Part shown: positions 1 through 39,797 of the stretch, in pieces | Position numbering within the stretch: position 1 is the first letter of the stretch | Layout of the letters: every line of letters starts with the position of its first letter | NCBI GenBank assembly: GCA_049971465.1 | Contig: JBMFLB010000002.1 | Span: 1 to 39,797, forward strand | Origin: Minisyncoccia bacterium | Lineage (GTDB): Bacteria > Patescibacteriota > Minisyncoccia > UBA6257 > GWB1-50-10 | Reading direction: 5' to 3' | Length of the DNA: 39,797 bases | Position numbers and translations under genes: made by a program | The notes under the pieces: model-generated | Seen by the model: the letters and a program-made list of their open reading frames with translations, nothing else | Databases searched by the model: none | What the model was told of the DNA's origin: nothing

Positions 1-155
1 AAGGCTTTTTCAATATCTTTTTCTAAAAGTTCGCGGATTTTAGAATAATACTTTGATTTAATCCGCATTAAATTGACAAATCCACCTTCACCTTCAATTT
101 TTGCTCCTATGAATAACTCTTCCAATGTCTTATAAAATTTTTGTTCTTTAGTCAT
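1..155 (-). CDS. 5' end (about 51 codons) of a gene that runs off the left edge; product unknown
   Basis: The reverse-strand ATG at 155..153 opens an uninterrupted frame to position 1: MTKEQKFYKTLEELFIGAKIEGEGGFVNLMRIKSKYYSKIRELLEKDIEKA. It is absent from the ORF track because it is open-ended. From memory this N-terminus resembles some adenine DNA methyltransferases. I cannot verify that. Confidence 0.35.
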   Translation of the reverse strand, partial: MTKEQKFYKTLEELFIGAKIEGEGGFVNLMRIKSKYYSKIRELLEKDIEKA

Positions 156-464
156 AGTTTTACTTTAATAAATCATAAACTGGAATGTCGCGCATTAAAA
201 TTTTGAAGTCGGTTTCATTATTTTCATTTCACATTACTTTTATTTTCCCACAAAAAATTAGGTTTTTCAAATTAAGTTTTACAGTAATTGTTAAATGTTT
301 TTTATTTACAAAAACAGAAATTGAATATATGAATTAGACTTATCAAAATTATCGAGGTCAAAATTATCAAGGTTCAACCTCGATAACAAATAAACTACCT
401 TATAGCAAGCTGACGAGGAAATATTTTTCATTGTGGTATATCAATAATTTATATAAATGATATA

Positions 465-473
465 TGATATAAT
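465..473 (+). promoter_or_regulatory. extended -10 element (TGATATAAT) 7 nt upstream of ATG 481
   Basis: TG at 465-466, TATAAT at 468-473, then 7 nt to the ATG. The same geometry recurs at other first genes in this window. Confidence 0.45.
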
Positions 474-480
474 GGTAAGT

Positions 481-1179
481 ATGAAAGCAAACAAAGGAAT
501 ATTTATTGCTATCGGGCTTGTTGTTCTGGCTTTATTTGCTGTGATAATTTATAACCCTAAGGGACAAAATCAATTAAATCAAAACGAAGAATCTCAACCC
601 ACGCAAACACCATCTTCTTACCAAACGTCTCCTTCTCCGGTCACAGAAAATACATTACCAATGACTACCAATCCAATAACCTGCGGAACAATAGATATGT
701 TAGAAGTCACTAGAGCGATACTACAACATAAAACTTTCCCAGTAGACAGCGAAAACGCCCTCGCTTGTGTTGATAATTCGCTTGAACAATGCCGCTATGC
801 AACAACAAATATCGTAACAACTTCTGGTAAAAAAATCCCACTGGCAATAGAACTGATTAATGAACAGTGCGCTATCAAATTTACTGATTCACATTATAAA
901 TGGCATGATTACTACTTAACGTGTTTTCTCCCTCAAGAAGCAAAAAGTTCTTTCTTCGCGGCTTTAAATAACCCAACCTCAATTTCTCTCACCGCAAATC
1001 AGCAAAAAGCCATAAAGACTATGACATTTATAGGCACAATCGCAGGACAAGCGATTGGTTTAGCTGGACTCAATATAATTGCACCACAATCTGCTTCATC
1101 GAGTAATCAAACGCCACTTGATTTCAAATTCGATCTCATTGGTACGAACTCTACTATTAACTGCAGAGGGATTAAGTAA
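481..1179 (+). CDS. hypothetical membrane-anchored/secreted protein
   Basis: ORF track gives 457..1179. I prefer ATG 481, which gives MKANKGIFIAIGLVVLALFAVII (a basic N-terminus followed by a hydrophobic helix). TGATATAAT at 465-473 lies 7 nt upstream of 481 and would be inside the ORF if 457 were used. The ectodomain contains Cys. No family recognised. Confidence 0.55.
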   Translation: MKANKGIFIAIGLVVLALFAVIIYNPKGQNQLNQNEESQPTQTPSSYQTSPSPVTENTLPMTTNPITCGTIDMLEVTRAILQHKTFPVDSENALACVDNSLEQCRYATTNIVTTSGKKIPLAIELINEQCAIKFTDSHYKWHDYYLTCFLPQEAKSSFFAALNNPTSISLTANQQKAIKTMTFIGTIAGQAIGLAGLNIIAPQSASSSNQTPLDFKFDLIGTNSTINCRGIK

Positions 1180-1338
1180 TGTCTCATAAAATCATTTTTT
1201 CTAAATATTCAAGTTGACGGGTTGATTAATTTAAGTGGTCATTATACCAAAAAATTCGGGCTTTTTTCAACAAACACCACTATATTTAATTATCCAACTC
1301 GGTCGGTGCGAAGTGCCAAGCAAAAAAATAATTCAATC

Positions 1339-1415
1339 TGGTGGACCCGAGGGGATTTGAACCCCTGACCTCCTCGATGCCATCGAGGCGCTCTAGCCAA
1401 CTGAGCTACGAGCCC
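1339..1415 (-). tRNA. tRNA-Ala (anticodon GGC), CCA encoded
   Basis: The reverse complement folds as a cloverleaf: GGGCTCG ta GCTC agttggcta GAGC g CCTCG atGGCat CGAGG aggtc AGGGG ttcaaat CCCCT CGGGTCC a CCA. It has the G3:U70 alanine identity pair. It is the only tRNA here with an encoded CCA. Confidence 0.9.
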
Positions 1416-1437
1416 AAATAATTACTAAATTTAATTA

Positions 1438-1758
1438 TTAATTATCTGGTTTTTCTTTTTCTAATTTCTCATCAACTAAATTTTGATTCATTCCTTGATT
1501 TTCAATTTGTTTGTTTTGTTTATTTTGTATCTTTTTACTAAAAATAAATATATATAAAATATCTAATATGCCCATTGTATTTAACAAAAACAAAACAATA
1601 AACCAAGCTTTATGTTTTAAATTTCCTGCTTTCCATAAAGCCCAACCTTTCAAAAATATAGCCACCAAAAATAAAATCCAGAATAAAATCCAGAATAATA
1701 GCGCTGAATCAATATGTGTTAAATTAGGAAAATTTATACTCATAATTACATTATACAA
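1438..1758 (-). CDS. small two-TM membrane protein
   Basis: 106-aa ORF with two hydrophobic helices (LLFWILFWILFLVAIFLKGWALWKA, AWFIVLFLLNTMGILDILYIFIF) and a charged C-terminal tail. From memory it resembles the DUF5652 type. I prefer it over the antisense ORF 1511..1792, which is low-complexity. Confidence 0.55.
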   Translation of the reverse strand: MYNVIMSINFPNLTHIDSALLFWILFWILFLVAIFLKGWALWKAGNLKHKAWFIVLFLLNTMGILDILYIFIFSKKIQNKQNKQIENQGMNQNLVDEKLEKEKPDN

Positions 1759-1762
1759 AATC

Positions 1763-1790
1763 TTGAATTTAATTCAATTTAATTTACAAT
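1763..1790 (+). promoter_or_regulatory. sigma70-like promoter for tRNA-Val (TTGAAT-16 nt-TACAAT)
   Basis: TTGAAT at 1763-1768, a 16-nt spacer, TACAAT at 1785-1790, then 8 nt to the first tRNA nucleotide (1799). Confidence 0.45.
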
Positions 1791-1798
1791 GAAAATAA

Positions 1799-1870
1799 GG
1801 GCGGTTAGCTCAGTGGTAGAGCGCGTCGTTGACATCGACGAGGCCAGAAGTTCGATCCTTCTACCGCCCA
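1799..1870 (+). tRNA. tRNA-Val (anticodon GAC)
   Basis: Cloverleaf: GGGCGGT ta GCTC agtggta GAGC g CGTCG ttGACat CGACG aggcc AGAAG ttcgatc CTTCT ACCGCCC a. 72 nt, no encoded CCA. Confidence 0.9.
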
Positions 1871-1884
1871 CTATTTATTCATAT

Positions 1885-2085
1885 TTAATTATTTAATGTA
1901 CCAGATGGATTATTTTCTTGTTGAATATTATCACTTGATGTTTTTTTAGTATAGGTATTTATTTTTAACAAAACATACAAAGGACAAAAACCAATTAAAG
2001 CAGTTACCAATAAAATAAAAGCAACAATATATAACACAATAGAAATTGTTCCGGTTAAAGTCCAAGCAAAATAACCCAAAATCAA
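1885..2085 (-). CDS. small membrane protein, DUF2892/YgaP-like (C-terminal GFCPLY motif)
   Basis: The ORF-track frame starts at TTG 2085. It has IGFCPLYVLLKINT, typical of the DUF2892 two-helix family. The family-like N-terminus (NIGKTDKIIRLILG) continues in frame upstream to about 2151 without ATG/GTG/TTG (see findings). Confidence 0.55.
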   Translation of the reverse strand: MILGYFAWTLTGTISIVLYIVAFILLVTALIGFCPLYVLLKINTYTKKTSSDNIQQENNPSGTLNN

Positions 2086-2216
2086 ACCTAAAATTAATCT
2101 TATAATCTTATCTGTTTTACCAATGTTTTGTTTCGCCCAATATTTTATTATTACAACATTTGTTTTATTATAAATAATAAAATTGAAAAAAGAGTTTTAA
2201 AGTATCTTAATAATAA

Positions 2217-2288
2217 CCCCTTGTAGCTCAATGGATAGAGCAGCTCCGTCCTAAGGAGAAGATGAGGGTTCGATTCCTTCCAAGGGGA
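2217..2288 (+). tRNA. tRNA-Arg (anticodon CCT)
   Basis: Cloverleaf: CCCCTTG ta GCTC aatggata GAGC a GCTCC gtCCTaa GGAGA agat GAGGG ttcgatt CCTTC CAAGGGG a. The acceptor stem is perfect. There is one mismatch at the top of the anticodon stem. No encoded CCA. Confidence 0.85.
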
Positions 2289-2297
2289 CTTTTAGGA

Positions 2298-2303
2298 TAT
2301 AAT
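2298..2303 (+). promoter_or_regulatory. -10 box (TATAAT) 8 nt upstream of the tRNA-Ser 5' end
   Basis: TATAAT at 2298-2303, then aaaaatat (8 nt), then GGTGGGT at 2312. It lies in the 23-nt gap between tRNA-Arg and tRNA-Ser. Confidence 0.4.
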
Positions 2304-2311
2304 AAAAATAT

Positions 2312-2396
2312 GGTGGGTTGCGCCGAATGGTAAGGCACCGCTCTCGAAAAGCGGAGTCTCGTAAGAGACTTAGAGGTTCGAATCCTCTACCCACCG
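2312..2396 (+). tRNA. tRNA-Ser (anticodon CGA), long variable arm
   Basis: Acceptor GGTGGGT/ACCCACC. Anticodon arm CCGCT ctCGAaa AGCGG. Variable arm GTCTC gtaa GAGAC. T arm AGAGG ttcgaat CCTCT. Discriminator G. 85 nt, no encoded CCA. Confidence 0.9.
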
Positions 2397-2398
2397 CT

Positions 2399-3025
2399 AT
2401 GATAAAAAAATTATTAAAATTTGCCATTCTTATTACTGTAATTATTCTTATTGCTATTTATTTGCCAAAATTTTTTAATCATCCTTCTCAAACAAAACCA
2501 GTAAAAATTAATTGGGATAATATAATTAATAATGGTATTAATGCTGTACAAACAACTACTTCTCATTTTGCTTCTAGCACAAAAAATAAAATTAATTCTT
2601 TATACAGCAACGCCTTTAACACATTAAAACAAAAAACCAATGAAGAATTATCAAATTTAGGAAAAATAATATCAAATTTTGGCAATAGTTTAATAACTTC
2701 ATCATCAGATATAAATATTTCTAATCTTCCCAATACTAATATTCCTAATACTAATATTGCAACAACTGTTAACAATAGTGCTGGAAATATAAGTTATTAT
2801 TTTATTGTATTTAAAAACCAACCTTTTAGTTTATCTATTAATAACAATATAAATTATAATATTGATTGGGGTGATAATACTAAAACAAGCGGCAAAACAT
2901 CTACCACAACAAAAATTATAACGCATAGTTGGCCACAATCTGGAATTTATTCAGTAAACATGATATTACAAAATTCTAATGCCTCAACATCAACTTCAAT
3001 AACATTTTATATCAATGTACAATAA
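2399..3025 (+). CDS. membrane-anchored surface protein with a PKD-like C-terminal domain
   Basis: ORF track gives 2318..3025, but its first 27 codons lie inside tRNA-Ser. ATG 2399 gives MIKKLLKFAILITVIILIAIYL (TM anchor). The C-terminus YNIDWGDNTKTSGKT..ITHSWPQSGIYSVNMIL matches the WxFGDG...HxY..GxYxV pattern of PKD domains. Confidence 0.55.
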   Translation: MIKKLLKFAILITVIILIAIYLPKFFNHPSQTKPVKINWDNIINNGINAVQTTTSHFASSTKNKINSLYSNAFNTLKQKTNEELSNLGKIISNFGNSLITSSSDINISNLPNTNIPNTNIATTVNNSAGNISYYFIVFKNQPFSLSINNNINYNIDWGDNTKTSGKTSTTTKIITHSWPQSGIYSVNMILQNSNASTSTSITFYINVQ

Positions 3026-4025
3026 AAATATGACCATGAAACAAATTGTAATTACCGGAATTCAACCTAGCGGAAAATTACATATTGGCAATTATATTGG
3101 CGCAATTAAAACTTTTTTAACAATACAAAATAATAAAAATTATCAGCCAATTTTTTTTGTTGCTGATTATCATTCTATTACTGAAACATATGATTTTAAA
3201 GAAAAACAAAATATGATTTTAGATCTCATTGTAAACATGCTTGCTCTTGGATTAGACACAAAAAAAACATTATTTTTTTTACAATCACTAGTGCCAGCCC
3301 ATACTGAACTTGCTTGGCTATTAAATTGTTTTACTCCATTAGGCGAAGCAAAACGAATGACTCAATTTAAAGAAAAATCAGAGCATCAGCCAGAAAATAT
3401 AAATTTAGGATTGTTAACTTATCCTGTTTTAATGGCTGCTGATATTTTATTATATGACGCTCAATTAGTTACAATTGGTGATGATCAATTACAACATTTA
3501 GAATTAACACGAACATTAGCAAGAAAATTTAATAGTAAATTTGGAAAAACATTTATTGAGCCACAACCACTTTTAACTTTGGGATCAAGAATTATGAATT
3601 TAAATAATCCACTTAAAAAAATGTCGAAATCTACACCAAATGGATGTTTATTTCTTGATGATCCTCCTAATATTATCGAAACTAAAATTAAATCGGCAGT
3701 TACTGATTCTGGCCATGAAATAAAATATGATCCAACCAACAAAGCGGCAATTAGCAATTTAATAGCAATTTATCATGAAATAACCGGATTAGATATAAAA
3801 AAAATAGAAAAAAAATTTAGTAATAAAAGTTATTTAGAATTTAAAAAGGATTTAATTAATCAATTAATTAAATTTCTTCAACCATTTCAAGCTAATAAAA
3901 AATTATTATTAAAAAAACAAATATCAATTAAAAAACTAATTAAAGAACAATCAAAAAAAGCAAATAAAATTGCTAATAAAAAATTACAACTTGTTAAAAA
4001 GAAAATTGGATTAAATTTTTCTTAA
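3015..4025 (+). CDS. trpS: tryptophan--tRNA ligase
   Basis: Class I signatures are present: GIQPSGKLHIGNYIGA (HIGH-type) and KKMSKS. The size is about 330 aa. In-frame ATGs at 3030 and 3036 are alternative starts that avoid overlap with the upstream gene. Confidence 0.9.
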   Translation: MYNKNMTMKQIVITGIQPSGKLHIGNYIGAIKTFLTIQNNKNYQPIFFVADYHSITETYDFKEKQNMILDLIVNMLALGLDTKKTLFFLQSLVPAHTELAWLLNCFTPLGEAKRMTQFKEKSEHQPENINLGLLTYPVLMAADILLYDAQLVTIGDDQLQHLELTRTLARKFNSKFGKTFIEPQPLLTLGSRIMNLNNPLKKMSKSTPNGCLFLDDPPNIIETKIKSAVTDSGHEIKYDPTNKAAISNLIAIYHEITGLDIKKIEKKFSNKSYLEFKKDLINQLIKFLQPFQANKKLLLKKQISIKKLIKEQSKKANKIANKKLQLVKKKIGLNFS

Positions 4026-7000
4026 TCCAATCCAAAGATCACTGTCATTTATTTTAGTTTGTAATTCCGCAGTAAATTTTTCGCCTTTTTTTAATTCTAT
4101 ATTTTTTGCATTAACTTCATTTTTTAATTTTTTTTCAAACTTATTAATAATATGTTGTATTTCTTCGGATCCTTCAATCATCAAATCAATATTGTCTTTA
4201 AATTGCAATCCACTATCTTGTCGAAAATCTTGAATTATTCTTACTAAATCTCTAAATATTCCTTCTTCTAATAACTCATGAGTAATGCGGGTATCTAATA
4301 TAAATTCTTCAGCTAAATCTTTTTTAATATCAATATCTTTAACATTAATTTCTTCAGATAAAATTTGTATTAATGAATCAAAATCTTCAGTTGTTAATTT
4401 AATATCTTTAAACAAATTAACATTTAATTGTAAATTGCCTAATGGTTGTCTAAGTTTAATACCAGCTTCTGATCGTTTAGCTAAAACATTAGAAGCAATT
4501 TTTTGAATTAAATTCATAGCAAATAACAAATCATCATCAATAAATAATTTATTAACTTTAGGCCAATTTTCTAAATGGACCGATAAAGATTTTTTATGAT
4601 CAAAAGTTTGATATAAAGATTCAGCAAAAAATGGCATAAATGGAGCAATTAATTTACTAAATTCTAATAACACATAGCCCAATACTGCCGATGCTTGTTC
4701 ATAGTCATCTGAGGAGATAGGTTTTTGAAATCTTCGTCGCGATCTTCTAATATACCACCGTGATAAATTATCAACAAAATCATAAATTTTTCTTGTTGCT
4801 GAATAAACATCATATTCTTTTAAGTCATTAGTAACATCTTTAACTAATTTATTAAACAAAACCAAAAGCCATCGATCTAATATATTATTTAATTTTTCTT
4901 TACTAATATCTTTATTACTAAATTGTTCAACATAAGTCCAATAAAAAACATAAGAGTTATAAATAATTGAAACAAATTGTCTAAAAATTTTAACTAAATC
5001 TTGTTCATCAAATTTTTTTGCATCAGCCGGAGCATTAACTGAATAAAAATACCAACGCACAACATCGCTTCCATATTTATTTATCATTGACCACGGATCA
5101 ACAATATTACCTTTAGATTTAGACATTTTTTGACCATTTTTATCTAATACCAATCCAAGAGTAATAACATTTTTATACGCCGGACCTTTATCTAATAATG
5201 TGGATACTGCTAACAATGTATAAAACCAACCGCGGGTTTGATCAATGCCCTCACTTATATAATCAGCTGGAAAATCTAATATCTCCTGTTTTTTAAAATC
5301 AAATGGATAATGATTTTGAGCAAAAGGCATTGAACCAGAATCAAACCAAACATCAGCAAGTTCTGGTATTCTTTCCATTATTCCTTTACATTTTATACAT
5401 TTAAATTTTATTTCATCAATAAAAGGACGATGTAAATCACAAATACCAAATTGATTGCGAGGCAAATTATAAAAATCAAATTCAATTAATTGAGCTGGTT
5501 GAATAAAACTATTTTTATTGATTGAAGAATGTTTTTGAAGCAATGCTTCTTCTTCATCCCAACCAAACGCAACTGTTAATATCATCCAAATTGTATATTC
5601 GTGGCTGACAATAAGAATTTTTTTGTTTTTATATTTTGTTTCTACATCATTTAAAAATTCATAAACTCTTTTAGCAAGATCATTTAAATTTTCACCATGA
5701 GGAGGATTTTTATAAAATTTTTCTTGTTCATTTTCAAAATATTTATGGTAACTATCCGGATTGCCGCCATTAAAATCGCCAACATTTATTTCTCTTAATC
5801 GTGAATCAAAAATAACTTTTTTGTTTAATTTTTTAGCAATTATTTCTGCTGTTTGTTTGGTTCTTAAAAAATCAGAGGAAAAAATTAAATCTATTTTTTT
5901 ATCCTGCAATTTCTTTGCAATATTTTCAATTTGATTTATTCCTTTTAAAGTTAAAGGATATAAATCTTTATCAGCTGGATTACAATTTACAATGTTTTTC
6001 AACAAAGTTTCTGATTCACCATGACGCAAAACAAAATAATGATTAGTAGACTTTCCTGTTTGTTCTGCTAATGTTTTTCTGCTATCAATAACAATTTGAT
6101 TGCCACATTTTTTACATTGCCATACTGGTAATGGTGTGCCCCAAAATCTTGCCCGTGAAAAATTCCAATCTTTAATATCTCTTAACCATTCACCAAATCG
6201 CCCATTTTTTATATATTCTGGGATCCAATTTATTTTTTTATTATTAGCAATTAATTTATCTTTAACTTTTGACATTCCAACAAACCACGATTGTTTTGCA
6301 TAATATAAAAGCGGTGTTTTGCAGCGCCAGCAAAATGGATATTCATGGGTATAAGCTTCTTTCTTTAATAAATAATTTTTTTCAACCAAAATGTTTAAAA
6401 TTTTATTTTCTGTTTCTAAATCTTTAACATAAAGTCCAGCTAAATCATTTAATTCAGCAATAAATTTACCTTGTTCATTTACTGTATGATATTGAGGTAA
6501 TCCAATTTTTTTACCAAGCTGAAAGTCTTCTTCACCATACATAACAGCAGTATGTACTACGCCCGTACCATCTTCCACTGAAACAAAATCAGCAGGATAT
6601 ATCTTATAACTTTTATTAGATTTTAATTTTTTAACATAAAACAATGGCTCATATCTTAATCCAATCAAATCACTACCATTATATTTTTGAATGATTTTAT
6701 AATTTTGATTAATAACTACTAATCTTTTTTCTGCTAAAATATAAAATTCATTGCCAACTTCAATTTTTACATATTTTATTTTTGGATTTATTGCTAAAGC
6801 AACATTGCCTGGTAAAGTCCAAGGAGTAGTTGTCCAAGATAAAATAAAAGTATGATCATTAATTTTTGTATTACCAATTTTTTGATTTGCTAATAATTTA
6901 AATTTAATAAACACTGATGTTTCAGTAACAGTATCATAACCTTGAGCAACTTCATGGGATGATAATGATGTCCCACAGCGCGGACACCAATGAACAATCT

Positions 7001-7526
7001 TATAATCTTGATAAAATAATTTTTTGTTCCAAATTTTTTTAATAATCCACCATAATGTTTCAATATATCGATTGGTATAGGTAATATAAGGATGTTGTAA
7101 ATCTAACCAAAATCCAATTCTTTTAGTAATATTTTCCCATTCTTTTTTATAAGACCAAACTGATTCTTTACATAATTTATTAAATTCAGCAATACCAAAC
7201 TGTTCAATGTCCTTTTTTGTTTTAAATCCTAATGTTTTTTCTACTTCTAATTCAACTGGCAAACCATGAGTATCCCACCCACTTTTCCTAGGAACATAAA
7301 AACCTGACATTGTTTTAAAACGTAAAATAATATCTTTAAAACTTCGCGCTAAAATATGATGAATTCCCGGCTTACCATTAGCAGTTGGCGGTCCTTCAAA
7401 AAAAACAAATTTTTTATGATTTTTATTTTTTTCTAAACTTTTTTCAAAAACTTTATTTTCTTCCCACCAATTTAAAATTTTTTCTTCTATTGCTGGTAAA
7501 TTAAAATGATCAATATTTTTTAACAT
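4011..7526 (-). CDS. ileS: isoleucine--tRNA ligase with an inserted histidine-phosphatase domain
   Basis: 1171 aa. It has PPTANGKPGIHHILAR (HIGH), the editing-domain motif TTTPWTLPGN, KMSKSKGN, and Zn-knuckle Cys pairs (CPRCG, CWRCK, CKKCG, CIKCKG). Residues about 494-686 carry histidine-phosphatase motifs (see findings). Confidence 0.95.
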   Translation of the reverse strand: MLKNIDHFNLPAIEEKILNWWEENKVFEKSLEKNKNHKKFVFFEGPPTANGKPGIHHILARSFKDIILRFKTMSGFYVPRKSGWDTHGLPVELEVEKTLGFKTKKDIEQFGIAEFNKLCKESVWSYKKEWENITKRIGFWLDLQHPYITYTNRYIETLWWIIKKIWNKKLFYQDYKIVHWCPRCGTSLSSHEVAQGYDTVTETSVFIKFKLLANQKIGNTKINDHTFILSWTTTPWTLPGNVALAINPKIKYVKIEVGNEFYILAEKRLVVINQNYKIIQKYNGSDLIGLRYEPLFYVKKLKSNKSYKIYPADFVSVEDGTGVVHTAVMYGEEDFQLGKKIGLPQYHTVNEQGKFIAELNDLAGLYVKDLETENKILNILVEKNYLLKKEAYTHEYPFCWRCKTPLLYYAKQSWFVGMSKVKDKLIANNKKINWIPEYIKNGRFGEWLRDIKDWNFSRARFWGTPLPVWQCKKCGNQIVIDSRKTLAEQTGKSTNHYFVLRHGESETLLKNIVNCNPADKDLYPLTLKGINQIENIAKKLQDKKIDLIFSSDFLRTKQTAEIIAKKLNKKVIFDSRLREINVGDFNGGNPDSYHKYFENEQEKFYKNPPHGENLNDLAKRVYEFLNDVETKYKNKKILIVSHEYTIWMILTVAFGWDEEEALLQKHSSINKNSFIQPAQLIEFDFYNLPRNQFGICDLHRPFIDEIKFKCIKCKGIMERIPELADVWFDSGSMPFAQNHYPFDFKKQEILDFPADYISEGIDQTRGWFYTLLAVSTLLDKGPAYKNVITLGLVLDKNGQKMSKSKGNIVDPWSMINKYGSDVVRWYFYSVNAPADAKKFDEQDLVKIFRQFVSIIYNSYVFYWTYVEQFSNKDISKEKLNNILDRWLLVLFNKLVKDVTNDLKEYDVYSATRKIYDFVDNLSRWYIRRSRRRFQKPISSDDYEQASAVLGYVLLEFSKLIAPFMPFFAESLYQTFDHKKSLSVHLENWPKVNKLFIDDDLLFAMNLIQKIASNVLAKRSEAGIKLRQPLGNLQLNVNLFKDIKLTTEDFDSLIQILSEEINVKDIDIKKDLAEEFILDTRITHELLEEGIFRDLVRIIQDFRQDSGLQFKDNIDLMIEGSEEIQHIINKFEKKLKNEVNAKNIELKKGEKFTAELQTKINDSDLWIGLRKI

Positions 7527-7534
7527 ATTTTAAT

Positions 7535-7540
7535 ATTATA
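7535..7540 (-). promoter_or_regulatory. -10 box (TATAAT on the minus strand) 8 nt upstream of the ileS ATG
   Basis: The minus strand reads tttTATAATattaaaatATG. The whole divergent ileS/M16 intergenic region is 24 bp (7527-7550). Confidence 0.4.
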
Positions 7541-7550
7541 AAAAAATGAA

Positions 7551-8864
7551 ATGATTAGCAAGAAATTTGATTTTTTATTATGCCTCTTTATAATTGAAAC
7601 AATGATTGCTCAACAAATAGTTTTAGATAATAAATTAAAAATTATTATTATCAACCAACCACAAAGCACAACTACTACTGCTATGGTTTTTGTTAAAGCC
7701 GGGTCATTGTATGAAACAAAAAATATAAATGGAATTTCTCATTTTCTTGAACATTTATGTTTTAAAGGAACAACTAAAAGACCAAATCAATTAGCAATTG
7801 CCACTGAATTGGAAAAGTTAGGATCAGAATATAACGCACTTACAAGCCATGAATATACTGCTTATTTTATAAAATCGCAAAATAAAAATTTAGATAAAAT
7901 TCTTGATATTCTTGCTGATATTTATTTAAATTCGCTATTTAATCCTCAAGATATTGAAATGGAAAAAGGACCAATTATTGAAGAAATAAATATGTATGAA
8001 GATATTCCAATGAGCAAAGTACAAGAATTATTTTTAGCGCTTGTTTATGGTGATCAACCAGCGGGATGGCCAATTGCTGGTACTAAAGAAAATGTATTAA
8101 AAATTAATCAAGAAAAAATATTAAATTACCGTCAAGCTCATTATTCTGCCCAAACAACAACAATTGTTATTGCTGGAGGTTTTGAAAATAAAAACATTAT
8201 TCAAGATATACAAAATCTTTTTAAAAACATAAATACCAATCCAACTATTCCTAAACAGCAAACAATTGAAAATCAAAATAAACCACAATACAAAATATTA
8301 AATAAAAAATCTGATCAAACTCATTTAGTTTTAGGATTTAAAACTACAAACATTTTTGATGATGATAAATATGCGCTTGATTTATTAGCTAATATGTTAG
8401 GAGGAGGAATGGGTTCAAGATTATTTCAAAAAATCAGAACACAATTAGGTATTGCCTATTATATTAAATCATCAACTGATTTTTTTACTGATCATGGTTT
8501 GTTAACAATATCAGCTGGAATAGATGGCAATAAAATAAATGATGCAATTAATATTATTTTGGATGAATGTAATAGTTTTAAAACCAATGTGCCAAGTTCA
8601 GAATTACAAAAAGCAAAAGAATATACCATTGGCCAGTTGCTTTTATCATTAGAAACATCTGATGAAGTTTCTTTATATTATGGCTTACAAGATGCAGTTG
8701 GCTTACCATTAATGAACCCAGATGAATTAATACAAAAAATAAATATGGTAACAGAACAAAATATTCAAAATGTTGCTAAAAAATATTTTACCAATGATCG
8801 ATTAAATTTAGCAGTACTTGGACCATTGATAAATCAAAACTTTGATGGCATATTAAAAGTATAA
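7551..8864 (+). CDS. M16 (pitrilysin/insulinase) family zinc peptidase
   Basis: It has the inverted zinc motif HFLEHLCFKGT (HxxEH) near the N-terminus, and the about 430-aa two-lobe size is typical of M16B. An in-frame ATG at codon 18 (MIAQQ) is an alternative start. Confidence 0.85.
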   Translation: MISKKFDFLLCLFIIETMIAQQIVLDNKLKIIIINQPQSTTTTAMVFVKAGSLYETKNINGISHFLEHLCFKGTTKRPNQLAIATELEKLGSEYNALTSHEYTAYFIKSQNKNLDKILDILADIYLNSLFNPQDIEMEKGPIIEEINMYEDIPMSKVQELFLALVYGDQPAGWPIAGTKENVLKINQEKILNYRQAHYSAQTTTIVIAGGFENKNIIQDIQNLFKNINTNPTIPKQQTIENQNKPQYKILNKKSDQTHLVLGFKTTNIFDDDKYALDLLANMLGGGMGSRLFQKIRTQLGIAYYIKSSTDFFTDHGLLTISAGIDGNKINDAINIILDECNSFKTNVPSSELQKAKEYTIGQLLLSLETSDEVSLYYGLQDAVGLPLMNPDELIQKINMVTEQNIQNVAKKYFTNDRLNLAVLGPLINQNFDGILKV

Positions 8865-9871
8865 TGGAAAAATTATCTTTTAATATTGAATGGAAAAGTC
8901 TTTTTCGAATAGGAATATTTATATTAGCAGCAATATTAATTTATCTTGCGCGCTCTGAAATTCTTGCTTTATTAATTGCAATAACATTATCATTAGGTTT
9001 AGATCCAATTATTGATTGGTTAGAAAAAAAAGGAATACCACGAATATTAGCTGTGATATTTTTATTAATTGCTTTAATAACAATTGTTGCTACCACTGTT
9101 TATTTAATAATTCCAATAATTTTTTCTGAATTAAAAATAATTATTGCCCAATTACAAACACCAATTGAAAAAATGTTTGGCATTAATATAAAAACAATTA
9201 ATTTTTTACAATTTACTCAATTAATCAATGAAAAAATTAATCTTCAAAGTTCTAATTGGGATTTAATTTTAAATATTTCTCATAAAACAATTTTAACAAT
9301 TGCAACAATAATGATGACTTTTTATTTAATGCTCACTAAAAATGGATTGGAAAATTTTTTAAAAGATATATTGCCAAATAGCGTGGAAAGAAAATATTTA
9401 ATTATTTTTCATAGCTTTAGCAATAAAATTAGAAAATGGCTTTTATCTCAAATTATTTTAAGCATTACTATTGGTATTGTTACGGGAATAGGAGTATGGA
9501 TAATTGGCGTTCCTTACCCTCTTTTAATTGGTTTTATTGCTGCGCTTTTTGAAATAATACCATTTATTGGGCCAATAATGGTCGGAGCGATTGCTTTTAT
9601 TATTGCTATGACCCAATCTTTTATTCTTGGAATTTATACGATTGTCTTATTTATTATTATTCACCAATTAGAAAATCACATTTTTGCACCATTAATTTTA
9701 GGAAAAACGATGAAAATTCATCCGGTTATAGTTGTATTTAGTTTATTAGCCGGAGCAAATATTGCTGGCATTGCTGGAATAATATTATCAGTCCCAGCAA
9801 CAGTATTAATTCAAGAAATTATAAATGATTTTTCTAATCGCAAAAAAATACATCAAAATTTAGGTTTTTAA
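8864..9871 (+). CDS. AI-2E family transporter (PerM/UPF0118-like)
   Basis: A polytopic membrane protein of about 335 aa. Its C-terminal half is family-like: HQLENHIFAPLILGKTMKIHPVIVVFSLLAG...GIILSVPATVLI. The start overlaps the upstream stop (TAATG). Confidence 0.75.
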   Translation: MEKLSFNIEWKSLFRIGIFILAAILIYLARSEILALLIAITLSLGLDPIIDWLEKKGIPRILAVIFLLIALITIVATTVYLIIPIIFSELKIIIAQLQTPIEKMFGINIKTINFLQFTQLINEKINLQSSNWDLILNISHKTILTIATIMMTFYLMLTKNGLENFLKDILPNSVERKYLIIFHSFSNKIRKWLLSQIILSITIGIVTGIGVWIIGVPYPLLIGFIAALFEIIPFIGPIMVGAIAFIIAMTQSFILGIYTIVLFIIIHQLENHIFAPLILGKTMKIHPVIVVFSLLAGANIAGIAGIILSVPATVLIQEIINDFSNRKKIHQNLGF

Positions 9872-9875
9872 TTTT

Positions 9876-11306
9876 ATGTCAAAAATTTTAATTACAACAG
9901 CAATTGATTATGTTAATGATGTGATTCATATTGGGCATGCTTACCAAAAAATAGCAGCGGATGTTTTAGCGCGTTATTATCGTAATAAATTTGGTACTAA
10001 TAATGTCTTTTTTGTCACTGGCACTGATGAACATGGACAAAAAGTCCAAGAAACAGCTCAAAAAAATAATAAAACACCTCAAGAATTTACTGATTATATT
10101 TCCTTATTAGATGAACAACAACAAGATTATTTAAATATTTCTTATAACCGTTTTATTAGAACTACTGATAAAGATCATATAAAAACAGTTACTCAATTTT
10201 GGGAAAAATCACAAAAAAATAATGATATTTATTTAAATGATTTTGAAGGATTATATTGTATTGGTTGCGAATCTTTTAAAACAAAAAGTGAATTAATAAA
10301 CAACCATTGTCCTTTGCATCCAAATTTAGAAATAAAATTAATTAAAGAAAAAAATTATTTTTTTCGTTGGTCAAAATATAAAAATTTTTTAAAGGATATT
10401 ATAACTACAAATGAATTAACAGTATTACCAGAAACAAGAAAAAATGAGGTTTTAGCTTTTATTGATAAAATAGAAGATATAAGTATTTCGCGATCTAAAT
10501 CAAACTTGCAATGGGGAATTAATGTACCTAATGATGACTCACAAGTTATTTATGTTTGGTTTGATGCTTTAATCAACTATTTAACTGCTGGTTTAGCAAT
10601 TAATTTTTGGGATAACAACACAAAAATTATTCATTTATTAGGAAAAGATAATTTACGCTGGCATGCTTTACTTTGGCCCGCAATGTTAAAAAGCGCTGGC
10701 TATCGGTTACCAAATATTATTTATGCTCATGGATTTTTAACTATTAATGGACAAAAAATAAGCAAATCATTAGGTAATATTATTCGTCCATCAGAATTAG
10801 TACAAACTTATAATTCTGATACCATTAGATATTATTTAATGCGTCATACCAGTTTTGAAAATGATAGCGATTTATCATTAGAAAAAATAAAAAATATTTA
10901 TAATGGGGAATTGGCTAATGGATTAGGTAATTTTGCATCACGGGTTTTAGCTTTAACTTTAAATCAAAAATTAAATTTACAAGATACCAATAAAGAAATA
11001 GTAAACAAAACAAATGATTTAATTTATAAGGCTAACAATTATATTGAACAATTTAAATTTAGCGAAGCATTGGGATTAATTTGGGAATTTATTTCATTTG
11101 GAGATAATTATATTAATCTAAATAAACCATGGGAAAATAAAAATATAAATATTTTAACTGATTTAATTTATATGTTACATAATATAAATATATTAATTCG
11201 ACCATTTTTACCTGATACTAATTTAAAACTAAATCAATTGTTACCAATAAAAAACAATATAATATTTGTTACCAACAAACAAACTCTTTTTCCAAAAATA
11301 AAATAA
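9876..11306 (+). CDS. metG: methionine--tRNA ligase (short form, no C-terminal tRNA-binding domain)
   Basis: It has TTAIDYVNDVIHIGHAYQKIAADVLARY (HIGH-type), a CxxC...CPLH zinc knuckle, and KISKSLGN (KMSKS-type). Confidence 0.9.
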   Translation: MSKILITTAIDYVNDVIHIGHAYQKIAADVLARYYRNKFGTNNVFFVTGTDEHGQKVQETAQKNNKTPQEFTDYISLLDEQQQDYLNISYNRFIRTTDKDHIKTVTQFWEKSQKNNDIYLNDFEGLYCIGCESFKTKSELINNHCPLHPNLEIKLIKEKNYFFRWSKYKNFLKDIITTNELTVLPETRKNEVLAFIDKIEDISISRSKSNLQWGINVPNDDSQVIYVWFDALINYLTAGLAINFWDNNTKIIHLLGKDNLRWHALLWPAMLKSAGYRLPNIIYAHGFLTINGQKISKSLGNIIRPSELVQTYNSDTIRYYLMRHTSFENDSDLSLEKIKNIYNGELANGLGNFASRVLALTLNQKLNLQDTNKEIVNKTNDLIYKANNYIEQFKFSEALGLIWEFISFGDNYINLNKPWENKNINILTDLIYMLHNINILIRPFLPDTNLKLNQLLPIKNNIIFVTNKQTLFPKIK

Positions 11307-11311
11307 TAAAA

Positions 11312-12145
11312 ATGGATATAAAATTTTTTGATGTTCATGCCCATATAAATTTTGAAATATTTAAAAACGATTATAAAAATATAATTGCACAAACATTTGA
11401 AAATAAAATTGGAATCATAACCAGCGGAACTTATAAATATACTTCTCAAAGCGCGGTAACAATAGCAAATGAATATTTAGATCAACCAATTTATGCAACT
11501 ATTGGATTGCATCCTATTCATTGTAATCCAGAAAATTATATTGATCACAATGAAACATCAAAAACAATAGAACCAGAAATCAAATTTGATTTAAATTTTT
11601 ATCATAATTTAGCATTAAATCGAAAAGTTATTGGCATTGGTGAATGTGGATTAGATTTTTATCACATTGATATAAATAATAAAAATTTTATTAACAATCA
11701 AAAAAACAATTTTCAACAACAAATTAAATTATCATTTACAATTAAAAAACCTTTAATTATTCACTGCCGTAATGCATTTATTGAATTAATTCAAATTTTA
11801 CAAGAAAACAAAAACTTACTATTAAATTATCCTGGAATTATTCATTTTTTTTCTGGCACTAAAGAACAAGCAAAACAATTGTTAAATTTAGGATTTAGTT
11901 TTAGTTTTGGAGGAGTTATAACTTTTACCAATAATTACAATGAACTAATAAAATTTATACCAATTGAAAATATTTTGCCTGAAACCGATGCTCCTTATGT
12001 TGCCCCAGTGCCTTATCGCGGGAAAAGAAATCAACCTAATTATGTAATTGAAACAATAAAACAAATAACAAAAATTAAAAATATTTCTATTGAAGATTAT
12101 TCTCCTATTTTATTAAATACTGTACATAAAATTTTTAAAATTTAA
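11312..12145 (+). CDS. tatD: TatD family metal-dependent hydrolase
   Basis: It has FDVHAHINF, GECGLDFYH, IIHCRNAF, IIHFFSG and ETDAPY, the canonical TatD metal-ligand motifs in the correct order. Confidence 0.85.
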   Translation: MDIKFFDVHAHINFEIFKNDYKNIIAQTFENKIGIITSGTYKYTSQSAVTIANEYLDQPIYATIGLHPIHCNPENYIDHNETSKTIEPEIKFDLNFYHNLALNRKVIGIGECGLDFYHIDINNKNFINNQKNNFQQQIKLSFTIKKPLIIHCRNAFIELIQILQENKNLLLNYPGIIHFFSGTKEQAKQLLNLGFSFSFGGVITFTNNYNELIKFIPIENILPETDAPYVAPVPYRGKRNQPNYVIETIKQITKIKNISIEDYSPILLNTVHKIFKI

Positions 12146-12152
12146 TTTTTTA

Positions 12153-12181
12153 TTGTAAAAATTCAAAACTAATTTTATAAT
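12153..12181 (+). promoter_or_regulatory. sigma70-like promoter for leuS (TTGTAA-17 nt-TATAAT)
   Basis: TTGTAA at 12153-12158, a 17-nt spacer, TATAAT at 12176-12181, then 7 nt to ATG 12189. Confidence 0.5.
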
Positions 12182-12188
12182 AATTTTA

Positions 12189-14576
12189 ATGAATTCTTAT
12201 CAACCCAAAAAAATAGAAAAAAAATGGCAAAAAGAATGGGAAAAACATCAAATTTACAAAGCAAAAGATTTTGCTAAGAAGAAAAAATGGTACTCATTAA
12301 TTGAATTTCCTTATCCTTCTGGCGCTGGATTGCATGTTGGCCATATTCGTAGTTTTACCGCAATGGATATTATATCCCGCAAAAGAAGAATGGAAGGATA
12401 CAATGTTTTATATCCAATTGGTTGGGATGCTTTTGGCCTTCCAACTGAAAATTATGCAATAAAAACAGGAATAGCACCAGATGTTGCTACTAAAACAAAT
12501 ACCAATAATTTTAGAAGACAGTTAAAAAGCCTTGGCTTTTCTTTTGATTGGTCAAGAGAAATAAACACAACTGATCCTAAATATTATAAATGGACCCAAT
12601 GGTTGTTTTTGCAGTTTTTTAAGAATGGATTGGCTTATAAAGCAGAAGTTCCAATAAATTGGTGTCCTCGCTGCAAAATTGGTTTAGCAAATGAAGAAGT
12701 AATCAATGGAAGATGTGAACGGTGCGGCGCAGAAGTTGAACAAAAATTAAAATCGCAATGGATGCTAAAAATAACTGCTTATGCGGAAAAACTTTTAGCA
12801 GGATTAAAAACTGTTGATTTTTTACCAGAAATAAAAACACAACAAATCAATTGGATTGGCAAATCAGAAGGTTCAGAGATAGATTTTCCAATTAAAAATA
12901 TTAATATTCAAATAAAAATTTTTACAACTCGTCCTGATACTTTATTTGGAGCAACTTATTTAGTTTTAGCGCCAGAACATAAAATAGTAAGTGAACTAAA
13001 AAAATATATTTCCAATAAAAGGGAGGTTGAAAATTATATTAATCAAACATTAAAAAAAACAGAAGAAGAAAGAAAATCAGAAGGAAAAATAAAAACCGGA
13101 GTTGAATTAAAAGGAATTACTGCTTTAAACCCTGCTAATAAAAAAGAAATTCCTATTTGGATTGCTGATTATGTATTAGCATCTTATGGTACTGGAGCAA
13201 TTATGGCAGTTCCAGCGCATGATCAAAGAGATTTTGAATTTGCTAAAAAATTTCATTTACCAATTATTGAAGTAATAAAAAAAGATGGTGCAGAACTTCC
13301 TTATGAGGGGGATGGAATTCTTATTAATTCAAATAAATTTAATGGTTTAAATTCTTTAGAAGCAAAAAAAGAAATAACAAAATTTGTTGGTGGCAAAACA
13401 ACAATTAAATATCATTTAAGAGATTGGGTATTTTCACGCCAACGTTATTGGGGTGAACCAATTCCTATAATTAATTGCCAAAAGTGTGGATATGTTCCTG
13501 TGCCAGAAAAAGAATTACCAGTAATTTTACCTAAAATTAAGAATTATCAACCAACCGATGATGGAGAATCTCCTTTATCTAAACTTTCATCATGGGTAAA
13601 TACTAAATGTCCTTCTTGTGGCGGCAAAGCAAAAAGAGAAACAGATGTAATGCCAAATTGGGCTGGTTCAAGCTGGTATTTTTTAAGATATGCTGACCCA
13701 CATAATAATAAACAATTTGCTTCTTATAAAAAATTAAAATATTGGCTGCCAGTAGATTGGTACAATGGTGGGATGGAACATGTTACATTACATTTGCTTT
13801 ATTCCCGTTTTTGGAATTTATTTTTTTATGATTTAGGATTGGTGCCTTTTAAAGAACCTTATAAAAAAAGAACCGCTCAAGGCATGGTTTTAGGTGAAGG
13901 CGGGATTAAAATGTCAAAATCAAAAGGAAATGTAATAAATCCTGATATAATTGTAAAAAATTATGGCGCTGACACTGTACGACTTTATGAAATGTTTATG
14001 GGACCATTTAATCAAGCAATTGCCTGGGATACAAAAGATATCGAAGGATTAAAAAGATTTTTATTAAAAGTATGGAATATTGCATTTACTAAAAAAATAT
14101 TAAAAGTAAAAAATGAAAATTTAGAAACATTAATAAATAAAACAATTAAAAAAGTTAATGATGATATTGAATTAATGTCTTTTCATACCGCAATTAGCGC
14201 TTTAATGATTTTTGTAAATGAAGTACAAAAAAACGAAATTATTCCTCAAACCGTTTGGGAAAAATTTTTAATTATTTTAGCGCCATTTGCCCCTCATATT
14301 ACCGAAGAGTTATGGTTTCATCTTGGCCATAAAAAATCAATTCATTTAAGTTCTTGGCCAATTTATAATGAAAAAGAATTACAAAAAGAAAAAATTTATA
14401 TAATTATCCAAATCAATGGAAAATTTAAAGACAAAATATTAGTAAAACAAAATTTAAATCAAAAAGATATTGAAAAATTATCATTACAATCACCAAAAAT
14501 TCAAAAACTTTTGCAAAATCAATCAATAAAAAAAATAATTTTTGTACCAAATAAATTAATAAACTTTTTAATTTAA
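12189..14576 (+). CDS. leuS: leucine--tRNA ligase
   Basis: It has FPYPSGAGLHVGHIRSFT (HIGH), the CP1 editing motif TTRPDTLFGATY, Zn-knuckle Cys pairs, and KMSKSKGN. 795 aa. Confidence 0.95.
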   Translation: MNSYQPKKIEKKWQKEWEKHQIYKAKDFAKKKKWYSLIEFPYPSGAGLHVGHIRSFTAMDIISRKRRMEGYNVLYPIGWDAFGLPTENYAIKTGIAPDVATKTNTNNFRRQLKSLGFSFDWSREINTTDPKYYKWTQWLFLQFFKNGLAYKAEVPINWCPRCKIGLANEEVINGRCERCGAEVEQKLKSQWMLKITAYAEKLLAGLKTVDFLPEIKTQQINWIGKSEGSEIDFPIKNINIQIKIFTTRPDTLFGATYLVLAPEHKIVSELKKYISNKREVENYINQTLKKTEEERKSEGKIKTGVELKGITALNPANKKEIPIWIADYVLASYGTGAIMAVPAHDQRDFEFAKKFHLPIIEVIKKDGAELPYEGDGILINSNKFNGLNSLEAKKEITKFVGGKTTIKYHLRDWVFSRQRYWGEPIPIINCQKCGYVPVPEKELPVILPKIKNYQPTDDGESPLSKLSSWVNTKCPSCGGKAKRETDVMPNWAGSSWYFLRYADPHNNKQFASYKKLKYWLPVDWYNGGMEHVTLHLLYSRFWNLFFYDLGLVPFKEPYKKRTAQGMVLGEGGIKMSKSKGNVINPDIIVKNYGADTVRLYEMFMGPFNQAIAWDTKDIEGLKRFLLKVWNIAFTKKILKVKNENLETLINKTIKKVNDDIELMSFHTAISALMIFVNEVQKNEIIPQTVWEKFLIILAPFAPHITEELWFHLGHKKSIHLSSWPIYNEKELQKEKIYIIIQINGKFKDKILVKQNLNQKDIEKLSLQSPKIQKLLQNQSIKKIIFVPNKLINFLI

Positions 14577-14599
14577 AATAAAAGTTATATAATAAAAAT

Positions 14600-15523
14600 A
14601 TGTCAAATTATGGTTTTTTTATTTTATTATTAATTATTATTGGTTTAGCAATATATATTTATTTTCAACCACAAACAGTTGAAAAAGTTATAAAAATTCC
14701 ATCAACATCCACTTCAGTATCATCTAGTGTAGCGATTCAAATACAAAAAAACAATATTAAACCTAAACCGATAAATAATTCCAATAATGTCAATAATTCC
14801 AATAATTTGACCCAAAACAATACCACTATTACCAATCCAGTTACACCGCCACCGGGATTTACTATAAATAATTTATCACCTTATTATCAAAAAATAAGAA
14901 TCAATAATGTTTATATAAATTACAATTACTACAGTAATAATCAAATTGTATTATATTCAAAAAATATCACTAATCCTATTGATATAACTGGATGGCATAT
15001 TAAAAGCAATAAAGGTGATATTATTATTCCTCCTGCCGTGTCTGATCTTAATCCTTCTAATATTAACACGCCCAGCGATATTTATTTACCAAGCAATAAT
15101 TATGTATACATTTTTAACAATTATAGCCCAACTTCATACAATTTTAGATTAAACAAATGCACTGGCTATTTAAACAATACCTACAAATTTAATCCTCCAT
15201 TGCCTTGTGATTATCCTCAACTTTTTAATCGTTATGATATATCATCATTTTCTGGCCAATGTCAAAACTTTATTTTTTCATTAAGCAGGTGTACTGGTCC
15301 TTCTATTGAACAACTAAATTATTGGGCCAAAGAACCAAATTGCCGTTCTTTTTTAGATCGCTTTAATTATAATGGGTGTTATAATTTATTAAAATCTTCT
15401 TCTGATTTTTTTGAAAATAAATGGTATTTATGGATTAATGGCATTTGGGGGATAGATCAATATCATGATAAAATATTATTATTTGATAAAAATAATTTAT
15501 TGGTCGATGAATATATATATTAA
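14600..15523 (+). CDS. membrane-anchored surface protein, possibly lamin-tail-domain (LTD)-like
   Basis: N-terminal TM helix (FFILLLIIIGLAIYIYF), then an N/S-rich linker. The segment IRINNVYINYNYYSNNQIVLYSKNITNPIDITGWHIKSNKGDIIIPP resembles the LTD pattern (..ITGW.L.....IP). The C-terminal part is Cys-rich. This is a motif-level call only. Confidence 0.45.
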   Translation: MSNYGFFILLLIIIGLAIYIYFQPQTVEKVIKIPSTSTSVSSSVAIQIQKNNIKPKPINNSNNVNNSNNLTQNNTTITNPVTPPPGFTINNLSPYYQKIRINNVYINYNYYSNNQIVLYSKNITNPIDITGWHIKSNKGDIIIPPAVSDLNPSNINTPSDIYLPSNNYVYIFNNYSPTSYNFRLNKCTGYLNNTYKFNPPLPCDYPQLFNRYDISSFSGQCQNFIFSLSRCTGPSIEQLNYWAKEPNCRSFLDRFNYNGCYNLLKSSSDFFENKWYLWINGIWGIDQYHDKILLFDKNNLLVDEYIY

Positions 15524-15527
15524 ATTG

Positions 15528-15536
15528 TGATATAAT
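15528..15536 (+). promoter_or_regulatory. extended -10 element (TGATATAAT) 6 nt upstream of the hsp20 ATG
   Basis: TG at 15528-15529, TATAAT at 15531-15536, then aaaact and ATG 15543. Confidence 0.45.
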
Positions 15537-15542
15537 AAAACT

Positions 15543-15968
15543 ATGAGTAACAAAGAAGAAAATATTTTTGCGGAATTAGCAAAAAATAAAAATGAAAAGC
15601 CCTCAATCCAATTTGATGATTTAAATGAAAATGCTGAAGGAAAATTACTTACTGATGTTTATCAAACGCCAAATGAAATTGTTATTGAAACAGCTATTGC
15701 CGGAGTAAATCCAGAAGAAGATTTAGATATTAATATCACATCTGATTCGGTAACAATAAAAGGGGAAAGGAAAAAACAAAACAAAGTTGAAGATAAAGAT
15801 TATTTATATCAGGAATGTTTTTGGGGAAAATTTGCTAGAACAATAATGCTTCCACAAGAAATTGATCCTGAAAAATCAGAAGCAGAGTTTAAAAATGGTG
15901 TTCTCATAATAAAACTGCCAAAATTAGATCAGAAAAAAGCTAAAAAACTAAAAATAAAAACAAATTAA
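15543..15968 (+). CDS. Hsp20/alpha-crystallin family small heat-shock protein
   Basis: It has DVYQTPNEIVIETAIAGVNPEEDLDINITSDSVTIKGERK...GKFARTIMLPQEIDPEKSEAEFKNGVLIIKLPK, the typical alpha-crystallin domain layout. 141 aa. Confidence 0.85.
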   Translation: MSNKEENIFAELAKNKNEKPSIQFDDLNENAEGKLLTDVYQTPNEIVIETAIAGVNPEEDLDINITSDSVTIKGERKKQNKVEDKDYLYQECFWGKFARTIMLPQEIDPEKSEAEFKNGVLIIKLPKLDQKKAKKLKIKTN

Positions 15969-15969
15969 A

Positions 15970-16908
15970 ATGAAATGGCATTTATTGATTCTGGTTATTT
16001 TATTTTTATTAATTAACTTTTATTTTATTCAATTAGTTTATGCTTTTGATACTAGACTTATAAATAATATTGGACAAGGAGCAACACCGCCAGAATTAGT
16101 AAAAAATATTTATAATTTTTCTATGTTAGTTGGCGGCATCATTGCAGTAGGAGTTATTGTTTATGCAGGAATCTTAAGAATTTTTTCATCAGGCAATCCT
16201 AAAAAAATACAAGAAAGCAATTCCTACATTACTGGAGCAATATTTGGCTTGTTATTATTGTTTGGTGCATCTATATTATTTAATACAATTAATCCAAGAA
16301 TAGCTAATTTAACTTTTGCTATGTTTCGAATCCAAGTGCCAAATCCTCCACCTCGTCAATCACAGGTTGAATCTTGGCCCCAACCATTATCAGATCCATC
16401 ATACCAACTTGATGATGCTACAGCGCGATGTATGCTTCAAGCACGAGGCATCTCAGTAAATAAATCAAATTGTACCTATATTGGTCAAACAAACTGTACC
16501 AGTTTAGATGGGATAACCGCAACAGCAGTTCATGGCGCAATCCAACTTGCTCAACTTGCTAAAAAAAACAATAAAAACATAACCATAACTGGCGGCACTG
16601 AATATTGGCTGCATAAAACTCATGGGCCAGGAAAATCAATACTTGATATCCATTATGACAAAGATTTAATTAATGATGTTAAAAATTTACAAAGCGGAAA
16701 TACGATTAACTCTTGGATTTGTGAAAAAGGTTCAAAAGATTTTGGCCAAGCTTGTGATACAAATGACACTGATCATTTTCATATTGTTTTTTCTGGAAAT
16801 TATTCAATTAATGATTTAAAGCGTTTATATGGTTCTACTTGGCTCCATTGTCTTTACAACGATAAAGAGAGTGATTCTGCAAATACAAATAATTCTGGAT
16901 CTAACTAA
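15970..16908 (+). CDS. VirB2/TrbC-type pilin-like N-terminal module fused to a possible LAS/M15-type zinc hydrolase domain
   Basis: Signal/TM helix, then two helices (FSMLVGGIIAVGVIVYAGILRIFSSGNPKK...ITGAIFGLLLLFGASILF) as in the small pilin-like genes at 24822-26134. After a Pro-rich linker comes a Cys-rich domain with ITITGGTEYWLHKTHGPGKSILDIH and DTDHFHIVF (H...D plus HxH). Confidence 0.5.
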   Translation: MKWHLLILVILFLLINFYFIQLVYAFDTRLINNIGQGATPPELVKNIYNFSMLVGGIIAVGVIVYAGILRIFSSGNPKKIQESNSYITGAIFGLLLLFGASILFNTINPRIANLTFAMFRIQVPNPPPRQSQVESWPQPLSDPSYQLDDATARCMLQARGISVNKSNCTYIGQTNCTSLDGITATAVHGAIQLAQLAKKNNKNITITGGTEYWLHKTHGPGKSILDIHYDKDLINDVKNLQSGNTINSWICEKGSKDFGQACDTNDTDHFHIVFSGNYSINDLKRLYGSTWLHCLYNDKESDSANTNNSGSN

Positions 16909-16913
16909 ATAAT

Positions 16914-18071
16914 TTATATATTATCTAAGGTAATTTCTTCTTCATTATCTAAATTTACTGCTTCAGTTATGCCTCCTTCCTGTATTTCTTCTGGCCTTGA
17001 TTGAGATCTAATATCTAATTTCCAACCAGTTAATTTTGCAACCAAACGAGCATTCTGTCCTCCTTTACCAATTGCTAAGCTTAATTGATCATCAGCAACA
17101 AAAACTTTTGCTTCTCGTTTTGGTAAAATTTGCACCTCTTTGATTTTTGCTGGAGAAAAAGCATTAGCAATAAATTTTGCTGGATCATCTGACCATTCAA
17201 CTACATCAATTTTTTCATTGCCCAATTCATTGGTCACAGCTAAAATCCTTATCCCTCTTTGACCAATAACTGAACCAACCGCATCAATACCTTCCATTTT
17301 TGACAAAACCGCAACTTTTGTTCGATTACCGGGTTCACGAGCAATCTTTTTTACCTCTACTACACCATCAGCTATTTCTGGCACTTCTAATTCTAAAAGT
17401 CTTTGAATAAATTGAGGATGAGAACGAGATAAAACAATTCCGGGTTTTCCTTTTTCATCTTGCACGGCTAAAATATAAAATCTCATTCGGTCTCCTGGTC
17501 TATAATGTTCGCCTGGCACGCATTCATTTTTAAACATTATTCCTGCTGTTCTACCTAAATCAACATAAACATTTCCTTTTTCTAATCTTTGAATAATACC
17601 ACTTATTATTTCTCCTTCTTTGTTGGCAAACTCTTGTTTAATAGAACGTTTTTCTGCTTCTCTTAAATTTTGAATAATTGCTTGTTTTGCTACTTGCGCT
17701 GCAATTCTGCCAAAATCAGAATGGGTTTCAAGTTCAGTTTCAATAACATCGCCAACTTTAATATCAGGATTTGTTTTTTGCGCTTCTTCTAATAAAATAT
17801 GTCTATCAGGATTAAATAAAATTTTATTTTCACCAATTTCTTTTTCATCAAACACGACATCATTTTTATCAACTACTGTCTTTACTAACCAAAATTTTAA
17901 TTCACCAGTTTGGGTATCAAATTTAGATTTTATCACTTCACCTTTTTTTCTATATTCTCTTTTATAAGCAGCAGCAAAAGCTCCTTCTAAAGCTTCTAAT
18001 ACTGCTTGTTTATTTAAACCCTTTTCAGTTGCTATTTGATCTAATGCATTGTTAATTGTTTTTAAATCCAT
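16914..18071 (-). CDS. nusA: transcription termination/antitermination factor NusA
   Basis: It has an N-terminal NusA domain (IATEKGLNKQAVLEALEGAFAAAYKR), an S1 domain, and two KH domains (GQRGIRILAVTNELGNEKIDVV, IGKGGQNARLVAKLTGWKLDI). Confidence 0.92.
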   Translation of the reverse strand: MDLKTINNALDQIATEKGLNKQAVLEALEGAFAAAYKREYRKKGEVIKSKFDTQTGELKFWLVKTVVDKNDVVFDEKEIGENKILFNPDRHILLEEAQKTNPDIKVGDVIETELETHSDFGRIAAQVAKQAIIQNLREAEKRSIKQEFANKEGEIISGIIQRLEKGNVYVDLGRTAGIMFKNECVPGEHYRPGDRMRFYILAVQDEKGKPGIVLSRSHPQFIQRLLELEVPEIADGVVEVKKIAREPGNRTKVAVLSKMEGIDAVGSVIGQRGIRILAVTNELGNEKIDVVEWSDDPAKFIANAFSPAKIKEVQILPKREAKVFVADDQLSLAIGKGGQNARLVAKLTGWKLDIRSQSRPEEIQEGGITEAVNLDNEEEITLDNI

Positions 18072-18093
18072 AATTTTATTTTAGGTTAGTTTT

Positions 18094-18119
18094 ATAAAAA
18101 ACTCCACTGCCGTGGAGTC
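18094..18119 (-). terminator. GC-rich hairpin plus U-tract between yraN and nusA (terminator or leader attenuator)
   Basis: The minus strand reads gACTCCACggcaGTGGAGTtttttat (7-bp stem 18101-18107/18112-18118, 4-nt loop, T-run). It sits about 25-45 nt upstream of the nusA ATG. Confidence 0.5.
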
Positions 18120-18200
18120 AATAATGATTATAATACTAATATAAATTTTTTTGTCAAATAAAAATTTATGTTTAATAACTATATCTTGACAAAAATATAA

Positions 18201-18551
18201 TTATGTGATGTTCTTATAATGTTTAATTTCATTAGTTTTTAAATTAATTGCAATTAAATCTAATCTAAAACCATTCTTACAATATTCTGGATGATTATTA
18301 GCATACAGATAAGATATATTCTGAAAATTTTTAATTTTTTTAAATGTCATTTGCCATTCTGGCTCAATATCACTATTACTTGTTTTCACTTCAATCAATA
18401 CTAAAACTTTTTCATATTTATCAAAAGCAATAATATCAATTTCTCCATATTGTTTTTTAAAATTTCTTTCAATAATTTTATAATTATTATTTTTTAAAAA
18501 TTCTATTGCTAAATCTTCACCAGTATTTCCTATTTTTTTATTAAAATTCAT
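18201..18551 (-). CDS. yraN: YraN family (UPF0102) endonuclease-like protein
   Basis: It has GNTGEDLAIEFLKNNNYKIIERNFKKQYGEIDIIAFDKYEKVLVLIEVKT, the YraN pattern (GE..A..L...GY.I..RN.....GEIDII...LVFVEVK). ORF track starts at 18572. ATG 18551 (MNFNKK) fits the family N-terminus better. Confidence 0.8.
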   Translation of the reverse strand: MNFNKKIGNTGEDLAIEFLKNNNYKIIERNFKKQYGEIDIIAFDKYEKVLVLIEVKTSNSDIEPEWQMTFKKIKNFQNISYLYANNHPEYCKNGFRLDLIAINLKTNEIKHYKNIT

Positions 18552-18585
18552 ATTACAATAAGTATAAAACATTATAAAAAAACAA

Positions 18586-18660
18586 AAAAATGTTTCGACC
18601 GAAACATTTTTACTAAAAAATCACAAAAATGTTTCGACCGAAACATTTTTACTAAAAAAT
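18586..18660. repeat. two exact 36-bp direct repeats (period 39 bp), each a palindromic A-run/hairpin/T-run bidirectional terminator-like element
   Basis: aaaaatgtttcgaccgaaacatttttactaaaaaat occurs at 18586-18621 and again at 18625-18660. The core ATGTTTCG ac CGAAACAT is self-complementary and is flanked by A5 and T5. Confidence 0.6.
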
Positions 18661-18846
18661 TAGCAAAAAATGGAAAAAGTGTAGATTTCATCGCATTATC
18701 AGCTTGTCTAACTACTTATGAAAATAACAAATTAAACAATAAATTTATTAATATTGTCAAGATGCTTTGAAAAAAATGTAGGTTTTATGATAAAAAACTG
18801 ATTTTTCAATTCGTCGCATAAATACTACACTTTATTTTTTATAAAT

Positions 18847-18880
18847 AAAAAACTGAAAAATCAGTTTTTTCAGTTTTTTT
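18847..18880. terminator. AT-rich hairpin with flanking T-runs downstream of the S1-domain gene
   Basis: AAAAAACTGA aaaa TCAGTTTTTT forms a 10-bp stem (18847-18856/18861-18870), followed by cagttttttt. The element is symmetric, so it can act on either strand. A partial inverted copy lies at 18792-18808. Confidence 0.4.
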
Positions 18881-18978
18881 AGTTTTTACCAATTTTTTCA
18901 ATTTTTTAGGTTTTTTTAAATTTTTTAATTTTTTTAATTTTTAAAGTTTTTTGATTCTATGAATTATGTTTCATAAAA

Positions 18979-20034
18979 CTACTGATTTAATTTTAAAACT
19001 ATTCTTTTTTCATTAACATTAATAGACTCTATTTTAAAGCTATATTTATTTTTTATTTTTAAATTCTCTTTCATTAATTCTAAACCACCAAAATCAGTAA
19101 TTCTTACTACTCCTTGCAAACTATGATCTAAATTAATAATTGCACCAAATGGGGTATAAAAATATACTTCTCCCTCCACAATATCACCAATTTTATAATA
19201 TTTATTAACATCAATCCATGGATCAGTTAACAAAGCTTTTAATGAAAGATAAATCTTATCTTTTATATTTATAATTTTGCATTTTAAAACATCATTTATT
19301 TTGAATAAATCTTTAGGATTTTCAAACATTTTATAACTTAATTCATCAACTGGTATAAATGCATCAACATTGGGATCATCAACTAATTTTACAAAAATAC
19401 CAAAATCAGCAATACCACTAATAATTACATCAATTACACTACCAATCTTATAATTTTGAAATTTTTGTGTTGATGATTCCTGCTCGGTTAATTTTTCTGA
19501 AAGAATAATCTTGCTTGTTCTTGGGTTAAAATCAAGAATTTTTACATTTAAATCTTTACCAACCAGTTCATTTAATAATTCATTTAATTTTTGAGTTTCA
19601 ATATTATTTAAATCAACATTTTTTATTGAACTTAGCTGAGAAATTGGCAAAAATGCATCTAATCCTTCTACTTTAGTTATTAAACCTCCTTTATTAAAAC
19701 CCTTAATTGTTACATTTATAATTTCATCTTTATCTTTTAATTCAGCAATTTTATTCCAAGCTTTTTGCTCACCAATTTCAGTTAATGATAATTCAACATA
19801 TCCATCTTCATTATCTAAATTAATAACTTTAGCATAAATTTTATCACCAACTTTTAAATCTTCTAATGTTGATTTTGATCTAATTAATTCATAGCCATAA
19901 ATTACCCCAATACCAAAACGCCCTAAATCAATAAATAATTTTCTTGAACCTTCTTGATATAAAATTGTTCCTTCAACAATATCGCCCTCTTTTAAAAAAT
20001 TAAATATCTTATGATTTTTAGTTGTATTAACCAT
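18979..20034 (-). CDS. S1 RNA-binding domain protein (ribosomal protein S1-like, about 4 S1 repeats)
   Basis: It has repeated S1/OB motifs: GDIVEGTILYQ...LFIDLG, GDKIYAKVINLD..GYVELSL, ITKVEGLDAFLP, GSVIDVIISGIADFGIFVKL, GDIVEGEVYFYTPFGAIINL. 351 aa is shorter than the E. coli-type rpsA. Confidence 0.8.
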   Translation of the reverse strand: MVNTTKNHKIFNFLKEGDIVEGTILYQEGSRKLFIDLGRFGIGVIYGYELIRSKSTLEDLKVGDKIYAKVINLDNEDGYVELSLTEIGEQKAWNKIAELKDKDEIINVTIKGFNKGGLITKVEGLDAFLPISQLSSIKNVDLNNIETQKLNELLNELVGKDLNVKILDFNPRTSKIILSEKLTEQESSTQKFQNYKIGSVIDVIISGIADFGIFVKLVDDPNVDAFIPVDELSYKMFENPKDLFKINDVLKCKIINIKDKIYLSLKALLTDPWIDVNKYYKIGDIVEGEVYFYTPFGAIINLDHSLQGVVRITDFGGLELMKENLKIKNKYSFKIESINVNEKRIVLKLNQ

Positions 20035-20097
20035 ATATTCAAAAGATTAACATAAAATAATTGAAAATCAAGAGTAAAAGGTTTAAAATTAAAAAAT

Positions 20098-20649
20098 ATG
20101 ATTATCCATTCTAAAAACAAATACTATTTTGCATTACAAGAAGGAGACAATTCTATTTTAATAAATCCTGATAATCAAAAATCATTTAAGGGGACTGATA
20201 TTATTATTAATACTAAAATGCCGGCCTTAACTTCAAAACCAGAAACAAGACCGCCTTTATGGATTGAACATCAAGGAGAATATGAATCAAAACAAATAAA
20301 AATAAAAGGTTGGTCAATCAACACAAAAAATAATTATCAAACTGCTTATTTTATTAAATGGGATGATTATAAGATTATGGTTTTTGATTCTTTAACTGAT
20401 GAATTAAGTCCAGATTTAACATCTAATTTAGAAAAAGCAAATATTATAATATTAACAAGCGATGACAATAATATTAAAATCCTTAAAAATTCAATGCCAA
20501 AATTTATTATTATAAACGAACAAAACAAAATATTACCATCGCTTTTAAATTTATTTGGTATAAAAAATATAGAAAAAATCAATAAATTTACCCTTAAAAA
20601 ATCAAATTTAAGTTTAAATAATATTCAAGTTATATGTTTAACTTCATAA
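20098..20649 (+). CDS. hypothetical protein
   Basis: 183-aa ORF with no signal peptide or TM helix. It has a faint resemblance to MBL-fold proteins (ILINPDN...GTDIIINT) but lacks the HxHxDH motif. I make no call. Confidence 0.45.
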   Translation: MIIHSKNKYYFALQEGDNSILINPDNQKSFKGTDIIINTKMPALTSKPETRPPLWIEHQGEYESKQIKIKGWSINTKNNYQTAYFIKWDDYKIMVFDSLTDELSPDLTSNLEKANIIILTSDDNNIKILKNSMPKFIIINEQNKILPSLLNLFGIKNIEKINKFTLKKSNLSLNNIQVICLTS

Positions 20650-21092
20650 GTATAAAAATAAAAAAAATAAAATATTACCTAAAAACCATTCAAAAATTAG
20701 ATTATAAAAAAAGGAAAAAAATTTTTAATATTTTAACTATTTTAACAATGCTGTTAATTATAATTTTATGGATAATATATCTTCGCAACAATCAATTAGC
20801 AACATCTTTTAAAGAAGCTAGTAAAAGTTTCCAACAATATATGCCTCAATCAGAAAACCAATCAAGCTATGAAAATTTTTGGTCATCATTTAAAACTGGT
20901 ATTAATAAGATAAGCAGTTTATTTAAAAATGGTCTATCAATTATATCCCAAAATATAAATACATTTTATAATGATTATGTTACAAAAACCAATGATATAA
21001 ACATAACAACTTCTACTAATTCAACAATCAATATAAATAGCAGTTCTACTATGAACTTTGCAACAACATCATTTTCAACATCAACCAATTAA
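20634..21092 (+). CDS. hypothetical membrane-anchored protein (N/S/T-rich)
   Basis: 152-aa ORF with one TM helix ([18 protein letters not shown]) and an S/T/N-rich C-terminus. The start is uncertain. It overlaps the upstream ORF by 16 nt and ends 1 nt before the gyrA ATG. Confidence 0.4.
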
Positions 21093-21093
21093 T

Positions 21094-23562
21094 ATGAAAA
21101 AAAATAAATCACCTGAACAAAATAATATTGATAGCACATCAAATATTCAAGAACAAGAAATTGTTGAAGAAATACAACAATCTTATTTAGATTATGCAAT
21201 GTCAGTGATTGTTTCACGTGCTTTACCTGATGTTCGCGACGGACTAAAACCTGTACAAAGAAGAATTCTATGGGCAATGTGGGATACTGGCTTAACTCAC
21301 CAAGCAAAATTCAAAAAGTCAGCAAATATTGTTGGTGAAGTATTAGGAAAATATCATCCTCATGGCGAATCAGCAGTTTATGATGCTTTAGCAAGAATGG
21401 CTCAAGATTTTTCTTTACGTTATCCATTAATAGATGGCCAAGGAAACTGGGGCTCAATTGACGGTGATAGCCAAGCGGCAATGCGTTATACTGAAGCACG
21501 TTTATCAAAAATTGCTCAGGAACTTTTAATTGATATTGATAAAGAAACAATAAATTGGATTCCCAATTATGATAATACCAAAAAAGAACCAGAAGTACTG
21601 CCAGCTAAACTTCCTAATATTTTATTAAATGGTTCAATGGGCATTGCTGTTGGTATGGCTACTAATATTCCACCGCACAACTTACAAGAAATAGCAGATG
21701 CAATAATATATTTATGCAATCATCCAGAAGCAGATACTGAAGAACTAATGCAATTTGTCAAAGGACCAGATTTTCCAACTGGTGGAATAATTTATGATAA
21801 AAATTCTATAATGCAAGCTTATAAAACAGGCCGTGGATCAATTACAACCCGAGGAGTTGCAGAAATACAAGAAAAGAAAAATGGCTATGAAATAATAATC
21901 ACCGAAATACCTTATCAAGTAAATAAAGCAGAAATGATTAGCCATATTGCTGAATTAGTTCAAGACAAAAAAATTCAAGGCATAAAAGATATTAGAGATG
22001 AATCTGATCGAGAAGGCTTAAGAATTGTTATTGAACTTAAAAATGATTCTTCCCCACAAAAAATTTTAAATCAACTTTATGAATATACTGATTTACAAAA
22101 AAATTTCCCAGTAAATATGGTTGCATTAGTCAATGGTTTACAGCCACAAACCTTATCGCTCAAAAATGTTCTTCAATACCATATTGACCATCGTAAAGAA
22201 GTCATTAAAAAAAGAACAGAATTTGATTTAAAAAAAGCTCAAGAAAGAGCACATATTTTACAAGGATTAGTTAAGGCATTAAATGCAATTGATAAAATTA
22301 TTGCAACAATAAAAAAATCAAAAGATCGTGTGGATGCCCATAAAAACTTAGTAAAAAATTTTGATTTAACACCAATTCAAGCCGATGCAATTTTAGAAAT
22401 GAGATTACAATCTTTAGCGGCTTTAGAAAAACAAAAAATTGAAACAGAATTAGAAGAAAAAAGAAAATTGATTAAAGATTTAATGTTAATTTTAAAAAAT
22501 CCAAAAAAAATTATTGAAATTATACAAAACGATTTAGAAGAATTGAAAAAAAATTATAGTGATCCGCGCCGAACTAAAATTATTACTACTGGTATAAAAG
22601 AATTTAAAGAAGAAGATTTAATTCCTGAGGAAGAAACAATTATTATCCTAACTAAAGATGGCTATATTAAAAGAACATCTCCTGATGAATTTAGAATACA
22701 AAACCGCGGCGGTAAGGGGTTAATTGGTTTAGATTTAAAAGATCAAGATGTAGTTATAAAATTTATTGCTGCTAACACCCATGATAATATTTTGCTTTTT
22801 ACTAACCAAGGAAGGGTTTTTCAAAAAAGAGTTTTTGAAATCCCAGCGGCTAACAGAACTTCTAAAGGAAAATCAATACATAATTTTATTGAGTTATCCC
22901 AATCAGAAAATATTGTAACTATTATTTCTTATAATCAAAAAGATTCTGGCTTTTTAACAATTATTACCAAAAATGGAATTATTAAAAAAATAAAATTAGA
23001 AAATACAAAAAATATTAGAAAAAATGGTTTAATTATTTTAAAACTTAAAAATGATGATGTTGTAAAACAAGCGCAATTAACCAGCGGACATGATATAATA
23101 TTAATAACCACTGCACTGGGTAATGCAATAATGTTTAAAGAAAATGAATTAAGACCAATGAGTAGAATTGCTGCTGGGGTAAAAGCATTGAAACTTAAAA
23201 ACAATGATCAGGTATCAGGTATGGATATAATCAATACTGAAATTCAAAAAAATTCAAGAAATCCAAAAATACTAACTATAACAGCAAAAGGATTTGCTAA
23301 ACAAACTCCTCTTAAGGAATACCATATACAAAAAAGAGGAGGCAGCGGTATTAAAACAGCTAAAATCACTGATAAAACCGGACCAATAATTGATTCTAAA
23401 ATTGTTGATGATACCTTTGAACAAATCATTGTTTTTTCAGCTAAAGGACAGGTATTAAAAACAGAATTAAAAACAATTAGAATTGCTAATCGAACAACTC
23501 AAGGAGTAAAAATTATGAATATAAATTCTGATGACAAAATAATTGGATTTATATGTCTATAA
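21094..23562 (+). CDS. gyrA: DNA gyrase subunit A
   Basis: It has [51 protein letters not shown], the active-site region [10 protein letters not shown], and C-terminal beta-pinwheel repeats. ORF track starts at 21058. ATG 21094 (MKKNK) follows the upstream stop directly. Confidence 0.95.
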
Positions 23563-23563
23563 T

Positions 23564-24820
23564 ATGTCATTAACAAAACCACAAATTATATTTTTAGGAG
23601 TTGTTTTACTAATAGTAATATTGGTTGTTGTTGGTATTGTTTTGCGTTCTTCATCTACTTCTACTGATAATCCTGCTACCATTCAAACAACATTAAATGT
23701 TTGGACTTTAAATGATAATGCTAATAATTATAGTGCAGCAATTTCTTCTTTTAATAGGATTTATAAAGGGGTTGATGTTAAAATAAAAACATTTACTAAC
23801 TATGATGCTTATAAAAATACAATAATAAATGCAATGGCTGAAGGTAATGGACCTGATATTTTTATGATCCCTAATGACAGCTTACAACAAAATATTAATT
23901 TTATTTCTCCAGTGCCACCAACATTATATACAATAAATGATTTGTCTAATCAGTTCCCTAATGTAGTTTATCAAGATTTTGTTTACAACAATCAAATTTA
24001 TGCATTACCAGTTTATATTGATACGCTTGCTTTATTGTATAACAAAAATATTTTTAACCAAAAAGGGGTTGCTTTGCCGCCACAAACTTGGAATGATTTT
24101 CAAAATACAATTCAACAAATAATAACCAAAGATCCTGATTCTAATCAAATTATTTTGCCTGCGGCGGCAATTGGTGGTTCATCAAATAGCATCAATTATG
24201 CGACTGATATTTTTTTAAACATTTTAATGCAAAATAAATTATTATCACCAAACACTGATATAATAAAACAATCTTTAAGTTTTTATACACAATTTACTAA
24301 TGCGGCAAATAATTATTATACCTGGAATGATTTTATTGGAAAAGATTTTCAAATGTTTGGACAAGAAAAATTAGCAATGATATTTGCCTATGCTAAAGAT
24401 TTACCAACCATTCAACAACAATATCCTTTAATCAATATTGCAACAACTAATTTCCCTCAATTCGATTCAAATAATAAAATATCATTAGCAAAATATTATG
24501 GTTATGTTGTATCTAAACAAAGTACTAAAAAAAGCATAGCATGGCAATTTGTTTTACAACTTACAACGCAACCAAAAAACGCTAATAGTTACATTAGCGC
24601 CAGAAAATTGCCTCCGGCCTTGAATTATTTAATAAATCAAACTGCTAATATACCAAATATAGGCATTTTTGCTAAACAAAATCTATATGCAAAATCATTT
24701 CCTATAAATAATCAAGCAATAACATCATTATCAGATATAATAGCTAAAATAATTTCTGGACAATTAGATATTGATAAAGCTGTAAATCTTGTCAAAAATA
24801 TATTAAACTTAAATAATTAA
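23564..24820 (+). CDS. extracellular solute-binding protein-like (ABC family 1 SBP fold), membrane-anchored, no permease or ATPase partner in the window
   Basis: ATG 23564 gives a TM anchor (IIFLGVVLLIVILVVVGIVL). LNVWTLNDN...FNRIYKGVDVKIKTFTNYDAYKNTIINAMAEGNGPDIFMIPNDSL matches the N-terminal lobe pattern of sugar-type SBPs. Confidence 0.5.
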   Translation: MSLTKPQIIFLGVVLLIVILVVVGIVLRSSSTSTDNPATIQTTLNVWTLNDNANNYSAAISSFNRIYKGVDVKIKTFTNYDAYKNTIINAMAEGNGPDIFMIPNDSLQQNINFISPVPPTLYTINDLSNQFPNVVYQDFVYNNQIYALPVYIDTLALLYNKNIFNQKGVALPPQTWNDFQNTIQQIITKDPDSNQIILPAAAIGGSSNSINYATDIFLNILMQNKLLSPNTDIIKQSLSFYTQFTNAANNYYTWNDFIGKDFQMFGQEKLAMIFAYAKDLPTIQQQYPLINIATTNFPQFDSNNKISLAKYYGYVVSKQSTKKSIAWQFVLQLTTQPKNANSYISARKLPPALNYLINQTANIPNIGIFAKQNLYAKSFPINNQAITSLSDIIAKIISGQLDIDKAVNLVKNILNLNN

Positions 24821-24821
24821 G

Positions 24822-25244
24822 ATGGTGAAAGAACTAAAAATTAATAATTTAATATTTTCAATCATTTTCTTATCAATAATATTTTTGCCTTTCATGGCTC
24901 AAGCAATAAACATTTGGAATGGTACCGGAGGGTGTAACAATGCTTCCAGTGCTTCTGCCAGTTGCAATGTCTGCGATGCAATTATTGTAACACAAAATAT
25001 AATTAATCAAATTTTAGTCCCATTAGCTTTAAGCGGAGCTACAATTATGATACTGGTTGGTGGTATAATGATGATGACCTCAAGTGGAAGCGAAGAAAGA
25101 TTAAAAAAAGCAAAAGGAATTTTATTTAATGCAATAATAGGATTAGTAATTGCATTAGTTGCTTGGGTAATCGTTAATGAAATATTACATGTTCTTGTCG
25201 ATGCTCCTACCGCCAGTTGGTGGGCAACAATTCAATGTCAATAA
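24822..25244 (+). CDS. VirB2/TrbC-type 'T4SS pilin-like' small membrane protein, paralog 1
   Basis: Signal peptide (FLPFMAQA), a Cys-containing segment (GGCNNASSASASCNVCDA), then two helices separated by a charged loop: LALSGATIMILVGGIMMMTSSGSEERLKKAKGILFNAIIGLVIALVAWVIV. Confidence 0.6.
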   Translation: MVKELKINNLIFSIIFLSIIFLPFMAQAINIWNGTGGCNNASSASASCNVCDAIIVTQNIINQILVPLALSGATIMILVGGIMMMTSSGSEERLKKAKGILFNAIIGLVIALVAWVIVNEILHVLVDAPTASWWATIQCQ

Positions 25245-25774
25245 TGAAAAACACAAAATATATTTTCATAATTTTAATAACAGGTTTAATTTTGATTAAA
25301 CCAATTTTTGCTTTAGCTGATGAAGAATTACAGATAAATTTCTGGTATATCAAAGATATGGAGTGTGTCCCATGTCTTGAGAATGAGGATTGCAATTACA
25401 ACTCCCTCTTGACAAAATATACCAGTGAAACGGTGTGCCTCAACCATCTTCTAGATCTAGAGCAGACATCAGAAGATAGTGGTGTAACTATCAGAACAAC
25501 AACTTATCGACCATCAAGGGGATTACAAAATCCAATAAGTGGAGCTAGTAATGTTTTTGATGTAATAAAAAAAGTAATAAAATGGTTGGTTATAACTGTT
25601 GCGCCAATTTATGTCATAATGATTTTGGTTGGAGCATATCAAATATTATTTTCTGCTGGTGATCCAAAAAAAGTTCTTATTGGCAGAAATACAATAATGT
25701 ATGCTACAATTGCATATGTTATAATATTATTAAGCTGGGGACTGAGTAGTATAGTAGCCAGCTTATTACAATAA
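25244..25774 (+). CDS. VirB2/TrbC-type pilin-like small membrane protein, paralog 2 (longer ectodomain)
   Basis: ATG 25244 overlaps the upstream stop (TAATG). Signal peptide (LIKPIFALA), a Cys-rich ectodomain, then VITVAPIYVIMILVGAYQILFSAGDPKKVLIGRNTIMYATIAYVIILLSWGL. Confidence 0.6.
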   Translation: MKNTKYIFIILITGLILIKPIFALADEELQINFWYIKDMECVPCLENEDCNYNSLLTKYTSETVCLNHLLDLEQTSEDSGVTIRTTTYRPSRGLQNPISGASNVFDVIKKVIKWLVITVAPIYVIMILVGAYQILFSAGDPKKVLIGRNTIMYATIAYVIILLSWGLSSIVASLLQ

Positions 25775-25798
25775 AAGGTCGAAAATATAACAATATAA

Positions 25799-26134
25799 AT
25801 GAAAAAAACAATAATTAAAGATTTAGCAATAATAGGTCTGATAAGTTTGCCGCTATTAATTTTTGCTCAAGAAGAAGCTCCAACCTATGTATCAAGTATA
25901 ACTGATATACAAAGCATAGCAATGAGTATTCTAAAATGGCTTTATACACTATTCTTTATAGTTGCTGCTATTTTTATAATTTTAGCAGCAGTTGGTTATT
26001 TAACAGCTCAAGGAGAAGAAAAAAAGGTTGAGCAGGCAAAGAAAAAACTTATCAATGCTGTAATTGCTATTGTTATTGCTTTATTAGCAATGAGCTTTAG
26101 GGCAGTTATTGAAAATTTTCTTCGCGGCAGATAA
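25799..26134 (+). CDS. VirB2/TrbC-type pilin-like small membrane protein, paralog 3
   Basis: Signal peptide (LPLLIFAQE), then LYTLFFIVAAIFIILAAVGYLTAQGEEKKVEQAKKKLINAVIAIVIALLAMSF. It has the same two-helix/charged-loop layout as paralogs 1 and 2. Confidence 0.6.
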   Translation: MKKTIIKDLAIIGLISLPLLIFAQEEAPTYVSSITDIQSIAMSILKWLYTLFFIVAAIFIILAAVGYLTAQGEEKKVEQAKKKLINAVIAIVIALLAMSFRAVIENFLRGR

Positions 26135-26152
26135 ATAAAATTATTAAATAAT

Positions 26153-26181
26153 AAAAGCCTGTATGAAATATACAGGCTTTT
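26153..26181 (+). terminator. rho-independent terminator after the pilin-like gene trio
   Basis: AAAAGCCTGTA tgaaata TACAGGCTTTT forms a perfect 11-bp stem with a 7-nt loop. It ends in a T-run, 19 nt after the stop at 26134. Confidence 0.7.
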
Positions 26182-26202
26182 ATTATAAAATAAAATTACA
26201 AA

Positions 26203-27471
26203 ATGAAATCAAAACAAATTTACTTTATATTATTTTTATTAATCACTATTAGCGCTATTATTCATATTTATCATATAAATATTCCTGCTAAACCAGTTTT
26301 TGATGAAAGTTTTTTTGCTACTTTTTCGGCTGATTATATAAAAAATCAATCATTTTTTGATATCCATCCTCCATTAGGAAAATTAATTTATGCGTTTATT
26401 TTAAAAATTTATAATCCTAATTTTCAAACTTATAAATTTATACAAATATTACCAAAGATGTATGCTAAAGCAATAAATATACCTTTTAATGATTATCCTT
26501 ATATAATATTAAGATTAACTAATTCATTTTTTGGTATATTGTTAATTCCATTATTTTTTTTATTTTTACAAAAATTAAATTTAAACGATAAATCAAGTTT
26601 ATTTGGGGCTTTTTTAATAACTTTTGAACCAGTTTTTATTATTGAATCAAGATTAATTTTATTAAATACTTTTTTATTTGTATTTGGATTATTGTTTTTA
26701 ATTAATTATTTAGATAATAAAAATGTTGCTGCTGGGATATTTTTAGGTTTAACATTAAGCACAAAATTAACTGGAATATTATTTTTATCTTTGCCATTTG
26801 CTTTAATTTTAATAACTAATGACAAAACTAAATTAAAAAATATGCAGAAAATTTTAATAATTGCATTTTTTATTTTATTTACTATATGGATTACTACGAT
26901 ATTAATTTTTAACTTTAATATCAATCAATATACATTGATTACTATTTCATTATTTAACAAAACATTACCGCAATTAAATAATATAATTAATTATATTTTA
27001 AATAGTGTTAGCGGTTATTTATTTATTGGCGGCACTAACAGCGGCCAGAGCTATTGGTTTGAATGGCTTATTATGCATGGCGTTATTAAATATTATGATC
27101 ACAAAATATTTTTAATTGGTAATATTGCAATTTGGTATGGTGTATTAGCAGGAATAATTTTTTCAATAATATACCTAATAAATTTTTTAAAAAATAAAAT
27201 CAAAAATAAAAAAATTAGCCCTGATAAAAATTTAATTGCTTTATTTCTTAGTTTTATTTTTTCTTTAGAAATATTTATTACTATTAATAGACCAACGTTT
27301 TTATATCACTATTTTATTTCTTTAATTTTTGGTTTAGCTTTAATTTCTCATTTATTTGATAAATATCTATTAAATATTCAAAATAAAAATTTACGGAATA
27401 AAATAATATTTTCTGCTATCTTTTCTGTATTATTGTTTTTTATTTTAACTATCCCGTTCTTTATTATTTAA
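26203..27471 (+). CDS. GT39/PMT-family (dolichyl/polyprenyl-phosphate-mannose-dependent) glycosyltransferase
   Basis: A polytopic 422-aa protein. Its first extracytoplasmic loop carries VFDESFFATFSADYIKNQSFFDIHPPLGKLIYA, which contains the DE...HPPLGK motif typical of PMT-type (GT-C) transferases. Confidence 0.7.
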   Translation: MKSKQIYFILFLLITISAIIHIYHINIPAKPVFDESFFATFSADYIKNQSFFDIHPPLGKLIYAFILKIYNPNFQTYKFIQILPKMYAKAINIPFNDYPYIILRLTNSFFGILLIPLFFLFLQKLNLNDKSSLFGAFLITFEPVFIIESRLILLNTFLFVFGLLFLINYLDNKNVAAGIFLGLTLSTKLTGILFLSLPFALILITNDKTKLKNMQKILIIAFFILFTIWITTILIFNFNINQYTLITISLFNKTLPQLNNIINYILNSVSGYLFIGGTNSGQSYWFEWLIMHGVIKYYDHKIFLIGNIAIWYGVLAGIIFSIIYLINFLKNKIKNKKISPDKNLIALFLSFIFSLEIFITINRPTFLYHYFISLIFGLALISHLFDKYLLNIQNKNLRNKIIFSAIFSVLLFFILTIPFFII

Positions 27472-27488
27472 TTTTTATATAAATTAGA

Positions 27489-27494
27489 TACAAT
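27489..27494 (+). promoter_or_regulatory. -10 box (TACAAT) 8 nt upstream of the tRNA-Leu 5' end
   Basis: TACAAT at 27489-27494, then ttaaataa (8 nt), then GCCCTCG at 27503. The hexamer and spacing match those of tRNA-Val. Confidence 0.4.
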
Positions 27495-27502
27495 TTAAAT
27501 AA

Positions 27503-27584
27503 GCCCTCGTGGCGGAATTGGCATACGCGTGGCGCTTAGAACGCCATCCCGCAAGGGTTAGAGGTTCGAGTCCTCTCGAGGGCA
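27503..27584 (+). tRNA. tRNA-Leu (anticodon TAG), long variable arm
   Basis: Acceptor GCCCTCG/CGAGGGC (perfect). Anticodon arm TGGCG ctTAGaa CGCCA. Variable arm tCCCgcaaGGGtt. T arm AGAGG ttcgagt CCTCT. Discriminator A. 82 nt, no encoded CCA. Confidence 0.9.
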
Positions 27585-27763
27585 CAGTATTTAACTTTCA
27601 GAAATTTGCCCGACGAGCTCTGGGCGCGTTGCGTTGCAATGTAGGAAAATGCTGGCCCGCCGCCAGATGCCATTTCTTACTCTGGTATTCGCACAAGGAT
27701 GAGAATTCCTTAATTTTAGATTGGATTTTAGTATTTACCTTTTAACTTTGTAATGATATTATG

Positions 27764-27833
27764 GTAAAAGCAGGATGGGGGTTGAAATTTCTGGAGAATG
27801 ATGTACAGTAAAAACAGATGGGGGTTGAAATTT
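27764..27833 (+). repeat. two about 26-27-nt direct repeats upstream of the WD40-like gene
   Basis: gtaaaagcaggatgggggttgaaattt (27764-27790) and gtaaaaacagatgggggttgaaattt (27808-27833). They differ by one mismatch and one indel and are separated by 17 nt. Confidence 0.5.
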
Positions 27834-27893
27834 AAAAAACCAAAAAAATTTAATTGGTCGATATTATAAAAATTAAACGATAATTTAAAAACA

Positions 27894-28844
27894 ATGAAGG
27901 AAGGTTTTGAACAATTTAATAAACAGGTTGAAGGAAAAGAAAAAAAACCACATGAAAGTTTGGAAGAAAAGGAAAAAGCTAAACAAGCTATTCAAAAAGC
28001 CGAAGGATTAAAAGCAAAGATGGAGCAAGAACTGGATGCTCTTTCTAAAAAACTCTGGCAGGAAAAATGGAAACAAATGAATCCAAAAGAACTCGTTTTT
28101 GTTGAAAAAAAGAAAAACTATCAACTCAAAGAAACTCTTAGGAGGCCTAGTCAGGTGTGGGCCCTCGAAGTTCTGCCTGATGATGAGATTATTTCTGGAA
28201 ATGAAAATGGCACCATTGAAATCTTGGAAAAAGATCAACAAGGAAAATATCAAGTCAAAGAAACTCTTGAGAAGGCACATAAAGGCGGGGTGCGGACCTT
28301 CCAAGTTCTATCTGACCATGAGATGGTCTCTGGAGGCGATGATGGCACTATTAAATTCTGGGAAAAAGATCAACAAGGAAAATATCAAGTCAAAGAAACT
28401 CTTGAGGGACCTACAGTACCCTTTAAAGGAGTACCTAGTATTTGCGGAGTAACGGCTCTCGAAGTGTTGCCTGATGAGATTGTTGCTGGATACGAGTCTG
28501 GCGTAATTAGAATATGGAAAAAAGACCAACAAGGAAAATATCAAGCCAGAGAATCTTTAAACCTCGGCCACCAGACTCCTATAGGCAGAACCCCCCTCCA
28601 AGTTCTGGCTGACCATCGGATTGTTGCTGGAGAAGATGATGGCTGGATTCAAATTCTTAAAGAAGATGAACAAGGAAACCTTCATATCCAAGAAAGTATT
28701 AGGGTACCAACTAACACTTGGTTTGACCCTAAGAAACGTCCTTACGAGGTGAATACCCTCCAAGTTCTGCCTGATGGCCGGATTTTTGCTGGATGCGGCG
28801 ATCACGCTATTAAAATCTTGGATGGAGAAAAAGAAAAGATATAA
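27894..28844 (+). CDS. coiled-coil + WD40-like beta-propeller repeat protein (G+C-anomalous)
   Basis: About 70 aa of charged helix (EEKEKAKQAIQKAEGLKAKMEQELDALSKKL), then five 45-50-aa repeats of the form V..L.VLPD..IVSG..DGTIKIW.KD.QGKYQ.KE.L. Examples are AHKGGVRTFQVLSDHEMVSGGDDGTIKFWEKD and VNTLQVLPDGRIFAGCGDHAIKILD. No signal peptide. Confidence 0.7.
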   Translation: MKEGFEQFNKQVEGKEKKPHESLEEKEKAKQAIQKAEGLKAKMEQELDALSKKLWQEKWKQMNPKELVFVEKKKNYQLKETLRRPSQVWALEVLPDDEIISGNENGTIEILEKDQQGKYQVKETLEKAHKGGVRTFQVLSDHEMVSGGDDGTIKFWEKDQQGKYQVKETLEGPTVPFKGVPSICGVTALEVLPDEIVAGYESGVIRIWKKDQQGKYQARESLNLGHQTPIGRTPLQVLADHRIVAGEDDGWIQILKEDEQGNLHIQESIRVPTNTWFDPKKRPYEVNTLQVLPDGRIFAGCGDHAIKILDGEKEKI

Positions 28845-29003
28845 ATTAATCAATTTTAGTAGGTAAAATTCTGGCTGAGCATAATTGTTTTTATCTTTAT
28901 TTTCAATACATCATAAAAAATGTTTTAAATAAACAGTTGTTGTGGCGTCTGGCGGCGCCCCCCTCACACTGATACATAATGGTAGGGGCAGAATTCAAAA
29001 TTT

Positions 29004-29031
29004 TTGACAAAATCAGTAAAACTGATATACT
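29004..29031 (+). promoter_or_regulatory. sigma70-like promoter for rpsO (TTGACA-16 nt-TATACT)
   Basis: TTGACA at 29004-29009, a 16-nt spacer, TATACT at 29026-29031, then 7 nt to ATG 29039. Confidence 0.5.
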
Positions 29032-29038
29032 TTTAATA

Positions 29039-29299
29039 ATGCTCACTAAAAGACAAAAACAATTAGCAATAAAAAATTTTCAAAAACATGAAAATGATAC
29101 TGGATCGGCAGAAGTACAAATAGCTTTACTTACCAAACAAATAATTGCTTTAACCAACCATTTAAAAAAACATCCCAAGGATGTTTCTTCGCGCCGCGGC
29201 TTAATTTTAATGGTAAGCCAAAGAAGAAAACTTTTAAATTATCTTAAAATAAATGAACCAAAAAAATACGAAACTGTTATGAAAAAATTAGATCTATAA
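29039..29299 (+). CDS. rpsO: 30S ribosomal protein S15
   Basis: The sequence MLTKRQKQLAIKNFQKHENDTGSAEVQIALLTKQIIALTNHLKKHPKDVSSRRGLILMVSQRRKLLNYLK carries the S15 signature (DTGS.EVQ.A.LT..I..L..HL..H.KD..SRRGL). ORF track starts at 28979. ATG 29039 gives the canonical 86 aa. Confidence 0.9.
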   Translation: MLTKRQKQLAIKNFQKHENDTGSAEVQIALLTKQIIALTNHLKKHPKDVSSRRGLILMVSQRRKLLNYLKINEPKKYETVMKKLDL

Positions 29300-29300
29300 A

Positions 29301-29840
29301 ATGCTTAATTTTAGTGATCAAAGAGTTGGAATTTTTATTGACATACAAAATATTTATCATTCAGCAAAAAATTTATTTAATGCTCGAGTAAATTTTCAAA
29401 CATTAAGTAAATTTTTAAGCGGCAAAAGAAATCTTATTGTTGCTGTTGCTTATGTTGTAAAAAGCGAATTGGTTGCTGGTGAATTAAATTTTTTTGAAGC
29501 ATTAAAACAATTTGGTTTTGAATTAAGAATTAAAGATTTACAAATTTATCCTGATGGGACAAAAAAAGCAGATTGGGATGTTGGTATTGCGGTTGATGCA
29601 ATAAGAATGTCATCATTATTGGATGCTATTATTTTAGTTACTGGTGATGGAGATTTTGCACCATTAGTCACATATTTACAATTAGGATTAGGAAAACAGG
29701 TTGAAGTTGCAGCATTTAATAAAACTGCTTCAGCTAAATTAAAAGAAACAGCTGATAAATTTATTGACTTAGAATCTATTCCTGGTTTATTATTAGAATC
29801 TAAATCAACCAATGCTAAATCTCGAAAGAAAAATTTTTAA
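29301..29840 (+). CDS. NYN/LabA-like (DUF88) domain protein, predicted PIN-like ribonuclease
   Basis: It has VGIFIDIQNIYHSAK, ADWDVGIAVDAIR and DAIILVTGDGDFAPLVTYLQ..GKQVEVAAF, the acidic motif series of NYN/LabA domains. It starts 2 nt after the rpsO stop and overlaps pnp by 29 nt. Confidence 0.75.
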   Translation: MLNFSDQRVGIFIDIQNIYHSAKNLFNARVNFQTLSKFLSGKRNLIVAVAYVVKSELVAGELNFFEALKQFGFELRIKDLQIYPDGTKKADWDVGIAVDAIRMSSLLDAIILVTGDGDFAPLVTYLQLGLGKQVEVAAFNKTASAKLKETADKFIDLESIPGLLLESKSTNAKSRKKNF

Positions 29841-31860
29841 AACTGAATTAAATGGTTCGCCAATTAGTCTAGAAATATCAAAATTAGCAGGTAAAGCAAA
29901 TGCTGCGGTTTTAGGTAAATATGGCGATACTGCTGTTTTAGCAACAATTGTTATCTCGCCATCAGAAAAAAATTTAGATTATTTTCCATTAACTGTTGAT
30001 TATGAAGAAAGATTTTATGCTGCTGGTAAAATTATTGGCAGTCGTTTTATTAGAAGAGAAGGCCGACCATCAGATGAAGCAATTCTATCGTCCCGTTTAA
30101 TTGATCGAACAATTAGACCGTTATTTGATGAACGATTAAGATATGAAGTACAAGTGAGTATAACTGTTTTTGCTTATGATGAAGAACACGATCCTGATGT
30201 TATTGCATTATTAGCAACATCAACCGCTTTAGGTATTTCCGAAATTCCTTGGGATGGACCAGTAGCTGGAGTAAAAACAATAATACCATCTGATTATCCA
30301 ACCACTGCTTTTTTTGCTGGTACAGAAGATGTTATTAATATGATTGAATTTGAAGGAAAAGAAGTTGAAGAACAAAAAATATATGAACTATTTGAAAGTT
30401 CACAGCAACAAATTAAAAAATTAATTGAATTTCAAAAACCAATTATTAAACAATTTAGTAAGACAAAAATTGAAATAAAACAAGTACCAATTTCTTTAGA
30501 TCTTCAACAAGAAATAAATAAATTATTAACCGAACAAAATATTGCTGATGCTGTTTTTAATAAAAAAATAAATGAATTTAAACAAAACTTTTTTACAACT
30601 TTACAACAAAAAAATAGCAGTGAAGAAGAATTAAAAGAAGCAAATAATATTTTTGAAAATAAAATAAATGAATTTATTCATAAACAAATTTTAAATTTAA
30701 ATCAAAGACCTGATGGTAGAAAATTAGATCAAATTAGAGATTTATATACGGAAATACATTTATTTAATCGAACCCATGGATCAGCATTATTTGTAAGAGG
30801 GGAAACACAAATTTTAGCAATCACTACTCTTGCTTCTCCTAGTGCTGAACAATTAGTGGAAACAATGGAAACAAATACTCATAAAAGATTTATGTTACAT
30901 TATAATTTTCCAGGGTTTTCATCAGGCGAAACAAATAAATCAAGAGGAGGACCAGGAAGAAGAGAAATAGGACATGGAGCATTAGCAGCTAAAGCATTAA
31001 ATTCACTTATTCCTCCTAAAGAACAATTTCCTTATACCATCAGAATAGTTGCTGAAACATTATCTTCAAATGGCTCAACTTCTATGGCTTCGGTTTGCGC
31101 TGGATCATTATCATTAATGGATGCGGGCGTTCCAATTCCAAAACATTGTGCAGGCATATCAATTGGCTTAATAACTAACAATGGTGATTTATCAAATTTT
31201 AAATTAATAACTGATATTCAAGGACCAGAAGATCATTATGGTGATATGGATTTTAAAGTTGCCGGGACAGAACAAGGAGTTAATGCTATTCAAATGGATG
31301 TTAAAATAAAAGGAATAAATTTAGAAATTTTTAAACAAGCATTAAGTCAAGCTAAAAAAGCAAGATTAGAAATATTAAATGTATTAAATCAAACAATAAA
31401 TAAACCACGAGAACAAATTTCACCATTTGCTCCAATTATTAAAACAATAATAATTCCTAAAGAAAAAATTGGTGAATTAATTGGACCCGGCGGTAAAAAC
31501 ATAAATAATATTATTGAAGAAAGTCTTAATCAAATAACAATTGATATTGAACAAGATGGAACAGTATATATTATTGGCAACAATATTGATTTAATAAATA
31601 AAGCTTATAATACAATTAAAAATTTAATACGAGAATATAAAGTTGGAGAAATGGTAGAGGGAACAATAATAAAAATTTTAGATTTTGGGGCAATTGTTGA
31701 TTTAGGTAGCGGCAAAGATGGAATGATTCATATATCAGAATTACAAAATGGCTATGTAAAAAGAGTTGAAGATGTTGTCAAGTTAGGAGAAAAAGTAAGA
31801 GCAAAAATCATAAGAATTGAACCAGATGGAAGAATTGCTTTATCTATAAAAAATAAATAA
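29812..31860 (+). CDS. pnp: polyribonucleotide nucleotidyltransferase (PNPase)
   Basis: It has two RNase PH-like domains (GKYGDTAVLATIV; RPDGRKLDQIRDL; GSALFVRGETQ; GPEDHYGDMDFKVAGT), a KH domain (IGPGGKNINNII) and an S1 domain (GEMVEGTIIKILDFGAIVDL). Confidence 0.95.
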   Translation: MLNLERKIFKTELNGSPISLEISKLAGKANAAVLGKYGDTAVLATIVISPSEKNLDYFPLTVDYEERFYAAGKIIGSRFIRREGRPSDEAILSSRLIDRTIRPLFDERLRYEVQVSITVFAYDEEHDPDVIALLATSTALGISEIPWDGPVAGVKTIIPSDYPTTAFFAGTEDVINMIEFEGKEVEEQKIYELFESSQQQIKKLIEFQKPIIKQFSKTKIEIKQVPISLDLQQEINKLLTEQNIADAVFNKKINEFKQNFFTTLQQKNSSEEELKEANNIFENKINEFIHKQILNLNQRPDGRKLDQIRDLYTEIHLFNRTHGSALFVRGETQILAITTLASPSAEQLVETMETNTHKRFMLHYNFPGFSSGETNKSRGGPGRREIGHGALAAKALNSLIPPKEQFPYTIRIVAETLSSNGSTSMASVCAGSLSLMDAGVPIPKHCAGISIGLITNNGDLSNFKLITDIQGPEDHYGDMDFKVAGTEQGVNAIQMDVKIKGINLEIFKQALSQAKKARLEILNVLNQTINKPREQISPFAPIIKTIIIPKEKIGELIGPGGKNINNIIEESLNQITIDIEQDGTVYIIGNNIDLINKAYNTIKNLIREYKVGEMVEGTIIKILDFGAIVDLGSGKDGMIHISELQNGYVKRVEDVVKLGEKVRAKIIRIEPDGRIALSIKNK

Positions 31861-31863
31861 ATA

Positions 31864-31872
31864 TGTTATAAT
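31864..31872 (+). promoter_or_regulatory. extended -10 element (TGTTATAAT) 6 nt upstream of ATG 31879
   Basis: TG at 31864-31865, TATAAT at 31867-31872, then ataatt and ATG. It sits in the 18-nt gap after the pnp stop. Confidence 0.45.
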
Positions 31873-31878
31873 ATAATT

Positions 31879-32943
31879 ATGGCACAAGAAAATATAAATC
31901 CATATAATAATGAAATTACTAATGGAGAAAATGAAATCCCATTAACAATTAGAACCGCTGAATCAGATGTAAAATCTTTAGGTCAAACTGGCGGACAAAT
32001 ACCACAACCATATACACCACCAACTAATCAAGTTAATCAACAGCCGCCTCAACAACAAGATACATCAAATCAAACGCAAGCAAATTTTGAACCGCCTCAA
32101 ATTGGTGATGTTATTACCACCAATAATGCTCCTAGCCCAAAACAACAACCACCAATTCCAAAAAAACAAAATCTTTTACCAATCATTATAATTATCTTGA
32201 TAATAATAGGTCTTATTGCTTTTGGCGCATTATTTATTTATCCAAAAATAATGTATAAAAATTCTAATAATGTAAGCAATCCTACCTCAACCACTAATTC
32301 TACAATCACTGCTACCACTACTACTTCAACTGACACAATAAATCAAATCTCAACCTCAACAATAAACCTTAATTTACCAACAATTGACAATCATAACTCA
32401 TTTTTCAAACAAAGCCCAGATAAAACAATAACAGTTACCATTAATTCTACTAATGTCAATGATTTTAAAAAATTATTTACATTTTCAACCAGTTCTACTC
32501 CAATTTTACAAGAAATTATAATAACCGATCCTAATAAAAAAATAATTTCTTTTCAAGGATTAATGTCAATGCTTATACCAACATTTTTTAATCAAGATCG
32601 TTTAAATTATTTTAATCAAGATTATACTTTTTATGCTTATACCGATGCCAATGGAACATGGTTAGGAATTATCCCTCAATTAAAATCTGGAGTAAGTGCA
32701 GCTAATATTATGAATCAAATGTCTCAAATACAAACCGATGTTAATGAAATACAAAATCTTTATCTAACTAATGTTGGCCAAATGCATTCCTGGCAAGATG
32801 GAAAAGTAAAAAATCATCCAACTTCTTTAGTAAATTTTGATACTTCTTCCGCAACTTTTAGTTATACCTGGTTAAATAATTATTTACTATTAAGCACTAA
32901 TCTTAATAGCGCTGATTCCGCAGCAACCCATTTAGGATTTTAA
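31879..32943 (+). CDS. hypothetical single-pass membrane protein (P/Q-rich cytoplasmic N-terminus, S/T-rich linker, extracellular C-terminal domain)
   Basis: 354-aa ORF with a P/Q-rich segment (QPYTPPTNQVNQQPPQQQ) and a TM helix (LLPIIIIILIIIGLIAFGALFIY). No family recognised. Confidence 0.55.
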   Translation: MAQENINPYNNEITNGENEIPLTIRTAESDVKSLGQTGGQIPQPYTPPTNQVNQQPPQQQDTSNQTQANFEPPQIGDVITTNNAPSPKQQPPIPKKQNLLPIIIIILIIIGLIAFGALFIYPKIMYKNSNNVSNPTSTTNSTITATTTTSTDTINQISTSTINLNLPTIDNHNSFFKQSPDKTITVTINSTNVNDFKKLFTFSTSSTPILQEIIITDPNKKIISFQGLMSMLIPTFFNQDRLNYFNQDYTFYAYTDANGTWLGIIPQLKSGVSAANIMNQMSQIQTDVNEIQNLYLTNVGQMHSWQDGKVKNHPTSLVNFDTSSATFSYTWLNNYLLLSTNLNSADSAATHLGF

Positions 32944-32944
32944 A

Positions 32945-33283
32945 ATGTTAACCACTGAACAAATTGCAAAATGCAAATCTTTGCTTTTGCAAGAAAAAAA
33001 TAATATTGAAAATAAAATTATTAATCTCAATGAAAATATAAATTTTGCTAATGATAGTGATAAAATTGAAGGTGAAGAATTTATTGATGAAACAGAAGAA
33101 AAAATAAATCGTAATAGCGTTGAGGAAATTGAATTAGATAGATTACAATTAATAAATAAAGCTTTAGATAAAATACAAAAAGGAACTTATGGAATATGCG
33201 AAAAATGCGGCCAAGATATTGAATATGATATTTTATCAATTGATCCAGAATCACTTTATTGTAAAAATTGCAAACAGAAATAA
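32945..33283 (+). CDS. DksA/TraR family C4-type zinc-finger protein
   Basis: N-terminal coiled coil, then GTYGICEKCGQDIEYDILSIDPESLYCKNCKQ (CxxC-17-CxxC, the DksA/TraR layout). 112 aa. Confidence 0.7.
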   Translation: MLTTEQIAKCKSLLLQEKNNIENKIINLNENINFANDSDKIEGEEFIDETEEKINRNSVEEIELDRLQLINKALDKIQKGTYGICEKCGQDIEYDILSIDPESLYCKNCKQK

Positions 33284-34824
33284 AAATACCAAAAATATTT
33301 ACTGCCAGCATTGAAGGATTAGAAGGAAATTTGGTAGAAGTAGAAGCTGATTTAAATGTTGGCTTACATGCTTTTAATATTGTTGGTTTAGCTGACAAAT
33401 CAGTAAATGAGGCAAAAGAAAGAGTAAACTCGGCGCTAAAAAATTCAAAAATAAAACCACCAACACAAGAAAACAGAAGAATAACTATAAATTTAGCGCC
33501 GGCTGACACTAAAAAAATTGGAACGCATTTTGATTTACCAATTGCCCTTGCTTATTTATTAGCAAGTCAGCAAATAAAATTATTTGATACTAAAAATAAA
33601 ATATTTGTTGGTGAATTATCATTAGATGGCTCATTGCGCCCAATCAAAGGCGCACTAAACATTGCTTTATTTGCAGCTAATAATAATTTTGAATATTTAT
33701 TTCTTCCTGCCGGAAATGCTAAAGAAGCAGCAATAGTAAAAAACATAAAAATAATACCAATATTAAATTTACAACAATTAATTGATTATTTAGAACAAAA
33801 ACAAAATATTGAACCGCAAAAACAAACAGAAATAAATTTTACTAATCAACCTTATTTTGTATCAATAAGTGATATTAAGGGCGAAGAATTTGCAAAAAGA
33901 GCTTTGCTTATTTGCGCTGCTGGCGGACATAATTTATTAATGAGCGGACCCCCAGGCACTGGCAAAACAATGTTAGCTCAATCAATTTTATCTATTTTGC
34001 CAATGCCTGAATTTGATGAAATCATTGAAATAACAAAAATTTATAGTGTAATGGGTTTGCTTGATAAAAATCATCCTTTTGCTAACTTTCGACCATTTAG
34101 AAATCCTCATCATACTGCATCAATTAGTTCAATTATTGGTGGCGGCACCAATTTAAGACCCGGTGAAATAAGTTTAGCTCACCGTGGTGTTTTATTTTTT
34201 GATGAACTACCTGAATTTCATCGCGATATATTAGAAGCATTACGCCAGCCCATGGAAAGTGGAACAATTGTTGTTGCGCGCTCTAAAAATACTATAACCT
34301 TTCCTGCTAAATTTATATTTATTGCTGCAATGAATCCCTGTCCTTGCGGTTATTTTAATGATCCACAAAAATTATGTACATGTACTCCAAATAGCATTCT
34401 TAAATATCAACACAAAATTTCTGGACCATTGCTTGATCGCATTGATTTACAAATAATTGTGCCACGCCTACCAATTAATGAACTAATGAATAAACAAAAA
34501 ACTTCTGCTGATCTAAATCTAGAAAATAAATATAAAAATTTAGTTAAGCAAGCAAGAGAAATACAAAAACAAAGATTTAAAAATACCAACATTTATACCA
34601 ATAGTGAAATGTCATCAAAACAAACTGATGAATTGATTAATATTACTAATGAAGCTAAAACTTTTTTACAAAATTATGCCAATAAAATGTTTTTATCAGC
34701 CCGAAGCTATTATCGTTTGTTAAAAATAAGCAGAACAATTGCTGATTTAGAACAGTCAGAAACAGTAAATAAAGAACATATTGCTGAAGCAGCTCAATAT
34801 AAAATTAATATCAATGAAAACTAA
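33268..34824 (+). CDS. comM: YifB/ComM family Mg-chelatase-like AAA+ ATPase
   Basis: It has an N-terminal Lon-protease-like domain (VEVEADLNVGLHAFNIVGLADKSVNEAKERV), Walker A (MSGPPGTGKTM), Walker B (GVLFFDELPEF) and a CPCGY zinc motif. The ORF-track start is TTG 33268, which overlaps the dksA-like gene by 16 nt. Confidence 0.9.
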   Translation: MQTEIKIPKIFTASIEGLEGNLVEVEADLNVGLHAFNIVGLADKSVNEAKERVNSALKNSKIKPPTQENRRITINLAPADTKKIGTHFDLPIALAYLLASQQIKLFDTKNKIFVGELSLDGSLRPIKGALNIALFAANNNFEYLFLPAGNAKEAAIVKNIKIIPILNLQQLIDYLEQKQNIEPQKQTEINFTNQPYFVSISDIKGEEFAKRALLICAAGGHNLLMSGPPGTGKTMLAQSILSILPMPEFDEIIEITKIYSVMGLLDKNHPFANFRPFRNPHHTASISSIIGGGTNLRPGEISLAHRGVLFFDELPEFHRDILEALRQPMESGTIVVARSKNTITFPAKFIFIAAMNPCPCGYFNDPQKLCTCTPNSILKYQHKISGPLLDRIDLQIIVPRLPINELMNKQKTSADLNLENKYKNLVKQAREIQKQRFKNTNIYTNSEMSSKQTDELINITNEAKTFLQNYANKMFLSARSYYRLLKISRTIADLEQSETVNKEHIAEAAQYKININEN

Positions 34825-35378
34825 CTGCGAGCAAATGGATTTTTTGCCCCATAAACTTCAAAATGAACATGACAACCAGTTGGACCATGGGTATTACCAG
34901 TATTGCCAACTAAACCAATCACATCTCCTTGACTAACATAATCGCCAACTTTAACTAATACTTTAGATAAATGGGCATAACGTGTTTTTGTACCATTGAG
35001 ATGCCCAATAAACACATAATTACCATAGCCATCATTCCAAGAATCATCTCCAGATAATTCAAGTATTAATCCGCTGGCCGATGCTTTAACTGGTCGGCCA
35101 CAAGGAGCCGCAATATCAACTGCATTATAACTATGCAAAATCCCCCAATTATAACCTTGAACTGGCATTATAAAATATCCTTTAAGGTCAACCAATGTTG
35201 ATTTAACCACATCAAACCTATACGAATTTTGATCATTACTGGTTGAACTTGGGGAATAAAAACTAATATCATTATGTATTGCTCCTGCATCTAAATTGAT
35301 AAAATTACTATGGTCGATAAAATTATCATTATTATCAGGATACAAAACGCCTCCACTAACTGCACCGGATTGCATCAT
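34821..35378 (-). CDS. M23 family (LytM-type) metallopeptidase; the true N-terminus is probably further upstream
   Basis: It has AVDIAAPCGRPVKA, TRYAHLSKVLVKVGDYVSQGDVIGLVGNTGNTHGPTGCHVHFEV (HxxxD...HxH LytM motifs). The frame stays open upstream to 35597 and there encodes a basic stretch and a TM helix (see findings). Confidence 0.8.
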   Translation of the reverse strand: MMQSGAVSGGVLYPDNNDNFIDHSNFINLDAGAIHNDISFYSPSSTSNDQNSYRFDVVKSTLVDLKGYFIMPVQGYNWGILHSYNAVDIAAPCGRPVKASASGLILELSGDDSWNDGYGNYVFIGHLNGTKTRYAHLSKVLVKVGDYVSQGDVIGLVGNTGNTHGPTGCHVHFEVYGAKNPFARS

Positions 35379-35610
35379 AATATCTTCAATCGGACCACCA
35401 TAACCAAATAAATTAGTAGTAAAACCAGAAGAAATATTTATCCCAATAAAATCAAAAAAAACAAAAATGATTACAAAAATAATAACCCAAAAATGTTGTA
35501 CTTTAACTAATGCCTTACTTTGTTTAAAAACCGATTTGCTTCCTTTGCTTATTAAATTGTAAATTTTTGTACTAATGTTGTATATTATACATAAAACTTA
35601 AAAAAAATCA

Positions 35611-36393
35611 ATGATTAATAAAAAACTTGGCCAGCATTTTCTAAAATCAAATAAAATACTTACTATTATATCGCAATCAATAAATATTCAAGATGATGAT
35701 ACAATTATTGAAATTGGGCCTGGACATGGTGAATTAACTTCAAACATTCTTCAAGCCAAAAAAAGTATTAAAAAATTAATTCTTATTGAAAAAGATAAAA
35801 ACTTAGCCAATATATTAAAGAAAAAATTTAATCAAAAAAATATTCAAATAATAAATGATGATGTATTGAAAATTTTACCTTTAATTACTACCAATTTAGA
35901 AAATTATAAAATTGTTGGCAATATACCATATTACTTAACAGGAAGATTGCTAAGAATTTTTAGCGAATTAAAAAATAAACCAAAACTTATTATCTTATTA
36001 GTTCAAAAAGAAGTGGCATTAAGATTATCAGCTAATCAGCCTAAAATGAATTTGCTTGCGGCAAGCGTTCAATTTTGGGCTGATGTAAGAATATTAAATT
36101 TTGTACCTAAAACCTGTTTTTATCCTCAACCAAAAATTGATTCATCACTAATTCAACTAACACCTCATAATAATTTATTAACTGATCCAAATTTATATTA
36201 TAATTTTATTAAAAAATTATTTAAGCAGCCAAGAAAAACAATAGAAAATAATTTAAAAATGTTTTATATTAATATTAAGGGGGTGTTAACTAATTATAAT
36301 ATACCACTTAATGCTCGCCCTCAAGATTTAAACATCTCAACAATTATCAAATTACAAAAAATATTGTATAATAATAAAAATGAAAAAAAATAA
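35611..36393 (+). CDS. rsmA: 16S rRNA (adenine1518/1519-N6)-dimethyltransferase RsmA/KsgA
   Basis: It has LGQHFL, the SAM motif IIEIGPGHGELT, NDDVLK and GNIPYYLTG, the canonical KsgA/Erm family motifs. Confidence 0.9.
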   Translation: MINKKLGQHFLKSNKILTIISQSINIQDDDTIIEIGPGHGELTSNILQAKKSIKKLILIEKDKNLANILKKKFNQKNIQIINDDVLKILPLITTNLENYKIVGNIPYYLTGRLLRIFSELKNKPKLIILLVQKEVALRLSANQPKMNLLAASVQFWADVRILNFVPKTCFYPQPKIDSSLIQLTPHNNLLTDPNLYYNFIKKLFKQPRKTIENNLKMFYINIKGVLTNYNIPLNARPQDLNISTIIKLQKILYNNKNEKK

Positions 36394-36778
36394 AATTATA
36401 TTCTTGTTATTAATAAGCATCTTTATGAGCTTGCTAATAAATAATATTGTAAATGCACAAACAGACAAGCCATTTGGTGGTAAGGTGATACCGCTTCAAA
36501 TAGATTTATTTGGAATAGAAATAAATTTATTACAAGCTGGTATTACTTGTACTGGCGAAGGACCCTATTTTATTATTCCAGCTGATCCAGTAAATATACC
36601 TATTGGTCCTTATCTTATTGTGCCTGGGATGACTAAAGAGTATGGTTCTGGGAAACCATCAGTTAGTTCACATATTCTAGGTCTTTATTTTCCTGTTATG
36701 ATTACTGGTCTTTGCTGGACAAACTCTGCGCCGCCAGCTCCAATACCTGTTTTTGTAATAACTATGTATGGAACATAA
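36380..36778 (+). CDS. small secreted Cys-containing protein, unknown family
   Basis: Signal peptide (LLLISIFMSLLINNIVNAQ), then a G/P-rich mature part with two Cys (ITCTGEGPYF, GLCWTNSAPP), ending ..MYGT. It overlaps the rsmA end by 14 nt. Confidence 0.5.
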   Translation: MKKNKIIFLLLISIFMSLLINNIVNAQTDKPFGGKVIPLQIDLFGIEINLLQAGITCTGEGPYFIIPADPVNIPIGPYLIVPGMTKEYGSGKPSVSSHILGLYFPVMITGLCWTNSAPPAPIPVFVITMYGT

Positions 36779-37550
36779 AAAAAATAAAAATAAAATTGCA
36801 AGTATTATTATTTTAAGCTTTGGTTTGCTTATAAGTTTTATTATTATTCTTGGCGCTAATGCAACCAATGCTCAAAACAAAATAAATAATGTTGATACTA
36901 ATCAAATTAATATGGGTTATTTTTTTGCAACAACTACAAATAATTTAATTACTGATTCTTCTAATCAAACCAATCAATTAATTAATGATTATATTGGCTA
37001 TTTATTTAATCACAACCCACAAAAAATTATTACCAAAGATGCAAATGGGAATATTAATGTAGATATATCTCCAACCTATAGCAATTATCTTACCCAAAAA
37101 TATTTATATCAACCATTAGATTATCTAAAATTTACATCTAATGATATTAAAACCGATCCTGATATATCCAAAAACAACCAATTAAAATATATAAAATCAA
37201 TTATAACGATCACACAAAATGCTGCTGTATCAATGCCAACAACAAGAGATGCTTTTTCTAATCTTATTGAAAACAATGACCCCAGTTTAATTCAAAAAGC
37301 AATTAATATTATTTCTCAAGAAATTGACCAAACTAAAAATCTTTCTGTTCCTGTTAACTGGTCTCAATTTCATATTGATTTGCTAAACAATTGGGAACAT
37401 CTTATTGCAATTTATACTGCTGTAATTAATAAAGATTCTGATCCATTAAAAGCAGTTAATGCCTTAAATGATTTAGAACAACGAAATATAGATAGAGCGC
37501 TTGATTTAGCAACTATATTAGTAAATCAATACAATAAATTAACCAAATGA
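36768..37550 (+). CDS. hypothetical N-terminally anchored/secreted protein
   Basis: 260-aa ORF with a signal/anchor sequence (IASIIILSFGLLISFIIILGANATNAQ) and a predicted helical C-terminal half. It overlaps the upstream gene by 11 nt. No family recognised. Confidence 0.5.
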   Translation: MEHKKNKNKIASIIILSFGLLISFIIILGANATNAQNKINNVDTNQINMGYFFATTTNNLITDSSNQTNQLINDYIGYLFNHNPQKIITKDANGNINVDISPTYSNYLTQKYLYQPLDYLKFTSNDIKTDPDISKNNQLKYIKSIITITQNAAVSMPTTRDAFSNLIENNDPSLIQKAINIISQEIDQTKNLSVPVNWSQFHIDLLNNWEHLIAIYTAVINKDSDPLKAVNALNDLEQRNIDRALDLATILVNQYNKLTK

Positions 37551-39190
37551 TACAAAATATTCAAAAAATTTTATCTGGAATAATTATAATAGCATTATTA
37601 GCAAATGTTATTGTTTCAACCATTAAATACGTTTATGCTGATGCTACAGCAGACGTTGTTGCAGCCAAATGTGGAAAAGATGTTCTTATGGATTCTGTAG
37701 CAAACTTAATAAATCAAGGGATATCGTTTGTAACAAATTTGTTAGGAATTAAACCCCCAGAACCAGTACCAACTCATGATGAAGTATTCAGCCTTAAAAC
37801 CTGTATAAATACTGTATTAGATTGGCTTCAACATCATGCTTGGACAGTTGCAAAAAAACAACTTTTAACTCGAATGACTAATCAAATTATTGATTATATA
37901 AAGGGCACTAGTGGTAAACCAAGATTTATAACTGATTGGCAAGGATTTTTAAAAGATTCTTTGACTAATGCCCTTAATATTGAATTATCCAGTGCTTATC
38001 CAGGATTATGTACTGGATTTAAACAGCCCCTGATTGATTTCACTTTAAAAGAAACAAAATTTAAAGTACCAAGACCAATGTGCACACTAAAAGATATGGG
38101 CAGAAATTTGCAGGATGCTTATAGTTTTATTAAAAGTGGAGGGTGGATAACTTATCATGAAAAATGGAGTGATTCTAATAACTGGATTGGAGCCTTAGTC
38201 CAATTAGAAGATACTATCTTTTATACTAAAGCGGAGGCAACAGAAAAAGCAGAAAATACAGCAAATAATGGATTCTTGCCAGTAGCGGCCTGTACTCAAT
38301 GGATGCTGGTTGATTTAAAAAATATGGAGGTAGTAACTACAACCAATGGACCAATAGATAAAGACCATCCTGACGCAAAGCCGTTGTCACCTGATTCTCA
38401 ACATACATGGTTATGCGCACACGAACAAGTTCTAACCCCTTCTAACACTGTTGCTGATTTAACAAATAAAGCTGTTAGCAATCAAGTTGAGACAGTAACT
38501 AATAGTGATGATATTGATGTTTATATAAATGCGATTCTTGATGCTTTATGGAATAAGGCATTAAAAACTGGTATTGCTTCTATACAGAATTTATTTACAC
38601 CACAAAATACACCACAAAATCAACCCAGTGATTGGGATTCAGTGGATTGTTCACTATTAGGACCCGAAGCCAGAGCTCAATGCGAACAATCACAAGGAGC
38701 ACAAGGTCAAAATTCACAAAACAATACTATACAAAATATTACAACTCAATTAAATGGAGTTATCTCAGCCTTAAATAGTGCTTTACCGCTTTATAATGAT
38801 TTAGCATCTTCTACAAATGATGTTTCATTATTAGAATTAGCAAAGCTTCAACAATGTGCCTCGTCCTCGCAGTCGTCATCTATATATCAAGGATACTTTA
38901 ATCAATTATCCGGACAATTATCTAATGTAAGTAGTTCAATCCAAAGCACTATTCAAACAATCAATGATAATATCTCTGTGGCTAATCGTATGTTGTCTTC
39001 AATAAGCGCTTCAACACCAAGCACTAATGATCTTATATCAATGCAAATAGCTGCGCGATCTCTTAGCCAATTTGCAAGCTCTACTATTTCATCAGTACCA
39101 AATATAAGAGCAACAATACAACGAATAGCATCAAGCACAGCTACCTATCTACAACAATGCCAAGGAGGAACAGGGATAAATAATCCTTAA
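37547..39190 (+). CDS. large secreted/anchored Cys-containing protein with an S/Q-rich C-terminal region, unknown family
   Basis: 547 aa with an N-terminal anchor (ILSGIIIIALLANVIVS), about 10 Cys in the ectodomain and a Q/S-rich repetitive C-terminal third. The start overlaps the upstream stop (ATGA). Confidence 0.55.
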   Translation: MIQNIQKILSGIIIIALLANVIVSTIKYVYADATADVVAAKCGKDVLMDSVANLINQGISFVTNLLGIKPPEPVPTHDEVFSLKTCINTVLDWLQHHAWTVAKKQLLTRMTNQIIDYIKGTSGKPRFITDWQGFLKDSLTNALNIELSSAYPGLCTGFKQPLIDFTLKETKFKVPRPMCTLKDMGRNLQDAYSFIKSGGWITYHEKWSDSNNWIGALVQLEDTIFYTKAEATEKAENTANNGFLPVAACTQWMLVDLKNMEVVTTTNGPIDKDHPDAKPLSPDSQHTWLCAHEQVLTPSNTVADLTNKAVSNQVETVTNSDDIDVYINAILDALWNKALKTGIASIQNLFTPQNTPQNQPSDWDSVDCSLLGPEARAQCEQSQGAQGQNSQNNTIQNITTQLNGVISALNSALPLYNDLASSTNDVSLLELAKLQQCASSSQSSSIYQGYFNQLSGQLSNVSSSIQSTIQTINDNISVANRMLSSISASTPSTNDLISMQIAARSLSQFASSTISSVPNIRATIQRIASSTATYLQQCQGGTGINNP

Positions 39191-39193
39191 TTT

Positions 39194-39797
39194 ATGCTTT
39201 ATTTACAAAAATTAAAAACAAATTACAAAAAAATATTAAATAAAAAAATTATTACTTATGCTTTATTATTTGCAATTGTAATTAGTTTTATAAACATATC
39301 TTATGCTAATGCTCTTTTTGGTTTAGGTGATATTGCTACTAATTTTGTTAAAAAATTTATATTTTTTATTGGTTGGATAATTGCTCAACTACTTGCTGTA
39401 TTTTTTAGATTAGCTGCATCTTTTGCTATATTTACCATGACATTAAATGAACAAATAACCTCAAGTCCAGTTGTTAATGTTGGTTGGCCAGTGGTTAGAG
39501 ATTTAACAAATTTAGGATTTGTATTAGCGCTTATTCTTATTGCTTATAGCACAATGCTGCGAATAGAAAATTATACTGCACAAAAACTTTTAGTAAAACT
39601 AATTGCAGCAGCAATATTAGTAAATTTTAGCTTTTATATTGGCGCATTCATTATAAATTTTTCTAATAATTTGGGTATGTTTTTTATGAATCAAATAACT
39701 GGTCAAGGAGCTAATGCTTCAGCAAGTGGATATGAAGTTGCAATGAATTTTCTTTTAGATAAAATTGATCCATCTAATGGCCTTAATGCTAATAATT
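39194..39797 (+). CDS. polytopic membrane protein, possibly VirB6/TrbL-like; 3' end beyond the window
   Basis: The open-ended frame from ATG 39194 reads MLYLQKLKTNYKKILNKKIITYALLFAIVISF...FIFFIGWIIAQLLAVFFRLAASFAIFTM...VGWPVVRDLTNLGFVLALILIAYSTML...LIAAAILVNFSFYIGAFIINF. That gives at least 4 hydrophobic helices. It is not in the ORF track because it is open-ended. Confidence 0.5.
   Translation, partial: MLYLQKLKTNYKKILNKKIITYALLFAIVISFINISYANALFGLGDIATNFVKKFIFFIGWIIAQLLAVFFRLAASFAIFTMTLNEQITSSPVVNVGWPVVRDLTNLGFVLALILIAYSTMLRIENYTAQKLLVKLIAAAILVNFSFYIGAFIINFSNNLGMFFMNQITGQGANASASGYEVAMNFLLDKIDPSNGLNANN

Follow-up and report, generated by a model that had tools for sequence, protein, structure and literature searches.

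A histidine phosphatase nested in the CP3 zinc knuckle of a type-2 isoleucyl-tRNA synthetase from Patescibacteria, and its standalone homologues encoded beside ileS

In class Ia aminoacyl-tRNA synthetases, a connective peptide of the Rossmann fold houses a complete hydrolytic domain, the CP1 editing domain, which all IleRS, ValRS and LeuRS possess and whose substrates are the mis-products of the synthetase itself. A curated-family precedent for an isoleucyl-tRNA synthetase (IleRS) with an additional catalytic domain, in that case an N-acetyltransferase, is provided by NF040702 (ileS_w_GNAT), although no publication on an IleRS with a GNAT domain was found in our searches, which were incomplete. 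The covalent joining of a CobC-like histidine phosphatase (HP) to an enzyme of nucleic-acid metabolism is represented by the RNase H/acid phosphatase of the Rv2228c type (NF005567), which is a terminal fusion. The closest described histidine phosphatases are PhoE, PspA (a metal-independent phosphoserine phosphatase), CobC and GpgP, and we know of no linkage to ileS for any of the four. The solved type-2 isoleucyl-tRNA synthetases (IleRS2), from Thermus thermophilus (Tth; 1ILE and 1JZQ) and Priestia megaterium (8C8U-8C8W), have the full domain set of the synthetase, and CP3 of the Tth enzyme holds a zinc-binding motif (PMC7191050).

The present work concerns an ileS gene located in a window of 39,797 nucleotides, a term used here for the whole stretch of Minisyncoccia DNA that was analysed (contig JBMFLB010000002.1). 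On the sequence evidence, this gene encodes a two-enzyme protein, a type-2 IleRS with an HP of about 180 amino acids set almost seamlessly in CP3. The protein resembles the solved IleRS2 enzymes in its full domain set and in a CP3 zinc knuckle like that of the Tth enzyme, and differs from them in having about 200 extra residues that make up the second enzyme inside CP3. It shares with the CP1 arrangement the nesting of a complete hydrolytic domain in a connective peptide, but its HP is lineage-restricted, lies in CP3 and belongs to an unrelated superfamily. The HP is nested, unlike that of the Rv2228c type, which is fused terminally and to another partner, and the NF005567 model gives the insert 79 bits against a cutoff of 326. 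The additional domain is likewise of a different kind from that of NF040702, a model that requires 1999 bits and gives the window protein 324.

As a type-2 IleRS the host is complete: it has the GIHH form of the signature motif, the KMSKS loop, the editing motifs of CP1 and both zinc knuckles. Its reading frame is continuous over positions 4011..7526 of the minus strand (1171 residues, with the stop codon at 4011-4013), and the NCBIfam model TIGR00392 (ileS) scores 890.6 bits on the whole protein, above its cutoff of 621.4. Pfam reports, in order, tRNA-synt_1 (E=7e-116) split around His_Phos_1, then Anticodon_1 and DUF5915 (E=7e-19), the last of which corresponds to the type-2 C-terminal organisation (ARD2/ARD3) instead of the zinc-binding domain of IleRS1. 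Structure-sequence scores are 804 bits for 1ILE and 799 bits for 8C8W, compared with about 350 bits for IleRS1 structures, and membership of IleRS2 is further backed by Foldseek comparisons of the whole model with solved type-2 IleRS (TM 0.78-0.89, normalised by target length). Residues 1-489 (6060..7526, minus strand), which comprise the first half of the Rossmann fold, the CP core, the CP1 editing domain, CP2 and the first half of CP3, include the CP1 motifs WTTTPWT at residue 231 and GTGVVH at residue 320. Residues 697-1171 (4014..5438, minus strand) supply the end of CP3, the second half of the Rossmann fold, the anticodon-binding domain and the type-2 C-terminal domains (DUF5915), and contain the KMSKS loop at residues 800-804 (5115..5129, minus strand). 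The class I signature motif, G54-I55-H56-H57 (7356..7367, minus strand), is of the non-canonical GXHH type, in which HXGH has exchanged its first and third positions (G/A-X-H-H) and which is found in hyper-mupirocin-resistant IleRS2 (PMC10485003); G54, H56 and H57 are invariant among 60 homologues. By this motif the protein belongs to the GXHH class of IleRS2. With the NCBIfam models for MupA and MupB resistance it scores 779 and 782 bits, well below their cutoff of 1900.

A preliminary description of this locus had placed a complete PGAM-like HP within IleRS at residues 494-686 (nucleotides 5469-6047), and the domain is indeed there: these nucleotides translate to the residues given (TNHYFVLRHGESE...IEFDFY), PF00300 matches residues 498-661 with E=1.1e-34 in a protein that the IleRS model also recognises, both models thus scoring above their cutoffs, and the motifs quoted are all present (RHG at 501-503, R555, E579, E612, H642 and both Cys pairs). 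The extent requires slight widening, because the alignment to T. thermophilus IleRS (1ILE) equates residues 1-489 with Tth 1-479 and residues 697-1023 with Tth 489-821, so that the whole insertion including its linkers spans residues 490-696 (5439..6059, minus strand) and consists of an N-side loop, the HP domain and a C-side "LPRNxxGxx" loop before DLHRP. These residues stand in for about nine residues of the Thermus enzyme. The alignment to type-2 IleRS, which had been suggested as a check, sets the insertion within the CP3 zinc knuckle, in the distal loop between its two Cys pairs. The first pair is C471-K-K-C474 (CKKC; 6105..6116, minus strand), in which C471 is invariant and C474 is found in 118 of 120 homologues, and the second is C710-I-K-C713 (CIKC; 5388..5399, minus strand), with C710 in 119 and C713 in all 120. 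The expectation that only a short linker normally occupies this point was also sound, since the distance from WxCxxC to DLHRP is 23-29 residues in insert-less relatives and 220-229 in insert-bearing ones, and none of the solved IleRS structures compared by sequence alignment and Foldseek has anything at the insertion position. Pfam reports synthetase domains and His_Phos_1 alone in the protein, with no Hint, intein or homing-endonuclease domain, and the base composition is flat along ileS.

Judged by its motifs and fold, the insert is a complete branch-1 histidine phosphatase and apparently an active one. The domain occupies residues 495-672 (5511..6044, minus strand; Pfam envelope 498-661), and scores 120.3 bits with PF00300 (gathering cutoff 21.7) and 250.9 bits with a family-specific HMM over residues 495-672. 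A full-length structure prediction, another of the suggested checks, yielded a confident AF2 model of the protein as a single chain (pLDDT 90.3, pTM 0.83), in which the HP domain has pLDDT values of 93-97 (94.6 for the fold comparison with solved members). The catalytic set begins with the RHG motif R501-H502-G503 (6018..6026, minus strand), whose H502 is the predicted phospho-accepting nucleophile; the R and H of this motif are present in 120/120 homologues and in 92/93 and 93/93, respectively, of the aligned HP segments, which comprise those of 92 insert-bearing representatives and the window's own. The second arginine of the phosphate pocket, R555 (SSDFLRTKQT; 5862..5864, minus strand), is kept in 120/120 homologues and 91/93 segments. 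The predicted proton donor, E579 (RLREI; 5790..5792, minus strand), is kept in 119/120 homologues, the segments having E in 88/93 and D in 5/93. The second catalytic histidine, H642 (IVSHE; 5601..5603, minus strand), is found in 120/120 homologues and 92/93 segments. The window HP also has E612, and the segment from E579 to E612 is short. One representative (P0351) is truncated and lacks the motifs, and a few others are substituted at single catalytic positions, for example R555 to W or K.

The Foldseek neighbours of the HP domain are PspA, PhoE, CobC and GpgP (TM 0.76-0.83 to 4IJ5, 1H2E, 6NRU and 4PZ9), with which it shares the fold and the RHG...R...E...H set; PspA is the best of them. The motif which follows the acid Glu (REINVGDFNG) we take to be of the PhoE type rather than the ERHYG type of dPGM, and the window motif RLREI..G.FNG resembles RLREIHLGDWEG of PhoE. 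Unlike these four enzymes, the HP family described here is shorter, is only 19-25% identical to them, reaches no equivalog cutoff, and is linked to ileS, whether nested or adjacent, in the loci examined. A named function by homology was sought among dPGM, GpmB, CobC, PspA, SixA and RNase H/acid phosphatase and was rejected, the insert and the standalone homologues (described below) falling below all curated cutoffs. The insert scores 104 bits with dPGM_arch (NF038349; cutoff 225), 35 with pgm_1 (TIGR01258; cutoff 81.7), 91 with CobC (TIGR03162; cutoff 162.9), 33.6 with SixA (TIGR00249; cutoff 74.5) and, although PspA is its best structural neighbour, 79 with the PspA model (NF045917; cutoff 350), while the standalone homologues score 87-102 bits with dPGM_arch and 88-99 with CobC. 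Since no curated family cutoff is reached, a substrate cannot be transferred by homology. A role as a component of a defence system was likewise set aside, there being no PADLOC match for the insert and one at chance level only for a standalone homologue.

The nested architecture is widespread. PF00300 lies within IleRS, in the same arrangement, in 120/120 of the best database matches (clustered at 90% identity), and 92 of the best 150 representatives at 50% identity have it; the named organisms are all Patescibacteria, mainly of Parcubacteria-group lineages. Hundreds of independent assemblies (NCBI, JGI, ENA, Logan), at 37-57% identity, contain the same architecture with the same junctions. 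The preliminary description had regarded the insert as an in-frame domain insertion in an intact IleRS and not as an artefact of fusion or assembly, and this is borne out by its occurrence in more than 120 clusters, by the conserved catalytic residues, by purifying selection and by the confident AF2 model. The suggested search of related genomes returned forms both with and without the insert, and the architecture is not unique to the window. The absence of any described precedent also stands as far as our incomplete check extends: none was found in the literature searched, which includes phylogenomic and structural papers on IleRS that are silent about an HP nested in the enzyme.

In relatives without the insert, a standalone HP of 190 residues is encoded immediately upstream of ileS. 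The nested domain and the standalone protein align end to end, and the latter keeps the same catalytic set. A metagenome scan yielded 80 loci (30 nested and 50 standalone), and ileS lies downstream on the same strand in 46 of the 48 standalone loci that could be assessed. The interval between the HP stop and the ileS start is at most 20 nt, or the genes overlap, in 38 of 49 standalone loci (43 from the metagenome scan and six other gene contexts). The two forms are mutually exclusive, in that no locus examined has both; neither an upstream HP nor a remnant of one was detected in 36 nested loci, and the window has a single HP domain. What is conserved, given this exclusivity, is the link between HP and IleRS. 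Where synteny breaks, the HP stays with ileS and not with argS, as seen in two of the loci (L102 and L104) and in the window itself, and an upstream HP is retained even beside a very different IleRS subtype (clade A). Some close relatives lack both the insert and a neighbouring HP gene (P0273, together with L011 and L012, which are sister to nested forms with 100% bootstrap), so that IleRS does not need the HP in cis. The databases name the standalone protein "PhoE", "probable phosphoglycerate mutase" or "histidine phosphatase family protein". Two further leads in these neighbourhoods were dropped: recurrent fusions of ArgRS with HP, for which a single locus (L043) has one ORF with both and the best 120 matches hold no other, so that it is a singleton or a sequencing error; and a PALP gene between HP and ileS (L015-L018), considered as a clue to isoleucine or threonine, which is uninformative (35 bits to threonine synthase).

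The HP insert is under purifying selection, like its host enzyme, with dN/dS in close pairs of 0.014-0.19 for the HP and 0.04-0.10 for the IleRS core. Nested and insert-less states are interleaved on the IleRS tree, and the nearest neighbour of an HP is often of the other state (the nested HP of L028, for instance, has 66% identity to the standalone HP of L033). In one close pair (L077 and L087) identity is 93-100% in most flanking windows and 62-75% over residues 441-720, the only stretch in which dS is saturated, and this mosaic segment of CP3 plus HP suggests exchange of the cassette by recombination. All five groups that bear the insert share one and the same geometry at the junctions, and for this reason a single origin of the CP3::HP cassette appears most likely; it would subsequently have spread, been lost or been exchanged by recombination within the recombination-prone argS-(HP)-ileS-recO locus. 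An initial indication that nested HPs form one clade apart from standalone ones held for the near relatives of the window and failed on a broader set, in which only two columns separate the two states. Because that split fails, because only two columns distinguish the states and because neighbours cross between them, ancient duplication with differential loss is unsupported. Mosaic IleRS halves were rejected as the cause of the interleaving, since the distances between groups come out the same whichever half, N or C, is used. ArgRS is unusable as an organismal marker, because its tree contains deeply divergent types and disagrees with that of IleRS. The idea that the C-side linker ("LPxNxxGxxDLHRP") derives from the N-terminus of ileS (FSLPEIEEK) through duplication and deletion is not supported: the similarity is weak, and the loop also occurs in some insert-less IleRS (P0273, P0274, P0276 and P0280, and partly L011 and L012).

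We put at a little under an even chance the reading that the HP is an accessory enzyme dedicated to IleRS, with a small phosphomonoester substrate tied to charging or to its control. In hydrolysing a phosphomonoester, the HP would form a phospho-His502 intermediate and use E579 as proton donor, and the nested domain would do the same job as the standalone protein. The partnership would involve co-production in a 1:1 ratio and probably a physical association at or near CP3, the base of which borders the synthetic site, and nesting would be its covalent version. Candidate substrates, in order of preference, are a nucleotide monophosphate, 3'-phosphonucleotide or AMP-type product, then a phosphorylated tRNA-Ile end, and last a phospho-amino acid or phosphoglycerate; the nucleotide by-product or tRNA-end phosphate put forward in the preliminary description is likewise speculative. 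A stricter form of the proposal, in which the HP is an obligate partner of IleRS (a non-covalent subunit or a CP3-nested domain) whose activity is mechanistically coupled to isoleucine charging, seems unlikely; the HP might, at the synthetic site, repair or clear away a phosphorylated nucleotide or a tRNA-Ile end bearing a phosphate, or the charging state of IleRS might gate a phosphatase step of central metabolism.

Several observations count against a dedicated partner. The nearest folds and families are ordinary small-molecule phosphatases, and nothing points to RNA binding. A role in handling the AMP or PPi by-product is not obviously specific to IleRS among the 20 synthetases. The TrpRS, MetRS and LeuRS of the same window have no such domain. 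Gene order in the translation loci of Patescibacteria is generally conserved, and adjacency alone could reflect inheritance and not function.

The most serious competing explanation, which we consider a real if lesser possibility, is that the HP is an unrelated housekeeping enzyme of small-molecule metabolism (a phosphatase of the phosphoserine type, one acting on sugar phosphates or nucleotides, or conceivably the phosphoglycerate mutase of the cell) that happens to reside in a conserved argS-HP-ileS-recO operon and whose only link to IleRS is co-expression. A rare local rearrangement would have carried it into the only loop of IleRS that tolerates it, genetic drift would have fixed this arrangement in symbiont populations of small size, and loss of the upstream copy would have locked it in. 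The metabolic phosphatases that are its neighbours in fold and sequence, the names given to the standalone proteins in the sources ("PhoE", "probable phosphoglycerate mutase"), the insert-less IleRS with no adjacent HP, the single copy per locus, which fits a single required dose, and the recombination of the locus all agree with such an origin. It accounts less well for an HP that keeps with ileS when argS and the wider synteny are lost, for the very tight stop-start spacing, for an association that holds across two very different IleRS subtypes, and for the persistence, under strong purifying selection, of a nested cassette that recombination may have spread; in comparative-genomics practice, moreover, fusion together with a conserved neighbourhood usually signals a functional link.

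The remaining explanations carry much less weight. Protein-directed members of the histidine-phosphatase superfamily exist, and toxin kinases target GltX and TrpS; the HP could by analogy be a regulatory protein phosphatase (compare SixA, PGAM5 and Sts-1), possibly acting on IleRS phosphorylated by a HipA-type kinase or toxin, in which case tethering would give immediate protection in cis. The small size of the domain for its family (about 180 residues), the short E579-E612 segment and the faint SixA match are compatible with this, but that match lies below the SixA cutoff, the closest structures are those of small-molecule enzymes, the locus has no conserved kinase and PADLOC finds nothing in the insert, so that we regard it as quite improbable. 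Still more doubtful is the retention of the HP fold as a structural or binding module without turnover, for example one that grips tRNA phosphate: the truncated P0351 and the few substituted sequences would suit it, while nearly all members of a diverse set of about 210 sequences keep the five catalytic residues (the nucleophile His, two Arg, the acid Glu and a second His), dN/dS of the HP is as low as that of the synthetase core, and the standalone homologues have the same catalytic set. An assembly chimera, a mis-joined contig in the window or an intein-like selfish element is as good as excluded for the family, in which the same junctions recur in hundreds of independent assemblies, and the continuous frame, flat composition and Pfam result leave it with next to no probability here.

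The pairing of HP with IleRS, nested or adjacent, points to an undescribed partnership in many of these ultra-small bacteria (Patescibacteria/CPR). The mutual exclusion of the two forms in the examined loci constitutes a natural experiment, which offers matched pairs for biochemistry, a free HP with its insert-less IleRS on one side and the nested enzyme on the other. As a problem in protein evolution, the insertion of a whole enzyme seamlessly into a zinc-knuckle loop is a clean case, and the data suggest that the insert was lost in some gene lineages and, from one close pair, that it has been exchanged by recombination. The finding also bears on annotation, in that "class I tRNA ligase family protein" is the sole label of many nested forms, and the labels "PhoE" and "probable phosphoglycerate mutase" on standalone HPs could mislead metabolic reconstructions. 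If obligate coupling were true, the HP would be a new kind of synthetase-associated enzyme, encoded by a cassette that recombination carries from one ileS gene to another. Few enzymes have been studied as thoroughly as the synthetases, whose accessory domains, such as those for editing and the appendages that bind tRNA, have repeatedly led to new biology. Organisms with minimal genomes tend to keep only the genes they need, and a second, unrelated active site in the core of IleRS, kept across a large minimal-genome radiation, is a testable lead to a new function.

The ileS gene of the window is an unbroken open reading frame on the minus strand (4011-7526) in DNA of approximately 27% G+C, and its 1171-amino acid product scores 890.6 bits against the NCBIfam ileS equivalog model, for which the cutoff is 621.4. 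In Pfam the catalytic domain of the class I synthetase appears in two pieces, with a branch-1 histidine phosphatase (HP) domain, PF00300, lying between them (residues 498-661, E=1.1e-34); an anticodon-binding domain and then the type-2 C-terminal DUF5915 follow downstream. Alignment to the Thermus thermophilus enzyme (1ILE) pairs residues 1-489 with Thermus residues 1-479 and residues 697-1023 with 489-821, so that residues 490-696 (nt 5439-6059) stand in for about nine residues. The insertion site falls between the Cys pairs C471/C474 and C710/C713, the two halves of the zinc motif of the connective peptide CP3, a motif which is known in the CP3 subdomain of the Thermus enzyme (PMC7191050). 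Among relatives, WxCxxC and DLHRP stand 23-29 residues apart in enzymes without the insert and 220-229 in those with it. The insertion proposed in the preliminary description is thus borne out by the split Pfam domain, the alignment and the difference in spacing, and the motifs listed there were all found, each at the position given; the site that it assigned is correct, but the true insertion is slightly wider than the extent it described.

The window protein contains an intact type-2 enzyme (IleRS2), which retains the KMSKS loop, the editing motifs of CP1 and both zinc knuckles, and which carries a non-canonical signature: its “HIGH” motif reads GIHH (nt 7356-7367, minus strand), with the first and third positions exchanged. 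The residues G54, H56 and H57 are unchanged across 60 homologues. The GXHH signature was described in 2023 for IleRS2 and reported to produce hyper-resistance to mupirocin (PMC10485003), so the entire IleRS clade is predicted to be mupirocin-resistant.

The nested architecture, in which HP lies inside CP3, is not peculiar to the window. Searching with the junction region yielded fragments of IleRS in which PF00133 and PF00300 occur together, from several sources, and in a full-length search all 120 of the 120 best clusters (50-57% identity, 1140-1373 aa, from NCBI, JGI, ENA and Logan assemblies) had the same architecture, under names that include Jorgensenbacteria, Wolfebacteria (a 2015 genome), Paceibacterota, Parcubacteria and Minisyncoccia. 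An exhaustive search found the domain in 92 of the 150 best 50%-identity representatives, down to about 37% identity, and ten species-representative genomes (L001-L010) carry it nested. Because the architecture recurs across these searches, it is a stable trait of a large part of the Patescibacteria. IleRS with and without the insert were both found in related genomes.

The catalytic residues of the insert are strongly conserved. All of 120 homologues keep R501, H502, R555, E612, R620 and H642, and 119 of them keep E579. In a more diverse set of 93 aligned HP segments (the 92 representatives, one of which, P0351, is truncated, and the window's own), the nucleophilic His is found in all 93, R501 in 92, R555 in 91 and H642 in 92, while the acid position is occupied by Glu in 88 and by Asp in 5. 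For close pairs with unsaturated dS, dN/dS is 0.014-0.19 in the insert compared to 0.04-0.10 in the synthetase core. The HP catalytic core is therefore intact and under purifying selection. A full-length AF2 model is confident (pLDDT 90.3, pTM 0.83, with 93-97 in the insert), as is a model of the domain alone (pLDDT 94.6), and the domain superimposes on the small-molecule histidine phosphatases PspA, a riboflavin-pathway HFP, GpgP Rv2419c, CobC and PhoE with TM scores of 0.76-0.83 at 19-25% identity. IleRS2 structures match the full-length model and carry no extra element at the insertion site. Taken together, the sequence and the model support a bifunctional protein. The earlier view that this looks like a functional insertion and no artefact holds, given the recurrence in independent assemblies, the conserved catalytic set and the low dN/dS; the chance that the architecture is an artefact is practically negligible. 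The insert and its standalone homologues fall below the curated cutoff of every named family (dPGM, GpmB, CobC, PspA, SixA and the RNase H/acid phosphatase fusion), so that no function can be transferred by homology; they constitute an uncharacterised subfamily of the branch-1 histidine phosphatase superfamily, belonging to no characterised family.

The nearest relatives of the insert outside IleRS are hundreds of Patescibacterial proteins of 186-195 aa (40-55% identity), which align to it from their first residues (MKLNNxYY against ..STNHYF) through the last strand. The first two of these genes to be examined both adjoin an ileS without the insert, one in the order argS-HP-ileS with a spacer of 1 nt and the other in the order argS-rSAM-HP-PALP-ileS. 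When metagenomes were scanned with a profile built from the standalone proteins, at least 452 relatives were confirmed, and the best 80 loci comprise 30 nested and 50 standalone cases; in 46 of the 48 standalone loci among these with enough downstream sequence, ileS is the next gene on the same strand. Between the stop codon of HP and the start of ileS, 49 standalone loci (43 from the scan and six others) show a distance that is negative in 10, 0-20 nt in 28, 21-100 nt in 4 and more than 100 nt in 7, these last being L033, with 131 nt, and L015-L018, L070 and L078, which have an intervening gene. No upstream HP gene or detectable remnant of one was found in any of 36 nested loci, the IleRS of no standalone locus contains an insert, and the window has one HP domain only. 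The two states are mutually exclusive at the loci examined: each locus has a single HP, in strict complementarity with a translationally coupled standalone twin.

Both states share a broader synteny, (rplT-infC-smpB)-argS-[HP]-ileS-recO, and where it is broken HP keeps the company of ileS and not of argS. At locus L102 a HicB/HicA toxin-antitoxin pair and two small ORFs (3774-4248) separate argS from HP, which overlaps ileS by 4 nt; at L104 argS is absent, and a radical SAM/SPASM maturase and two tiny ORFs (5163-6605) lie between HP and ileS. In L015-L018 (e.g. L015:4838-7600) a HydE/BioB-like radical SAM gene precedes HP, and a PLP-dependent (PALP) gene lies between HP and ileS. In most of the related loci (L001-L100) ileS is preceded by argS and followed by recO; comparison with them over 4011-8864 shows that the window has lost this synteny, its ileS lying between trpS and an M16 peptidase gene, and the HP-ileS link persists there only because the domain is nested. 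At L043 (6381-8567, plus strand), ArgRS and a standalone HP share a single 729-aa frame (...GISSPQQMKRIELNNKYYIMRHG...), which suggests that HP is fused to the C-terminus of ArgRS or that a stop codon has been lost; the 120 best database matches contain no further case.

In a neighbour-joining tree built from 917 columns of the IleRS core after removal of the insert, with 200 bootstraps, a clade of 16 standalone-state sequences has 100% support (clade A: L015-L018, L029, L036, L037, L040, L045, L052, L055, L064, L070, L071, L078 and L083). These enzymes are a very different subtype, with a CP3 reading ...EGWEKFEGNSPHRPWVD... and then DVGNPWLDAG in place of DVWFDSG, and about 1.1-1.2 substitutions per site separate them from the rest; the HP gene is still directly upstream. 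In a second clade (89%) the states are interleaved: one subclade (100%) is made up of 7 nested, 10 adjacent and 2 “neither” sequences, and a further one (98%) of 26 nested and 7 adjacent. The N- and C-terminal halves of IleRS, taken separately, agree with the full core. The two “neither” sequences, IleRS with neither an insert nor an adjacent HP (L011:1136-4042 and L012:608-3598), are sister to the nested L080 and L084 (100%) and keep part of the “...PIPQNIDLHRP” loop; they probably represent a clean secondary loss of the domain.

Junction geometry is identical in all five nested groups, with the second Cys 25-27 residues ahead of the Arg of RHG on the N-terminal side and, on the C-terminal side, the last HP strand followed by x-x-hydrophobic-P-x-N-x-x-G-x-hydrophobic-D-x-H-R-P; a single origin of the CP3::HP cassette is therefore favoured. 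For the same loci the trees of ArgRS and IleRS are incongruent, which points to recombination between argS and ileS. The L077 and L087 proteins are 93-100% identical in most flanking windows but 62-75% identical at residues ~441-720 (CP3 and HP), where nucleotide identity is 0.67-0.77 as against 0.79-0.97 in the flanks and where alone dS is saturated; L087 and L097 show the same mosaic, which has the look of a cassette replaced through recombination. HP sequences frequently have their closest neighbour in the opposite state, as with L028 (nested) and L033 (standalone), which are 66% identical in HP and 50% in their cores. The incongruence, the mosaic and these cross-state neighbours suggest a route by which a single cassette could have come to lie in scattered parts of the tree. 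The HP tree itself gives no resolved branching. We take the HP-ileS link to be old and under active maintenance and, from distance trees only, conclude that there have been several changes in its physical form.

The HP domain would hydrolyse a phosphomonoester via phospho-His502, with E579 as the acid; nested and free forms would be equivalent in function, and the partnership with IleRS would be stoichiometric and probably physical, with nesting at the distal CP3 loop. For the Plasmodium enzyme, one modelling study puts residues of the CP3 base beside the active site (PMC12077802). Our tentative reading, to which we give slightly less than an even chance, is that HP is an accessory enzyme dedicated to IleRS, acting on a small phosphomonoester tied to charging or its control. 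The main rival, somewhat less probable, is an unrelated housekeeping phosphatase, which has only the operon in common with IleRS and became nested by drift. In its favour, relatives with neither insert nor HP exist, the structural neighbours are metabolic enzymes, and the other synthetases of the window lack such a domain. A role as a protein phosphatase is improbable, and a non-catalytic role is more improbable still.

A 12-kb stretch of the window (3015-14576) contains four genes for class I synthetases: trpS (3015-4025, plus strand), whose 3' end converges on that of ileS with a 15-nt overlap (4011-4025), ileS itself, metG (9876-11306, plus; only 476 aa) and leuS (12189-14576, plus). A tRNA cluster at 1339-2397 comprises Ala-GGC (minus) and Val-GAC, Arg-CCT and Ser-CGA (plus); the mechanically listed ORF 2318-3025 begins within tRNA-Ser, so its true start must lie further downstream. 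A WD40-repeat-like ORF (27894-28844, plus) stands just after tRNA-Leu(TAG) (27503-27585) in the sole kilobase that is clearly richer in G+C (0.40 against ~0.27), and the region may be foreign DNA. Three plus-strand ORFs (15970-16908, 24822-25244 and 25217-25774) carry the type IV secretion pilin-like domain PF18895; proteins of this kind are typical of Patescibacterial surface appendages.

Sequences with the nested architecture have been public since at least 2015. Many insert-bearing IleRS are labelled merely “class I tRNA ligase family protein”, and standalone HP appears as “histidine phosphatase family protein”, “PhoE” or “probable/putative phosphoglycerate mutase”; such labels could mislead automated metabolic reconstructions. 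The statement in the preliminary description that no precedent was known agrees with our literature search, which, though incomplete, found no account of a phosphatase in or beside IleRS; the recent structural and phylogenomic literature on IleRS that was checked mentions neither a phosphatase nor the Patescibacteria. An extra catalytic domain is likewise joined to IleRS in the NCBIfam model ileS_w_GNAT and to a nucleic-acid enzyme in the RNase H/acid phosphatase fusion, and the CP1 editing domain is likewise a hydrolytic domain nested within a connective peptide. The nested HP-IleRS is real, widespread and conserved as an enzyme. An accessory catalytic domain on a synthetase is a known principle; the unexpected part is the conserved linkage in two states.

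What the first reader, a model, noticed from the sequence alone, without database searches (positions are those of the whole stretch)
27585..28960. G+C-anomalous coiled-coil/WD40-like gene inserted 3' of tRNA-Leu and bracketed by a GC-rich 15-bp inverted repeat
Seen in the sequence: the 60-nt lines I counted inside 27894-28844 range from 32% to 60% G+C. The flanking GT39 and rpsO regions are about 12-25%. The segment begins directly after tRNA-Leu. It opens with a non-coding GC-rich patch (27608-27672) that ends in CGCCGCCAGATGCCA (27658-27672). The reverse complement of 28943-28957 is CGCCGCCAGACGCCA, a 14/15 match, so the gene is bracketed by inverted repeats about 1.3 kb apart.

A GC-rich 15-mer occurring twice in inverted orientation is very unlikely by chance in DNA this AT-rich. 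No integrase or transposase is present, and I found no duplication of the tRNA 3' end.

Inference: this is a horizontally acquired or mobile, non-autonomous cassette carrying a eukaryote/STAND-like WD40 protein-interaction module. That is unusual cargo for a tiny genome.
Basis: partly seen in the sequence, partly recalled or inferred. Interest (0 to 1): 0.7.

Follow-up and report, generated by a model that had tools for sequence, protein, structure and literature searches.

The report
Foreign WD40 gene islet beside tRNA-Leu
A small, compositionally foreign gene for a repetitive WD40 propeller protein fills the gap between tRNA-Leu and rpsO in a tiny CPR bacterial genome; its relatives also sit just after tRNA genes elsewhere, so it looks like leftover cargo of an integrating element, and the 15-bp inverted repeat around it is real but is probably not a transposon end.

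Summary
tRNA-Leu(TAG) lies at 27503-27585. An intact 316-aa WD40 gene lies at 27894-28844. G+C is 39% across 27608-28990, against 27.6% for the rest of the window. A 14/15 G+C-rich inverted repeat (27658-27672 / 28943-28957) reached the observed match in at most 1 of 1000 composition-preserving shuffles.

About half of the G+C excess comes from atypical codon usage (z 4.3). Distant relatives keep the tRNA-Leu…rpsO-NYN-pnp order without this gene. Family members in two other contigs, one of them clearly CPR-like, also sit directly 3' of a tRNA (Gln, Glu). One member lies on a viral contig. This points to an acquired islet, probably cargo of a tRNA-integrating element whose integrase is gone.

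The repeat is not shown to be an element end:
- It does not coincide with the compositional boundaries.
- It has no target-site duplication and no extension beyond 15 bp.
- It has no third copy in the window.
- It is absent from the other family loci.

Just inside the right arm lies a decayed, inverted 5' end of a second family copy. The repeat may therefore be a rearrangement scar, but this is not demonstrated.

The protein's function is unknown. No close sister genome exists in the databases searched. Interest is modest.

The parts
27503..27585 (+). tRNA-Leu (anticodon TAG). It is the native left neighbour and the anchor of the slot.
   Evidence: ARAGORN and Rfam, 56.6 bits. The same tRNA-Leu(TAG) lies upstream of rpsO-NYN-pnp in L001 and L002.
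27586..27598 (+). 13-nt direct repeat, copy 1 (AGTATTTAACTTT). It starts 2 nt after the tRNA discriminator base.
   Evidence: It recurs 12/13 at 27730-27742 (D20). A recurrence of this 13-mer within the next 295 nt appeared in 2 of 5000 block shuffles. The test was chosen after seeing the repeat.
27599..27729 (.). Left G+C-rich non-coding patch (47% G+C; core 27608-27672 is 65%), bracketed by the 13-nt direct repeat.
   Evidence: No Rfam family matches. It folds no better than shuffles on either strand (z 0.09 and -0.46). No similarity to a tRNA, to Xer, or to the post-tRNA DNA of L001/L002.
27658..27672 (+). Left arm of the 15-bp inverted repeat (CGCCGCCAGATGCCA).
   Evidence: (I12). It overlaps a small local hairpin, CTGGC-N5-GCCAG, at 27652-27666.
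27730..27742 (+). 13-nt direct repeat, copy 2 (AGTATTTACCTTT).
27765..27893 (+). A+T-rich upstream region of the gene. It holds two copies of GATGGGGGTTGAAATTT (27774-27790 and 27817-27833, 43 nt apart), a promoter-like site at 27782-27809, and the motif ACGATAATT shared with L081 near the start codon.
   Evidence: (D16). Comparison with L081. Promoter function is inferred only.
27894..28844 (+). Intact gene for a 316-aa protein: an N-terminal helical region (about residues 1-60) followed by a WD40 beta-propeller of 5-6 blades.
   Evidence: Pfam WD40, 50.2 bits. Best PDB sequence match 2YMU, E 3.8e-21. AlphaFold2 pLDDT 80, helices then 25 strands. Foldseek top hits are WD40 propellers such as Sec13. 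G+C 0.403 against 0.335 expected from its amino acids with host codons, z 4.3. GC3 0.31 against 0.09-0.25.
28110..28406 (+). Tandem DNA repeat inside the gene (period 135 nt, 2.2 copies, 80% identical), which indicates recently amplified blades.
   Evidence: D1 (83% between the first two copies).
28868..28941 (-). Decayed 5' end of a second, inverted family copy: promoter-region homologue, then ATG at 28872-28870 and a few codons (MLSQNFTY*).
   Evidence: Homologous to L081 56-128, the region upstream of and into the nearest family gene. Local alignment z 6.3-7 against block shuffles. blastn 73% over 71 nt. The start codon is in register with those of L081 and L334.
28943..28957 (+). Right arm of the 15-bp inverted repeat (TGGCGTCTGGCGGCG).
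   Evidence: It lies directly outside the relic 5' region. It forms a local hairpin, GGCGTC-N4-GGCGCC. The single difference from the left arm is a U.G pair if the + strand is read as RNA (from the sequence).
28942..28990 (.). Right G+C-rich non-coding patch (63% G+C).
   Evidence: No Rfam match. No excess structure.
29004..29031 (+). Promoter-like site for rpsO (TTGACA-16-TATACT with TG). It marks the right boundary of the islet and ends 7 nt before the rpsO ATG at 29039.
   Evidence: 11 of 12 consensus positions. rpsO-NYN-pnp follows at 29039-31860.

Best explanation
The window is from a Patescibacteria (CPR) bacterium related to Microgenomates. About 1.4 kb (roughly 27599-28990) between tRNA-Leu(TAG) and the rpsO promoter is an acquired islet.

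The islet carries one intact gene of a sparse family of small proteins. Each family member has an N-terminal helical region, a variable number of near-identical WD40 blades, and a C-terminal 'WDGEK'. The islet also carries the decayed 5' end of a second family copy in inverted orientation.

Inferred origin: the gene arrived as cargo of an element that integrates next to tRNA genes, such as a prophage or integrative element. The element's recombinase and most other DNA have since been lost, and the WD40 gene has been kept.

Inferred status of the repeat: the 15-bp inverted repeat is a real duplication, but it is a by-product of local rearrangement between family copies in opposite orientation, or a short shared cis-element. 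It is not the terminal repeat of a transposon.

The protein is most likely a cytoplasmic, oligomerising beta-propeller binding module. Its partner is unknown.
For: **Shown**
1. *Composition.* Gene G+C is 0.403 against 0.335 expected from its own amino acids with host codon usage (z 4.3). GC3 is 0.31 against a host range of 0.09-0.25. The excess also holds in the non-repeat N-terminal part.
2. *Slot.* tRNA-Leu(TAG)…rpsO-NYN-pnp is conserved in L001 and L002, with a tyrosine recombinase instead of WD40 between them. L208 also has the recombinase upstream of rpsO. L001 carries an exact 16-nt duplicate of the tRNA-Leu 3' end next to that recombinase, so the slot is a recombination site in a relative.
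3. *Family context.* The profile search gave 183 proteins at E<=1e-10. In L334 (30% G+C, CPR-like gene content) the gene starts 56 nt after tRNA-Gln, with GC3 0.37 against host 0.21. In L336 it starts 132 nt after tRNA-Glu. With the window, that is 3 of 3 such loci with enough upstream sequence. In this window only about 1 in 35 genes is the first gene after a tRNA.
4. *Same anomaly in the nearest homologue.* The gene in L081 is 39.6% G+C within 24.6% G+C flanks.
5. *Viral link.* One member lies on an IMG/VR viral contig with a small terminase subunit.
6. *Relic of a second copy.* Window 28941->28868 (minus strand) is homologous to the L081 upstream region plus start codon.
7. *No structured RNA.* The flanks match no Rfam family and fold no better than shuffles.
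Against: - No integrase gene, no duplicated tRNA 3' end and no significant cassette-flanking direct repeat were found in the window, L334 or L336. The integration mechanism is therefore inferred, not seen.
- The tRNA association rests on three loci. The affiliation of L336 is not established.
- The nearest homologue is only 48% identical, so no donor or recent transfer is identified. A gene resident that long should have drifted to host composition, unless the donors are unsampled.
- No close sister genome exists in the databases searched (best NYN 70%, best PNPase 56%). Presence or absence at this junction is therefore tested only in distant relatives.
- The left arm is not shown to lie in DNA homologous to the relic copy. 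Apart from the 15-mer and a non-significant 22-mer, the two flanks are unrelated.
- The near-perfect conservation of only 15 bp is not explained by simple decay.
Confidence: 0.5

Rival explanations
1. Repeat-bounded, non-autonomous mobile cassette. The 15-bp arms are terminal inverted repeats recognised in trans by a transposase, and the WD40 gene is cargo.
For: The repeat is real and non-random. It brackets the whole gene with its upstream region. The cargo is compositionally foreign.
Against: - The arms are not at the compositional boundaries (27608 and 28990 against 27658 and 28957).
- No target-site duplication is visible next to the arms.
- There are only two copies in 39.8 kb.
- All hits to the 15-mer in the viral and metagenome scans were single hits with unrelated flanks, none in a contig below 36% G+C.
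- Homologous genes in L081, L334 and L336 have no such repeat.
- No transposase is present in the window.
Confidence: 0.1
2. Resident gene with an intrinsic composition bias. The gene is vertically inherited in this lineage. Its higher G+C comes from amino-acid composition plus repeat homogenisation (gene conversion) or selection on codons. The tRNA neighbourhood is coincidence or promoter sharing.
For: - About half of the excess over the genome mean is explained by amino-acid content (expected 0.335 against a genome mean of 0.28).
- Blades are being homogenised or amplified (80-83% DNA identity here, 89% in L334).
- The same excess is seen in L081 and L334 although the proteins are only 47-48% identical. 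That is odd for repeated recent transfers.
Against: - The non-repeat N-terminal part also exceeds host GC3 (0.22 against about 0.14 here; 0.42 against 0.21 in L334).
- The G+C-rich non-coding patches are not explained.
- The three loci are at three different tRNAs and are not syntenic.
- The relatives examined do not have the gene at this slot.
Confidence: 0.15
3. RNA-level element. tRNA-Leu, the WD40 mRNA and rpsO are transcribed together. The two arms pair into a long-range stem that is cut (RNase III-like) or that insulates or stabilises the WD40 message.
For: - The one difference between the arms is a U.G wobble on the + strand, so all 15 positions can pair (from the sequence).
- The duplex is far more stable than the local hairpins (-40.5 against -13.8 and -13.2 kcal/mol).
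- The minimum-energy fold of 27586-29038 contains the stem.
Against: - Any 15-bp G+C-rich complement would fold this way, so the fold is not evidence of function.
- Promoter-like sites lie inside the arms, and rpsO has its own strong promoter-like site.
- No covariation test is possible, because there are no homologous loci with the repeat.
- 15 bp is short for RNase III.
Confidence: 0.08
4. Invertible segment. The arms are sites for a site-specific recombinase that flips the 1.27-kb segment. The inverted relic 5' end is a trace of such flipping.
For: A short, exact inverted repeat with sharp edges flanks a gene and its promoter. An inverted partial copy of the 5' region lies just inside the right arm.
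Against: - No recombinase is present in the window.
- Inversion would not build an alternative intact gene.
- The relic's promoter has lost its -35 homologue (alignment).
- No second orientation can be looked for without reads.
Confidence: 0.05
5. Assembly chimera. A fragment from another organism was joined into the contig.
For: The composition shifts abruptly, and the gene has few homologues.
Against: - Both junctions are internal to a 39.8-kb contig of coherent CPR housekeeping genes.
- The flanking tRNA-Leu and rpsO are neighbours in relatives.
- GC3 of the gene is still low (0.31).
- Homologues lie in similar A+T-rich, tRNA-adjacent settings in independent assemblies.
Confidence: 0.03

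Closest known systems
tRNA-linked genomic islets and islands left by integrative elements or prophages (tyrosine-integrase type)
   Same: - The DNA is compositionally foreign and lies immediately 3' of a tRNA gene.
- It is absent from the same slot in relatives.
- The same tRNA-Leu slot in L001 holds a tyrosine recombinase and a 16-nt duplicate of the tRNA 3' end.
- Family members sit next to other tRNAs.
   Different: - There is no integrase here.
- There is no duplicated tRNA 3' end.
- The cargo is a single gene of about 1 kb.
- The only tRNA-proximal direct repeat is a 13-mer that brackets 131 nt, not the whole islet.
Recently amplified, highly repetitive bacterial WD40 propellers (for example the Nostoc punctiforme protein solved as PDB 2YMU; fragments with few identical blades that assemble into propellers, PDB 6R5Z)
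   Same: - It is the best sequence match among solved structures (2YMU, E 3.8e-21; 6R5Z also hit).
- Blades are near-identical at the DNA level within a protein, and blade number varies (2 to 7 or more) among homologues.
   Different: - The proteins are much smaller, with an N-terminal helical region and a conserved 'KKxNY' linker and 'WDGEK' tail.
- They are found in tiny A+T-rich CPR-type genomes.
- Oligomerisation is inferred, not tested.
- That the PDB entries represent blade amplification is from my own knowledge of that literature; the paper searches failed.
Phage morons (extra cargo genes in prophages, often near an end of the prophage)
   Same: It is a single accessory gene with atypical composition and its own promoter-like sites. 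One homologue lies on a viral contig beside a disrupted DNA methyltransferase and upstream of a small terminase subunit.
   Different: - Only 1 hit in 2.9 million viral contigs, and none in 50,697 deposited phage genomes.
- No other phage genes are present in the window.
- No terminator was detected.
MITE-like non-autonomous elements or composite cassettes with terminal inverted repeats
   Same: A short inverted repeat brackets a segment that lacks a transposase.
   Different: - No target-site duplication.
- Not multicopy.
- The repeats are not at the segment ends.
- The segment is far larger than a MITE.
- Homologous cargo elsewhere lacks the repeats.

Membership tests
WD40 repeat beta-propeller proteins | Sequence match to the WD40 repeat profile above the curated threshold | tested here: met
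   PF00400 scores 50.2 bits against a cut-off of 27. PDB WD40 proteins match down to E 3.8e-21.
WD40 repeat beta-propeller proteins | Several tandem repeats of about 40-45 residues | tested here: met
   Five units carry the motif LxVLPD..I(V/I)(S/A)G..(D/N)G.I.I(W/L). The DNA repeat period is 135 nt.
WD40 repeat beta-propeller proteins | Propeller fold of four-stranded blades | tested here: met
   AlphaFold2 model has pLDDT 80 and pTM 0.72, with 25 strands after two helices. Top Foldseek matches are WD40 propellers (Sec13, designed Tako8, G-beta) at probability 1.00. This is a prediction, not a solved structure.
   No NTPase family appears among the Pfam hits. The N-terminus is about 60 residues of helix. 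No PADLOC defence family matches convincingly.
tRNA-integrated genomic island (integrase type) | Located at the 3' side of a tRNA gene | tested here: met
   The G+C-rich DNA begins 22 nt after tRNA-Leu.
tRNA-integrated genomic island (integrase type) | Composition or codon usage differs from the host | tested here: met
   z 4.3 for G+C excess given the amino acids; GC3 0.31 against 0.09-0.25.
tRNA-integrated genomic island (integrase type) | Integrase (tyrosine or serine recombinase) gene within the island | tested here: not met
   tblastn with the L001 recombinase finds nothing in the window. Pfam scans of the window's ORFs found no recombinase.
tRNA-integrated genomic island (integrase type) | Direct repeat of the tRNA 3' end at the far boundary (attL/attR) | tested here: not met
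   The tRNA shows no similarity to either flank beyond chance. There is only a 13-nt repeat that starts 2 nt after the tRNA and brackets 131 nt.
tRNA-integrated genomic island (integrase type) | Absent from the same site in related genomes | tested here: inconclusive
   It is absent in L001, L002, L208, L210 and L212. These share only 51-56% PNPase or up to 70% NYN identity. No close relative exists in the databases.
Transposon or MITE with terminal inverted repeats | Inverted repeats at the exact ends of the inserted segment | tested here: not met
   The G+C-rich segment runs from 27608 to 28990, but the arms are at 27658-27672 and 28943-28957. A relic gene start lies between the gene and the right arm.
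Transposon or MITE with terminal inverted repeats | Target-site duplication flanking the repeats | tested here: not met
   The bases outside the arms (…GCTGGCC | … | CCCCCCT…) share no direct repeat.
Transposon or MITE with terminal inverted repeats | Multiple copies in the genome or related genomes | tested here: inconclusive
   There are two arms only in 39.8 kb. The rest of this genome is not available.
Invertible DNA segment (inverton) | Inverted repeats flanking the segment | tested here: met
Invertible DNA segment (inverton) | Both orientations present in the population, and a cognate invertase | not testable with these tools
   No reads are available, and no recombinase is present in the window.
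Known structured RNA (Rfam) | Match to a covariance model, or folding energy beyond shuffles | tested here: not met
   Only the tRNA passes. Nothing else in 27400-29100 scores better than E about 2.5. Fold z-scores lie between +0.56 and -0.89.

The most novel reading that the evidence does not exclude
The helix-plus-WD40 genes are themselves a small, integrase-free mobile gene cassette. It circulates among CPR bacteria and their phages and lands specifically just downstream of tRNA genes, by a mechanism that leaves no att duplication.

On this reading, partial copies of the 5' end next to intact copies are footprints of that mechanism. Such partial copies are seen here in inverted orientation, and in direct orientation fused to a broken methyltransferase on viral contig L338. 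The 15-bp repeat would be its recombination site in this lineage.
Probability: 0.1. Interest if true: 0.7.

Novelty: new member of a known kind. Interest (0 to 1): 0.35.

Why it matters
CPR bacteria have very small, streamlined genomes, and little is known about how they gain genes. This locus is a clean example of a single foreign gene held in a conserved tRNA/ribosomal-protein slot.

The three-for-three association of the gene family with tRNA genes suggests a repeatable route of entry. If that association holds in a wider survey, the family would be a useful marker for integration events, and possibly for phage traffic, in CPR genomes.

The protein family may also interest people who study propeller evolution and assembly, because its members have an oligomerisation helix and two to seven near-identical blades.

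None of this is established beyond the sequence patterns described. What the protein binds is unknown.

Tried and rejected
1. **Remnant of the Xer-like recombinase that fills this slot in relatives.** tblastn found nothing, and the six-frame translations are uninformative.
2. **Duplicated tRNA end, or pseudo-tRNA in the G+C patches.** No similarity to tRNA-Leu, to the other four tRNAs of the window, or to the tRNA-Gln and tRNA-Glu of L334 and L336.
3. **Longer degenerate inverted repeat around the 15-mer.** Neither the outer nor the inner flanks align better than shuffles (p 0.45 and 0.86).
4. **Structured RNA in the flanks.** No Rfam match at E<=10, and folding z-scores are near zero.
5. **The arms as relics of WD40 blade coding sequence.**
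   - The 15-mer matches the 'MVSGG' codons of blade 2 at 12/15 in frame.
   - Both arms translate to 'ASGG'.
   - However, a protein profile of 33 blades scores the flanks below zero bits, and a DNA profile finds nothing.
   - I keep this only as a lead.
6. **Direct repeats bracketing the whole cassette in the window, L334 and L336.** None is significant; the best is 17/20 in L334, p about 0.05.
7. **Shared non-coding motifs among the four family loci.** Only the window-downstream / L081-upstream match was found.
8. **Further copies of the repeat in public collections.**
   - The 15-mer gives many single hits in G+C-rich viral contigs.
   - The 24-mer around the left arm is absent from metagenome contigs, so the window is not in that collection.
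9. **Deposited phage genomes.** No homologue.
10. **Anti-phage defence families (PADLOC).** Nothing convincing.
11. **Literature searches.** All three attempts failed.
Full report
**1. What is in the sequence**

The window is a 39.8-kb contig of 27.9% G+C. It carries ordinary housekeeping genes of a Patescibacteria (CPR) bacterium:
- several aminoacyl-tRNA synthetases, gyrA, nusA, S1, ksgA, and T4SS-pilin-like genes;
- a GT39/PMT glycosyltransferase;
- rpsO, an NYN-domain gene, and pnp.

The PNPase is at best 56% identical to a Candidatus Microgenomatus genome. The NYN protein is at best about 70% identical to anything among 5.8 billion proteins. No close sister genome is therefore available.

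tRNA-Leu(TAG) lies at 27503-27585. After 308 nt of non-coding DNA comes an intact ORF at 27894-28844. After a further 194 nt comes rpsO, whose true start is the ATG at 29039. A strong promoter-like site at 29004-29031 precedes it.

**2. Check of the observation**

*Gene.* The ORF encodes a WD40 protein. PF00400 scores 50.2 bits against a cut-off of 27. The best solved relative is the cyanobacterial repetitive WD40 protein 2YMU. The AlphaFold2 model has pLDDT 80 and shows two N-terminal helices followed by a propeller. Foldseek hits are WD40 propellers.

*Composition.* G+C is 38-41% across 27501-29000, against 27.6% elsewhere.

*Inverted repeat.* The repeat 27658-27672 / 28943-28957 is a 14/15 match. 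These are the only two matches in the window, against 0.01 expected. Shuffles that preserve local composition reached an equally good G+C-rich match in at most 1 of 1000 trials.

*Limits of the repeat.* It is exactly 15 bp. The neighbouring sequence on either side does not align.

*Other G+C-rich non-coding DNA.* Besides the tRNA genes, the two patches that hold the arms are the only non-coding stretches of the window with 55% G+C or more over 40 nt.

**3. Is the gene foreign?**

I recomputed the expected G+C of every gene from its own amino-acid sequence and the codon table of the other genes.
- The WD40 gene should be 0.335 and is 0.403.
- This excess of 0.068 is 4.3 standard deviations above the other genes.
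- About half of the anomaly therefore comes from amino-acid content (GC1 is 0.59) and half from codon choice (GC3 is 0.31 against 0.09-0.25).
- The excess also holds for the non-repeat N-terminal part.

One other gene, 457-1179, shows a similar excess.

**4. The slot in relatives**

- L001 and L002 keep tRNA-Leu(TAG) upstream of rpsO-NYN-pnp, but a tyrosine recombinase on the opposite strand lies between them.
- L208 has the same recombinase before rpsO.
- L210 and L212 have other neighbours.
- In L001 an exact 16-nt copy of the tRNA-Leu 3' end lies 137 nt downstream, abutting the recombinase gene.

The slot is therefore variable and has seen site-specific recombination in at least one relative. 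The window has no recombinase and no remnant of one.

**5. The gene family and its neighbourhoods**

A single-sequence search found only nine homologues, the best 48% identical. A profile of four members found 183 proteins at E<=1e-10.

Members share three features:
- an N-terminal helical segment ending in 'KKxNY';
- 2 to 7 or more blades with the motif LQVLPDGRIVSGSxDxTIKIW;
- a 'WDGEK' tail.

Blades within one protein are often nearly identical in DNA.

| Locus | Host G+C | What lies upstream of the gene | Notes |
|---|---|---|---|
| Window | 28% | tRNA-Leu(TAG), 308 nt before the start | gene GC3 0.31, host about 0.14 |
| L334 (126-kb contig; T4SS pilin, PMT_2, dnaX) | 30% | tRNA-Gln, 56 nt before the start | gene GC3 0.37, host 0.21 |
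| L336 | 39% | tRNA-Glu, 132 nt before the start | gene frameshifted; G+C-rich repeat patch follows it |
| L081 (1 kb) | flanks 24.6% | only 115 nt available, no tRNA | gene 39.6% G+C |
| L082, L335 | 46%, 54% | a paralogue in L082; no tRNA in L335 | tandem arrays of two and six genes |
| L338 (IMG/VR viral contig) | 32% | gene cut by the contig start | see below |

In L338 the family gene is followed by a family-type start fused to a truncated DNA methyltransferase. A small terminase subunit lies downstream.

In this window only about 1 gene in 35 is the first gene after a tRNA. Three of three is therefore unlikely by chance (of the order of 1e-4). The sample is small, and I had no look-ups left to extend it.

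**6. The flanks**

Neither flank matches an Rfam family or folds better than shuffles.

*First new feature.* The 13-mer that begins 2 nt after the tRNA (27586-27598) recurs 12/13 at 27730-27742. It brackets the 131-nt left G+C patch. A recurrence appeared in 2 of 5000 shuffles. The test was chosen after the repeat was seen.

*Second new feature.* The minus strand of 28941->28868 is homologous to the region upstream of the L081 gene and to its first codons.
- Alignment z is 6.3-7.
- blastn gives 73% over 71 nt.
- The start codons are in register with L081 and L334.

This is a decayed 5' end of a second, inverted family copy. It lies between the stop codon of the intact gene and the right arm.

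*What I looked for and did not find.*
- No att-like duplication of the tRNA end in any of the three loci.
- No significant direct repeat around a whole cassette.
- No copy of the 15-mer in the other family loci.

**7. What the inverted repeat is**

It is a true duplication, but the evidence does not make it an element boundary:
- It lies inside the G+C-rich segment rather than at its ends.
- It has no target-site duplication.
- It is not repeated elsewhere in the window.
- Public collections gave only single hits with unrelated flanks.

The right arm sits immediately upstream of the relic gene start, and the left arm sits upstream of the intact gene. The simplest reading is therefore a scar of rearrangement between two oppositely oriented family copies, or a short element shared by their upstream regions. 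I could not show homology around the left arm.

*A lead.* The 15-mer matches the 'MVSGG' codons of blade 2 at 12/15 in frame. Blade profiles nevertheless see no blade relic in the flanks.

*RNA pairing.* If the whole stretch were one RNA, the arms would pair. The duplex energy is -40.5 kcal/mol, the minimum-energy fold contains the stem, and the single mismatch is a U.G pair. That would be true of any such complement, and there is no evidence of co-transcription.

**8. Verdict**

The idea of acquired DNA beside a tRNA is supported. The 'repeat-bounded mobile cassette' and 'eukaryote/STAND-like' parts are not supported.

My best explanation, at about 50% confidence, is a single-gene islet left by an element that integrates next to tRNAs. 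The gene is probably retained because the propeller protein is useful to the host.

The main rivals are:
- vertical inheritance with an intrinsic composition bias (about 15%);
- a true repeat-bounded cassette (about 10%);
- an RNA stem (about 8%);
- an invertible segment (about 5%);
- an assembly chimera (about 3%).

The finding is a new member of a known kind. The recurrent tRNA adjacency of this family is the part most worth following up.

Noticed in passing
window 457-1179 (+), next to tRNA-Ala at 1339-1415 (-): A second compositional outlier. This 240-aa ORF has an N-terminal membrane helix and no Pfam or PADLOC match. G+C is 0.375 against 0.319 expected from its amino acids, and GC3 is 0.29. 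It lies just beyond the 3' end of a tRNA, so it may be another acquired gene.
   Followed up: partly
window 4011-7526 (-): The isoleucyl-tRNA synthetase-like gene (1170 aa) has a histidine-phosphatase domain (His_Phos_1, residues 497-660, E 1e-34) inserted between parts of the class I synthetase core. This is an unusual domain insertion.
   Followed up: no
window 29004-29039: The rpsO promoter-like site (TTGACA-16-TATACT with an upstream TG) ends 7 nt before the ATG. The S15 mRNA may therefore be leaderless, which would leave no room for the usual S15 autoregulatory leader.
   Followed up: no
window 27774-27790 and 27817-27833: Two exact copies of GATGGGGGTTGAAATTT lie 43 nt apart upstream of the WD40 gene. 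Each opens a tiny ORF (MGVEISGE*, MGVEI*) and each contains a TTGAAA -35-like hexamer. Their meaning is unknown.
   Followed up: partly
L001 3980-3995 and 4117-4132: An exact 16-nt duplicate of the 3' end of tRNA-Leu(TAG) abuts the stop codon of a tyrosine recombinase that lies between the tRNA and rpsO. This is an att-like footprint in a Ca. Microgenomatus genome. The same recombinase position is seen in L002 and L208.
   Followed up: partly
L338 1-1047 (IMG/VR viral contig): A family WD40 gene is followed after 18 nt by an ORF whose first ~22 residues (MESQCAKLRKEYEELR…) look like a family N-terminus. The rest of the ORF is only the C-terminal third of a phage DNA methyltransferase (phrog_498, positions 336-450 of 633). 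The cassette seems to have disrupted the methyltransferase gene.
   Followed up: partly
L336 4116-5300: The family gene downstream of tRNA-Glu is split into two overlapping ORFs by a truncated repeat unit, either a pseudogene or a collapsed assembly. It is followed by a 63% G+C patch with three copies of TCCGCCTTGGGAGGATT and a hairpin.
   Followed up: no
L335 403-7405 and L082 61-1695: Tandem arrays of family-sized genes in G+C-richer organisms. L335 (54% G+C) has six back-to-back ~380-398-aa genes with overlapping stops and starts. Two of the six are family hits (P0132, P0135), and blastn with the window gene matches all along the array. L082 (46% G+C) has two family paralogues. These could be donor-type genomes.
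   Followed up: no
window 29301-29840 and loci L001, L002, L208-L212: An NYN/LabA-like gene is inserted between rpsO and pnp in every CPR genome examined. This is a conserved CPR variant of the classical rpsO-pnp operon.
   Followed up: no
window 15970-16908 and 24822-26134: Four T4SS-pilin-like genes (PF18895) are present. Three are in a row just upstream of the GT39 gene and tRNA-Leu. Two of those three have GC3 somewhat above the rest of the window (0.23-0.25).
   Followed up: no
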